From NCBI GenBank assembly GCA_030295235.1, contig AP026150.1:310001-374000 (forward strand): 64,000 bases of DNA. The letters run 5' to 3'. Below the pieces are notes generated by a model. The model did no database searches. It was not told where the DNA came from and saw nothing but the letters and a program-made list of their open reading frames with translations. Each line of letters begins with the position of its first letter. Position 1 is the first letter of the stretch. The position numbers and the translations under genes are program-made. Source of the DNA: Fistulifera solaris (Eukaryota). Positions 1-64,000 of the stretch are shown piece by piece.

Positions 1-398
1 GAGCTGCACTTGCAATGGAAACCGCTGATGTCACTCTTCTCGACTCAAATCTAGAAAAGCTTCTCTACTGCATCGAAACGGGCAAGAAGGTGACCTGGAA
101 AATCAAAGAAAATGTCTTGTTTAGTATTATCGTGAAGCTCATTGTTCTTGCTTTTGCAATTGCGGGGCGTACGCACCTTTGGGTCGCTATTGCCAGCGAC
201 GTTGGGTCAATGATTTTGGTGACATTGAATGCAATGACAATTTTACCGAAGCGTCAGAAAGACATGCCTTTTAGAGACCCATGCGACGTAGAAGATGGCT
301 TTCCATCCTCCAAAGCCGTGCATTGTGAAACTGATGAATTAGCAACTCCGTGTTCATCTGGCTGCTGTAAAGTGAGCAAAAATAGAAGCTGCAACTAG
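1..398 (+). CDS. 3' end of heavy-metal P1B-type ATPase (Zn/Cd HMA-like), 5'-truncated by window
   Basis: AALAMETADVTLLDSNL...KIKENV.FS..VK...LWVAIASDVGSMILVTLNAM matches the final TM helices of P1B-2 ATPases; Cys-rich tail (PCSSGCC). Confidence 0.85.
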   Translation, partial: AALAMETADVTLLDSNLEKLLYCIETGKKVTWKIKENVLFSIIVKLIVLAFAIAGRTHLWVAIASDVGSMILVTLNAMTILPKRQKDMPFRDPCDVEDGFPSSKAVHCETDELATPCSSGCCKVSKNRSCN

Positions 399-494
399 GG
401 AAGTTTACAAAGAACGAATAACTCAACTAAAGACAATAATGGTACTATTGTGGTAAACAACGATACAAAAGGTATTGTTGGTTAACAGTCCAGT

Positions 495-1925
495 TTAAAG
501 AGAGCACAACCCGTACTCTTTCTCAAATGTATTGGACTTGTCGCTGAGCGAAGACTGTCCAGACTCAGACGCTGGATAGTTTGTCATGAAGTCATATTCA
601 CGGTGAGCGTCATCATACAATGATAGCGACGCCAAGGATCTCGGAAAGGACATAGCAAATTGAGTCGGGTATGGTTTCTGCTTCACTACTTTTTGCGGGG
701 CTGCTTCTTCTTCCGGTTTTTGCTTGACGTTTATGTTCCGAAGTCGTCGACAGGTGAAAACACCGAATGAAAACATAGCAACGGCGATTAGAATTAGAAC
801 CACAGAGAGAACAATGGAAAGAGCCGAGATGTCGCTTGACTCCGCATCACTAGTTTGCGAGCTCACTGGCTCACCATTCAGCTCGATGTAAACCCAATCA
901 GATACAAGGTATTTTTTCAGATTATCGGTTCCCCAAAGCGAGAAGTAAGTCCGCAGATGAGCTGTGATATCCTCAGGGGTTGGGTGGTCTTCGCGTTCGT
1001 AGAATACTTCGCCCGTAATAAGCACAATTGATGGCGATGAAATTTCTACATCGACGAATAAATCAGCAGCGACAAAGGACATTGAGTTAGGGCCCGACGC
1101 CAGGACCCCCCAGAAAAAAGCTTCTAATTTGTCAAGGAGCAGGGCTTTGTCAAATTCTCTCTCTACTGACGAGAATGCAACATGAATTTGAATTTCGGGG
1201 ATTGAAGCTTCAAAATACGAGCCTGGATCCTGGCCGTGTTTGTCGTCGCCATCTGGTTGCTGATTGACGCCCGAAGGTGACTGCGTACTGAATTGATTAT
1301 CAGGATTCTCTTCCGACGTTTGCGCCGTCGGTGCTTGAGTAGGCCGCATTTCATGACTCAAGGTCGGCTGTGTGGTTGAAGCCGTCACCGTCGCCTGCTC
1401 AGAGGTTCCTAATGAGGGTGTCATCGCCGGAAAGTTCGGTAAAATTAACGGGGATAGTGATATAATCGTGGCAGTATTTGCTGAAGGAACGGGTTGTGGA
1501 AGCCCGTTGATTAATGACGGCGAAAGACTTTGCGGTTCATGTGGAAGGGAACTCAACACGGCCGAAACGGGTGAGTTGGACGGATATTCCCCAGCAAGTG
1601 CATGCGTTGGAGTCGCCGTCGGGCTCAAGGATGGCAAATGACTTGGTGATATGACCGGTTCTGACGAAGGACTTTGGTTCATCGTACGACTTGTTGATGG
1701 AGAACTAGAAGCCGATGGTGTTGGTGGGATCCATGGCTCTCTTGGAATATCTGAAAAGTAGATGGGGGCAGTGGCTGGATTCAGAGCAGTGAACGTGTTC
1801 AACGAGCGCAACGAATAGAGATCCGAGTTCTCATATGGAAATCTGTTTTTGAAGTGCGGCACGTCTGCACCTGTGCTAGCTACCGCCGAGATGAATGTAA
1901 ACAATATAAGTCTTAAGCTTGACAT
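495..1925 (-). CDS. Single-pass type I membrane protein with Pro/Ser/Thr-rich ectodomain
   Basis: Likely start MSSLRLILFTFISAVASTG (signal peptide, ATG at 1925), long PST-rich tract, TM helix ISALSIVLSVVLILIAVAMFSFGVF followed by basic residues. Confidence 0.7.
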   Translation of the reverse strand: MSSLRLILFTFISAVASTGADVPHFKNRFPYENSDLYSLRSLNTFTALNPATAPIYFSDIPREPWIPPTPSASSSPSTSRTMNQSPSSEPVISPSHLPSLSPTATPTHALAGEYPSNSPVSAVLSSLPHEPQSLSPSLINGLPQPVPSANTATIISLSPLILPNFPAMTPSLGTSEQATVTASTTQPTLSHEMRPTQAPTAQTSEENPDNQFSTQSPSGVNQQPDGDDKHGQDPGSYFEASIPEIQIHVAFSSVEREFDKALLLDKLEAFFWGVLASGPNSMSFVAADLFVDVEISSPSIVLITGEVFYEREDHPTPEDITAHLRTYFSLWGTDNLKKYLVSDWVYIELNGEPVSSQTSDAESSDISALSIVLSVVLILIAVAMFSFGVFTCRRLRNINVKQKPEEEAAPQKVVKQKPYPTQFAMSFPRSLASLSLYDDAHREYDFMTNYPASESGQSSLSDKSNTFEKEYGLCSL

Positions 1926-2552
1926 GTTGTCGAGGTTGTCGAGATTAATTTGTAAGTTCATCAAGTTTAAGACCACTACATAGGATTTTTCTCAACACCG
2001 ATTCCGCACCAAGGGGCGAAGTCTGATCTGCTTTTTTCATAAATTACAAACTATACTCCGCGTTTCAGAGTTGACACCTTAATGATAAGCCAAGCTGTTT
2101 CAGCTTTAGGCTGAAACAAGCCAATCCTTCCTATTTTGATAATGCCTTCTTACAACGTGCCCATAAAAGATTTTCAATTTATAGTTTCACCGTCACTCGA
2201 AAACTAAATTCTGTAGTCGATGAATTGTTGTCCGTCGTTTAATATAACTAACCTAGGGATGCCAAAAATTGGCTTTTTTGTTCCAAAACAACCTTATGCC
2301 ATGTCTCCTAAGGGCAATGCTTACTAAATGATACAATCAGTGCTTGTAGTCAAGTTCCGGAAAAACCAAGAAAGCAGAACGTGAAATCGAAAGCGTTCGA
2401 AGAAGGTAGAATAAGAAACGAAAAGTAATACGCGAGTTAACGGATCCGCTCGTTTTTGTCAAGGTTCATGATTACCTTCGTGATGCCAGCAAGAAGCCTC
2501 ACTTAAAAGCTAAGTTTGAGCACTAAAAGGCTGCATCCAATGGAATGCGATG

Positions 2553-3631
2553 CTAGTTTCGAGCTTTCTTATGAAGCGAACTTTCCGGTTCGCCTTCTGT
2601 GCTCATTGTAGAATCCTCAAACACACCCGGCTTGGCCCAAAACGAAACTTTCCGGTCCGACGTCATACCTCCTGAACATAAAAGGGCAATTTGTCGTGTG
2701 CATCGACCGCTAGAATGACCCCATCATTTTCATGTTTCAGTACCTGCTGCACTTCCGCAGTTTGCAGGTCATATACGACTACTTTTCCCGTCTCCGACCC
2801 CACCACCACGGACTTTCCGTCACTAGTAAAGGTCGCGACGGTCGAATAGCGGGAGTGAACATGAGCCCCCGCGTGTGTTGTTCCTTGATGCGTCGCATAC
2901 GATTGTACGCATTGATTGCTAGCTGTTCGCGAGACGGGCCACAATCGCAGCACAGAGTCTAACGTCCCGGCTAGCAGGTACTTTCCGTTGGGGGCGTACC
3001 TTAACGTCGAAACGGGAGGATTTCCTGCTGCATAGATCGTCTTCAAACATTCTCCCGTAGCGACATCCCAGATGCGAATCAAGCCGTCGTGACTGGCACT
3101 TGCGATAGTCGTTCCGTCTCTACCGAACGAAACAGCTGTCACGGGGTCACTATGCGCCGGCAACGTGCACACACATTCTCCACAGCGAACGTCCCACAAT
3201 TTCACCGTTTCGTCGAACGAGCCGCTCACCAGCATATTATTGGTCTGGTCGACGCAAAACACAAACGACGAATGTCCCCGAAATTCTACCAGAGCTTCCG
3301 CAGTAACAGCATCCCACAAGCGAACCGTCCGGTCGTCGGAAGCGGTCGCCAAGAAGGGCGCGGCTCGGTTCCAGGAGACTTGATTGATACCCCTCGCATG
3401 ACCCACACAAGTCCCCAGAGGCTTTAGTTGAGAAGACGAAAGAGAAATGTCCCATATTTTCGCGGTTCCGTCGGCGCTGGCACTAGCGCACATGACACTG
3501 TCCGGCTTGATGATGTTGGAGGGAGCGAATTGCAGAGTCGACACGGCACGCTTATGTTCTCCGTGAAAGGGAAGAAGATAAAATTCATCTTTTGAGACGA
3601 GAGGACGCTTCTTGTTAGCTGGAGACGTCAT
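2553..3631 (-). CDS. WDR5: WD40 protein, WDR5/SWD3-like COMPASS subunit (apparent frameshift at ~2680)
   Basis: WD repeats (SASADGTAKIWD, TASDDRTVRLWD, SGSFDETVKLWD, LPAHSDPVTAVSF, PNGKYLLAGTLDS). Adding one base at the CCC/TTTT run restores the last blade LLCSGGMTSDRKVSFW, with stop at 2553. Confidence 0.85.
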
Positions 3632-4792
3632 TCTTTTCTAAGAGTACTCGTATTCTAGGAAATAAACGTGTCCTTATTGTTTCAGGAAGGAGACCAGCAC
3701 CATGCAATGAAAAGGCGACTTGCATCGCAACAATCGCAGCAAATGTCTTTTTGCTGCCGGATCAGACGACAGACGACGAAAAGAACAAAGAAAAGAAAGC
3801 GGAGCATTATTGTTAAGTGACGATAAGACACAATGTGGTTTCTTACATATATCGAATTTTGAATTTATTCCCCCCAAACGAATTACAATACAAGGTAAAG
3901 AAGCTGACGTCTCCCTCTCTTTCTTATTACAGTGTTCCCACTTCCGTTTCGACGCTCGGTGTTCCATGCGTTGAAATGTTGGAGTAATAAAAAAACCCCA
4001 CTTTGGAAATTGGAAGATCAAACGGAGAACGGAGTGCGGAGAGCAAAGGTGCGCGGTTGCGCGGTGCGCGCTCCTGGATTAGTAGTTTAGAAACAACATT
4101 GCCCCCAATGTAGTTGAAAACGGTGAGTAGACAAAATGACAGTTATCTAAGAAGTGAATTTTCGTATTAAGTGTCTGTCTCAGGTAGCTAAGCATGAAAC
4201 GTGGTATCTGTCAGCGGTACACAACTCCTTCCACAGCCAATTTTGTTGTTGTGTCGTTTCTGTCGTCGAAGCGGAAAGTGCGCAAAATTTTTTCTGTTTC
4301 AGAGGTCTAGAGAGTACTATGGACGGATCCAAAATATCCAGTGGTGGGAAATGTCATCCGCACGTCCTGGTCAAATAGAATTTGTACCAAAGTACAAGAT
4401 CGATTTTTCTCAACTTTTGTCTTCACCCTGACAAACGACAAAAGCTCTGCTGCCACTTTGCACCGCGTTGAAAATCGTGGGAGTTTTTGCCACTCCAACC
4501 GAAAGACCAAGAGAGGGGGGTCGACGAAAAATACGTCGTGCGCTACTTCGAGTGCATCCTTTTGCTGTTTGCATTTATTAATCACTTGTGTGGCTGGATC
4601 CGAGTGTAACAACCTTTAAACATTCGAGCTACTCAATAAACTTCCTTGCAACTACGCTGTCGGAGCAAGGAATTTATTGCGCAATAGTGACTTGGATATT
4701 TTCGTTTTTTGCACCGGGCTCATTCATCCTGGACGCTTCCTATCTATCTTTTGCCTACTGGCTCTTTCGTCTATCAGTTAACAAAGATATCA

Positions 4793-4815
4793 CTCTCTCT
4801 CTCTCTCTCTCTCTC
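4793..4815. repeat. (CT)n microsatellite upstream of PPR gene
   Basis: About 11 CT units seen directly. Confidence 0.9.
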
Positions 4816-4941
4816 GTATATCAGGGCGTTCACTTGTATTTGGTCAAGGGGAATCTATCTGTATTCGCCGGGGGTTCGTACTCGAAGTCGATTGAATCAA
4901 CAAGTTGCACCCTATCATTACGTCGTTGTGACCCTCGGGCT

Positions 4942-7900
4942 ATGAAACCGGAGGAAAGAGTCATATCCTCAATCATGCAAGTTCCCGATGATGACCGAAT
5001 GGAGCGACAGCTTCGACATTTGAATTTAGATGCTGCCGAATTCACCTTCTCGGGTTCTCTTGAGAAAAGCTCGCATCTGACACCCTCCTGGAGTCAAGCC
5101 ACAACGAGTAATCTCGATGGCTGGGACTTTAACACGTCAACGGCTTTTCGAAATAATCAACGTGCAGAAGAACGATTTCAGTATTCGCCTCCAACACAAA
5201 ACCAACAATGGAGTGACACCGGGTCGCATAATAGCGGAGGAAGTGGAATTTGGGGCGATGATCATTCTCGAGGATCCCAGACTTCCGGTACAATTCCTTC
5301 TTACAACCCAACCCTGACAGATTTTTTTGTCGAGATCAGATGCACCGCTCAAACCTATAGGCAACCAGGAGTATTCTCTAATCTCGGATGATTTCCGTAG
5401 CATTGGGGCACTTCCGTACGGAAACTTGTTGAGGGAAGCACAACAGGAAGACAATGCTTCTAGCTATTTTGACAGCAATGCATTCTCGAGTGCTGATTAT
5501 TTTGGATCCATTTCGTCTCAATCGGTTGGCAGCATTCCTGGTTTAGTGCCAAGTTCGAGCTCAATCACCAGCACAGGCTCGGGATGGAAGTCACAAACCA
5601 GCTCATTGCTTCCAAAGAAACAGTCCTCGCTCGCGGCGGCCATCGCCGCTGCGAGCAATAGCAACGCAATGGCACCACCTCCGGGCTTTCACTCGGAAAA
5701 TTTTGCCGAGGACGAGCCATCCGAACGATCCGTTGGGTCCAGGGACAGGTACGACAGCAACAATCGCCGTCGTGGCAAAAATTCAAAGGGACCCCGAACA
5801 AACGTCACCAACAGTCGGCGGCAAAATCCGATGCGTAAGAGCGAGGGCGAGGCTCCTAGCTTTCTTCCAGCTTCCTCAATGTCTGATCCGGGTTCAATGA
5901 TGACTTCTCAAGCGATACAGCAATTGTTGCGCCCAGAAAACAAGCCGTCGAAGGTGTCTGGTAGACCTAGTACAATCTCGGAAGATTATTCCGAAAGCAA
6001 CTATAGTCTGACTGGTCATTACTTTGATCACAACATCCAAAAGCAGTCCATTCTGCCGCAACCTGTGCTGGAAGATGTCAGCTCCTTCTTTGGGGGGCGA
6101 AACCAGTACTATGGGATTGAACAGGCGGAAGATGGCGAGGACGATGTTGAGTTCATTTTCGGCGCAAGATCAGAAGATGAGGAAGATACGGATTCGTTCG
6201 ACGATGGGTACTTGGATCAGCATGGGGATGACTCGTCCCCGCGAGCCAAGAAGCGCGAGTGGTTGTTGCGCATGAACAAAAAGCTAGCCGAAGTACCGGT
6301 TGGTGAACTAGACCCAGCTGTCATCCCGTTGACAGCCTGCATGAATTCGTGGGCTAAAACCAAAAGTGCTAACGGAGCATCGATGGCAGAAATGTGGCTT
6401 AAACGCGCAGAAGAGGAAAAGGCGGCAGGCAATACCGCCGTCGTACCAACAACGAAGATGTATACAATGGCTGGTAAGATTATTCACGCAGCAGCATGTT
6501 AAGGGTTGAAAGAATACGTCTAATTCGTCTAATTTGTCCTTTCTCCTTGCAGTTGACGCTTGGGCTCGCAGCGGACAAGGTGCTGTCGCCGCCCAAAACG
6601 CTGAAGCTCTTCTCCAGCGCATGTACAATGAATATCAAAGTTCAGGAAAACCAGAAGCCTTGCGCCCCACTAATGCTATATTCAACGCTGTGATTAATGC
6701 GTGGGCTCGCTCTCAAGAAGCGACAGCTCCTCACCGCGCAGAACAGATATTAAACTGGATGCAGCAGCTCGGAGAGCTTGATGTTCAGCCAGATAAGTAC
6801 ACCTTCAATACAGGTAAGTCTGGAACTGCGTAATATCAATTTAACGCTGAAGGATATCTGATGTGTTATTGTGGCAGTAATCCACGCTTACGCAAAAGTT
6901 GGAGGCGCAGACGCCGCCGTTAAGGCTCAAGATTTATTGGCGCGCATGCATAGAATTTACGAAGAAGGAAACCTCCTCGCTAAACCCGATACTATATCAT
7001 ATAACGTCGTCATCAACTCGCTTGCGAAGAGTGGCGGAAAGGGAGCATGCAATGAAGCTGAGAAGCTCCTTTCAAAGATGCATTATTTGTACGAACGCGG
7101 TGACAGCGATGTCAAACCGAACGTCGTGACATACGGCGCTGTCATTGACAGTTTTGCCAAGAGTGGGGAACCTGACGCAGCGACTAGGGCGGATTCGTTG
7201 TTAGCCACCATGATTCAACTACACCAATCAGACCCGGTTCGACATGCCGATTTACTCCCTAATACTTACGTATTCAACACAGGTACGTCAGAGTCGTGCT
7301 CGACAAGCTCTGGAAGGTTGACACTAAGTGACGCTTTTTATTAGTTATCAACAGCTGGGCCAAAAACAAGGACAGAGACGCTGCTTCCAAAGCTGAAGAA
7401 ATGCTTGTTGCGATGAGCAGACTCCATGCTTCCGGTATGCCTAGTTTGAAACCTGACAATTTCACTTACACAGCTGTAATTGACGCTTGGAGCAAGAGTG
7501 GTTGCCGTGGAGCTGCCGCAAGGGCAGATCAGTTGCTAGACAAGATGGAGGCGAAGTATCTTGCTGGCGACAAAAGCTTAAAACCCAACAGCTACACATA
7601 TAATGCGGTGATTTGTGCGCTTGCCAAGTCTGGCGAGCCTGGAGCAGCCGCCCGTGCGGAAAGAGTACTTCAGAATATGGTCAACCGACACAGAGCAGGC
7701 GGCGATGATGATGTAAAACCAACCACAATCAATTTCAACACAGTATTGGATGCGTACGCAAAATCTGGAGGCGGAAGAAGTGCGGCTGAGCGGGCCGAAG
7801 AGATTCTTGAGTGGATGGATAGTCTCCACAAGAATGGTAACCCAGATGTGAAAGTTGATACCATTTCCTTTAACGCTGTTCTTGATGCGTGGGCCAGAAG

Positions 7901-8816
7901 TGGTGATCAAATGGCACCAAGACGGGCTGAGCAGATTCTGGACCATATGGACGATCTTTACCGATCGGGAAACAAAGGAGTTAAGCCCGACAGGTACACT
8001 TACAACACTCTCATCAATGTATGGTAAGTGAACAACACTACTGACAACTTGCCAAGTTATCCTAACTAACCCATTTGCACAGGGCCAAATCGGGAGAACG
8101 TGGTTCTGCAGCACGTGCCGAACATGTCCTTGCTGTTATGGAAAAGCGTTGTCGTGACGGAGACCAGGATTTTAAACCGAATACACGGACATACACAAGC
8201 GTAATCGATTCATGGGCGAAGTCAGGAGAGAAAGGAGCTGCTCGCCGCGCTGAACAGATTCTGAACAATATGATAAGTCGCTATGAAGCAGCTGGTGATC
8301 CAGATGTCAAGCCAAATGTTCATACTACAAATGCTGTCTGCAATGTAAGTACCTTTCTCGCATGAGCTACTATCCCTCCACCAATATTCGCTAATAAAAT
8401 CGTAGGCTTGTGCATTCTCGAAGCACCCCGACGACAGGGAAGAAGCACTACAGATAGCTTTTCGTGTGTACAACTGGCTGAAAATGCAACCAGACATGTG
8501 CCCCGACTCCTACACATACACAATCTTACTTTCAGTGTGCGCCAACTTGCTACCTCGAGAAAACTCTGTTGCCCGCTATAACCAAGCTAGTGCCTTTTTT
8601 GAGAGTTGTCGAAATGCTGGCTACGTGAACGATTATGTTCTTCGAAAACTCCGACAGACTGTGTCTGACGACGAGTTCATGATGCTTGTGGAGTATCGTA
8701 CCGAAGCCTCGGCGTCAAGCCTTCCACACTCTTGGACTCGTAATGCAAAGGTTGAATTTCACGGCCGAAGTCGGAAAGCTAGCGGAAATTGGTCAAACCG
8801 GCGCAAGGGCAAATAG
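4942..8816 (+). CDS. Pentatricopeptide-repeat (PPR) protein with long low-complexity N-terminus; introns 6474-6552, 6814-6877, 7283-7344, 8024-8082, 8345-8405; apparent frameshift at T-run ~5322
   Basis: Repeated (Y/F)NxVIxAWAKSG...AxxAExxLxxM...KP(D/N) motifs; five GT-AG introns that join in frame. Confidence 0.88.
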
Positions 8817-9189
8817 AGCAAAGACCAAAACGTGCTCTCATTTTACAAATCATTCCATTCATACAATCCGGATTTTATATTTATCCATAAGCAAATCAGT
8901 GTATCAGCAAAGGTCGACGTTTTACCCGAAAGCAGAAAACCTGAGCTGGTTGAGTTAATTTCAAGACTAAAAGATAGTAATTCCAGTTCATATTATTGAA
9001 GATGCTTCTATGTCTGGTGATACTTACCAAGGGAAGATAGGCGAAAAGAGAATTTTTGACGTCAACATAAAAGGGAATCAATTCGTCGGCAAATAGCACC
9101 GGCTTGATGCGAGATACGGTAATGAGAAGCACAGTGAGCAGCTCCCGTTCTTCTAAATTTTTGCATGAATCAGCTACGATCGTGTATGT

Positions 9190-9326
9190 TTGATTGTTTG
9201 ATAGAAACTCAGATCACCCGTTGGGAAATATTGACTTATTTTATGAAAGCTACCTATTGATTGCTTGATATTAGAATTGAGATCACCCGTTGACAAATTT
9301 TGGATTTATTATCTGAACGCTACCTA
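9190..9326. repeat. Imperfect ~68-bp tandem duplication (2 copies)
   Basis: TTGATTG...AGATCACCCGTTG...GCTACCTA occurs at 9190-9256 and 9257-9326. Confidence 0.8.
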
Positions 9327-9404
9327 CGGACCTTCGGAGAGGAAATGGCACTACGACCTATTCATAAAAGCTGATCACATTCGGTCAGTCTACGGATCTC
9401 TGGA

Positions 9405-9803
9405 TTACATTTTGTGAAGTAGCGTTGTGCAAACCTTCCAAGCTTGAAGCGCGGCTGTCTGCAACAAGCCAACTGTCTGCTGCAGTTGCTGTTGCTGCCG
9501 AAGAGACTGATCACGTGCACAAGTTTGCTGCTTAAGCAGTGTTTCTTGAAGTCGATCCATTTGATTCCTTTCAAGGTGATTTGATGTCCTTGACAAATAA
9601 GTTGAAGATCTACGCAGTTGACATTGCAGCAAAGTGGTTTGATTGTCTTGGCTTTCTTGAAATTGAAGATGTACTTCGCGACTTGCCTCGCGAAGCTGGG
9701 ACTGAATATGCTTTAATTGTTGTGCTGAATGATTTGACGAAAGCTGACTTGAAACGAATCCATTTTCTGACATGCTCTGACTCTGAGACCCAGGTCGAGC
9801 CAT
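9405..9803 (-). CDS. Possible Gln-rich hypothetical protein exon (gene structure unresolved)
   Basis: 132-aa Q-rich ORF with nearby splice-like signals; no recognisable domain. Confidence 0.25.
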   Translation of the reverse strand: MARPGSQSQSMSENGFVSSQLSSNHSAQQLKHIQSQLREASREVHLQFQESQDNQTTLLQCQLRRSSTYLSRTSNHLERNQMDRLQETLLKQQTCARDQSLRQQQQLQQTVGLLQTAALQAWKVCTTLLHKM

Positions 9804-11062
9804 TCATGTGTTCCTAGGAATATGATGTTAGCTGCCTCTCGACTGTAAAGATATTATCTGCTGAATTGATCCTTACTGAAGGAGCAGGACTATGATTTTC
9901 TGATCGTTTGGTCGAGTTCTTCATTTTTATGGCTTGATGATTTATCTAGTTCTTTCGTGCTACTGAAAAACGTTGAATCATCGCGTTTGTTACCTGAATT
10001 TTGAATCGATGAAGAGGAGCTATCATTGCTTGTTTCCTTTACTTGCATCAACACGGGGCAATTTTGCTGTCCATAAAAATTCTAGTTAATGAAAAGCCTT
10101 TTTAAAAGGTTTGGATCAGATGACAAAGGGCACTGAAGCACGCTATCAAACAAAGTAAATGTTGTTGCCGGACGTCTTAAAGAACGAGGGGCGCGAACGC
10201 ATCGTCGTGTGTCTTAAAATGCGGCTGTTTACTCAGGAAATGCATAATGCTTGCGAGGTTTCGCTAACAGGAAATGCACAATGCTTGCGAGGTTTAGCTA
10301 GCAGCAAACGAACGAACATCCCTGTGGAACATATACCAGGTACTCCTTTGCAGACAACAACACACATGGGTACAAAAAACAAAAAACGCAAGACCGCAAG
10401 ACAAGTCAAGATCCCCAAGGAATATTTAGCCTCTTTGACTACAGTATCGAAAGTAGATTACGTACAAAGTATTCCAGAATGATTAGCGACTAGCGACCTG
10501 CGACCTGGTACCTGGTAGAATGAATACTACGTAGTACGTACTACGGTATTGTAAAGGCATTTAGAATTTCAGCACGTTGCCCATCAAAAATATAAGCCCT
10601 TCCGAATAAATCGAAATTATTGAATTTCATGACTAAATCCACTTGTCTTAACGGCAATTCGCCTTCTGTGATTAGGACACGGTTTCAGATTTAAGGGACG
10701 ATTAGAACTAGACTACGGTCATGCGATGCCTCCGAGTCCCCAATAAGCTTCATGAATACCGATGCACTATAGAGCTGTAAAGATTACGGAAAGATTACGA
10801 CCAGAAAAGAGGACTAAGGGAATGCCATAAACCCCAAAGAGTTATTGCGAATCACGAAATCGTAAACAAGGCAAGACACCTGGCATTGAAAGTCATAGAG
10901 TTGGGGGCGAATTTTATTCGGATTTAGCACCGTCCAGTTCAACCTCCTCCCAAACCGTTTCACCAATCGACCATATCAGATGGCCCACAACTTTGTTTGA
11001 AAACAAAACGTTGTCTTCTTCCTCTTGCTGCTTTTGAATAAGAAGCCAATCTAAAGTAAACG

Positions 11063-14000
11063 ATGAAAGTAATCAACAGCGTCCTCGCTCTGGTTGCGCT
11101 CCTCAGCTGCGCCGCTGATGCTGAGGTAAGTATTCGAAGAATGGCAAAACGTTTTATGTGTGCTCCGCATGTTATCTTTGAAGGTACATTCGTTTCATTA
11201 ATACCGTTTGATTGTACTAATGTCATCCTTTTGCTGCCATTCACTAGACTGTGGATCGCAATCTTCAGAAAACTACAACCAAGAAGGCGCTCGGAGAAGC
11301 CTGCCAAGTCACCTACAACTCAAGCGCTGACAAGTACACGCCCGTGAAGAACATGGAATGTGCGGCCGGCCTTGTATGCTCCGAGCTTAACGACAATGGT
11401 GTCGACGGAGTAGCCTTTACAGGAGTCTGCAACAGAGAATCTTGCGATGGAACTGCCGATCCATCTGTTGACCAACCCATTAGCTCGCATCGTGTCACCA
11501 TCTGCCATCGCACCTGCTCCGAAACGAATCCGTGGGTGCGTATTACTATCGACGATGACGCCTGGGGTGGCGCTGAAGCTTCTGGATGCGGTCATCAGCG
11601 CGAGCACAACGTCACAGAAGATTGCAACAAGGACGATTACTCTGCCTGGGGTCCCAACCGTGTCGACTACTTGATCAAAGATCACGGTACACGCTCAGAT
11701 GTTCGAATCAGGAACTCATTCACCCCCGCTCAAGAGAAAGCTTACTGGTTTTATTGGGAACGCGCTTGCCCGTATGTGCGCGCCAAGAAGCTAAACAAAC
11801 CGTGCTGTGACTGGGCCAAAGGCGAATGCTGCGGTCCTCATCCTGACGACAAGTGCCCCATGGATCCCGACAAGATGACTCCTGGGCAGTGCGGTTGTGG
11901 TGTCCCTGATACAGATACGGACAAAGATGGCGTTGCTGATTGCCTTGACAAGTGCCCTGGACACAACGATAGCATCGACACGGACAAAGACGGAATCCCT
12001 GATGGCTGCGACAAATGCGCCACCGGCGACGATAAGATCGACACTGATAAGGACGGCGTCCCTGACGCTTGCGATCGTTGCCCTAATAACAAGTTTGTCT
12101 CCACGGAAGCTGGCCTCAAAGGATGCACCTGCACTGCAACTGAAACGCAGCTGCAAACAGGGTGTGTACAAGAGGTGGCACAATGTCCTTTGTGCGGCTG
12201 TGGAAAGCAGGATTTGGACACTGATCGTGATGGTATCTTGGACTGCTTTGACGTCTGCCCTAACGATCCCAAGAAATCTGCAAATGCTGGTACCTGCGGT
12301 TGCGGCAAGCCTGAGACCGACTCGGATGGTGACGGAACACCTGACTGCCTGGATGTTTGCCCCAACGACAAGACTAAGACCACATCTGCAGGACACTGTG
12401 GCTGCGGTGTCTCTGAAGTGGATACTGACGGCGATGGTACACCTGATTGCAAGGACGGATGCCCTCGTGATAAGACTAAACTTACTCCCGGAGTGTGCGG
12501 ATGCGGAGTCTCCGATAAAGACTCGGATACGGATGGCACCGCTGACTGCAAGGACGCCTGTCCCTCCGACAACCTGAAAATTGCGCCTGGTATTTGCGGA
12601 TGCGGTATTTCAGACTGTGATTCTGACATGGACGGAACTGTGGATTGCAAGGATGAGTGCCCTCAAGATCCTCTCAAAATCAAGGCCGGGGTGTGCGGCT
12701 GCGGAGTAAGGGATGTCGATACCGACGGCGATGGAACTCCTGATTGTAAAGATGCTTGCCAAGATGACCCCTCGAAGACTCAACCAGGCCTCTGTGGATG
12801 CGGCAAAACCGATTCGGATAACGATGGAACCTGCGATGCCAACGATCAATGCCCGATGGATCCCAACAAGAATAAGATGGGATTGTGCGGTTGTGGCGTG
12901 GGTGAGACCGATTCCGATCTCGATGGAACACCCGACTGTCTGGATGGATGCGCCCTCGATAGCAACAAGATCACTCCAGGAATTTGTGGCTGCGGTATGG
13001 CTGACACGGACACGGACAAGGACGGTACTCCCGATTGCAATGATGGCTGCTCGACCGACGCCAAAAAGATTGCCGCTGGCGTTTGCGGCTGTGGCGTACC
13101 TGATGTCGATACGGATAAGGATGGTGCACCGGATTGTGTTGATGAGTGCCCTCAGGATGGTAGCAAGATCTTGGCTGGCACATGCGGCTGTGGAGTTTCG
13201 GAAAAGGATTCGGACGGCGACGGCACCAAGGATTGCCAGGATGCTTGCTCAGCTGATCCGGACAAAATCAGTCCTGGAAAATGCGGTTGCGGCATCCCTG
13301 ATGTTGATAGTGATGGTGATGGTACCCCCGACTGTTTGGACGCATGCAGCGCCGATCCTACCAAGACAGCGGCTGGTGTATGCGGTTGTGGAACGTCGGA
13401 CATTGATTCGGATGCCGATGGTGTCGCCGATTGCAACGATAAGTGTCCGTACGATCAAGGAAAGACTTCCCCAGGACAGTGTGGCTGTGGTAACGCTGAC
13501 ACAGATACGGATTCGGATGGTACTGCTGACTGCAATGATAAGTGTCCCACAGACCCCAAGAAGACTGAACCCGGCATGTGCGGATGCGGTGTCGTTGATG
13601 CAGATGCCGACGCTGATGGTTCATGCGACCACAATGACAAATGCCCCTCGGACCCCAAGAAGACCGACATGGGTCTCTGTGGCTGTGGTATAGCTGATAC
13701 TGACTCGGATGGCGACAAAGTGCCCGACTGCCTCGACGGTTGCTCATCTGACCCTACAAAGACAGCTCCAGGGGCCTGTGGATGTGGAAAAGCGGATACG
13801 GATAGCGATGGCGACGGTGTTCCTGATTGCAATGATGGATGCTCGGAAGATGCGGACAAGACGGAGCCAGGAACGTGCGGTTGCGGTTCGCCTGATGTGG
13901 ATACGGACAAAGACGGTGTCCTTGACTGCGATGACGGCTGCTCGACTGACCCCGATAAGACTGAGCCAGGAACGTGTGGCTGCGGCACACCTGAGACGGA

Positions 14001-15702
14001 TTCTGACAACGACGGCGTCCCAGACTGCACTGACTTGTGCCCCAACGACATTTACAAGACAGAGCCTGGCTCTTGCGGATGTGGCAAACAAGAAACAGAT
14101 GCAGACAGTGACGGGACACCTGACTGCAACGATCTTTGCCCCTTGAACCCTGCCATGACGACCGATGTTGACACGGACGGCGATGGAACGCTTGATTGCA
14201 ATGACGGATGTTCTGACGACCCGGAGAAGATTGCCCCCGGTGAATGCGGCTGCGGTTTCCCTGACGTTGATTCTGATGAAGATGGTGTAATGGACTGCAA
14301 CGAAGTTCGCGAAGACATCACATTGACCAGCTCGAACCTCATCGGAACGACCGAAACATACAAGGAGTGCTACAAGATGTACAACGCCGGAAACAACGAC
14401 CCCAACTTTTCAGGATTTGTCGAAGCTGCCACTGCTTATTGCCTCGCCGACTGCGTCGCTGGCGCATATTGTATCAAGGTCCAGGCAGCTTCTGGCATTC
14501 ATCTCGCTGACAAGGAGGCCTGGTTCAAGGATTACTCTTCGGGCACTTGTAGCATCCAACCTCTTGCACCAGGAATCATTCTCACCTACGATAGTAGCGA
14601 TCATGTCATCATGTGGGAAGGATGCTTCAAGATTCCGGAAGGAGCCACAGGAGAGAGCATCGAGATTCACGCCAACTGGGGATACTCCGGGAGCACCGGC
14701 CTCGGAAACACTGCTTCGACAGGACAGCCTAACGGGGTTGCAATGGACTACCCCGAATGTCTCGTCACTGAAACCACGCCTTTGACGACTCCTGTCGACG
14801 CACCTGCCGACGTTCCAGTTGAATCACCTGTTGACACACCCGTGGAGTCGCCCGTTGACCTCGAATCTTCCCCCGTGTCGTCGCCCACTGGCTCTACTGT
14901 TGACAACGACCCCACCGTTGGCCTTCCCACCGCGAACCAAGTTGGCGATGGTGAGTCCGGAGGTGGATTTGGTGATCCTCACTTGAAGACTTGGATGGGA
15001 GAGGTGTACGACTTCCACGGAGCTTGCGACCTAGTTCTTGTTTCGAGCCAAACTTTCAACAACGGAGCTGGTCTCGACCTGCACATCCGTACCAAGATCC
15101 GTGACGACTGGTCTTTCATTTCTGATGCCGCTGTTCGTATCGGTGAGGATGTTTTGGAAGTAGGAACTCGCGCCTACTACTATTTGAATGGAGTTGCCGG
15201 TGCCGAGATGCCCGCCACGGTTGGTGGATTCCCTGTCTCGTTGACTCACTTCGGAACCAAACGTCACAAGTTCGAGATCGACCTCGGTCACATGGGAGTC
15301 ATTGTCATTAAGGTCTTCAACGAGTTCCTCGCTGTCGAAGTCAACAACGCCCACAGCGACGGCTTCGGTGACAGTGTCGGTCTCATGGGTACTTTCACGG
15401 ACGGCAGCCTCATCGGACGCAATGGTTTGGTTCATGCCGATCACAATGAATTTGGTTTGAGCTGGCAGGTTCACGATACGGATGTCATTTTGTTCCAAAA
15501 GGTCGAAGGCCCCCAGTATCCTCAGCTCTGCCAGATGCCTGCACCCAAGGCTTTGAAGAGTCGTCGTATGTCGGAAGCGCTTGTTAGCTTTGAAGATGCC
15601 GCCAAGGCCTGCGCCGACTGGTCGGAGGAGACTCGCGAATCTTGCATTTACGATGTCATGTCGACTGGTGACTTGGACATGGCTGAAGCTGGCGCATTCT
15701 AA
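11063..15702 (+). CDS. Secreted TSP3-like/CGCG-repeat protein with C-terminal GDPH/VWD-like domain, copy 1 (intron 11126-11247)
   Basis: Signal peptide MKVINSVLALVALLSCAADA; intron joins in frame to the 1483-aa ORF; 22 CGCG motifs, mostly in units DxDxDGxxDCxDxCxxDxxKxxxGxCGCG; GFGDPHLKTWMGEVYDFHGACDLVL domain. Confidence 0.9.
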
Positions 15703-16213
15703 GATCGTTTTTATGTAGTTTTGGCTAACGAGGATCAGAGCCGAAAGTAAGGATAACACATAACGATATAGTCTATCTTAGTACACAAGAGATTGTCCTC
15801 AGCTTGATAAATCGATCCGGTTCATGTTGATTTGTGCGTAGAAGTTCTGTTCAACTCCAGGCCGATTGACTGATCTCCTTAAGGTGGGTGAACCTCGATC
15901 GCAGGACTTACAAAAGGATGAAACCAACCATGCGTCCTTCGTGCTCGTGCAGCTTTCATCCTCTTCACCGACGGCACTGTGCTTTATCATCATCCCTATT
16001 AAGAGAGCACTGATTAGAGATATTGACCCAAGACTGAATCCTTGCACTTCATCCTACGGAGTATCATCGAACGCGAAGAGCATGGTTCGTTCATAAGTCA
16101 TAAGCCTTGATCAAAAATCAAAAGAGCTTACTTAGGCATTCCACTTTAGTCTTCAGAAGACTTTTCCACTCTTTGTCATATTTTCTTTCCTTTCAATAAT
16201 GAAGCGAACTTCT

Positions 16214-16241
16214 CCGGAGTCCGGAGTCCGGAGTCCGGAGT
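16214..16241. repeat. (CCGGAGT)4 heptamer tandem repeat
   Basis: Four exact copies seen directly. Confidence 0.9.
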
Positions 16242-16885
16242 GAAATTTCTCCGCACTGAAAGACTTGCAACTTGCAAGTTGCAAGCGTAAAGCATAAAGA
16301 AAACTCCGTACCAGGTACTCCGTTCTCTTCGGCGTGATTTTTGATGTCATCCGGATTTACAGTCAGGCCAACGTCTATACGAGTACAAAGGAATATCTGG
16401 AGTCTGGAGCCGTACACTCCTTTGGTAAATACTTTGTACTTTGTATGCACTCAATGGTCTTTAGTCATTTGGTGATTGCTGATTGCATTTCCTCTACCTG
16501 GTACCTGGTACTTGTATCGGGTATCTCTCTGGTCTTGAAATCTATCGAAAAGTAAAGTCTCCAATTACTACGTAGCTCATAGGGATACTGGTAAGGAGAA
16601 ATCACAAATAATCACGATCAAAATCCGGATCCATTGAGTGCTGACTATAGTATTTAATGTATGATCCATTTTAGATTGGGCCTTTCGTCGGGCACAAAAA
16701 GTCATAGGCAGTCGGGGGAATGGATTATTTACAGTTTACAGAACAACTACCTGGTAGTGCCCTTTGTCCAAGGTCCGCAGCTTTCTCTGGTAAATCAAGC
16801 CGCGATTCTCCCGCCCACAACTTTGAAATTCAACAAACGTTGTCTACCTCTTCCTTTTGAAAAGATAAAAAAACTAAAGTAAAGG

Positions 16886-19800
16886 ATGAAACTCATCAAC
16901 AACGCGCTGATTCTCACGGCGCTTTTGACGTGGTTGACAGATGCGCAAGTAAGTGTTTAATGGACTGATGGGACTCGAGCAAGCGACTGCTGAAAATGAA
17001 AGTCTAACGTTACAAATGCTTTTGCAACCAGTCTGTTGAGCGCGTACTTCAAAAATCTTCATCAACCAGTAACTCAGGTAATACGTCGACCAAGAAAGCA
17101 CTCGGGCAATCCTGTCAAGTTACCTACAATTCAAACGCCGACAAGTACATGGGCGTCAAGGGTATGGAATGTGATGCTGGGCTTGTCTGCTCCGACCTCA
17201 ACGACAACGGTCTGGATGGTGTCGTGTTTACCGGTGTGTGCAACCGTGAGTCATGCGATGGAACTGCCGATCCATCCGTGGACCAGCCCATTAGCTCCCG
17301 CCGTGTTACTATCTGCCATCGCACTTGCTCGCCAACCAACCCGTGGGTGCGCATTACAATCGACGATGATGCATGGGGTGGACCAGACGCTTCCGGATGT
17401 GGTCATCAACGTAATCACAACGTCACTCAGGACTGCAACAGGGCCGATTACTCCCCTTGGGGCCCTAATCGTGTCGATTATTTGATCAAAGACCACGGTA
17501 CTCGCTCGGACGTTCGTGCCAGAAACCCTACCTGGACCACTGCTCAAGAGAAAGCTTACTGGTTTTATTGGGAACGCGCTTGCCCTTACGTGCGCGCCAA
17601 GAAACTCAGCAAACCTTGCTGTGATTGGGCCAAGGGAGAATGCTGTGGTCCCCACCCCGACGATCTATGTCCCATGGATCCTAATAAGATGGCGCCCGGC
17701 CAGTGTGGATGCGGAGTTCCTGATACAGATACGGACAAAGATGGCGTTGCTGATTGCCTTGACAAGTGCCCTGGACACAACGATAGCATCGACACGGACA
17801 AAGACGGAATCCCTGATGGCTGCGACAAATGCGCCACAGGGGACGATAAGATCGACACTGATAAGGACGGCGTCCCTGACGCTTGCGATCGTTGCCCTAA
17901 TAACAAGTTTGTCTCCACGGAAGCTGGCCTCAAAGGATGCACCTGCACTGCAACTGAAACGCAGCTGCAAACAGGGTGTGTACAAGAGGTGGCACAATGT
18001 CCTTTGTGCGGCTGTGGAAAGCAGGATTTGGACACTGATCGTGATGGTATCTTGGACTGCTTTGACGTCTGCCCTAACGATCCCAAGAAATCTGCAAATG
18101 CTGGTACCTGCGGTTGCGGCAAGCCTGAGACCGACTCGGATGGTGACGGAACACCTGACTGCCTGGATGTTTGCCCCAACGACAAGACTAAGACCACATC
18201 TGCAGGACACTGTGGCTGCGGTGTCTCTGAAGTGGATACTGACGGCGATGGTACACCTGATTGCAAGGACGGATGCCCTCGTGATAAGACTAAACTTACT
18301 CCCGGAGTGTGCGGATGCGGAGTCTCCGATAAAGACTCGGATACGGATGGCACCGCTGACTGCAAGGACGCCTGTCCCTCCGACAACCTGAAAATTGCGC
18401 CTGGTATTTGCGGATGCGGTATTTCAGACTGTGATTCTGACATGGACGGAACTGTGGATTGCAAGGATGAGTGCCCTCAAGATCCTCTCAAAATCAAGGC
18501 CGGGGTGTGCGGCTGCGGAGTAAGGGATGTCGATACCGACGGCGATGGAACTCCTGATTGTAAAGATGCTTGCCAAGATGACCCCTCGAAGACTCAACCA
18601 GGCCTCTGTGGATGCGGCAAAACCGATTCGGATAACGATGGAACCTGCGATGCCAACGATCAATGCCCGATGGATCCCAACAAGAATAAGATGGGATTGT
18701 GCGGTTGTGGCGTGGGTGAGACCGATTCCGATCTCGATGGAACACCCGACTGTCTGGATGGATGCGCCCTCGATAGCAACAAGATCACTCCAGGAATTTG
18801 TGGCTGCGGTATGGCTGACACGGACACGGACAAGGACGGTACTCCCGATTGCAGTGATGGCTGCTCGACCGACGCCAAAAAGATTGCCGCTGGCGTTTGC
18901 GGCTGTGGCGTACCTGATGTCGATACGGATAAGGATGGTGCACCGGATTGTGTTGATGAGTGCCCTCAGGATGGTAGCAAGATCTTGGCTGGCACATGCG
19001 GCTGTGGAGTTTCGGAAAAGGATTCGGACGGCGACGGCACCAAGGATTGCCAGGATGCTTGCTCAGCTGATCCGGACAAAATCAGTCCTGGAAAATGCGG
19101 TTGCGGCATCCCTGATGTTGATAGTGATGGTGATGGTACCCCCGACTGTTTGGACGCATGCAGCGCCGATCCTACCAAGACAGCGGCTGGTGTATGCGGT
19201 TGTGGAACGTCGGACATTGATTCGGATGCCGATGGTGTCGCCGATTGCAACGATAAGTGTCCGTACGATCAAGGAAAGACTTCCCCAGGACAGTGTGGCT
19301 GTGGTAACGCTGACACAGATACGGATTCGGATGGTACTGCTGACTGCAATGATAAGTGTCCCACAGACCCCAAGAAGACTGAACCCGGCATGTGCGGATG
19401 CGGTGTCGTTGATGCAGATGCCGACGCTGATGGTTCATGCGACCACAATGACAAATGCCCCTCGGACCCCAAGAAGACCGACATGGGTCTCTGTGGCTGT
19501 GGTATAGCTGATACTGACTCGGATGGCGACAAAGTGCCCGACTGCCTCGACGGTTGCTCATCTGACCCTACAAAGACAGCTCCAGGGGCCTGTGGATGTG
19601 GAAAAGCGGATACGGATAGCGATGGCGACGGTGTTCCTGATTGCAATGATGGATGCTCGGAAGATGCGGACAAGACGGAGCCAGGAACGTGCGGTTGCGG
19701 TTCGCCTGATGTGGATACGGACAAAGACGGTGTCCTTGACTGCGATGACGGCTGCTCGGCTGACCCCGATAAGACTGAGCCAGGAACGTGTGGCTGCGGC

Positions 19801-21560
19801 ACACCTGAGACGGATTCTGACAACGACGGCGTCCCAGACTGCACTGACTTGTGCCCCAACGACATTTACAAGACAGAGCCTGGCTCTTGCGGATGTGGCA
19901 AACAAGACACAGATGCAGACAGTGACGGGACACCTGACTGCAACGATCTTTGCCCCTTGAACCCTGCCATGACGACCGATGTTGACACGGACGGCGATGG
20001 AACGCTTGATTGCAATGACGGATGTTCTGACGATCCGGAGAAGATTGCCCCCGGTGAATGCGGCTGCGGTTTCCCTGACGTTGATTCTGATGAAGATGGT
20101 GTAATGGACTGCAACGAAGTTCGCGAAGACATCACCTTGACAAGTTCCAACCTGATCGGAACTAATCAACCGTACAAAGAGTGCTACAAGATGTACAACG
20201 CCGGAAACAGCGATCCTAAATTTTCGGGATACGTTGAGGCCGCCAAAGCATACTGTCTAACCGACTGTGCTATCGGAGCAATGTGCATCACAGTGCAAGC
20301 GGCCCCCGGAATCCAGCTCGCTGACAAGGAGGCCTGGTTCAAAGACTACACAGTCGGCACTTCCAGTCTACAGCCGCTTGCTCCCGGAATCAAATTGACC
20401 TTCGACAAGAGCGGCAAGCAGGTCATCGCCTGGGAAGGTTGCTTCGAAATCCCAGAGGGAGCAACTGGAGAAAACGTCGAGATCCACGCAAACTGGGGCT
20501 ACTCGGGAAGCAAAAGGTTGGAAACACCGCTTCCACAGGCAAACCCAATGGAGTAATTATGGCGTACGATCAGTGTCTCCTGACAGAAGCCAACGTGGTG
20601 ACTTCTGCGGCTCCTGTAGTAACGCCTGTTGCAGTTCCTGTTAACACTCCGGTTGCAGCACCAACTGGAAGCCCTGTTGCTAAACCTGTTGACACACCAG
20701 TCGAGGCGCCTGTTGAGCTTGAGTCCTCTCCTGTTTCCTCGCCCACTGGCGCTACCGTTGACAACGACCCCACGGTCGGTCTCCCAACCGCCAACCAAGA
20801 AGGCGATGGCGAGTCCGGAGGCGGCTACGGTGATCCCCACTTGAAGACCTGGATGGGAGAGGTGTACGACTTCCACGGAGCTTGCGATCTTGTTCTTGTA
20901 TCGAGCCAAACTTTCAACAACGGAGCTGGCCTCGACGTGCACATTCGTACCAAGATCCGTGACGACTGGTCTTTCATTTCTGATGCCGCTGTTCGCATCG
21001 GTGACGATGTCTTGGAGGTTGGAACCCGTGCCTATTACTACTTGAACGACGTTGCCGGTGCCGAGATGCCCGCCACGGTTGGTGGATTCCCCGTCTCGTT
21101 GACTCACTTCGGAACCAAACGTCACAAGTTCGAGATCGACCTCGGTCACATGGGAGTCATTGTCATTAAGGTCTTCAACGAGTTCCTCGCTGTCGAAGTC
21201 AACAACGCCCATAGCGACGGCTTCGGTGACAGTGTCGGTCTCATGGGTACTTTCACGGACGGCAGCCTCATCGGACGCAATGGTTTGGTTCATGCCGATC
21301 ACAATGAATTTGGTTTGAGCTGGCAGGTTCACGATGCCGATGGCCTTTTGTTCCAGAAGGCCGAAGGACCTCAGTATCCTCAGCTTTGTCAAATGCCTGC
21401 TCCAAAGTCAATGAAGAGTCGTCGCATGTCGGAATCGCTTGTCAGTTTCGATGTTGCGGCCAAGGCCTGCGCTGACTGGTCGGAGGAGACTCGCGAATCT
21501 TGCATTTACGATGTCATGTCGACCGGTGACTTGGACATGGCGGAAGCTGGCGCATTCTAA
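16886..21560 (+). CDS. Secreted TSP3-like/CGCG-repeat GDPH/VWD-like protein, copy 2 (intron 16949-17031; apparent frameshift at A-run 20512-20515)
   Basis: Signal peptide MKLINNALILTALLTWLTDA; same architecture as copy 1. One added A joins ORF 17149-20556 to ORF 20439-21560 (SGSKKVGNTASTG, as in the paralogues). Confidence 0.88.
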
Positions 21561-22082
21561 ATCATGATCTTGAAATTGATTTGCGGTGGCAAAAGTGCCG
21601 GAAAGAAACTTTCAGACGGTGAGCAGTGATTCTCCAGAGCACACATTCAATTTATAGTATTCAATTTTATAAAAAAAGGAAATATGTTCTTACTTTGTAC
21701 TTACTAGCGCGAATTGTTAGCTTCAAGAATCGATTTTTTATCTTGGAGAAGGTTGGATTCGCTAGTTGGTCGAACTTAGCAGTCAGGCCGTAGATGAGAG
21801 TCTTGAGACTTGAGACTAAGGTCTTGAGGCTTCAGGTAGTTGTACAAGTTACAAGTAGATCTCTGCCTCTCCCTCTCCGCCTCCGCTACCTATCCATCTC
21901 CGATCTCCGCACTCTGCTCCGCTCACTGCTCCGCTTCTCGTTTGCTGGCCCTTGTTCCTAAACAGTTTAATGTACAGTCCCAATTCCCGAATGACCCAGA
22001 ACCCAGACATAAGGCCCAAGGCAGTTCCTCGCAACTCGCAACTTAAAAGCCAATCGGGAATCGCGCCATCTTTGCGGTTTGG

Positions 22083-22198
22083 CTAGGGTCCCGACTGGTT
22101 GTACCCGTCCATGACGGACCCGGACGGGTATGGAGGGCCTTCGGCCCCTGTCCGTGTCCGTGGGACGGGGCAAACTTTCAACCCGGTCGGAACCCTAG
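22083..22198. mobile_element. Foldback MITE-like element (~110 bp) with terminal inverted repeats, flanked by CTAG (TA or CTAG TSD)
   Basis: Left CTAG-GGTCCCGACTGGTTG versus reverse complement of right end CTAG-GGTTCCGACCGGGTTG; internal inverted arms CCCGTCC..ACGGAC / GTCCGT..GGACGGG; central GGGCC-TTC-GGCCC hairpin; GC-rich relative to flanks. Confidence 0.65.
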
Positions 22199-22798
22199 GT
22201 TTGGCGGTCGTCGAAATCGGATTAAGGAAGAAAAAAATGGTTGCGCAGGGCGTCTTGACTTTATGGGCTATACTAATGGCAAACGGAAAACGGAAAAACG
22301 GGAGTTAATTTTGATGAATATATTCGGTACTATAGTTTACTTAAATTCCAAGTCCCAAAATGTCAAAGGTCGAGCTGTTTAGGGCCACGTTTCAACTCTC
22401 CACCTCAGAATGATGACATGTTCCACGGTCAACGATCAACTGTATATAAGAAATGGATATCTCACTAGGTTTACAGTGAGGAACACTAGCATACTTGGCC
22501 TCTCTAAATGAATTACCAGTGAAACAGTCACTGATTACTCAGCATTCAGATGCAGTACTTTTGAATTGACAAAGGGGAGTTCATCCCGTGAACGACCAAG
22601 ATCGGAAACAGTACTGGAATGTGTTTGAAATGTAGTTGAATACAAACTCTGTGGCGAAAAGCAAGACCTAAGATCCGGCCCTGCGAGTCATCATGTGCCA
22701 AGCGTTTCTTGATCGATCGAATCACGAAATTTCTCACAACTTTGAAAATCATCCAAACGTTGTCCTCGTTTCTCTTTGAAAAAGTAAGCAAAACAAGC

Positions 22799-25700
22799 AT
22801 GAAATTCATCAACAGTGCGCTCATTGCGGCAGCTCTCTTTCTGTCCGTCGCCGATGCTCAGGTATGTTTAGGCTTAGTGCTTAATTGTGTTCCTTGCCCC
22901 GGTGATCTTTATTAGACTCATTCTTCAATCACTCTTCTAAGGTGACGGCACGATTTCTCCAAAAAGCAAAAACGACCAGCTATGGCGGTTGCAGCCCCGA
23001 AAGAACTCTCGGACAATCCTGTCAAGTTACCTACAATGCAAACGCCGACAAGTACATGGGTGTGAAGGGTATGGAATGCGATGCTGGCCTCGTCTGCTCT
23101 GAACTCAACGACAACGGAGTAGACGGAGTGGCGTTTACTGGTGTTTGCAACAAAGAAGATGACTACGGACTTGCAGACCCTGACGGCAGCAGCAAATGTG
23201 GCTCTCGTCGTGTCACCATCTGTCATCGCACGTGCTCGCCCACGAACCCATGGGTGCGTATCACGATTGATTCAAGCGCGTGGTACGGTCCCACCGGAAC
23301 AGGCGGAGGCCACCAACGTGAACATGATGTCTTGAAAGACTGCAAGAGAGACGATTACTCTCCCTGGGGTCCGAACACGAAAGATTATTTGATCAGAGAC
23401 CACGGAACTCGCTACGATGTCAAGGCCAGAAACCCCACGTGGAACACTGCTCAAGAGAAAGCTTACTGGTTTTATTGGGAACGCGCTTGCCCTTACGTCC
23501 GCTCCACAAAGTTGAATGGCAAGATGTGCTGTGACTGGGCCAAGGGCGAATGCTGCGGTGTTCATCCCAACGACAAGTGCCCCTTGGATCCCAACAAGAT
23601 GGAGCCAGGTCAATGCGGTTGCGGAGTTCCTGATACAGATACGGACAAAGATGGCGTTGCTGATTGCCTTGACAAGTGCCCTGGGCACAATGATAAATTG
23701 GACGCTGACAAAGACGGAATCCCTGATGGCTGCGACAAATGCGCTACCGGCGACGACAAGATCGACACTGATAAGGACGGCGTCCCTGACGCATGCGATC
23801 GTTGCCCTAATAACAAGTTTGTCTCCACGGAAGCTGGCCTCAAAGGATGCACCTGCACTGCAACTGAAACGCAATTGCAAACTGGATGCATTGAGACGAA
23901 AACAATCCAGTGTCCTCGTTGTGGCTGTGGTAAGGTCGATGTCGACACTGATGGTGATGGTACCTTGGACTGCTTTGACGTCTGCCCTAACGATCCCAAG
24001 AAGACCACTTGTGCTGGGAGATGCGGTTGCGGCAAGCCTGAGACCGACTCGGATGGTGACGGAACACCTGACTGCTTGGATGTCTGCCCCAACGACAAGA
24101 CTAAGACCTCATCCGCAGGACATTGTGGCTGCGGTGTCTCTGAAGTGGATACTGATGGCGATGGTACACCAGATTGCAAGGACGGATGCCCTCGTGATAA
24201 GTCTAAACTTACTCCCGGAGTGTGCGGATGCGGAGTCTCCGATAAAGACTCGGATACGGATGGCACCGCTGATTGCAAGGACGCCTGTCCCTCTGATAAC
24301 CTGAAGATTGCGCCTGGTATTTGCGGATGCGGTGTTTCAGACAGAGATTCCGATTTGGATGGAACTGTTGACTGCAAGGACGAATGCCCCCGAGATCCGC
24401 TCAAAATCAAAGCTGGAGTTTGCGGCTGCGGAGTCAGTGATGTCGATACTGACGGCGATGGAACTCCTGACTGCAAAGATGCATGTCAGTACGATCCTAC
24501 GAAGACTAAACCAGGCCTCTGTGGATGCGGCAAAACCGATTCGGATAACGATGGAACCTGCGATGCCAACGATCAATGCCCGACTGATCCCAACAAGAAT
24601 AAGATGGGATTGTGCGGTTGTGGCGTGGGTGAGACCGATTCCGATCTCGATGGAACACCCGACTGCATAGATGGATGCACCATCGATAGTACCAAGACCA
24701 GCCCAGGCGTTTGTGGCTGTGGTGTGCCTGACACGGACTCGGACAAGGATGGTACACCCGACTGTGACGACGACTGCCCAAGTGACGCCACGAAGATTGC
24801 CCCTGGAGTGTGCGGCTGTGGTGTACCTGATGTTGACACGGACAAGGATGGAACCCCTGACTGTGCTGACGAATGTCCCCAAGATGGGAAGAAGCTCGTA
24901 CCCGGAATTTGCGGCTGTGGAGTTTCTGAGATTGACTCCGATGGTGACGGTACGCCTGATTGCCAGGACACTTGTCCTAAAGATCCGGATAAGATCTGTC
25001 CTGGAAAATGCGGTTGCGGCATCCCTGATGTTGATACTGATGGTGATGGTACCCCCGATTGCTTGGACGCATGCAGCGCCGATCCTACCAAGACAGCGGC
25101 TGGTGTATGCGGCTGTGGAACTTCGGACATTGATTCGGATGCTGATGGTGTCGCCGATTGCAACGATAAGTGCCCGTACGATCAAGGAAAGACTACCCCA
25201 GGGCAATGTGGATGTGGTAGCGCAGAAACCGATTCCGACAACGATGGCATTGCTGACTGCAAAGACAATTGCCCGAAGGACCCTAAGAAGACTGAACCCG
25301 GCATGTGCGGATGTGGAGTGGTGGATGCAGATGCAGACGCTGATGGTTCATGCGACCACAAAGACAAATGCCCCTCGGACCCAAAGAAAACCGACATGGG
25401 CCTCTGTGGCTGTGGTATAGCTGATACTGACTCGGATGGCGACAAAGTGCCCGACTGCCTCGACGGCTGCCCGTCTGACCCTAAGAAGACAGCTGCTGGC
25501 GCGTGTGGCTGTGGAAAAGCGGATACGGATAGCGATGGCGACGGTGTTCCTGATTGCAATGATGGATGCTCGGAAGATTCGGACAAGACGGAGCCAGGAA
25601 CGTGCGGTTGCGGTTCGCCTGATGTGGATACGGACAAAGACGGTGTCCTTGACTGCAATGACGGCTGCTCGGCTGACCCCGATAAGACTGAGCCAGGAAC

Positions 25701-27441
25701 GTGTGGCTGTGGCGTTCCGGAGACTGATTCTGACAGCGATGGTGTTCCGGACTGCAAGGACTTGTGCCCCAATGACGTCTTCAAGACCGAGCCTGGATCA
25801 TGCGGGTGTGGCAAAGAAGATACGGATACCGATCGCGATGGCACGCCCGACTGCAACGATCTTTGCCCCACGGACCCCACCATGACGACCGACGTTGATA
25901 CCGATGGAGATGGTGTTTACGACTGCGAAGACGAGTGCTCGGAAGACCCTGCCAAGACAGAACCTGGTGTTTGTGGTTGCGGAATTCCTGATACGGACTC
26001 TGACTTAGATGGCGAGATGGACTGCAAGGAGGTTCGCGAGGTCCTCAATTTTACAAGCTCCAACCTCATCTCAACTACCGAAACGTACAAGGAATGCTAC
26101 AAGATGTACAACGCCGGAAAGAACGACACCAAGTTCTCAGGATTCCTTCAAGCTGCCACCGCTTACTGCCTTGCTGACTGCAAGGCGGGTGCCATGTGTA
26201 TCAAGGTCCAGGCTGCCTCTGGAATCCAGCTTGGCAACACCGAGGCTTGGTTCAAGGATTACTCTGACTGCAACAGCGCTATCCAGCCTCTCCCCCCCGG
26301 AATTACTCTCACGCACGACAAGAGCGGCAAGGTGATTGCATGGGAGGGATGCTTCAAGATTCCGGAAGGAGCTACAGGTGAAGAAATCGAGATTCATGCC
26401 AACTGGGGCTTCACGGGAAGCACGGTAATTGGAAACACTGCTTCTACAGGCAAACCGAATGGAGTCGTGATGGACTACCCTGAATGTCTCATTCCTGGAG
26501 GCAACCTCGTGGGGACTCCAGAATCGACGCCTGTTGCTGCTCCTGTTGACACTCGTGTCACGCCGCCCATCGATACTCCCGTTGAGGCGCCCGTTGAACT
26601 CGAATCGTCTCCTGTTGCCGCGCCCACTGGCTCTACTGTTGACAACGACCCCACCGTTGGCCTTCCCACCGCGAACCAAGTTGGCGATGGTGAGTCCGGA
26701 GGTGGATTTGGTGATCCTCACTTGAAGACTTGGATGGGAGAGGTGTACGACTTCCACGGAGCTTGCGACCTAGTTCTTGTTTCGAGCCAAACTTTCAACA
26801 ACGGAGCTGGTCTCGACCTGCACATCCGTACCAAGATCCGTGACGACTGGTCTTTCATTTCTGACGCCGCTGTTCGTATCGGTGAGGATGTTTTGGAAGT
26901 AGGAACTCGAGCCTACTACTATTTGAATGGAGTTGCCGGTGCCGAGATGCCCGCCACGGTTGGTGGATTCCCCGTCTCGTTGACTCACTTCGGAACCAAA
27001 CGTCACAAGTTCGAGATCGACCTCGGTCACATGGGAGTCATTGTCATTAAGGTCTTCAACGAGTTCCTCGCTGTCGAAGTCAACAACGCCCATAGCGACG
27101 GCTTCGGTGACAGTGTCGGTCTCATGGGTACTTTCACGGACGGCAGCCTCATCGGACGCAATGGTTTGGTTCATGCCGATCACAATGAATTTGGTTTGAG
27201 CTGGCAGGTTCACGATGCCGATGGCCTTTTGTTCCAGAAGGCCGAAGGACCTCAGTATCCTCAGCTTTGTCAAATGCCTGCTCCTATGGCATTGAAGAGT
27301 CGTCGCATGTCGGAATCACTTGTTAGTTTTGAAGATGCCGCTGTTGCTTGCGCTGACTGGACCGATGAAACTCGCGAATCTTGCATTTACGATGTCATGT
27401 CGACTGGTGATTTAGACATGGCTCAGGCTGGTGCCTTCTAA
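22799..27441 (+). CDS. Secreted TSP3-like/CGCG-repeat GDPH/VWD-like protein, copy 3 (intron 22862-22941)
   Basis: Signal peptide MKFINSALIAAALFLSVADA; intron joins in frame to the intact 1499-aa ORF with the same architecture. Confidence 0.9.
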
Positions 27442-27937
27442 GCACCCAAGCGAGCTCAAAGAGTTTTGGGCTTTTTTTTAGTTCTACGATGTAAAAGATA
27501 AAATTACATCTTTTTGCCCAATTTTTCGTCTAGTTTGTTTCTGTTATCACTTGTTCACGTGGTAAAGAAGTTCACCATTCATCCCAAGAAGAGAATATAG
27601 TGAAACAATGATTAGACTTCAATGAGACTTGGGCATTATTATTTATGCGTCAGTTTTTGTGAGAGGCGTCATGGTCAGTTTTTTTTTGCGAGGCTGCTAC
27701 GTGCGATCCGATCAAATTCACTGCAGTAAGGCTTAAGGTTGAACCTGGTAACTGGTAACCTTATACGGAGTACAAAAGAAACAATCGTCGCTGGGAAAGT
27801 CGTTGGGCTCGAGGCTCTATAGCTTATAATGCACCCATCGCCTTAATTATTTTCCTTCTTCGCACAATGAAGAAATAATGATGCTGCTCTTGTGAATTAA
27901 AAATCAACAATAATCAATCTTGTGTCTACAACACACC

Positions 27938-28945
27938 ATGTCCACAGGGAAGCAGAATGACGAACAGCATCAACAGGAAGGTGCACTCATTGATGCCACC
28001 GAATTAGAGCGTCTTCTAGAACGCTCTTTACCCGTCGATGAAATTGTGCATTGCATCGCGTACGGTTCGGGTGTCTTTGCGCAACAAAGTAATATGGCTA
28101 CTCCGAATGTCGTTGATTTAATTGTCGTCGTGCGTGATACCTACCAGTTTCATCGCAGCAATTTGCAACAAAATCCGGCTCATTATGCCGGTTCACCCTT
28201 GATGTTGTGTCGTGATCCGGCTCGTTGCATCACTTCCTTTCAACGGCACAACCTGGAATTCAATCACTGGCTCCGGAACCCAAAATTTTACTTTAATTTG
28301 TGCGAAAACAACTTGAAGTATGGCGTCGTTCAGAAAGAAGACTTTTTGGAGGACTTGCAGAAATGGAAGTATCTTTACGGAGCCGGGCGTTGTCATAAGC
28401 CGGTATTGACCTTTGTTAAGCACGATGACGAGATCGAGGAGGCGCAAGAAAAAAAGAATTTGCCGGGAGCAGTATCAGCAGCTTTATTATTGTCAGAATC
28501 GGATACACTGTCGCCTGTGGAACTATTTACACGAATCGCTGGATTATCGTACGCTGGAGATCCTCGGATGCAAGTTATGGCGGAAGATCCAAAAAAAGTG
28601 GAAAGCTTAGTGAAAAGCCCAGGACAACTTCAGCGTTTCTCACAACTGTATGAAGAAAGTATACATGAACTTGAAAAACAAGGGATTGTCAATCGTTTGA
28701 GTAACACGGATGAAATAAAACATCAACGGATCGAGTGGGATGCTCGGAATCCACGAGTTCGGGAAATTTTGCGGAAGAATATTCCATTCCCGGTGACACA
28801 AACGAGCAATCTGCAGGAACGACTTAGATCGACCGTGGCTGCCGCAGCAAGGTATCAATCAATGAAAGGCTTGATAACAGCAGGCTTGGGCAAAAGCTTG
28901 GCGTATGCTACCCGTAAGTTGTCGAAAGGCTTGTTGAGACGCTAA
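27938..28945 (+). CDS. TAM41: Mitochondrial phosphatidate cytidylyltransferase (Tam41/Mmp37)
   Basis: AYGSGVFAQ, VDLIVVV, LKYGVV..DL..W..LYGAGRCHKPV, IAGLSYAGDPRM..AEDPKKV, KGLITAG..KS..YA..KL.K motifs. Confidence 0.92.
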   Translation: MSTGKQNDEQHQQEGALIDATELERLLERSLPVDEIVHCIAYGSGVFAQQSNMATPNVVDLIVVVRDTYQFHRSNLQQNPAHYAGSPLMLCRDPARCITSFQRHNLEFNHWLRNPKFYFNLCENNLKYGVVQKEDFLEDLQKWKYLYGAGRCHKPVLTFVKHDDEIEEAQEKKNLPGAVSAALLLSESDTLSPVELFTRIAGLSYAGDPRMQVMAEDPKKVESLVKSPGQLQRFSQLYEESIHELEKQGIVNRLSNTDEIKHQRIEWDARNPRVREILRKNIPFPVTQTSNLQERLRSTVAAAARYQSMKGLITAGLGKSLAYATRKLSKGLLRR

Positions 28946-29544
28946 TGAAACGTAGAAGGTGCTAATAGAGACTTCATAAACAGATTCATCATAACTAAGC
29001 TATCTAAGTGATATTAGCGATACGTCCCGCGAATAATATCCGCCAAAATATGCGTGATGAGGTGAAAGTGATGAGTGATGATGCACTTTGAACTATAGTT
29101 CTAAAGTGTAGGCGGGCTTTTGTCATGACTAAATTTCATTCACGAAACAGAACGATGAAAATGAAAGTACAAATAAAACATCTAATGCTTCCCGGGGCAA
29201 AGAACCGTCTGAATATCGATACCATGATGTAAATATTACTTTAATCAAGCATCCACCCCTCCATCATCTTCCAAAGTCTCAGAATGTGCACTTCGAAAAC
29301 TATTAAATCAGAAAATGTGGAGTATTTGTGGATCCATCGTCTCTCTAGGAGTGTGATTGGAGTCTGTACCTCTATGGTTTACAGGACGAAAAAAATACCT
29401 ATTTTGTGCTAATTTTGCTTTAGTAAATAGATTTGCAATGCATTGCTTTACAATATTGCCAGCCCGCTCAGAATTATGGGTATGGATGAACCTAGACTGA
29501 CGGCAAAACACGAGCATCAATGTTCTCCGGTTGTTTTCTTAAAT

Positions 29545-30453
29545 CTAACCATTATACACAAGCTCATCCAGTTGTTGCCAGAATACAGCTCGTTCTGGAC
29601 TATCCCGCGCTAAAGCTGATAAGTCGGTTATGTCCTTCAATGGTCCCCGTCGAAACTTGATTCGTTTTTTGACGGCATCCGGAAAAAGCGGTGTAAAGAG
29701 TTTCACGAGTGCCGCTAATAGCGTTGGTAAATTGAGCAACAACGTGGGGCCGACGGTACTATCCGGATAAACTTCTGTCGCTTGCTTACTACTTTGACTC
29801 AGCGCTTGTCGGAATTCCGAAGAACCACCGACTAACTGAACACCACTCAAGTCGTTGGCCGCCAAGACGCACAACAACTGATCGGTCGCCAAGGATCGAT
29901 CGTTCGCGACTAGATTATTGACTTCTTTTGCGTACAAAAAGAAATCCGACATTTGATCGACCGTCACTTGTCCCATGAGTTTCGTGTCGTCAATTTTCCC
30001 GGCACGAATGCAATAGACCAAGTCTCCTTGAGAAGAAGTGGTGGTGATGGTAGCCGCCGAGAGAAAGGGGATAATGTGTGAAGAATATGGTGCTGCCGCG
30101 ATGACAGGGGCATTATCCCATTTGCCGTTCGCCGTGGCTTGTGTGACGGCTGATACGGCGGCTTCGCAGATGGATTTTCCCGGACCCGTTCGCCATGAAA
30201 GTGTGTTACGAAATTGGTCTTCCAGCAAGCCCTCCTCGGACAAGCAATATCTCAGAAAGAAGACCGGATTCGAATAGGGAGCTTGATCGAGAGAAATACC
30301 CATGGATTCTGTGATCTTTTGCAGTTGCGCGATTTCGTCACGATGTGATTGAATGAGTTGTGTCACTGATACTTCTTTGTTTGCCAGCGCCATGGCTTTC
30401 ACCACCGCGGGGAGGCCGAGGAGGCTCAATATCATCCAACACCGCTTCGTCAT
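29545..30453 (-). CDS. CRAL-TRIO/Sec14-like lipid-binding protein with N-terminal signal
   Basis: FFLRYCLS..TLSWR, NDLSGV, YP....LLLNLP.LL..L.KLFTPLFPDAVKKRI pattern typical of CRAL-TRIO; hydrophobic N-terminus. Confidence 0.65.
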   Translation of the reverse strand: MTKRCWMILSLLGLPAVVKAMALANKEVSVTQLIQSHRDEIAQLQKITESMGISLDQAPYSNPVFFLRYCLSEEGLLEDQFRNTLSWRTGPGKSICEAAVSAVTQATANGKWDNAPVIAAAPYSSHIIPFLSAATITTTSSQGDLVYCIRAGKIDDTKLMGQVTVDQMSDFFLYAKEVNNLVANDRSLATDQLLCVLAANDLSGVQLVGGSSEFRQALSQSSKQATEVYPDSTVGPTLLLNLPTLLAALVKLFTPLFPDAVKKRIKFRRGPLKDITDLSALARDSPERAVFWQQLDELVYNG

Positions 30454-30794
30454 TCTGCAATTGTGCTTCTTTTTAAAACTTGATCTATGAATGAACGGAT
30501 GAACACGTTTCTGATGGAATACTATGATAGGAAGAATGAATCTCGCTCTATTTTCACTGACTCGAGTTGGTTGGTGCAAATCATCGTCACTTTTTTCTTG
30601 TCAAGATGATGGCTTTCTGACGTCATCGTGTGAAGATCGGCATCTCGTACGACGTACACACATCAAAGTCGAATGAAGTCTTGTGATTTTTCCGATCTCC
30701 CATCCACCTCTCTCTAGAGAGCCCAGGGTCTCAGCAAGTTTTAACGCTGTAATACATTTTATGAGATTTAAAATAAAAAAGAAATTGTTCCTTG

Positions 30795-30930
30795 ATCGTC
30801 GTATCCAAGCGTCATGACGTATAGCATGAGAGAAAGTCCGAGCAAACCCAGACCCACCGACCCACCACGGTAAAGGTAAAGCCCATTACCCATGACGGCT
30901 CCGCCCGTGCGTGAATCATCGTGAATGCGA
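30795..30930 (-). pseudogene. Inverted, decayed fragment of the membrane pyrophosphatase coding sequence (homologous to 33090-33190)
   Basis: Reverse complement aligns to [33 protein letters not shown] with 5 substitutions and 5 short duplication-type insertions. Confidence 0.9.
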
Positions 30931-31097
30931 TGAATCAAGACTGGATTTTCAGTCATGAGCGAAACCGCTGGGGCAATATGCATTTTTCGCAGTTTCGTCG
31001 CCATTCTCTCGCATCAGTAATCACCAAGCGGTCGTTGTTAACACAAAACGCATCATTCTTTTGTGACTGGATAACTATAAAAGCTAAGCGGTAAAGG

Positions 31098-31430
31098 ATG
31101 AGCGACAATCAGGACCCAAGCGAGAAGCTTTCCAAGTGGTAAGCAGCTCGATCCCTAACTCGTCCGCTGCTGGCATTGTCACACGCCTCACTGTCAATTC
31201 ATTTCAGTTTGTTTTCGCAATACTCCTGGACTGTTGCAGGTGTCATGAGCGCTACCGGCTATTCACTTTACAAGCGTCCGAAGAATGGGATCGCCGTCAT
31301 GTTGGTGGCCGGCGGTGTCGGTACAATGGCCGATCTCGCGTACGGATGGTCGACCAAATGTCGCCCGTATGTGCTGGAGTGGCAAAAACATCAACAGGCG
31401 ATGCAACGAAACGAGAAATCAAACGACTAG
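31098..31430 (+). CDS. Small (~87 aa) two-TM hypothetical protein (intron 31139-31207)
   Basis: MSDNQDPSEKLSKC-LFSQYSWTVAGV...MLVAGGVGTMADLAYG..C; GT-AG intron joins in frame. Confidence 0.65.
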
Positions 31431-32550
31431 TAGTAAAGTGAAAGAAAACTACCAGAATGAAACCGATGATTCGATCTCCAACTTGCTGAATAAATCGCTG
31501 ATTTGTTTCGATGAACAACAGCAAACGTGGCAGGGAATCGAACGGCTAAAAGAGGCATGAAAACTTTTGCGTTTCAATTATGGTTTGGATACATAGCAAA
31601 ATTGTTCGATGAATTCGCGCAGGAATCAAAGTGCTCGATACCTTTGCCCGAATTTCCTTTACCGCACTGTTGACTCTAGGGATCTTGTACTTCTGATGAT
31701 GCCTGTGTCACGAATCGACATGATAATTCGCTAATTATAGGAATATTTAGACAATGCTCATGGTGATTCATTCGAGGACGGGCCGAAGCAGGCTGTTGGA
31801 TAGGTTTATTTTTTTGCAATACAGCACAGTCGTCCGACTGCATCTTTCTTTTTCCAAAATAATGACGACGTGTTTTTGTTTAGTATATTTTTACCGGTTC
31901 GAAAAAGAGTGCATACCTCAATAGGAAAACATGCATGGAAGTCTTATTCTGGGTAATAAACATGCACACAGATCCCAGATAACCGGCATGTTGCAAAGGC
32001 TTACCAGGTATAAATAATTTTAAACCTAGCATGTCACGTGTCCATTTGTCCGAACACAGATCATGTCCTGCTCTTTACAGAGAGCTTCCATATGATGGCC
32101 TTTTTACAGATAAAACCACGAAAACGAGGACGGAACGAAAGTGCAACGCTTGTTCAGTACCGTGTGTCAACCTTCACGATACACAAATAAATGAGTAGTT
32201 TCCGTTGGCGTAGAACGTGTCGAAGTGTCAGCAATCCGGTTAAATCTTTATTCGGTCATGCCGGCGTACCGAAAGTACATCTTACAGGATAGTAATGTGG
32301 TCGGGTATCTTTTTGGTGGAACGCGAATCACACAATTTGATTGGCGAACCGAACTGTCATCCGAGGTGCGTGGAAGTGGTGATGAATGATTTTGCATTCC
32401 GGATCCATCTTGCTTGACACCACTTGAACCAAGCACGCATAAAAATGGATACGAACCCCTTGGACATCCAATCGAGTTCAACGTTGATCCAGCGCTCTTC
32501 TTCTTTCTTCACACCGATATTAACAAGTCTATCGAAAGCTTTTGACCATC

Positions 32551-35123
32551 ATGGGCGTCGATGATACTGTTCCGAGGCTCACGGGATGCTCGGCTTACGA
32601 AGGCTTCCCGTGCAATGCCGACGCAATCACTGCGGCATCATTAGGTCTAGCGGCCGGTGGTGCTTCACTGCTGTTTGTCTATTTTTTGAACGTCAATGTA
32701 AGTAACATCTGCTTGGTGCTTTCAAGAAGATATACCTCGAACGAGTTCTCACGCATGCTTTCATTGACAGCTTCAAAATCAACCTCGCGGCAATGACTTG
32801 ATGAACTCCATCAGCGACAAGATCAAGTCCGGGTCGCAAGCCTTCCTCGAAACCGAGTACAAGTATTTGTCCATGTACCTCGTGACGTTCTTTGCTTTGC
32901 TCACGGTCCTCTATTCCTTAGATCCGCCTTCGGGAGATCGCACTGACGGTATCCGTTACGGCGTCTGCTTTTTGGTCGGCGGTCTCTTGTCGGCGGCGTC
33001 GGGATGGGGCGGCATGTCGGTCGCGACCGACGCCAACGTAAGAACGACACAAGCCGCTTCAGCGGAAGGTCTGGGCAAGGCGCTCCGTGTCGCATTCACG
33101 GGCGGAGCCGTCATGGGCTTTACCGTGGTGGGTCTAGGTTTGCTCGGACTTTCTCTTATGCTCTACGTCATGACGCTGGGATACGACGACGCGCCGGATC
33201 TCAGCAACCGGTTGTATTATGCTTCCTCCAGTCTCGCTGGATTCGGATTCGGAGCATCTTCCATCGCTCTCTTTGCCCGTGTAGCGGGAGGAATCTACAC
33301 CAAGGCAGCGGACGTCGGTGCCGATTTGGTCGGAAAGATCGAGATGGACATTCCCGAAGACGACCCACGCAACCCTGCCGTCATTGCGGATAATGTCGGT
33401 GACAATGTGGGTGATGTGGCGGGTATGGGAGCCGATCTATTCGAGTCCTACGTCGGTAGTATCATTGCTGCTATCGCACTCGGAGAAGGCGACATTTTGC
33501 TCACCTTGCTACCCATCTGGGTGTCGGCTTGTGGTATTGTGGCCTCGGTGGCTGGATATTTCGCTGTGCATGCCAACGACGATGCCGACCAGAAAGACTT
33601 GATGAGGGCCTTGCACAAGGGCACCGTTGTTTCGTCGCTCCTCGTTCTGGGATTCTGTGCTGCCTTGACCTACATTCTATTCGGTATGGATATCGATCGC
33701 AGTAAAGAGGGATGGGAAATCTACGGATGTATTGTCATTGGCCTAGTTGCTGGTGTATTGATCGGTCAGGTTACCGAATATTTTACAAGCTACTCCTTTT
33801 GGCCCGTCAGGTAAGCGAATACTGTCAAAGGTTATTCTCCGTGTAAACACGATGGGCGCGTATCTCATATCGGTTATCTACTTCCCTTTTTCTAGATCTA
33901 TTACCGAGGCCGGAGTTACTGGACCTGCTACTGTCATTATTCAAGGTTTGGGAGTCGGTATGATCTCCACTGTTTTCCCGGTGTTGATTTTGGTGGGTAC
34001 GATTTTGGGTTGCGATGCTTTGGCAGGTCAGTACGGAATTGCCATGTCCGCGGTAGGAATGTTGTCCACTTTGGGCGTAACGTTGGCTATGGATGCTTAC
34101 GGTCCAGTTGCCGACAACGCCGGTGGTATTGCAGAAATGGCCGAACTCGACGAACGTGTTCGCAGCACCACGGATGCTCTTGATGCTTTAGGAAACACAA
34201 CGGCTGCTACTGGTAAAGGGTTTGCTATTGGTAGTGCTGTTCTTACCGCACTTTCGCTTTTGTCTGCCTTTACGAGCAAAGCTGGCGTCCGCGATGTCAA
34301 CATTGGTGATCCAGTCATTCTCGCCGGCGTTTTGATTGGTGCCATGTTGCCCTTCTTGTTTGCTGCTTTGACCATGCTTTCTGTTCAAAAGGTAGGTTGA
34401 CCTGTGCTGAATTCAACCATTTGCTTCCGTTACAAATATTCTGACGGAGTTTTTCCCACAGGCTGCCGGGGCCATTATCATTGAAGTCCGTCGTCAGTTC
34501 GCCGAAATCCCCGGATTACGTGGAAGGAACTGCCGAAGCCGATTCGGACCGTTGCGTAGCGATTTCGACGCAATCTTCTGTAGAGGAAATGGTCTTACCC
34601 GGCCTGTACGCCGTGTTGTCTCCCCATCACTGTAGGTTTCTTGGTCGGGCCGCGTTGCCTCACCGGTCTTCTCGGTGGATCCATCGCATCCGGAATGATG
34701 CTCGCGCTCATGATGGCCAACGCCGGTGGAGCCTGGGACAACTCCAAGAAGTACATTGAAATCGAAGGCGCTTGTGGAGGCAAGGGTACCGAAACTCACA
34801 AAGCCTGTGTAGTCGGTGATACTGTCGGTGACCCATTCAAAGACACGTCAGGACCGGCCTTGAATATTTTGATCAAACTCATGTCCATCATCGCCCTTAC
34901 GATTGCTCCGTTGTTGGAAGGCAACGACGATTGGGATGTATGGTATTATGGATTGATTCCGCTTGGAGTCATGTTCCTCGGTACTGTTTTGGTCTACCAC
35001 TTCTTCTGGAGCGAGGTCGCTGACATTGCCGCCGACATGGGCGGTAAGAAAGAAGTTGAGGAGAAGGTGGTCCAGGACGACGAAGTCGCAGCTACTGATG
35101 CGGAAATTGAAAAGGTTGCCTAG
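32551..35123 (+). CDS. Membrane-integral K+-dependent cation-translocating pyrophosphatase (HppA/V-PPase family); introns 32698-32770, 33811-33895, 34392-34461; apparent +1 errors at ~34522 and ~34623
   Basis: [110 protein letters not shown]. Confidence 0.95.
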
Positions 35124-35503
35124 ATTTAGTAGCTTAGTTGGAATTGATGTTAGTAAAGCAATGTGTTAGTGTCGACGAAAGCAAAAGTGTCTATTTCGTC
35201 CTCATGAGTAGTACCTCTTGTGAGTTCATTGAAGCCAGCGGCTAAAGCGCGTAAACACTAGCTATAGGTTACAATGAATCGCTTCGCCCAGCGCTACGAT
35301 ATTGCTTGTTCCCGGCTGGCTAGTAGCTTAAAAATTTGACTTGCCTTACGAAGGCGCTGACGTCCGTCCGCTTGTACGAGCAGCAATCATCACGAAAATA
35401 ATGCGGCGAAGCGGTTCTAACATTTTACTTGTATCCGACTAAATGAATATTACTAGTAACTTTATTATCCTTCTGTATTGAATTGCATAATCACTTTATT
35501 ATC

Positions 35504-37231
35504 ATGGCCCCCAAACGAGGTATCGATGCGCTTTTCTCACAAGTCGGCAAATCCCTGCCCACCGGAGGGAGTTTGTCGTTTCGTTTGGTGAAAGGCCCAG
35601 CTACCGTCGCCGTATCGGACCCGGTCGATCCGAAGGCCCCACCACAAGAGTTCCCATTACTAGCAAAATTTCCCGAATCGGTCATTCGACCAGACTTCAC
35701 AAAACATCCCTGGAATTCTGGTCGATTGTATCAACAAGAAGTACCGAGGCCGCTCGATGATGAAGAGGACGAGGAGGATCACCAGCAACAGAAAAAGAAA
35801 CGATGGAAGTACAACCGCAATCACACCGCACAGAGGCAGTGGATATTGCAGGAAGAAGTTGATTTCTTAGAAACTATGGTAGCGAAGAGAGAAAAGCGCG
35901 AGACAAAGAAGTTATCGAGTCGCTACGAAGGAGTTCCGGAACACAATGCGAGTCAGTATGTCATCTTTTTCGCTTCCGAAAACAACGCATTCTCGAATCA
36001 TGAAGACGCCAGCGATGATCAGCCGACAGCGTTGTTGCAAGTGCGTACGCTGCCGTCGCCGCTAGGAACGATTCCTTTGCTCAACCTGCCGTTCGGCACA
36101 GTTATTCGTTGGCTGAGGCCGAAAACGCGATTCAGGATCAGCGCATGGGTATACGAACACTACGACCGGACGAATTTGGTGATGCACAACCCGTCCTTCG
36201 AATCCGTAAAACCGAAGTTGGAAGTAAAAGTCGCTTGTTGGATAAGTTGAAGGCGAAAAGTGCGAACGACGACGTTGAGGAAGGGGACGACGTTATGGGG
36301 GACGTGGGCGTACCGCAATCGTAAAAGCGGAGGCGCACGTCGCGAACTTTTGCAGGATATTGGAGAAGGTATTTTGGTTTCTGAAGATGGAGTACTGGGT
36401 GGAGCTAATGATGCGGTATTTGGTGGAAAGGAACGGTTTGGAGAGTTGAAAGCGGAAAAGATAGCCACAGACGAGCAACCGCCGGGAGATACAGACAATG
36501 GTAACACGGAACGTGGAGCAGATGGGGCTGCCATGGCCGATGATTTTTATACTCGAGACGTAAAAGCTGAATATGACGAGCTAGATTACGATGCTAACGA
36601 ACAGTTTGATGATGATGATGTTGACCTGGGCGAATCTGAGATGATAACAGACGAAGGTGGGTTCGGTGACGACGATGATGAAGCGGATGCGCTTGATGAC
36701 GATGAAGACGAACAGGCTGAGGTAGCTGGCGCCGAAGGCCTCGCTTCTGCTGCTGGATTCAAAATGATGTTGGCAAAAGCGCGCGGAGAACTGCCGCAGC
36801 TCGTGACGGCCGCCGATCTCCGGTCCGACGCCGCGAACAGCAGAGGCGACAAAGATGCAGGCGTGGATGCAGACGATCACATTTCGAAAATCATGAAAGC
36901 AGCAGAAAAGGCCGCTGCCGAAGCAGGTCACAAAATTAGTCAGGAGCCACAAATATCAGCAGCAAGCTCTGCAGCGCCGGCAGCTAGCATTCAAGTCGAC
37001 GAGAACGGCTTTAGAATAATAAGCCTAGACGCAGTGCGGCGTGAGATTTGGTTGAATCATGGCCAAATCCCGATGAAGCGACTTATGAAAATTTTTGACA
37101 TAAAAAAGAAATCCACGGCAGAGCGTCAGGCAAAGTTTCGTGAGATGGTGAAGGAACTTTGCACGATGGTGAATGATCCCGTGTCTGGACGAATGCTTGT
37201 CTTGAAACAACACTACTCGAATATGAAATAA
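35504..37231 (+). CDS. Probable TFIIF large subunit (RAP74/Tfg1-like); apparent frameshifts ~36072 and ~36306
   Basis: QWILQE...RYEG..E N-terminal region, S(L)AEAE, long acidic stretch (DYDANEQFDDDD), C-terminal winged-helix-like VRREIWLNHGQIPMKRLMKIF...LVLK. Confidence 0.65.
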
Positions 37232-37310
37232 CTTTGAAGAATAATCATGATTCTTTAATAATAGCTTTAAGCTTTGTATGATATTACTGGATTGTGAATA
37301 AGTATTTGCA

Positions 37311-38349
37311 TTACCAAGCGATACTCGAGGTTTCGCCTGGTCTACCGAATAAAAAAGATCGCGGAGATGTAGCAAAAGACTTCCTCCAGGTGGCAAAACG
37401 AGCGGGCCCTGTTTTTGGGCCAAGAATGTCTTATAGTCATCGAGGGGAAGTGCAGGGTTACATCCAGACTTAACGGGTGAAAAAATAAGGGGCGCTCGAG
37501 GCGGCAATTTGTATGCCACATTATTACAATTATAAGCGGCTGCACTGAGTGTCAAAGACCCACAAAGCATTGGTTTGGAAGTGTCTAGGCGCACGCCATT
37601 GTTGTGCGACGCAGAGTGGCAGGACACCTTTTGTTGGGAGGGGATGACATCATTAGCAATATGCATTGGGAAGGAGCTTCCAACCGCTGCTTGGGCTTCA
37701 TAGATTGAGTTTACAGGAGGTAGAATATTAGTTGGTGGTGGAGGTGGTGGTGAAGGACTCTGCTCAGATCTATTAAGCACATTTTTGAGATCAAGAGCGG
37801 AGAGTGGAGAAGGCGGCGGTGCCACCATAACTTTGGTTCATGAACGGTAACCCACCGGCGCATGATATGCTTCTGCCATTTTTAGGCTTCTTCAGAATTT
37901 GTACATTTGTTAGGGTGCGTTTCGAAACAGAAGAATGATGCGGCGTGGCGTCGTCATCCAAAAATCTCCTTTGGAATCAAGGCTTGAGCTTTTGCTTGTT
38001 GACTCTTCCGATTCTTTCTACCTCCCCGACATCCACGGGGACGATGACTTCGACGTTTAGGTTCATTGAGATTTTGATCAAAGTCCAAGGCTTTCACGTC
38101 TTTGCCGATCGGAAGGCTAATATTTGAAGGGTCGACAAGCTCGATCATTTTATTTATCCCATTCTTCCTCTCTGTCAATGTGTTGGAATCCGTTTCACTT
38201 GAGAATGCCACTCGATTCTCGTATAGAAATATCCTTGTCGGCTCATTTGGTTGATAGTTGAGCGTTTGTCGAGACGACGCTGATAGAAGGGACGAATGTA
38301 CTTCGTTGGATAGATAGGATGTCTGAATCCTTTTGTTAGCTCCAAACAT
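37311..38349 (-). CDS. Low-complexity hypothetical protein (several apparent frameshifts)
   Basis: RRSHRPRGCRGGRKNRK motif, Pro-rich middle, and after one-base correction a C-terminal GGSLFATSPRSFLFG...W* (stop at 37311). Confidence 0.55.
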
Positions 38350-38897
38350 TTTCAGACTTTGGCGAGCTTACAACACAATGACAAATAAATAAAGAAGTCA
38401 GCTTGGGTTTGCTTTGATGCGGACTTCTAACTAGGATTGCTCTCCGGCAACAATAATGAGCGAAGCGAGAAACTGCTCCACAATTACAAACAAAGGTGAG
38501 CGATGTTGCGAAAAAGTGATGGGCGATCGTTGTTGGCGATGAGATGCAATGTGAAAGCGGTACGACAGATTCATGGGTTGTAGTTACAATCGTTTCGTTG
38601 TCTTTCTTTTAAATGAAACTTTCACTAAGACAGTATGTACTAACATTACCTTGGTTTTTAAGATACTTACGGAAAAAATGTCGCAGGAGAAGAACTCTTG
38701 TAGTAATAGTACAAAGTGGAATATTTCTCGTCCTTCGTACGTGGTACGTAGTCTTAACCTCAATGATCAATGATGATGTGCAACATTATAATATTATTCA
38801 CTTTCTTGCGCGGAGGCACGATAAAAATGGCAATGCTCTTTCCCTTTCCAATTGTAGCACATAAAGGCAACCATATCTGATTATAGCGCAATGAATC

Positions 38898-39533
38898 ATG
38901 AGTAAACTAACCGAATATTCTAAGTTTGACCAAATTGATACGGAGAGCGAGGGAGAGGAAGAGAAAATTGTTAATTTAATCCCTACGGACGCCAAAATGA
39001 TTCACGACGACTTGACCGGGCGTTACTTCTTTCTCTACAAAAATGCGAGAGTATATGAATGGGAGCAGAAGCTGTCGGAAGTCATAGTCTATATCGCTGC
39101 ACCGCCGATTCAGACTTTGTCGAAAGATTCGATCGACTGTCAAATAGCACCAAATCATGTGAAGCTCGGTTTGAGGGGACAGAATCCATTTATCGACGAA
39201 CGAACGGCTGAAACTGTTGAAGCTGGAAAATCCTTCTGGTGTATCGAAGAAGTCGAAACAACAATGAGTGAGAGTCCGCAGAAACTGCAAGAAATAAAAA
39301 TGATTGTAATTTATCTCCACAAAGCAAATAAAGCAAAAGTTTGGGAGAATGTTTTCGTGGGGAAGTTTCCCGGAGTCTCGTTGGATCCTTTCCAGGTCGA
39401 AAACGAGAAGCGAGCTTTATTACTCGAAAGATATGGAGAAGAACACGGTGCTGGATTTGATTTCCGAGATGCAAAAATAACGGGCAGTGTCCCCGATCCT
39501 CGAACATTCATGGGTGGCGTGTCACATAATTAG
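38898..39533 (+). CDS. NudC/CS-domain protein (NUDCD2-like)
   Basis: YEWEQKLSEVIVYI, SFWCIE, IYLHKA...W, LLLERYGEEH.GFDFRDA...G.VPDPRTFMGG. Confidence 0.85.
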   Translation: MSKLTEYSKFDQIDTESEGEEEKIVNLIPTDAKMIHDDLTGRYFFLYKNARVYEWEQKLSEVIVYIAAPPIQTLSKDSIDCQIAPNHVKLGLRGQNPFIDERTAETVEAGKSFWCIEEVETTMSESPQKLQEIKMIVIYLHKANKAKVWENVFVGKFPGVSLDPFQVENEKRALLLERYGEEHGAGFDFRDAKITGSVPDPRTFMGGVSHN

Positions 39534-39663
39534 TTTCTTTTCCTTGAAACTCATCGAGCGTCAAAGCGGGTATAAAGTAAAAATAGAGTTCGTGATTATA
39601 AAATTAGTCTACAAAAGCCTGTTTTTGGTCAAAGACTGAGCCGCTCCGATGCCAGTGTAGGAC

Positions 39664-40227
39664 TTACGAAGAAGATGCATTAAGTATATCCAAAAACATT
39701 TCGTCATTCTTTTCTGCACCAGAAGTTACGGCTATATTTGCGGTCAAGTGACGTTGCAAAAACCCAGCAGCCACAACGTGCGGAATTTGATTACGAATGG
39801 GCAACATATTTTCTCGAGCAAAGTTTGTCATTTCCTCCACTGTCGAAAAGCCCAGGACAGGAGCCAGAAAGGCCGGTATATTCTTGGAAGAGTCAAAGTT
39901 GCGCAAGCAAGCCACACGGAAAGCGTGCGAGATCTCATTGACGTACGTTTGTACGAACGAGTGAGACGTGGTGCTGTGAAGCTGTTCCAGCGACTTCCAA
40001 ACGGCCGCTAAATCGGGTTTCAGCGCCGCCTTAGCAACTTCGAACCAGGGTTCCAGTTCATTCATTTCTCCGCTGCGTCGAAATAAATGACGGGCTGCCA
40101 TCCAGTCTTGATGATAGAGAAGACCCGCCATGTGAATGATGTAAAGGTCGAGGTCGGGACTGCCTCCCGCAACTTCCATGGCTTGACAATATTTTACGTC
40201 GAGCTGCCTCAAAGAGGCAGGGGGCAT
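39664..40227 (-). CDS. Probable COP9 signalosome subunit 8 (CSN8/PSMD8/eIF3K family)
   Basis: LYIIHMAGLLYHQDWMAARHLFRR..EL..W.V..AL resembles the CSN8 N-terminal pattern. Confidence 0.55.
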   Translation of the reverse strand: MPPASLRQLDVKYCQAMEVAGGSPDLDLYIIHMAGLLYHQDWMAARHLFRRSGEMNELEPWFEVAKAALKPDLAAVWKSLEQLHSTTSHSFVQTYVNEISHAFRVACLRNFDSSKNIPAFLAPVLGFSTVEEMTNFARENMLPIRNQIPHVVAAGFLQRHLTANIAVTSGAEKNDEMFLDILNASSS

Positions 40228-40822
40228 TCTCCTGTGGTAAAAATATATTATTCATTGCTAAATGATGTGCTAAAAATGATTTCTTGCCGGAAACGAGTCA
40301 ATGAAGCCAATCAATGTTGCAATGAAATAGCGAGCGGCAATTCACGGTTTTTATCATTCGTGACTTCTGTGTCACAACAGTCACAAAATAAACTTTCTCG
40401 TCTGCTCGTCATCCGACTTTGGTGTCAAGCAAACGGGCAAGTTTTGGCAGCGTCATTTTCGTGGCTGATTTTCTATCATCGACGCTCGCGGGGTTCGCAC
40501 AGCGAGCAAGGGAGGGGTGGCACTTCTACTCCGACACGTCCTAACGTCGTGTCTTTCTACCCAAACTTTATTACCAAAAGCACCCCTATGCACTTTCCCT
40601 ACAAAGTGTACAAGAGCCACTATTAACTTCATAGAATAATCCAAGTGTGCCACAGGATGTAAACGATAAACATCAACCCGAACTCGTCATTCCTCTGAAA
40701 ACCGAAATTTTCTCCTTGTCCTTGACACCTTCATTCTAGAAACAAACGGATCTGTCTTCGAAGTGACCCCGACACAAAATCTACCGACCCCCATCGGAAC
40801 CCTAAAACAATAAAACAACACC

Positions 40823-42732
40823 ATGATCTTGAATACGGCTGCGCGCTTGATTTTTCTCCAGAGCCGTCAAACGCTCTCCAAGGCCGTTGCCGCTCGGTCG
40901 GTCGCTTCCTTAGCCGGGTCTTCATTGCGTCCTACGGTTCGTACAACCTCGCCGTGCCGTCAACAGTTCGCCTTCAAGTCGACGGCCATGCATCCTGCCG
41001 ATGATACGGCTGGTCGTGACGCGTATGATATCGCACGGACCGTCGAAGGAACGGATGCTTGCTTAAAGATGGGTTTGAACCGCTTGGGAATCACCGGTCC
41101 CACCAAACTCTTCAGCAATCTCACGTATCAAGAGCTCTTTGACCACGAAGTCGCCAACAAGGAAGGTGTCGTTGCGAAAGCTGAGTACGGTGATACCTTC
41201 ACTGTCGACACGGGTAAGTTCACCGGGCGTTCGCCTCTGGATCGTTGGATCGTTCTCAATCCAGGAAGCGAGACGGCCGAACACATGGACTGGAACAAGA
41301 TCAACCAGCCGACAAGTCCCGAAGTCTTTGACGAGCTTCTGGAAAAAGCTGTCGCTTACTTCAACACGCGAGAGACTGCGTATGTCTTTGATGGATATTG
41401 TGGTGCGAATCCGGAAACGCGCAAGAAAATCCGGTTCGTTCACGAAATGGCCTGGCAGCAGCATTTTGGTAAGTCTTTTTGCTTGGATAATTCGACGAAT
41501 GCGTCAATATTGCACCGTTGTTCTAATTTTTTCTTTTATCTATAGTGACAAACATGTTCATTCGTCCCGAAACTCGCGAAGAGATTGAGAATTTCGAGCC
41601 CGACTTTACCGTCATCAACTGCTGCAGTCAGGTCGACGAGGACTGGAAGCGACACAACTTGCACAGCGACACGGCGGTTGTGTTCAATCCGGAGAAGAAG
41701 ACGGCGGTCATTTTCGGCACCTGGTACGGTGGAGAAAATAAGAAGGGCATCTTTTCACTCATGAACTTTTGGTTGCCCCTCAAGGGTCACTTTCCCATGC
41801 ACTGTAGTGCGAATGTCGGCAAAGACGGAGACGTTTGCTTATTCTTCGGGTTGTCCGGAACTGGCAAGACAACTTTAAGTGCCGATCCCCATCGTGCTTT
41901 GATAGGCGATGATGAGCACGGATGGGATGATCATGGAGTTTTCAATTTTGAGGGAGGATGCTACGCCAAGACGATCAACTTATCGGAAAAGACAGAGCCC
42001 GACATCTACCGGGCCATCAAGACCGATGCTCTATTGGAAAATGTCAAGATTCGTGAGGATGGGACACCTGACTATTTCGACACGAGCAAGACTGAAAATG
42101 GACGCGTTTCGTACCCGATTTTCCACATTCCAGGATACCACAAACCCCAAATGGCCGGGCATCCCAACAACATCATCTTCTTGACATGCGATGCCTATGG
42201 TGTTATGCCCCCTGTTGCTCGTCTCACTCCAGAACAAGCGATGTACCACTTTTTGAGTGGATACACAGCCAAGGTTGCCGGAACCGAGCGTGGAATTAAG
42301 GAGCCGACCGCTACATTTTCCACGTGCTTTGGTGCCGCTTTCATGACTCATCATCCTACTCGCTATGCGGACTTACTGCGAGAGAAACTTGAAAAACATG
42401 GATCCCATGCTTATTTGGTAAACTCGGGCTGGTCGGGCGGTCCATATGGCGAAGGAAAGCGCATGAGTATTGATACTACCCGTGCTTGTATTGATGCTAT
42501 TCTTGATGGATCCATCCACGACGCTGAGTTTGTGAAGGATCCCATTTTTGGTTTCGAAGTCCCGAAAGCGTTGCATGATGTAGGAGGAGTTTTGGACCCT
42601 AAATCGACTTGGAAAGACCCCGCGGCTTACGACAAGATGGCATTGCACCTTGCCAAACTCTTTAAAGAGAACTTCAAGAATTACGAGGGTCGGGGAACTG
42701 TCGACTACACCAAGTTCGGTCCACAGATCTAA
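40823..42732 (+). CDS. PCK1: ATP-dependent phosphoenolpyruvate carboxykinase, mitochondrial presequence (intron 41469-41545)
   Basis: [71 protein letters not shown]; Arg/Ser-rich N-terminus. Confidence 0.97.
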
Positions 42733-43136
42733 CGTAACTGAGTATTTCATAAATTGTTGGAGAATGTCGTTTCACCTTTATCTAGTCGTTGCGTTTTCTT
42801 TAGTTCTAGTAGCATTTAGCAGTGTCGACATAGTTCATGACTGCAATGCAGTCGTGGCGAAAGGTCGCCTACACGTAGGTTCTATACAAAGTAGAGTAGA
42901 AAGTCCAACAACGACAACTACGGAGTACGGAGTATTTTGCACGGATTTTGGACGCAAGTTTTATTCAAAAATATAGCGAAGTCGCTATTTTAGATAAAGT
43001 AACAAAAATTTGTGCGTTTTTGATGCTTAAACTAGATTTTCATGAAGGGTGACAACTTTGTTCCTTGTTCGCATTATTGCCTTTTTCTCACAACAACCAC
43101 ATTGCACATTGCCTACAATGAAGCTCATCGATTGAA

Positions 43137-45498
43137 ATGGGAAAAGGGTTCCTGATTCTCTCTTTGCTAGTTCTTTTACCTGACGTTCGTTGTTGGTTTT
43201 TTTTTCAATGTGCCGCGAGGGAGCAGCATTGGCGAGTTTACGCAAGGCGAAGTGATTACGAAGACTACGAGTCCTATTCGCGATGTTTGACGCCGAAGCA
43301 AGCGATGAACTCAGTCCTTCGTGAAAAGAACGAGTATGCTATTGTCGACGGAGAGTCTTTCTCGCAGAGAATCGCACGTGTTGTTGGCGGTTTATTTCGC
43401 CGTCAGAAAACGAAAACGCCAGGGAAATTGGTTCTCTTACTCAATGGAGAGTCGACTTGGAATGTAAACCACACTTTCACAGGCTGGGAAGATCCTCCAC
43501 TCACTGACAAAGGGAAACTCATCTGCCAGCATGCGGCAAGAATTCTCATAGCAGAGGGTATTCAACCTGACATCGTTTACACATCCAAACTGAATCGCGC
43601 GATTCAATCTGTTCAAGCTATCTTGGATGAAATGGATGCTTGGTTCATACCTGTCATCAAGACATATCGTTTAAACGCCAGAATGTATGGTGCAGTGCAA
43701 GGGTTATCGAAGCAGCAAACTGCGGAAAGACTCGGGGCTAACGTTGTGCAGGCTTGGCGGAATACTTTGAAAGCACGCCCGCCCCCACTTCTTCGTTCTG
43801 ATCCAGCCTCCCCGGCACACGATCGTCGGTACGAAAGTCTCAGCAACGATGAAGTACCCGAACATGAGTCGATTTTTGATTGCCATGAGCGTGCTCGAGC
43901 GGTGTGGTCACACCGCATTCAGGTGAGTTCGTACACAGGCATATCCTGCACAATTATATTATTCGCTGACAAGACGGTTCCTGTTTTCTCATAGCAAGAC
44001 ATTGCTGCGGGACACACCGTCTTCGTGGTTGCGCATCGTGATGCGCTTCGTGGGATTATGAAAGAGATTGATGGTATCCAGGATAGCATAATTCTGAGTG
44101 TAACTATGCCAGTTGGCGTCCCACTTCTTTATCAATTCGATTCCAATTTACAAGCAATAGTTGGAGATGGCGTCCATAGCCCCACTGCTTCTTCGGCTGT
44201 TTATTTGGATGGAGGTAAGAAAGATCATCTTGTATCAGCTTTGGAAAACTACAACAATTGGAGGATGCAATTCGATGCTGGACCTTCGAGGCGTACGTTA
44301 AATACTGCGACCACTGTCGAGAGGGCGCTATGGCAGCTGCGTCAGGACGAGCAGCTTGCTTCACAATTTATTTACCACACCGCACAGTCGAGCGCCGATG
44401 ACTCTGAGCAAGGGGATCGCTGGGTGGATGATCCAATTGAGGCTGAAGATTTCGAGTTCTTTTCCGAAAGCGACGGTTCCATGAGCGATCAATCCTTATC
44501 CAACATGGCTATTCCTAATCTTTTACCGATTCCTTCTACGAGAGACGCCTCCACTAGTGACCCCGTCGTTGTTTTTGTTCGACACGGTAGGACGCCACAC
44601 AACAATATGGGCCTTTTCACAGGGTTTCAAGACCCTCCGTAAGTCACCAGCATTTGTTCTTCTTACACTTTAATTCGTCTTACTAGCTGAATTTTTCTAC
44701 ACCAGTCTTGCCGTGGAGGGAGTTCAGGACGCAAGGCGTGCTGGTCAACTTCTCAAAAGGCACGGTTTCGACTTTGATGTCGTTTATACATCACAGCTAA
44801 CGCGAGCGATACAAACCGCTACTTTTATTTTGGAAGAGTTAGGGACACCGTGGGTTCCAATGGTCAAGTCGTGGCGATTGAACGAGAGGATGTACGGAGC
44901 GTTGACGGGGAAGTCGAAGCGCATGATAGAAAATGAATACGGCAAAGACCAGCTGCTGAAGTGGCGTCGTGGGTACAAAATTCGACCCCCAAAAGTTTCA
45001 TCCTTTTCTCCTGACTATCCTGGAAACGATGAGCGGCGCATTCGAGATATTACAGATATTCGCATTTCTTGGACAGAAAGTATCGCTAGATCTCTTGAGC
45101 AGCGAAAACTGGTATTACATCGCAAATTTCCCAAGTCCGAGAGTCTACATGATTGCATGCAGCGGACAATACCTTTCTACACGGGAAGAATACTTCCCGA
45201 AGCCGTTGCCAAACAAAAACGGGTGCTTGTTGCAGGTCACGAAAACGCTATTCGAGGAATATTGATGCACTTGTGCAGCATCCCCGAAGAAGCTATGCAG
45301 CAGCTCCACATTCCAAATGGAGTTCCTCTGGTTTATAGCGTCAAAGGAAAGTGTATCTCCCTCCTCGAGGATGCCCAAGCGTATCAAGATGACTTGCCGG
45401 TAATTAGTGTCAGTGATTTCGGTCCTGCTGCGAAATATCTATTCAAACCATGCGAACTGGACGATGAATTTTTGCAGATATTAAATCGAAGCCTGTAA
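43137..45498 (+). CDS. Tandem two-domain dPGM-type phosphoglycerate mutase-like protein (introns 43923-43994, 44639-44705)
   Basis: Domain 1 LVLLLNGESTWN..FTGW.D..L, RLNARMYG, VAHRDALRG; domain 2 FVRHG..FTGFQDPPL, RLNERMYGALTG, AGHENAIRG, IPNGVPLVY. Confidence 0.85.
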
Positions 45499-45597
45499 AA
45501 GAATTATCAAGAAGGTAACCAATTCATGTTAGTAGTCACCAAAGAAAGAATGGGGCGTTTAAAAGTTAGCAAATCCTGTCTCTATATACCTAGAATC

Positions 45598-46344
45598 TTA
45601 AGCCGCAGCTGCGGCTATATGTTGACGCTGATATGTGATGCATTTGTCAAGAACTTGCACCTTTCGGACCAAGCTGCAATATCGTTGGTATAGCCTAATA
45701 TTAGTTTTGGACCGAAGGAAACGTTTTCCTACAGACCAGCGATGCGCTTGCCAGAATGCGTAGGATATTGACAACTGTATGTAGATCAATTCAAAGTCCC
45801 AACATAAAAGCGACCTAGTTGTCATTTGCTCCATAAACTCGTCTGCCTTTCCCAGCAACGCGAGCGCTTGACGATAGATTTGCTCTTGGATATGCCTCGG
45901 TTGAGATCTGGAGAAATCCAGACATGACACTGCCCAGTTGTACAAAATGATCGTCGCAATGACCGCATCTGTAGGTTCACCTGGAGAAAGAAGTTCGATA
46001 AGTGTTTCGTCAATCTGGATGACAGAAAATGTAATATGCATGCTCTTTAGATCGAAAAGATAGCTCAACTGCTTAGCTTTTCCAGAGAGTGAACTTTGAT
46101 CGAAGAAACTTTCAAACTGAAGCGTAGATTTCCTATTCTCTGAAGACACCGAATTCGTAAGATCAGGCGCTGATGGTAGTTTCCACTGTGATTGGCAAAG
46201 CGTGTGTGAAGTTCGACGCACTGATGCCAAAGCTTCCGAAAACGCATCACCGGCCTCTTTGTGGCAGCATCCCCTTTGAAGCAGTGCCACTGCTCGATTG
46301 TTCAGAGCGATTGGAATGTAGAAGTTGCTGTCCTTGTCATGCAT
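45598..46344 (-). CDS. Diatom-type helical hypothetical protein (LNNxAV...ILYN...AAAA family)
   Basis: IALNNRAVALLQRG, ATIILYNWAV, C-terminal IAAAA; TPR-like pattern; function unknown. Confidence 0.6.
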   Translation of the reverse strand: MHDKDSNFYIPIALNNRAVALLQRGCCHKEAGDAFSEALASVRRTSHTLCQSQWKLPSAPDLTNSVSSENRKSTLQFESFFDQSSLSGKAKQLSYLFDLKSMHITFSVIQIDETLIELLSPGEPTDAVIATIILYNWAVSCLDFSRSQPRHIQEQIYRQALALLGKADEFMEQMTTRSLLCWDFELIYIQLSISYAFWQAHRWSVGKRFLRSKTNIRLYQRYCSLVRKVQVLDKCITYQRQHIAAAAA

Positions 46345-46940
46345 GTTTTGGTTTTTGATGTAAAATAAGATGAGTGAATGGCGAAAGTGGTTATTTGTGG
46401 TGGTTTTTGTAATGAAAGAAAAGCTCAAGACGACGTGATAAAACGTTGTGAAAAATGAAAAACTGTGGAATGTATTATTTGTAAAACCGATACTTGATAC
46501 TTGGCTGGTTTACAAAGTACAGTTTATTGCTAACCAGTAAGTTATCAGTTGTAATGTTTGTAATCAGTGGCCAATTGAAGCCAACGCATGCGTCTCTTTT
46601 CTGTCTGTACTTTGTAAGGGATAGAGACGCCTTAAAAGATATTCCGACGTTTTCTCAGCACAGGAGACACAATGACCATTGACTGGTGTCTGAGTGAATG
46701 CTCAGTGCGACAGTGAGACAGTGATTTGTAGATTTAGTCTAAATACCAGGTACCTCCAACCCCAATACAGAATCTCTTGGAATATCATCGAATTCCAGGA
46801 ACCGTGAAAAGTGCCCACGATCCGCGATTTGCGCTGCCTGCACCATTTGCGAATTGTTGATGAAGATTCTACCATGCTTCTATAAAATAAAACAAAACAA
46901 AACATCATTCATTCCTTATAGAAACAAATACAATTCCACA

Positions 46941-48429
46941 ATGACTTCGTACGACTTTGATTATTTGGTCATCGGAGGTGGCAGCGGAGGCGTAAGTTCG
47001 GCGAAACGAGCCGCCCAGCTCTACGGCAAAAAGGTGGCGATAGTTGAAGGCGCGCGATGGGGGGCACTTGCGTCAATGTCGGTTGCGTTCCCAAGAAAAT
47101 CATGTTTCAAGCCGCCAATTTATATCACTCCATAATTGAAGACACAGGACCTTACGAAATTTCGCTTTCTGGTACAAAACCGAAATTCAATTGGGGCGTC
47201 TTCAAGGCAAAGCGTGACGCGTACATTGAACGTCTTAACAACATCTATCTCAACGGCTTGCAAAGCGCCGGAGTCACTATTATCGAAGGATGGGCATCCT
47301 TTAAAGATGCGCATACGATTCATGTCAATATGAATGATGGTTTCACCCAAACTGTAACCGCGGAACATATCATGATTGCGAGCGGAGGCAAACCTATGAT
47401 ACCTTCAGGGAATGGCATTCAAGAACATACCATCACTTCGGATGGTTTCTTTGCATTGACAGAACAGCCCAAGAAGGCCGTTGTCGTTGGTGCAGGCTAT
47501 ATCGCTGTTGAATTGGCGGGTGTATTGAACTTTCTCGGAACCGAAACACATTTAGTGATTCGTAAAGCCAAGGTGCTGCGCGAATTCGACCCCGTCATCT
47601 CGGACTTTTTAACCAATGAAATGATTCAACAGGGAATGCACCTACATAAAAACACTGGTGGAGTTGAACAAGTGGAACTCGTTAATGGTCTCAAAACTGT
47701 CACTTGTGTGAATGGCGAAGTCATTGAAGGGGCCGATATTGTTCTCATGGCACCAGGTCGTGTCCCCAACATGGAAGGACTGGGCTTGGACAAGGCCGGT
47801 GTTGCGTTGAAGGAAGAATCACCCCATATCAAAGTGGATGAATATCAAAATACAAACGTGCCAAATATTTACGCACTTGGCGACGTAGCTGGACTTCTCG
47901 AGTTGACACCCATGGCCATTGCCGCCGGACGACGTCTCGCGGACCGTTTATTTGAAATTTGGACGATGCCAAGGCATCCTACGAGCTCGTTCCCACCGTC
48001 GTTTTCTCGCACCCCACTGTCGGTACAATTGGTTTGACCGAGCCAAAAGCCATTGAAAAATACGGAGAAAAGAATCTGAAGATTTATAAAAGTACATTCG
48101 TCAACTTGTACTACAGCATGTTTTCACACTTGCAGCCTTCAGATAAGCCCAAGACAGTTGTCAAAATGATTTGTGCCGGAGAGAATGAGTTGGTTGTTGG
48201 ACTGCATATTGTCGGAATGGGAGCTGACGAAATGTTGCAGGGTTTTGCGGTGGCAATGAAGATGGGCGCGACGAAGGCTGACTTTGACGCAACCGTGGCA
48301 ATCCACCCGACTGCGTCTGAAGAAGTGGTCACGTTGGGTACTTGGGGCACCAGTCCACAGGCATCTGGAGCGAAAGCCCCGCCACTTATGGGAGCCCCAG
48401 CTCCTCAGCCTCAACTATCGAAAATGTAA
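46941..48429 (+). CDS. GSR: Glutathione reductase (apparent frameshifts at G-run ~47060 and ~47954)
   Basis: [24 protein letters not shown] redox pair, [39 protein letters not shown]. Confidence 0.95.
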
Positions 48430-48492
48430 CACTATAGACGTAATATTTGTTCTGGTAAAAAACCTTTTGTCAATGGAATGGGTCATCACTAC

Positions 48493-49539
48493 TCAAATTG
48501 CAGAGGTCTGACGTACACGCTGCGGAGGGACAGCATAGACGGTCTTTCGAACAGGGATACATTGGTCTAAAGGCCACGCCGGAAGATCGGGGTGACCCAG
48601 GTTGGAAGGAGGAGCTGGAGCATAACCCGGACCGTCGAAGTAACTATCAATCATACATTCATCGGCTTCAGGAGGCTGGCAAACGTGATATCGAGATTCG
48701 CGTTTTTGAAATTGCACAATAAGCGGCACGCCCGTTGGAATGCGGAGCGATTCGAGCACTTGTAAAGCTGCAGGATTGTCTTCCACTTCACAAACAACAC
48801 CAAGCAATGTCCTGAGGGAATTCGCGTGGGCGACTACCAATCCGGTGGCCCCAGCTTCGGACGTTCCTTGCGCCGCATGATTCATCGCCAGTTTGTCTAA
48901 TGAAGGTACTAGTACGTCGTCTAGAAAGGGCCGAACTCGATTTTTCGCCACACACTCCAGACTCTCGCCCTTGGGAACATTTTCTATAGATCCACATAAA
49001 TGCGCATATTGTTGAATTTCGGCAAGGCGGCGAGGGTCATCGTCTGCTAAGGGCGGAGGAACTGCATACCAGCTTCTTCGCCACGCTTTCACGTCTTTCG
49101 GATCATGGCCATACAATCCGTCTCCCACATCCCGTTTCGATAGACCTTGCAAAGCGCCATAGTGTCGTTCATTGAGTCGATAATCTGACACAACAGGTAT
49201 TGAGACTCGCTTCTCTCTTTCATATTCATCTAAGCAATACGTAGCGGTTTCTTGTGCACGGTGCAAGATTGAAGTGAAACAAATGTCAATTGGATAGGAA
49301 TAACTCGCTGCCTGCTCACCCGCAGCCACTGCTTCTTCATGACCTTTCCGACTCAATGGCACATCCGTCCAACCAGTAAATATTTCTTCATAGCCAGGCA
49401 TTCCTCCGTTCCAAATAGAATCCCCATGGCGACAAAGAAGCAGTGTATGCGTGGGATTGACGGAATGAGAATCGGCTTTCCTGGCTCTCTTCGCTAATAA
49501 GAAACCAGCAACCGCAAGAGAAGGCGATATCAGTTTCAT
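48493..49539 (-). CDS. dPGM-type phosphoglycerate mutase / histidine phosphatase
   Basis: LLLCRHGDSIWN..FTGWTDVPLS, RLNERHYGALQG, WRRSW..PPP, VVAHANSLR, IPTGVPL. Confidence 0.88.
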   Translation of the reverse strand: MKLISPSLAVAGFLLAKRARKADSHSVNPTHTLLLCRHGDSIWNGGMPGYEEIFTGWTDVPLSRKGHEEAVAAGEQAASYSYPIDICFTSILHRAQETATYCLDEYEREKRVSIPVVSDYRLNERHYGALQGLSKRDVGDGLYGHDPKDVKAWRRSWYAVPPPLADDDPRRLAEIQQYAHLCGSIENVPKGESLECVAKNRVRPFLDDVLVPSLDKLAMNHAAQGTSEAGATGLVVAHANSLRTLLGVVCEVEDNPAALQVLESLRIPTGVPLIVQFQKRESRYHVCQPPEADECMIDSYFDGPGYAPAPPSNLGHPDLPAWPLDQCIPVRKTVYAVPPQRVRQTSAI

Positions 49540-50006
49540 GGTTAAAGACACGCCTCGAAGGACATGAACATGACGAAAGTAAAGAGTCAAGAGTCCGAAA
49601 CAAGGAAATTTTCCCTCGTTTCGAGAACGAATGTTTTTGCAAAGAACAAACACATCTTGGCTTTTGGATATGGGTGTCAGATTTTTCTCGATGACATCAC
49701 AAAACGATGACGGAGTATACGACAAATATGTACGAAACCGTGGGACTCGGGTAGATCCGTACAAAGGCGTGATGTCAATATTCAATGCCGAGACGAACAA
49801 TAGTTTCAGAGACAGAACTGAGATTAAAAGAAGACGGTGAAGTTAGGTATATCTGATCAGCACATGGTTGCAGGTTACAGCGCTCGACCTTACTAACCTC
49901 TTGGAACTCTATTCTTTTGTTTGTATTGAAAAATACGCTTTCCGTGGAACATCTTCTCCAATGTCGGGAAGTTCACCTTTGGACTAGCAGAGCTAAACTG
50001 CGACAT

Positions 50007-50537
50007 TCAGTTACCGTGCTTCCGCTCATCCATTCGCCTCGCGAGTGCATTGGCTTTCTTCAAAACACAACTTCCGAGCTTCCGTTGAAGATCCATACAA
50101 GCAATGTCATCTTCACTAGTACGTTCGTAGCTCGTTCTTGTCTCTGAAAGAATTGCGTCATCTCCTTTCTCTCTGAAACAATTTCTCAGCTGCACCAAGT
50201 CAGCTCCACATTGAAGAGCAACAGCTCGACAGGCCCATAACGCGTGTTCTTCGCGAATACAGTTTGGCTCGCCTTTGTGTCGCCAATCAAAGTAACGAAG
50301 CATCCGAATTCCCAAAGGAAAATCTTCCAATTGATTTCGTTCCAAGTTTTTCTGTCGACACGTTTTCAAAAGATCATCCAGTTGACGGCAAGTTTGTAAG
50401 CGATCCAAGCGTTGATCTTCGGTCCACCGTAAGATAGACTTTGGGAGAATAGATTCGAACCACTCGCTATCGGAAGGCAATCTTTTCTTTGGGTCGCCTT
50501 CGCTTTGAGTATGAGAGAGTGATTCCTTCGGTGCCAT
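50007..50537 (-). CDS. Hypothetical protein with four CX9C motifs (CHCH-like)
   Basis: CRQLDDLLKTC, CIREEHALWAC, CGADLVQLRNC, CMDLQRKLGSC. Confidence 0.7.
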   Translation of the reverse strand: MAPKESLSHTQSEGDPKKRLPSDSEWFESILPKSILRWTEDQRLDRLQTCRQLDDLLKTCRQKNLERNQLEDFPLGIRMLRYFDWRHKGEPNCIREEHALWACRAVALQCGADLVQLRNCFREKGDDAILSETRTSYERTSEDDIACMDLQRKLGSCVLKKANALARRMDERKHGN

Positions 50538-50848
50538 TTAACGTTGCGTCAATGTGAAATGCTATATTTGTCGAGTCAATGTTCGATGGCAATGCACAAA
50601 AATCAGTGCCGTTTCGTTGCGAAGAAAAGCCGATGGTCGTCGTTCTGTCCGTCGGTGCGCTGTGCGCTTTTACAAGTACATTCGACAATGGAACGAAGAA
50701 GTACCTGGTATGGTTGCCGAAGGGACGCAATGCACGACCTGTATCAACATTTGGAATCACGGATGGCTTATGCATGATGCCGATGTTGACTCACGTAGAA
50801 GCATAGCGCCAAGACTATGTAGCAATATGATAAATGTTTACAAAGAAA

Positions 50849-51549
50849 CTAAATCAGTTTATATAGAGTCCCTTGTTTTGCTTCCCATTCGTCAAGTTGA
50901 GCCAAATGAGAGGCTAGTTGTCGCAATGGGCGCGAAATGGAGGCAGATCGCTTCCGAATCATTTCCGAAGCATACTCTGTCCCCCACAAACCTTTTTCCT
51001 TGAGTTGCGCTTGCAAGGAAAGAGTAATGCGGATATTCTCCTTTCGCAAAAAATTCAACCTGTTTACAACATGTCGCTCTAATCCGCGACAATCGTTTTC
51101 GGAAACGCACGATATGTGACACTTCACGCTCATCTTTTGCTTCCCTCCAATTCTTTGTGGGTATCCATCAGAGCACGAATAGAGGAACTATAGCTAGGTG
51201 ACTTGGCAAGAATCTGAGCGGCATGATACCTTTGCCTCTTTTGCATCCTTAGCAGTTCTTCCTGACTAAGCCATTGGTTGTCTTCTTGTGTAGCAGGTTC
51301 TGAGACGTGCACTTTTACGTCAATCGTTTCGTATTTTCTTGCGTCAAAGTGCACACGATGTCGTTTCTTTCCGCAAGGAGGTACACACTCCTCTTCCTTT
51401 CGCTCCGAATGAAAGATAGGCTGGTTGGGAAGGCAGATCACGTGCATCATCTTCGCATCGAACAGAGAGGGAGAGTAATGACCCATCGGCCCCCCGAAGC
51501 TGGACGTCATCAACCTCGGGGATAAGATGACTTTTGTTGCTCCAGCCAT
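50849..51549 (-). CDS. Diatom-type hypothetical protein (RVxF...W.S.EE...CRGLE family); apparent frameshift at A-run ~51135
   Basis: RVHF...WLSQEE in ORF 51130-51717 continues into DCRGLE...SASISRP.RQLA..LAQLDE in ORF 50849-51133 after adding one A. Confidence 0.6.
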
Positions 51550-52482
51550 TAGAATTAGACCGATGATTCGCTTAATGAGAATCGACAAGTAACTAATGCT
51601 TCGTAGCAACGTGAATGAAAATTGAAGCGGAACGAATTTTGGCGGGAGGCAAATGCAAATAGCATCCACCGGCGTCGCGGGTTGCCAACCCGACAAAAAA
51701 ACAGTCATCGACGACAAAGAAAGACTTGCTCCGTAGATCTATTACTACGTATTATAGGAATGAAAGGGACTCAATCGTACACTATTGAGCTATTGCCAAG
51801 TTTATCAAACATTCCAGTGAAAGTTAAGACCACCGGCTTCCGATTTGCGATGCAGAACATGAGCAATTGTTGTAAATTCTAGATTAGCTAAAAAAAATAG
51901 AAAAAAGGTCTGTTCGTGACGTTGATAATTCAAGTCGTAAATCGTTGCACATTACTGGTAAGTGGTAAGCGTTAACTCAAGAATCATGAAGTACCTGGTA
52001 CTGCCTACTGCCCCGTGCCACCTTCTACTGTTTTCTACTTTCTTGATTCTTGAGTGACCTTTAGTAAGTCAAGATTGCTGACATCACGGTACATAGTACT
52101 GAAGATGATACATATTTTTGACCTTGGGTCAGTCCCTAACCACTTTCATTTATTACGGAACGGCGTCCACGGTCCACAAGCATCTCTCGTCTCTCGTCAC
52201 TCGTTCTACTGTTATTGTAGCTTGTAGCTAGTTGCGCTCCCTGCTCCCTAGCTAAACTATGGCTCCCCTAGATTTAGAGGGAAAGTTTTGTGAAATGCAG
52301 AGTGCAGAGAGGTGACACAAACCTATGCAAGCTGACAAGACACCAAGAAGCTCAGTCCTATCTCGAATGGCTAGAGGCTTATTAGCATTCAACAGTCTCA
52401 ACTTCTTTAACATGAGTTGTTTTGAATAAATCACTTTACAAATAACCGCTACACTAGCTATGCTGAATATATTGATTTACAA

Positions 52483-52791
52483 TCAATCGCCTTTCCGACG
52501 TTCCGAGTTGCACCTTTTCGAGCAGCAAGTCACTTCGTCCCAGCAGCGTTCCCACTTCTTCCTCCACGAGAATGGTCTTTTGCATACTACACATATCTTG
52601 GATGGTAGATTTTCCTTACTGATTTTCTTCTTGGTATCGTTACCCCTGCCTCGAGCGTTAACAGCAGTTCCGAAAAAGGAGCGAGAAATGACGGACGGAA
52701 TGAAACATGCCGAATGGTGCAATCGTCCTTCTGTCAGCGTAATTCTCAGGCAGACCAAACTAATGCAAATCAGGTGATGTACCTTCCGCAT
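52483..52791 (-). CDS. DUF2256-family small Cys-rich protein with N-terminal presequence
   Basis: KENLPSKICVVCKRPFSWRKKWERCWDEVTCCSKRC; exact start uncertain. Confidence 0.8.
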   Translation of the reverse strand: MRKVHHLICISLVCLRITLTEGRLHHSACFIPSVISRSFFGTAVNARGRGNDTKKKISKENLPSKICVVCKRPFSWRKKWERCWDEVTCCSKRCNSERRKGD

Positions 52792-53045
52792 GATTTGAAC
52801 AGCAGTTGATGAAAGAGCCCGCATTAATTTTATCGCTTTTTGAGGTTGCAGCAACAAATGAATGTGATAAGCACATTATTTCATTGAAAGTACCGCTGTG
52901 ATTGCATATTATCAAGAACACGTTCTCTACTGGGTATGAATCATCATCATCGCGCTTTCTAATTAAGCTAGGAAAGTCACGATACCTGGTAAACACGGAA
53001 CACGAAAAAGTAAACTTCCTGTGATGTTCAAAAAATGATTCTGGT

Positions 53046-53870
53046 TTATTCTGCAAATTTAATGCTGCTAATGTAAGATAGCTTGGGATAAGTGCTTTCG
53101 AGGTAGGCATTACCTCTCATTTGAATCATGCCCTGATTAGGGCCTGGACCTCGGGGTGCCCCTTCCCCATAACCAGCGTAGAACCTGTCTACAACATCCA
53201 TTCCGCTGATAACTTTTCCAATGGGAGAGAAGCCTTGTTTGTCGAGAAACGAGTTATCCGCCGTGTTGATGAAAAGTTGTGTCGTTCGGGAGTTTGGACC
53301 GGCAGTTGCAAAAACAACGGTCCCTCGCGAGTTTGATACTTTGACTGGATCGTCTAAAAGACTCTTACTTCTCCATTCGGCTTGGATACTGGGGTTACCT
53401 TGTATTCCAAACTGAGCCACAAATCCAGGCAAGACGCGAAAAATACGACAGTCCTTGAAAAACTGGTTTTCTGTGAGCTCCATAAATCGAGCCACTCCGC
53501 GAGGAGCCCAGGACGGTTCGAGCTGTAATTGAACGATTCCGGATTTACTGGGATCGCCTTCCAGATTGCTTATGGTGATTTCCACAATTTTTCCAGAAAG
53601 TGTTTCTTGTTCAGCCGAAACCAGTGCTGGCGTAACGACCGCGCCGATCGTCGCAATACGACGAAGCAATCCAAAGAACTGACGGCGTTCCGTCTTACGA
53701 CCATTTTCGGCTTGAAGAGCGGTATTGCAAAAAGAAACGAGGTTTCTAGGGGCTGAACTTGTCGTCGAATGCGGGGCAAATGCATTTACTTGCCATCCGA
53801 GAGACACGATTGCGGATGTTGCTAGAAAAGCTAGCATCTTCCAGTTGCGAATGCGGTAATTGAGGGACAT
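53046..53870 (-). CDS. Cyclophilin-type peptidyl-prolyl isomerase, plastid-targeted
   Basis: WAPRGVARF.EL, FRVLPGFVAQFG, FATAGPNSRTTQLFIN..DNSFLDKQGFSPIGKV; signal peptide ending VNA-FAP. Confidence 0.92.
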   Translation of the reverse strand: MSLNYRIRNWKMLAFLATSAIVSLGWQVNAFAPHSTTSSAPRNLVSFCNTALQAENGRKTERRQFFGLLRRIATIGAVVTPALVSAEQETLSGKIVEITISNLEGDPSKSGIVQLQLEPSWAPRGVARFMELTENQFFKDCRIFRVLPGFVAQFGIQGNPSIQAEWRSKSLLDDPVKVSNSRGTVVFATAGPNSRTTQLFINTADNSFLDKQGFSPIGKVISGMDVVDRFYAGYGEGAPRGPGPNQGMIQMRGNAYLESTYPKLSYISSIKFAE

Positions 53871-54558
53871 GTTTGTAAGCTGACAGAAGAAAGGAACCGT
53901 GGAGGGAGATTAGTTAGCAGAAAGAAATGCCGGCAAAGTAAAATCCTGTATTCGATTTCGTTTTTTCTCCGCCGTCAGTTGCTTTCAGTGAGCTGGCCTT
54001 GGTTGACAAAGTGAAGATCGAGTTTTTGAGAGCGATGACGACCACACTCTGCGCTTTTGCGCGCACCTTCATCTCGAAATGCAGATGAAAGCCTTTTCCC
54101 ATTTTGATTTGGCCTTATGGAAGGGAGTATTCTAGAGGAAATGTACTGATTGTGTCTCCAAACATGTTCTGGTATATGTCCTCAAGTACCGCAGTATAGA
54201 GTTCGACCATGGGTTTGTGTGTTATACGGAGTAGGTCCTTGATGGAGGGTAGAGGACTACCGGTACCGGTACCCATCAACTGGAACCCTTAACCCTAAAA
54301 CACGAGACATAAGAACCTCGCAAGAAAAAAGATCTATACTACTACTAACTGTACCCTGGTACCTAGTCCTGAAACATCACAGCAAAAATGACCAACCATG
54401 ATGATGAATGATGAATGAACCACGAGTTTTACTCCGGAGTACAACATTTTGGAGAACGATGTTCGCATCAATGACTAGTTAAGATTCAGCTATTCTTTCG
54501 TCTTTTCACAAATATACGCAACTGATTGCCATCTTTGCACAGTTCATCAGGAAAAATC

Positions 54559-55602
54559 ATGAAGATATACCAGTTACTCCTCCTTCCTTGCTTCGTGCAG
54601 TCCTTTGTCGTCCCGAAGCGAAAGCATGTGAGACTTGCCCATCAAATAAAGCACACGTCTTCGCTGCCGAGTCAAACATCCCTCTATAAACAGAAACGGA
54701 TGAATACAAGAACAAGCAAGGCAACCAAACTGAAATTGCTACCTTCTATCACGGAACTGGGAGAGTCGCTCTTTTCGTATACCGGAAATGTTCCATTCTG
54801 GCAAGCTTTTGGCTTGAATGCCATTTTATTTGCCCTCCTTTCGAAAAAAATTACTCAAGTCACTCACACCGGAGGGTTTTGCGCACTCTTTTGCTCTGGG
54901 AACGTTGCTGTGGACCACACTCGGATGGCGAGGATGGTCGCTGTGCGTGTTGTATCTCGTAGCCGGAAATCTGGTCACGAAGGTGCGGTTCGCGGAAAAG
55001 GAAAAGCGTGGTCTAGCAGAGAAACGGGGTGGTCGACGTGGACCGGAGAATGTGTGGTAAGTGGCTACAGACGAGCATTGTTTCCATTGTACCAAGTTTT
55101 ACACTAACGCCTCAACAGGGGATCCGCCTTGACGGCTCTGGTTTGTGCTTCATGCTCCATTCAAGGGCCGTCTTTTCTCGGTATCTCGTCGGACTTGTAC
55201 GTGATTGGGTTTGTGGCATCCCTTGCTACCAAATTGGCGGATACATTTGCTTCAGAGATCGGTAAAGCCTACGGGAAAACGACATTCCTCATTACGAACT
55301 TACAGCGCGTGGAACCTGGTACAGAAGGGGCTATCTCCGCAGAAGGAACGGCAGCAGCTGTAGGAGGCGGACTTTTGCTTGCGCTGTATGGATGGGCAAC
55401 CTCTTTAATATCGGGACCGGCGGTTCCTATTGTAACAACTGCTGCGTTCATTGCTACGAACATTGAAAGTGTGTTAGGGGCGACATTACAGGAAAAGAAA
55501 GGGCTCGAATGGGTGACGAATGAAATAATCAACGGCCTTAATACACTGATAGGAGCCATAATAGCTATCGCTGCAACGATGCTGGTAATAGGATCTTCCT
55601 GA
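54559..55602 (+). CDS. VTE6: DUF92/TMEM19 membrane protein, VTE6-like phytyl-phosphate kinase (intron 55057-55118; apparent frameshift at A-run 54844-54850)
   Basis: LTPEG..H...LG, KEKRGLAEKRGGRRGPENVWGSA, SLATKLADTFASEIGKAYGKTTFLIT..VEPGTEGAISAEGT; bipartite presequence (VQS-FVV). Confidence 0.8.
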
Positions 55603-55640
55603 AAGGCGCTAGTAACTGTATAATGCAATAACTGTAACCA

Positions 55641-56590
55641 CTATTGACTAGTGATCTTCCGTTTCTTTGGCGGATCATCTTCTACTTCACTGTCATCATC
55701 GGCGACTATTTCGTCATCGTCTTCTTCTTCCGACGAAGATTCTTGATCCCAATTCTTTTCGGTTTCAACAGAAAATCATCTTGCAAAGCATTCCAGTTTT
55801 GCTTCTTTTCCGATGTTTTGTTCACCTCTTCTTTCTTCTCGTCTGATTTACCCAACGATTTTGCTTTAGCTTTAATCATATCCAAGAAGCCATGCTTTGT
55901 CATCTTACGAACGGGCTCATTCTTCGGGTCAGCGGCGGAGTCTGTCGCATCGCCTGTTTTGTTTTGATGCTGCGAAATCGCGTTGAAAAGCGCAACCACA
56001 CCACGGGTTGCGACGCGGCGAAGCACACGTTCTTGTTCCAATTCTTTTGATATATTACTTTGTGTTCCACTTTTTCCCGGATTAACAAAAGTAGATAAAG
56101 ATGCAACCGACAATGGCTCGTGAAAAGCTACCAATCGCTTTTCTCGGTTCGCTTGTCGCTTTTCTCTCATCTCCTTTTCTTTCTGTTTCTCCTCCTCAGC
56201 GAGCTTTTGAATGGGAGTTTTTGTTTTACTGAGAATCGCCGATTGTGAGTTTCCGGTGACAGTTCCCAAAATCCTAGCCATCGCACTCGCCATTCCTTTG
56301 GACCGCCGATCGAGTTCTTGTTCTTCCTCTGAGTCGTCATCACTCGAATCAGATTTCTCTTGACGAGTCTGTGATGGGCTGTCGTTGCTTTGCTCGTCAG
56401 CATCATACTGATCATTTTCTACATTCCTTTTCGATCGTTTAGTGGGCATTACTACCTCCTCATCGTCGCTACTTTCATTCGGGTCGTCTTCATCTTCGTC
56501 GCTGGATCCTGCAAATCGGTCCAAATCCTTTTCATCAACTTCTACTACTTCTCGCTTCCGCTTTGCCGCTGGTTTCTTTTTACCACCCAT
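55641..56590 (-). CDS. RRP15: Ribosome biogenesis protein Rrp15-like (apparent frameshift ~55757)
   Basis: MASAMARIL, ILSK, ERVLRRVATRGVVALFNAI, K.GFLDMIK, WNALQDDFL; corrected end KKNWDQES...SQ* at 55641. Confidence 0.88.
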
Positions 56591-57162
56591 CTTTAACAAC
56601 GTTGCTCTCGTGCAATCCGATTTGTGCGCAAGTGTATTGCTTGCGCAACTTAAAAATGCCGTCTATCGAAGGAACGTTTTTCTTTTTCTTTGGTGGTTTG
56701 CTCGTGAGTTGAATGGAGAAGGGGGAAAGCGCACAACGGCAAGACGCATTTTTGGTCTCATGACTGGAATATGCAGTCGTGGTAAAAGGGCTTGGGCCTT
56801 GGCTTAGGTCAAAAGACTAATAAACGTGGAAGAGAACGATCCGAGTTGTTTTTTTCAATATTTTTTAGTATTTTTCTTGCCATCAGGCAGGAATATTCAT
56901 TTCCAAGACATTCGTAACGTCACAATATTACAAAAGCTGCTGAGAAATAGACTCTAGACGATGATACTGCTACCATACCAGTGCTTTTCACGTGTCCGAC
57001 TTGCGCTGCTTGGAATTTATCTTTAGTGGGACCGTTAACACAACCAACACGGCGATATCGTTACATTCCGGGCCATTCTATAGAATAGGGATGATTGCAC
57101 TAAAGTACTCAACATCATTGACAAAAAAAGGATCAGATGGTTTCCACTCAGTGCATAAAATC

Positions 57163-58850
57163 TTATTCTTCGATTCTTTTCGCCGCGGATCGGCCACTCT
57201 CTTCTAAGATGTCATCCCAGGGAGCAGCGCATTGTAAGCTCAAGATTGAGATCAAGAGAAAAGACGATACGGCAACGACTGCATATGTTTGGTTCACATC
57301 AGCTTCGACGAGAATGGTAAAGATCAAAGGAGGCAACCATGATAAAATTTGGGTACAGTAGACGTAAAAGCCAGCCAGTTCCTTAACGCAACAGAAGGAT
57401 CAGGTCAGGTGGTTCGCCACAGCACAAATGCTACCTGTTTCAAACGTACCGCTTCGTGGTCTTTTGGAAGGATCATTGAGAAAAAGAGATTCTCGGTGGG
57501 ATAAAACCAACCGAGATACAACCCAATCCCCGCTCCCCATAGATAGGACAAACTTTTTGGGATATAATCAAGCAGAATCGCACCGCCAGACGCAAACAAC
57601 ATCAAAGACAGCATACACAGCTGCCACGAAGTATTTGGATTTGTTTGAGCAGTGACGAAAGCACCAATTTTCGATCCGGGGAGAGAAAAGCAACGTCACC
57701 AAGAAGAACAGACCGATCTCTGTCCCGCTCAACCCGATCTGTTCGTCTAGAAAGACGACAGCTACCGTTGTAAACGCATTCACAGCAGATTCGGCAAAAA
57801 TTAGTGCCGCAAAGTAACACCGTAATCCCCGTTTGTAGTGTTGTTGTATTTCTTTTGCCGTATGATACACGCGTGAGAATCCTTCCGTCAGAAGCAACCT
57901 TCCTTCGGGTAGCACGTGACGCGGAGGCACATTCGGCAGCAATCGCCAACCCCAATAAAAGAATGATCCCGTCCACACGACATCAATCCCTTGACTAACC
58001 TGTGCCGTGTTGACATCATCCAAGCCCGAGGCAATCGAAATAGCGATCACGACGATCAAGAATAAACATTGTGCTCCAAACTGTGTCATGGTGAAAAGCG
58101 CTGTTTCTGAAAATGAAAATGGTGACTCATTTGAGTTCGGTGTGCTGTAGCTGTATCCTTTTTGGTATTAAAAAAAAGAACTGCGATAACTTACGTTGTG
58201 TCATGATTTGCTGCCCGACGGTTGTCGCAATTTCTGGAAGATAGGCATACACGGCCAGCACTTGCACCTGATACAGGAATCCCGCGAGCGCCTGTAGCAT
58301 CGCCATGGGAAACCATGTCGAAGACACGGTATAAATTTGCACCGCCTGGATGAGTATCATTAGCACGGCAACACATATCCCCACCTGTCGTCGAAACGAT
58401 GTGTAATCGATCATGGCCCCCGCCAGGGGCATGAACAGAGCCGATAAGACTCCCGTCATGATAGCAATGTTGGAAATTAGAGAAATGGGCTTGAACCCGT
58501 ACACCTTTTTGTCGCAATCGTCCACGACTTCATCGCGTTCCTCATTTAGACAACCTGCTTCTTCGGAAGCCAGCAAGATCAAGGACGTTGATAGAAAGAT
58601 GTTGGACATGACGAGAGCCCCTCGACCAATACCAAGCTAAAGAAGAAGAAGAAAATCATGAGGAAAATAGTATTGAGATGCTTGTAACAATGCTGTTGTT
58701 ACATACCGTGCAATAACCCCTGGACATGGTCACATTGTCGAACTTGTACCAGGGTATCTTTTTCACTGAGTCTCCCTCCTCCACCATTTCGACATTCCTC
58801 GGACCATCGTCAATGGAAACGTTCATCTGTTTATCAATATCAGTTGTCAT
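57163..58850 (-). CDS. MFS transporter, Atg22/UMF1-like (introns 58637-58706, 58107-58194, 57382-57449; apparent frameshift ~57680)
   Basis: Multiple TM helices; PLAGAMIDYTSFRR, AYLPEI, ELAGFYVYCTQILSWLPPLIFT; introns join in frame. Confidence 0.75.
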
Positions 58851-59251
58851 GCTTTTTATGATGAGGAGTCTTTTTGTTACTGGTTTTAGATGCAATGTAT
58901 TATTATTGCATCGAGAAATAATAATAAAGAAACCAAATGACATTGTTTCGCGCGTGCACGCAATGTTTATTATTATTGTAGGGGGTGTCACACTCGTTTT
59001 GTGCTATGGAGATTTATATTGACCGAATTCGAACCGGTTTTGGAACCGACCAGCTACGAGCTACGACCTACGACCTCCCTTCGAACTCGCTCCAAACTTG
59101 TGATCCAGATCATTCGTTACTCAAAAAAACAATAACACAAAACATGGCTCCGTAGTAGTAGTTTTATTTGCAATCCAACAAAGCCCTGTTATTGTTGTTG
59201 TTCATATTATTAAGTTGCAATTTATTTTGAATTCAAATCAAGTTTTTTGAC

Positions 59252-59821
59252 ATGCCGTCTCATCGCTGTTCTTCTTTGTTTCTCGTGCTATGGATCAGTA
59301 GCGGTGCATCAGTCCTTTCCTTCACCCCGTCCGATCCTACGCCGTGTCGTTCTTTCACTCGGTTGTTTGCCATCAAAGTCACCATGCGCATGGTCGGCAA
59401 ACGAAAAGCGGAGAACTGGCTCGAAGAGGGTTGTGATATGTACGCGAGTCGATTGCGGTCAGCCGGTATTGATTGGGAGACGGTCATGCACAAGAGCGAC
59501 GAAGCGCTGACCCAAGGTGTGGAAGGAGATCTGAGCAAAGGACATGCGGTGGTGTTACTGGATCCTTTCGGGAAGCAATACAAAAACAGTGATGAGCTGG
59601 CATCGTCGGTGTACGACTGGTTCGAAGTCGGCGGAAGTCGACTTTCGTTGGTGATTGGAGGAGCCGAAGGACTGCCCAGTGAAGTGAAGAGCTTGGTGGG
59701 GATTTTGGGGCTGTGGAGTTTGTCTCATTTGACGCTTCCCCATCAACTCGCTCGTCTTGTAGTGATGGAACAAATTTATCGTGCGAGCGAGATACGGAAA
59801 GGGTCGAGCTATAACAAGTGA
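59252..59821 (+). CDS. rlmH: 23S rRNA m3Psi1915 SPOUT methyltransferase RlmH, probably plastid-targeted
   Basis: VVLLDPFGKQ..S.ELA, LVIGGAEGL, WSLSHLTLPHQLARLVVMEQIYRA.EI.KGS.Y.K; signal-peptide-like N-terminus (VLS-FTP). Confidence 0.92.
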   Translation: MPSHRCSSLFLVLWISSGASVLSFTPSDPTPCRSFTRLFAIKVTMRMVGKRKAENWLEEGCDMYASRLRSAGIDWETVMHKSDEALTQGVEGDLSKGHAVVLLDPFGKQYKNSDELASSVYDWFEVGGSRLSLVIGGAEGLPSEVKSLVGILGLWSLSHLTLPHQLARLVVMEQIYRASEIRKGSSYNK

Positions 59822-59894
59822 TCATTTCGCACGACGCACTTCAGAAAAAATATCCTTTCGTTTCGTGTACGATGTGGAAGAAGACAATTTCAAC

Positions 59895-60130
59895 AATCCG
59901 TCGGGAAAGAACATCAATACAGTGATGAGATTACGTTGTCGTTCAGTAACTAGTCTGGAAGTCAGTGGTCGTTTTTGTTTATTGGAGGAACTGAAGCCCG
60001 CCCAGCGAAGTAAAATGATAGGTTGGACTTTGAGACCGTGGAAAATATCACATTGATGCTTCCTTGCCAATCGTTTGTCCTTTGGCGGCGAAGATTGCGA
60101 GAGCGAGATACGATAATGGTCGAGTAACCA
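59895..60130 (+). pseudogene. Decayed tandem copy A of the rlmH 3' half
   Basis: Collinear matches ACAGTGATGAG, ATTGGAGGA, GCCCAG.GAAGT, GAGCGAGATACG, GGTCGAG; many indels and stops. Confidence 0.7.
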
Positions 60131-60344
60131 CAATTGGTGAATACGGACGACGCACTCAATGAGATGCAACGTGTGTCTTCGAATAATGATCCAGTTGTCG
60201 ACATCCCATGGTGCGACCAGGTCTTGAGTGAATAGCAGCGGTGATGTGGCGTCATCTTTTACACCTACGAAGTAGCTCTTCAACGAGGCTAGTTGTGAAA
60301 CGAGTTATGAGCAATCGACATGTAGTGATACTAGATTTTTCTGA

Positions 60345-60560
60345 GAATCAATACACAGCAGAGAGGAGCTGACGCGGTGTGCTCACAACTCATTCGATGA
60401 CAATGGCTGTCGTTTTTGTTTAATATTGGAGGAGCGGAAGGACTGCGCCCAGAACTGAAGAGCTTGACTGGGGTTTCCATCTCAGGGCTATGGAATCATT
60501 CCATTCATCGCTTTCTCATGAACTCTAGTGTTGAAAAAAATCTATACGAGAGCGAGAAAG
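60345..60560 (+). pseudogene. Decayed tandem copy B of the rlmH 3' half
   Basis: ATTGGAGGAGC.GAAGGACTGC, TGAAGAGCTTG, GGGCT.TGGA, GAGCGAGA collinear with rlmH 59655-59792. Confidence 0.75.
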
Positions 60561-60913
60561 AAATATCAATGCATTGGTGATGTGGTGTCGACTATATACA
60601 ACGTGTTAGTGCTCGGTGGGAGTATAGAGTTCTTGTTGACGAATTTCAAAAGCAGCGGTGATCTGGCGTCATGTTCGCTCCATTAATTCTTATACTGCGG
60701 TAGTTGTTTATTGTTTGTGACAGGAGAGCCGAGTCCCGATGGATCGCCTAGTGAACCTTTGCGCTGTAAGCCTTGCCTTTGGTCTTTTAAATTTTAACTA
60801 ATTGGAGCGCATGGATCTCATTAAAATCATGAATTCTCAGGTTAGCGTTTGTATAAGAGATTTTGACCATGATTATAAATATCTATGAATACCATCAATT
60901 CGGTGTCTATTGA

Positions 60914-63395
60914 TTATTCTTCCGCAAGTATCGTCGCCATCGTAGCCCAGGGATCATTGGCAACACATTCTCGCACTGAGGAAGACATCCGATCATCCAA
61001 ATCTTTTTGGTTTTTCTGTTTTGAGTGAAAGAGAACTGGGGCATATTCCAAATGGACTTCCCAGCTCAATTTAGAATAATCAAAACCCTCTTTTAACCCA
61101 TCCCAGCTCATAGATCGGGATGACCTGTACACACCTTCCAGTTGTTGAGCATGATCCAGAATGACGGGATAAATCCTCTGTGAGAAACATTGAAAGGTCT
61201 CGCCGTCCTGCAGTGGAGCTATGCCATATGCTTTACAGAGTTCGTGCACGTCGGAGTTACTGTTGGCCCTCAATGAAAGAGCAAAGCAGTGCAAAGAATT
61301 ATCGAACTCGTTAAAATCAGCGGCACGGAACAGGTGAACCCACAGGAAAGGAGGGAGAATACTTCGTGGGACTTTGATACCGTGATCCAATGCGAAAGCT
61401 ATAAGGCGACCGATGGCACGATAGGTCTGTCTAGCTCTGGTCATGCACCGTTTTTCTTCTAGACTCTTATCCTTCAAGGGCTCAAAATAAAGCTGTTTTT
61501 GATTCCATTCAAAAAGAGAGACTCTAGCTGGCTCCATACTTCCGAGAGAAAAATCTGAGAACTTTCTTTTCTTGCCAAGATTGCGCCGTCTTTGTTTACT
61601 TTTTCGAAGTGACAGCGTGAGAGAAACGAGTGACTGATATAATCACATTCAACCGACCATGTTACTTACCACGAAAGTTGATTGCATACGTCACTTCAGG
61701 GTCAAACTGTATGTCCTTGTCATCGCTTAACAGAAGCATCTTCTTCAAATAGCAGTGGTTGCACTCATAACTGAAATCTGACTTGTGCTCCACGCATTCC
61801 TTGCGCCATTCTTTGAAGCTTTTCCTCATATTGAACGTGCAAGGCAAGATAACGTTGTAATTCCCACCGTCAAATTTCTTTGCCAGCATCTTTTCTAGAG
61901 CTTGCACACGCTTCTCGTAAATGCACGTAATTTGTTCCCCATCACCTTCGGTAACCGCTGGAATGATGTCCATAAACGCTTCTCTCATGATCTTGTCTTG
62001 ATTCTGTTTCTCCAAAGCCCTTTTCATTTCATCGTACATTCGTCGAGCCTGTGAAAAGGTGAGCGTGCCACAACGAAAAGCAAGAATAAAATTTGAATAC
62101 AATACAGTCCACAAACCTTCAAGTCATCTTCGACGCCAGCTCGCGTCTCTTCAAGCTGTAATTTCACCAATTGAAACTGATCCATCAAATCGTTTTCTAC
62201 GCTGATACCATTGTGCAGAAGACTGAATGGAAGGGGGACAAAAGTTACAACAACAACAACAATGAGCAGCCAAGTATCAATGCGCAAGCCCAACTCTCTC
62301 CTGTATTTTTGGAAACCTACCTGTATTCACTCTCCGCTTGAAGACGCTGGAAACCTTGTCGCTGCGCTTCATTCTTGGCAACAGCTTCGTGTGGATATGT
62401 TGTACCATTGTTGTCTTGATAGACATTGCTATATAGACATTCCAAGAAATGGCATACGACTCCGTGCTCACTTTGTATTCCTTGGCTGGCATGTTGGTTC
62501 AGGTGCGCCATGAAGTCTTTCGGGCGCATACGGGCATTGGAGCTACAAATTGATCGTCCCAGCTTTAATTTCTCTCCCATGGGACAGGCACACCACATAT
62601 CGAAATCGTGTACCGCTAAACACTGAAAGCCGAAATGGACCGCTGGATGCTCAGCTACTTTTTGTAGAAGAATGCGCTGTGCCAACAACGGATCCGCGGT
62701 TGTATTTGTTGGCCTCACATCCATGCGATCTCTATCCAAACTGTCATCGGTGTCGTCGTAACAAGAGTCGTCGTCGTCGTCGTCATCATCCGAAGGAGAC
62801 GCAGCTGGCAGGTGCCGCGCAAGGTCCGCCTGTAATTTGTCAATGACGATGGAATAGCTTAGTTGTAAACGTTTTTTGAAATCTTGTTCGTATTTGTAGG
62901 GAGGCAATGTTTGCAAGGCTTGCTGTTCCGATGGAAACTGTGTGTGTATATATATGTGACGACAAATTATATGAGGGTGCTTTTCAAAAAGAAAAGAGAG
63001 ATAGAGAGAGCTTTACAATCAATCAAAAAAGAATGACTTACTGTAGCAAGGAGTTGGTTTTGAAGAATTTCAGGATCATTCCAGTATCCCGTAGTAGCCT
63101 CACGGAAAGGAAGATAGGGGTCATGACTCTCATCGATATTCACGAGGGACTCTTCAGGGGCCATGCAAGCAGCCGGATTCACCGTGATGTCACCCTGCTT
63201 TTCAACCGTTAAATTCTGTTTTGTTGCGTTTGATAATGATGATGCAAACGCCGCATTTTTCGTAGTAGCATTCGGTTGGTTGTTCTTGTCATAGCCATGG
63301 CTCGGATCGTTCTGGTTGTGACCGGTTTTTTGTCGCTTATTATTGTGATCAAAGTCATGATCATTCCGCGAATTGGAGTTTTGATTATTATTCAT
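60914..63395 (-). CDS. Multi-exon hypothetical protein: N-rich start, Cys/His cluster, coiled coil, HECT-N-lobe-like C-terminus (introns ~62938-63041, 62223-62320, 62049-62116, ~61600-61669; apparent frameshift ~61513)
   Basis: Splice sites join ORFs 62967-63563, 62317-62916, 62024-62293, 61662-62114 and 60914-61537; YRAIGRLIAFALDHG..VP..ILPPFLW..L and LKEGF resemble the HECT N-lobe. Confidence 0.5.
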
Positions 63396-63812
63396 ATTGT
63401 TGAAGATATTTCGCTCTTGGGTTGTGTTTCTCTTTCTTTCTTGTCCTTGTCCTTGATGAAACGGACACAAATCAAAAAAAAAAATGAAAGGTCGATGTTT
63501 GCGATCTTTTTGAAAACGGGTGTGACTGTGCCTCTCTATACAAAAATCCAAGGAGGCCTTCATTATTTTTCACCTTAAAAAGGACTGAGTACCGGTGCCC
63601 CGTACGTACCACGTACCGTACAATCCGCCAAGAAAGCGACGTTTCGAAACGGGGGTTATTATTATTCCATTTTCGTTTAGATCGTCCATATATATTCCAA
63701 TCAAACGCAACAAAGTTACAGCAAATCAAGAACATTCATCCCCCCCCAAAAAAAAACGTAGATGCATATATAGGAAATAGAAAGAGAAAAACAACCAGCA
63801 ACCAGCAACAAA

Positions 63813-64000
63813 ATGAACTCGTTCGAAGACACACCAACACAAGACCCGACTTTCACCAGCAATGACGATGCAGCCGAAGACGACGACGACGACGAAGAGG
63901 AAGATGACGAAGAGGAAGAAGACGAAGAAGATGATGATGCTACGGCTCCTCGCAATTACAACAATGCAGATGACAAACACTTACACATCAATGCGGTTCC
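63813..64000 (+). CDS. 5' end of a protein with an acidic (D/E) tract, truncated by window
   Basis: MNSFEDTPTQDPTFTSNDDAAEDDDDDEEEDDEEEEDEEDDD..., open to the window end. Confidence 0.55.
   Translation, partial: MNSFEDTPTQDPTFTSNDDAAEDDDDDEEEDDEEEEDEEDDDATAPRNYNNADDKHLHINAV

Follow-up and report, generated by a model that had tools for sequence, protein, structure and literature searches.

What are three giant, cysteine-rich, apparently secreted proteins encoded side by side in a diatom, and do they represent a new system or a new arrangement of known parts? The window considered here (the whole 64,000-nucleotide stretch of DNA that was analysed) carries three such genes head-to-tail on its forward strand, at 11063-15702, 16886-21560 and 22799-27441. 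Their neighbours are ordinary eukaryote genes, and a spliceosomal intron lies within the gene; the triplet is a tandem set in the nuclear genome of a raphid diatom that is close to Fistulifera.

Results

Gene structure and module order

In each gene a single short GT..AG intron separates the signal-peptide exon from a giant second exon (Table 1), with open frames of 1484 codons in copy 1, 1182 and 411 codons in copy 2 and 1511 codons in copy 3. The copy 1 protein has 1505 residues, including 125 Cys and 227 Asp, and its signal-peptide exon is nearly identical to the N-terminus of P0006. A signal peptide, as expected for the diatom GDPH family, was found in copies 1-3 by reading the exons and by scanning hydrophobicity. 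Indeed, the six highest 19-residue hydrophobicity windows all fall within the signal peptide, the maximum being confined to residues 1-9, and the scan therefore revealed neither a transmembrane segment nor a hydrophobic C-terminal tail. The preliminary description had proposed three head-to-tail paralogues of about 1500 residues, each with a signal-peptide exon and without a membrane anchor; all of this stands, except that the window's copy 2 contains a frame shift. Upstream of the genes, the motif CACAACTTTG-N10-AAACGTTGTC has two exact matches in the window versus none in 100 shuffles, while the third occurrence, at copy 2, differs in having a gap of 9 nucleotides.

The His/Cys-rich N-domain described earlier is present, at about 190 residues. 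Its core is a single copy of a motif that is repeated in tandem in bacterial secreted proteins, and it belongs to a large unnamed family, a search having recovered 268 clusters at E<=1e-3, of which 37 reach E<=1e-30. The AF2 model of the domain reached a pLDDT of 82.7, and a fold comparison found no match for it. Further downstream, the domain of about 150 residues that had been called variable is indeed there, at 156 residues, but the adjective does not hold: its dN/dS between copies is 0.05-0.13, and it is conserved and simply not homogenised between copies. It also occurs without any array in P0129, P0128, P0184, P0315 and P0316, and is lineage-restricted. It is followed by the anticipated linker, 67 residues rich in P, V, T and S.

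Table 1. Positions of the features of the three tandem genes within the window.
Feature	Position	Strand	Description
Copy 1 upstream motif	10986..11015	+	CACAACTTTG-N10-AAACGTTGTC; 48 nt 5' of ATG
Copy 1 exon 1	11063..11125	+	ATG 11063; signal peptide MKVINSVLALVALLSCAADAE; hydrophobic peak of the protein
Copy 1 intron	11126..11247	+	GT..AG, 122 nt; read from sequence and by analogy with the RNA-spliced copy 2 intron
Copy 1 exon 2	11248-15702	+	Sequence reading
Copy 1 N-domain	11287..11880	+	His/Cys-rich; signature RVTICHRTCSETNPWVRITIDDDAW..GCGH..H
Copy 1 acidic Cys-rich array	11884..14298	+	Three TSP3-like 21-aa loops, Cys-rich spacer, CGCG-type units
Copy 1 middle domain	14299..14769	+	156 aa, 6 Cys
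Copy 1 linker	14770..14970	+	P/V/T/S-rich, 67 aa; Gly-rich leader GDGESGGGF at its end
Copy 1 GDPH-type VWD + C8-like domain	14971..15702	+	243 aa and stop codon
Copy 2 upstream motif	16816..16844	+	9-nt gap; sequence reading
Copy 2 exon 1	16886..16948	+	ATG 16886; signal peptide MKLINNALILTALLTWLTDAQ
Copy 2 intron	16949..17031	+	GT..AG, 83 nt; spliced in RNA contig
Copy 2 exon 2	17032..21560	+	N-domain, array (first CGCG at 17704, last one ends 20070), middle domain, linker, GDPH domain (20829-21557); 1-nt frame shift in window
Copy 2 frame-loss site	20512..20515	+	A4 in window, A5 in run X1
Copy 3 upstream motif	22735..22764	+	Exact match
Copy 3 exon 1	22799..22861	+	ATG 22799; signal peptide MKFINSALIAAALFLSVADAQ
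Copy 3 intron	22862..22941	+	GT..AG, 80 nt; predicted from sequence
Copy 3 exon 2	22942..27441	+	Array (first CGCG at 23614, last one ends 25983), GDPH domain 26710-27438, stop 27439-27441

Transcription, the copy 2 frameshift and selection on the triplet

The possibility that the triplet is an assembly duplication, or includes functionless pseudogenes, is raised by copy 2 itself: its frame 17008-20556 ends at a stop codon at 20554-20556 and the GDPH part lies in another frame. It is raised again by copies 1 and 2 being about 100% identical along about 2.3 kb, a pattern that could also arise if the assembly were collapsed or mis-joined. An independent contig from run X1 (n=1) that reaches from the end of copy 1 across the spacer into the start of copy 2, from a run that may nevertheless be the assembly's own source, carries an extra A behind 20511 at a depth of 12.2 of 12.2. 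With five A residues at 20512 the reading becomes SKKVGNTAST, the same as in P0125, and with one N inserted behind 20511 copy 2 has no other stops across 1509 codons. The probable cause of the frameshift is a homopolymer error (A4/A5) or an allelic difference. Moreover, an RNA contig from metatranscriptome run X5 (n=1) joins 16948 to 17032, skipping 83 nucleotides exactly as modelled; it has 82 letters 5' of the joint, and its exon-2 piece is specific to copy 2 with 0 mismatches. Copy 2 is therefore transcribed and spliced.

The substitution pattern likewise argues against an artefact. Outside the identical block the intergenic DNA, N-domains and middle domains have diverged deeply between copies (dS 1.2-3.0, with dN/dS 0.05-0.13), and each of the 15 segment-by-pair comparisons gave a dN/dS between 0.05 and 0.30. 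The triplet is shaped by both purifying selection and gene conversion, and we regard an artefactual or functionless triplet as extremely improbable.

A bacterial-type repeat array with predicted Ca2+ loops

Every copy contains 22 CGCG motifs and 25 DxDxDG motifs, and 16 of the 21 inter-CGCG units of copy 1 are exactly 33 residues long, in agreement with the 33-residue array first proposed. Thirteen of the 33 columns of the unit are invariant, including D5, D7, D9, D13, D16, D21, C18, C30 and C32. The suggestion that the acidic loops are of the thrombospondin type 3 (TSP3) kind was borne out by Pfam TSP_3 (PF02412), which scored 37.8 bits in copy 3, 25.6 in copy 2 and 23.4 in copy 1 against a gathering cut-off of 25 bits, such that two of the three copies lie above it. 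When the unit profile was compared with the PDB it matched the TSP3 repeats of the OmpA-family structure 5wtl_A at E 4.1e-13 across unit positions 4-20 only, and EF-hand loops more weakly (lanmodulin, 3.4e-4). The first half of the unit alone thus appears to resemble a solved TSP3 loop. For the second half (K-x3-G-x-CGCG) the PDB profile search found no counterpart, and because of this our use of the word rod for the array is a guess.

We considered whether these might simply be thrombospondins. Animal thrombospondins and COMP likewise combine DxDxDG-type acidic Ca2+ loops with cysteines (Pfam TSP_3), whereas animal type 3 repeats are not known to contain a CGCG half. Across all four translated frames the Pfam matches were limited to TSP_3, C8-3_MUC4, RGM_C and VWD, with no thrombospondin C-terminal domain, EGF repeats or oligomerisation region beside the type 3 repeats, and no thrombospondin chain appeared among the 60 matches listed of 123 PDB matches to the unit profile. 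A thrombospondin identity was therefore rejected.

Long arrays of the 33-residue unit are found in over 100 further surface proteins, mostly bacterial. Across 1660 units from 118 proteins its consensus is vaDtDsDgDGTpDCnDgCP.DPnKtaPG.CGCG, and in the diatom copies v.DtDsDgDGtpDC.D.Cp.Dp.Kt.PG.CGCG. The unit is thus common to the diatom copies and to bacterial and protist proteins, the latter being 'thrombospondin type 3 repeat-containing' surface proteins, among them those of Planctomycetota, Bdellovibrionota and Myxococcota and T9SS proteins of Bacteroidota; their arrays of 15-32 units share 47-66% identity with those of the diatom. The diatom copies differ in having their own diatom-specific flanks (N-domain, middle domain and GDPH domain), and their genes differ in the intron and genomic neighbourhood noted above. 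A literature search found no organism in which a function of the CGCG-type array has been established.

The composition of the array (98 Cys and 189 D+E versus 60 K+R in the 805 residues of copy 1) invites comparison with frustulins, which are Ca2+-binding glycoproteins with acidic Cys-rich (ACR) domains. Secreted and anchorless, the window's proteins could similarly belong to the organic layer that encases the silica wall rather than to trail or mucilage. Yet the resemblance to frustulins is one of composition only, and all detectable homologies of the non-repeat modules point towards GDPH/VWD proteins and adhesive-type partners, so that a wall-casing role seems unlikely to us.

The GDPH module as a probable divergent VWD domain

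In all three copies the tetrapeptide GDPH lies 243 residues from the C-terminus, opening a domain of about 240 residues that is common to diatom secreted proteins. Relatives number 42 at E<=1e-3, with 37-95% identity (among proteins of 514-2000 residues), and none of the 28 aligned domains departs from G, D, P and H at the four motif positions. The VWD-like character ascribed to this domain in the preliminary description was upheld at the level of the family: the family profile matched FCGBP (8rde_A) at E 2e-19, with profile positions 294-468 aligned to residues 444-617 (175 positions), and also matched MUC5B (1e-6), MUC5AC (2.8e-6), MUC2 (1e-3), RGMB (0.014) and VWF. Similarly, at E<=0.01 Pfam VWD was found in 22 and C8-3_MUC4 in 20 of the 28 members, the best VWD E-value being 4.1e-11. 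The window's own domains score 16.4-16.9 bits and do not reach the Pfam VWD (PF00094) cut-off of 22.9 bits, which relatives pass; the VWD assignment consequently rests on the family profile. A single-sequence AF2 model of the C-terminal 467 residues had a pLDDT of 35.6, too low to confirm the VWD beta-sandwich. By profile similarity, then, the module appears to be a divergent VWD+C8.

It shares with animal VWD-C8 proteins (FCGBP, MUC2, MUC5AC/B, MUC4 and RGM) the start GDPH-x-T-[FW]-x-G-x-x-[YF]-x-F-x-G-x-C and, through weak C8-3_MUC4 and RGM_C matches, a Cys-rich end. Unlike in those proteins, the diatom module stands singly at the very C-terminus, without TIL or E modules. A gel-forming mucin, in which VWD-C8-TIL-E assemblies flank long PTS domains, was rejected on similar grounds: there is one VWD with a C8-like end, Pfam gave neither a TIL nor an E match, and the linker has just 67 residues.

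What might such a module do? In FCGBP every GDPH site is cut in the endoplasmic reticulum, according to PMC8267560, and cleavage of its D10 domain needs both the Asp and the His of the motif (PMC10880436, section 2.4). PMC8267560 also describes a reactive Asp anhydride as the product. This chemistry would allow the GDPH domain to act as a self-removing pro-domain, leaving on the large N-terminal fragment an activated C-terminal Asp that becomes ester-linked to EPS or cell-wall polysaccharide, such that the Ca2+ rod would be grafted covalently onto mucilage and the VWD part discarded. Several features of position fit this idea. A set of 48 related proteins has 52 GDPH sites, and for 43 of these the distance to the C-terminus is 230-270 residues; the stretch of 12 residues N-terminal to GDPH is mostly Gly-rich (GGGG[YFQ]); and the 40 residues upstream contain mostly 0-1 Cys, and none in the window's proteins and their closest relatives, unlike animal VWDs, so that cysteines for a disulfide holding the fragments together are scarce. 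The N-terminal cargo is widely varied as well, including ice-binding-like, PAN, GH16, subtilase and DUF4215 domains and TSP3 arrays.

A precedent comes from the inter-alpha-inhibitor heavy chain (ITIH) precursors, whose C-terminal pro-domains of 239/244 residues (the diatom module, almost always C-terminal, has 243) are described in PMC7170535 as being removed when the new C-terminus of the chain is ester-linked to chondroitin sulfate, and section 2.7 of PMC10880436 places GDPH in the VWD-like sandwich of ITIH3, ITIH5 and ITIH6. Coupling to polysaccharide is known for ITIH but would hold for the diatom proteins by analogy. The N-terminal parts are unrelated. The ITIH C-terminal model was absent among the Pfam matches listed for the 28 GDPH domains at E<=10, in a search whose HMMER filters drop most weak matches. 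In animal VWDs, moreover, GDPH follows the first beta-strand, where the diatom proteins have a Gly-rich leader, and the fragments remain together, and for FCGBP PMC8267560 states that covalent cross-linking through the anhydride was not observed. The case is wholly positional and by analogy; we consider such coupling distinctly unlikely, and a C-terminal self-removing coupling module, as opposed to a multimerisation domain, a doubtful description of the diatom GDPH domain.

Discussion

The link to adhesive-trail proteins that had been drawn for this locus agrees with print, the GDPH domain family having been connected with diatom adhesive trails in bioRxiv 10.1101/2023.03.06.531300. The adhesive-trail proteins, Ac629 and relatives, similarly end in a domain of about 243 residues with an invariant GDPH at its start, and share with the window's proteins a signal peptide, a P/T/S-rich linker and a modular N-terminal cargo. 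Such GDPH proteins of adhesive trails were reportedly described from Amphora coffeaeformis by Lachnit et al. in 2019. The window's proteins differ in their cargo, which combines the His/Cys domain, itself without a name, with a TSP3-type array of 22 CGCG motifs and the middle domain restricted to this lineage.

Based on these comparisons we slightly favour, as the likelier role, a matrix or adhesive protein, secreted and non-anchored, that is loaded with Ca2+, braced by disulfides and processed at GD|PH; here Ca2+ binding, disulfide pattern, cleavage, location and adhesive role are all inferred. The N-terminal His/Cys domain would probably serve as a binding or metal-holding head on a stalk of about 800 residues, built from three short TSP3-like loops and about 21 CGCG-type units, each with a D-x-D-x-D-G-x-x-D acidic loop and four cysteines. 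Judging from the acidic loops the stalk may bind about 25 Ca2+, and two disulfides per unit may brace it into a stiff, strongly acidic rod. The conserved, Cys-containing middle domain would sit between this stalk and a probably O-glycosylated linker, and, if animal VWD domains are a guide, the Asp-Pro bond of GDPH would probably undergo autocatalytic cleavage within the secretory pathway, leaving a structural component of the extracellular matrix in an adhesive trail, mucilage or a cell-surface coat. Both N-domain and GDPH relatives occur with ice-binding-like or adhesive domains (P0131, P0184). Trail adhesive would not be a specific label, because the family is large (87 GDPH proteins in Seminavis, where 61 vWD proteins also carry GDPH) and members have been proposed for non-motility adhesion too, according to PMC8027222 and PMC7335047.

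The head could alternatively be the point of the molecule, with the rod presenting a lectin-like or metal-binding N-domain to bacteria, mating partners or particles instead of acting as structural glue. In other eukaryote proteins this array is paired with C-type lectin, PAN and TSP1 heads, and the tandem bacterial relatives of the N-domain core point the same way. In Seminavis the vWD family is described in PMC7335047 as up-regulated under ten conditions, of which bacterial interactions make up half, and GDPH genes in PMC8027222 as sex-pheromone responsive. These expression data come from another genus and from other family members, however, and the N-domain has neither a fold match found nor a known ligand, so that we rate recognition as very improbable beside the matrix or adhesive role.

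As to novelty, the preliminary description had not recognised the combination as a described family. For the parts this was not sustained: the GDPH family is published, the 33-residue unit is widespread, and array and GDPH domain are fused outside this lineage in P0049 and P0130. The full five-module order was found only in Fistulifera-like proteins, and our literature search, judged by titles and abstracts, found no work that joins TSP3 repeats with diatom proteins. What is new is therefore the arrangement, in which a bacterial-type, putatively Ca2+-binding repeat array is joined to the known GDPH domain of diatom glue, and not a new system. Were the doubtful coupling reading of the GDPH domain true after all, diatom glue would be a covalent protein-polysaccharide composite built via a shared 'cleave-and-graft' tag, which would explain why the same last 243 residues are found on many unrelated N-terminal modules.

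Three tandem genes encode secreted, repeat-rich proteins

The translated plus-strand frames of the triplet span 1484, 1182+411 and 1511 codons in copies 1, 2 and 3, respectively, and encode closely related proteins. All three genes follow the same plan, in which an ATG and a 21-codon hydrophobic leader are followed by a GT..AG intron (122, 83 and 80 nt, respectively) and a single giant exon. Each copy carries 22 CGCG and 25 DxDxDG motifs, and the copy 1 protein contains 125 Cys and 227 Asp among its 1505 residues. These frames, leaders and motif counts bear out the three head-to-tail, repeat-rich paralogues with a signal-peptide exon of the preliminary description, whose start and end coincide exactly with the initiator ATG of copy 1 and the stop codon of copy 3. 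Among 19-residue windows, only those within the leader are strongly hydrophobic; the proteins therefore lack a transmembrane segment, in agreement with the earlier statement that no such anchor is present. An NCBIfam scan of copy 1 returned 0 families. Upstream, the motif CACAACTTTG-N9/10-AAACGTTGTC is common to all three copies, 35-48 nt 5' of each ATG, and has been kept although the remaining spacer sequence between the copies permits no alignment. Its N10-20 form has 2 exact matches in the window versus 0 in 100 shuffles, making it a candidate for a shared promoter or initiator element.

Other ORFs in the window match eukaryotic families (WD40, PPR, Tam41, H+-pyrophosphatase, PEPCK, histidine phosphatases, cyclophilin and Rrp15). 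Given its introns and these ordinary eukaryotic neighbours, the triplet lies in a eukaryotic nuclear genome. Among the neighbours, four ORFs of histidine phosphatase branch 1 (His_Phos_1) fall within 7 kb and look like a second local gene cluster. Separately, H+-pyrophosphatase and PEPCK are each divided between two overlapping or adjacent frames, likely reflecting short introns or frame changes.

Coordinates of the triplet genes, their internal features and neighbouring ORFs within the window
Feature	Position (nt)	Strand	Remark
Copy 1	11063-15702	+	11063, first ATG
Copy 2	16886-21560	+	
Copy 3	22799-27441	+	27441, last stop
Upstream motif, copy 1	10986-11015		
Upstream motif, copy 2	16816-16844		
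Upstream motif, copy 3	22735-22764		
Array tract shared by copies 1 and 2	11950-14200; 17760-20010		copy 1; copy 2
GDPH core shared by copies 1 and 3	14990-15390; 26730-27130		copy 1; copy 3
Region on which run contigs were placed	16700-21700		
Copy 2 splice junction in run X5	16948->17032		GT..AG
Loss of frame in copy 2	near 20510		
Extra A in run X1 contig	behind 20511		
A-run in copy 2	20512-20515		A4 in window
Stop after loss of frame in copy 2	20554-20556		
H+-pyrophosphatase and PEPCK frames	32768-34400; 40814-42732		
His_Phos_1 ORFs	43122-45498; 48493-49842	three +, one -	

Copy 2 is transcribed, and its frameshift is probably a homopolymer error or an allele

Contigs of four public sequencing runs were placed on the copy 2 region. 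One contig of X5, an RNA run from a freshwater metatranscriptome, skips 83 nt between GT and AG (short side, 82 letters), exactly the intron modelled for copy 2, and its exon-2 piece has 0 mismatches to the window. Further X5 contigs match copy-2-specific parts, likewise with 0 mismatches. Therefore, copy 2 is transcribed and spliced in nature, and the organism itself, or a strain almost identical to it, was active in that freshwater environment.

In the window, copy 2 loses its frame and soon meets a stop, with the GDPH part intact in another frame. A contig of run X1 carries an extra A at this place (depth 12.2 of 12.2, one contig), and A5 in place of A4 restores the frame, reading SKKVGNTAST, as does the relative P0125 (335 of 369 positions identical). 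With an N inserted at the frameshift, copy 2 has no further stop in 1509 codons. Because the A5 contig restores the frame and other stops are absent, the frameshift most likely reflects either a homopolymer error or an allelic difference, a reading that draws on one contig of one run, X1 being the run that covers the site and X2, X5 and X6 having no coverage there. No conclusion draws on run X6 or on the small-share runs X7 and X8. X1 is probably a DNA run, since its contig crosses both spacer and intron, and it may be the source of the assembly itself. A missing G in 'ttggaaac', suggested by comparison with copy 1, was rejected as the cause because the X1 contig puts the difference in the A-run.

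The array combines a TSP3-type loop with a CGCG half

Within copy 1, 16 of the 21 units between CGCG motifs are exactly 33 aa long, and 13 of 33 unit columns are invariant (D5, D7, D9, D13, D16, C18, D21, K24, G28, C30, G31, C32 and G33). A word-index search yielded 2431 array relatives at E<=1e-3 among 8000 scored proteins; among the best 120 of these, all but two Fistulifera-like proteins share the array alone, at 37-66% identity. Of the 1968 inter-CGC units in the 118 listed proteins, 1660 have a length of 33 aa, and their consensus matches that of the window. Named holders among the matches listed belong to Planctomycetota, Bdellovibrionota, Myxococcota, Oligoflexia and Bacteroidota. T9SS or MYXO-CTERM sorting domains are present in many of the listed proteins, and a few appear eukaryotic by source or partner domains. 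The latter include two EukProt proteins with array and TSP1 (P0019, P0020), an MMETSP protein with array and C-type lectin (P0091), and an ENA protein with array, TSP1 and PAN (P0029). Because eukaryote-type proteins with these partners also hold arrays, we claim no direction of transfer.

Against solved structures, the whole protein matched solely the OmpA-family chain 5wtl_A (E 0.009). A unit profile matched the five TSP3 repeats of that chain at E 4.1e-13, followed by EF-hand loops. The match to 5wtl_A spans unit positions 4-20 only, and the unit therefore has as its first half an acidic TSP3 loop of the bacterial type; for the K-x3-G-x-CGCG half, no counterpart emerged among the solved structures searched. 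Units within an array share 59% mean and at most 76% identity (120 pairs), whereas units at corresponding positions in copies 1 and 3 share 88% identity (20 units), indicating that the array is old and positionally stable, without recent expansion.

The C-terminal module is the GDPH domain of diatom adhesive proteins

A 'diatom-specific GDPH domain' has been reported from Amphora adhesive proteins, as described in excerpts of three sources (bioRxiv 10.1101/2023.03.06.531300, PMC7335047, PMC8027222), and the C-terminal module of the triplet is that domain. Thus the suggested connection with GDPH proteins of adhesive trails is upheld to the extent of those excerpts. We found 42 longer proteins related to this domain at E<=1e-3, with differing N-terminal partners (ice-binding-like, PAN, NIDO, DUF4215, GH16, subtilase and PF26766). 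In an alignment of 28 sequences G, D, P, H and four Cys are invariant, and the resulting profile matches FCGBP at E 2e-19 over one stretch of 175 aligned positions, and also MUC5B, MUC5AC, MUC2, RGMB and VWF. Single scans at E<=0.01 detected Pfam VWD in 22 of 28 members, C8-3_MUC4 in 20 and RGM_C in 10. These matches identify the GDPH module as a divergent VWD that ends in a C8-like region. The VWD-like character first proposed for the domain thus holds for the family profile and 22 of the 28 members, but the copies' own domains score 16.4-16.9 bits for VWD, under the 22.9 cut-off. Single-sequence AF2 of the C-terminal 467 aa was unusable (pLDDT 35.6).

The position of the module is nearly constant. 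Across 48 relatives, 43 of 52 GDPH sites lie 230-270 residues from the C-terminus, most of the 52 are preceded by a Gly-rich leader, and most have 0-1 Cys in the preceding 40 residues. Excerpts of the literature consulted on the GDPH domain yielded no discussion of this C-terminal position.

The N-domain and middle domain define unnamed families

An exhaustive HMMER search with the 198-aa N-domain found related proteins in 268 clusters at E<=1e-3, of which 83 reached <=1e-10 and 37 reached <=1e-30. Pfam lacks a model for the N-domain; a scan of 24 holders gave no match over it and, for 14 of them, no match anywhere in the protein. Aligning 37 sequences yields the signature RVTICHRTCSETNPWVRITIDDDAW..GCGH..H...DYLIK.HGTR..EK.YW..WE.ACP.VR..CC..G.CCG, with four His kept in >=90% of sequences; from the conserved His and Cys we infer a metal or ligand site. 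GDPH is present in 6 of the 61 best matches and directly follows the N-domain in at least three of these proteins (P0180, P0185 and P0191), and one holder also has a PT repeat and an ice-binding-like adhesive domain. Weaker matches are bacterial-looking secreted proteins (P0225, P0226, P0231, P0233, P0236, P0241, P0251 and P0259) in which a motif of ~50-60 aa, KVTICH[RA]TGSxTNPYVxITV..A..H..HGD..P.P.GGCP, occurs in 3-6 tandem copies. This motif, too, lacks a Pfam model, and one copy of it corresponds to the core of the diatom N-domain. An alignment-based AF2 model of the N-domain was confident (pLDDT 82.7, pTM 0.77). Foldseek found no PDB match to it at E<=0.001 (best 1.8). Of 48,161 chains compared by VIA-align, 20 reached Z>=2 and none reached Z>=5; the best was colipase (Z 3.1, residues 1-51). 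These negative results do not in themselves prove a new fold.

The 156-aa middle domain occurs without the array in the Fistulifera-like VWFD proteins P0129, P0315 and P0316, and also in P0128 and P0184. With only 7 holders, it looks lineage-restricted at the sensitivity of the word-index search. The linker that follows is 67 aa long, P/V/T/S-rich and ends in GDGESGGGF.

The five-module arrangement is confined to Fistulifera-like diatoms in our searches

The full order of N-domain, array, middle domain, linker and GDPH was found only in P0005 and P0006. Both are close relatives: P0005 is among the closest database proteins (74% identity, 100% coverage), and P0006, Fistulifera solaris FisN_18Hu145, is 76% identical over 60% of the query, with the UniRef label merely 'VWFD domain-containing protein'. 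P0125, P0126 and P0127 belong to the same type but are fragmentary or come from truncated models. In our searches, then, the five-module arrangement appears confined to Fistulifera-like diatoms. Two more distant proteins join a CGCG/TSP3 array almost directly to a C-terminal GDPH/VWD: P0049 (1250 aa; TSP_3 56 bits, VWD 23.6 bits), which carries a signal peptide of its own and whose N-terminal part of ~450 aa differs and has no Pfam match, and P0130, a 547-aa fragment with a 64% identical GDPH domain. Because of these two proteins, the fusion of array and GDPH extends beyond the Fistulifera-like lineage, and it is seen in 1 of 118 other listed array holders and 1 of 42 GDPH relatives. The initial view that this is not a described family may stand for the five-module arrangement but does not hold for its parts; GDPH/VWD and the TSP3-type array are known, and the N-domain belongs to a large unnamed family. 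A literature search, whose reach stopped short of Lachnit et al. 2019, found no report of TSP3 repeats joined to diatom proteins.

An old triplet with domain-wise gene conversion

DNA identity along the three copies is a mosaic. Identity is ~100% between copies 1 and 2 across ~2.3 kb of the array and 99% between copies 1 and 3 within the GDPH core, but 62-83% among the N-domains and 61-72% among the middle domains. Similarly, dS is 1.4-1.7 for the N-domain and 1.2-3.0 for the middle domain, as compared to 0.19-0.28 for the GDPH domain and, for the array, 0.52 between copies 1 and 3 and 0.017 between copies 1 and 2. On these estimates the duplication is old, and the array and GDPH domain are undergoing homogenisation by gene conversion. 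Values of dN/dS are 0.05-0.30 across all segments, and all modules are under purifying selection. The juxtaposition of near-identical and deeply diverged segments clearly illustrates gene conversion acting domain by domain within a tandem array of a diatom.

Implications for diatom adhesion

We propose that the triplet proteins are secreted structural components of an extracellular matrix or adhesive, with a stalk that would bind ~25 Ca2+ and be disulfide-braced, a probably glycosylated linker, and a GDPH bond that probably undergoes cleavage within the secretory pathway. In FCGBP the fragments are held together by a disulfide after cleavage; in contrast, the triplet proteins have no upstream Cys, their relatives seldom have one, and the leader is Gly-rich. 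Excerpts of the relevant reports state that every GDPH site of FCGBP is cut in the ER (PMC8267560), that VWD cleavage needs the D and H of the motif and stabilises the VWD, and that ITIH3, ITIH5 and ITIH6 hold GDPH within a VWD-like sandwich (PMC10880436). Inter-alpha-inhibitor heavy chains provide a precedent for a different outcome after cleavage. A corresponding cleave-and-graft role of the diatom module is nevertheless unlikely, because its whole basis is the position of the module and this analogy. Pfam matches of the 28 GDPH domains at E<=10 revealed no sequence similarity to ITIH.

Underwater adhesion and gliding of diatoms are of ecological and economic importance through biofilms and fouling, and to our knowledge only a small number of the participating proteins have been identified. 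The locus offers a clean, expressed example of the GDPH family with a long Ca2+-type repeat rod as cargo. Diatom adhesion depends on Ca2+, and such a rod would tie this dependence to a concrete protein. The analysis also defines two unnamed domain families overlooked by standard annotation, the ICHRT N-domain and the middle domain. Finally, the near-constant C-terminal GDPH, Gly-rich leader and scarce upstream Cys lead to a testable hypothesis on the assembly of diatom glue, and the triplet is chiefly valuable as a well-defined, expressed system in which to test how GDPH-tagged diatom matrix proteins are processed.
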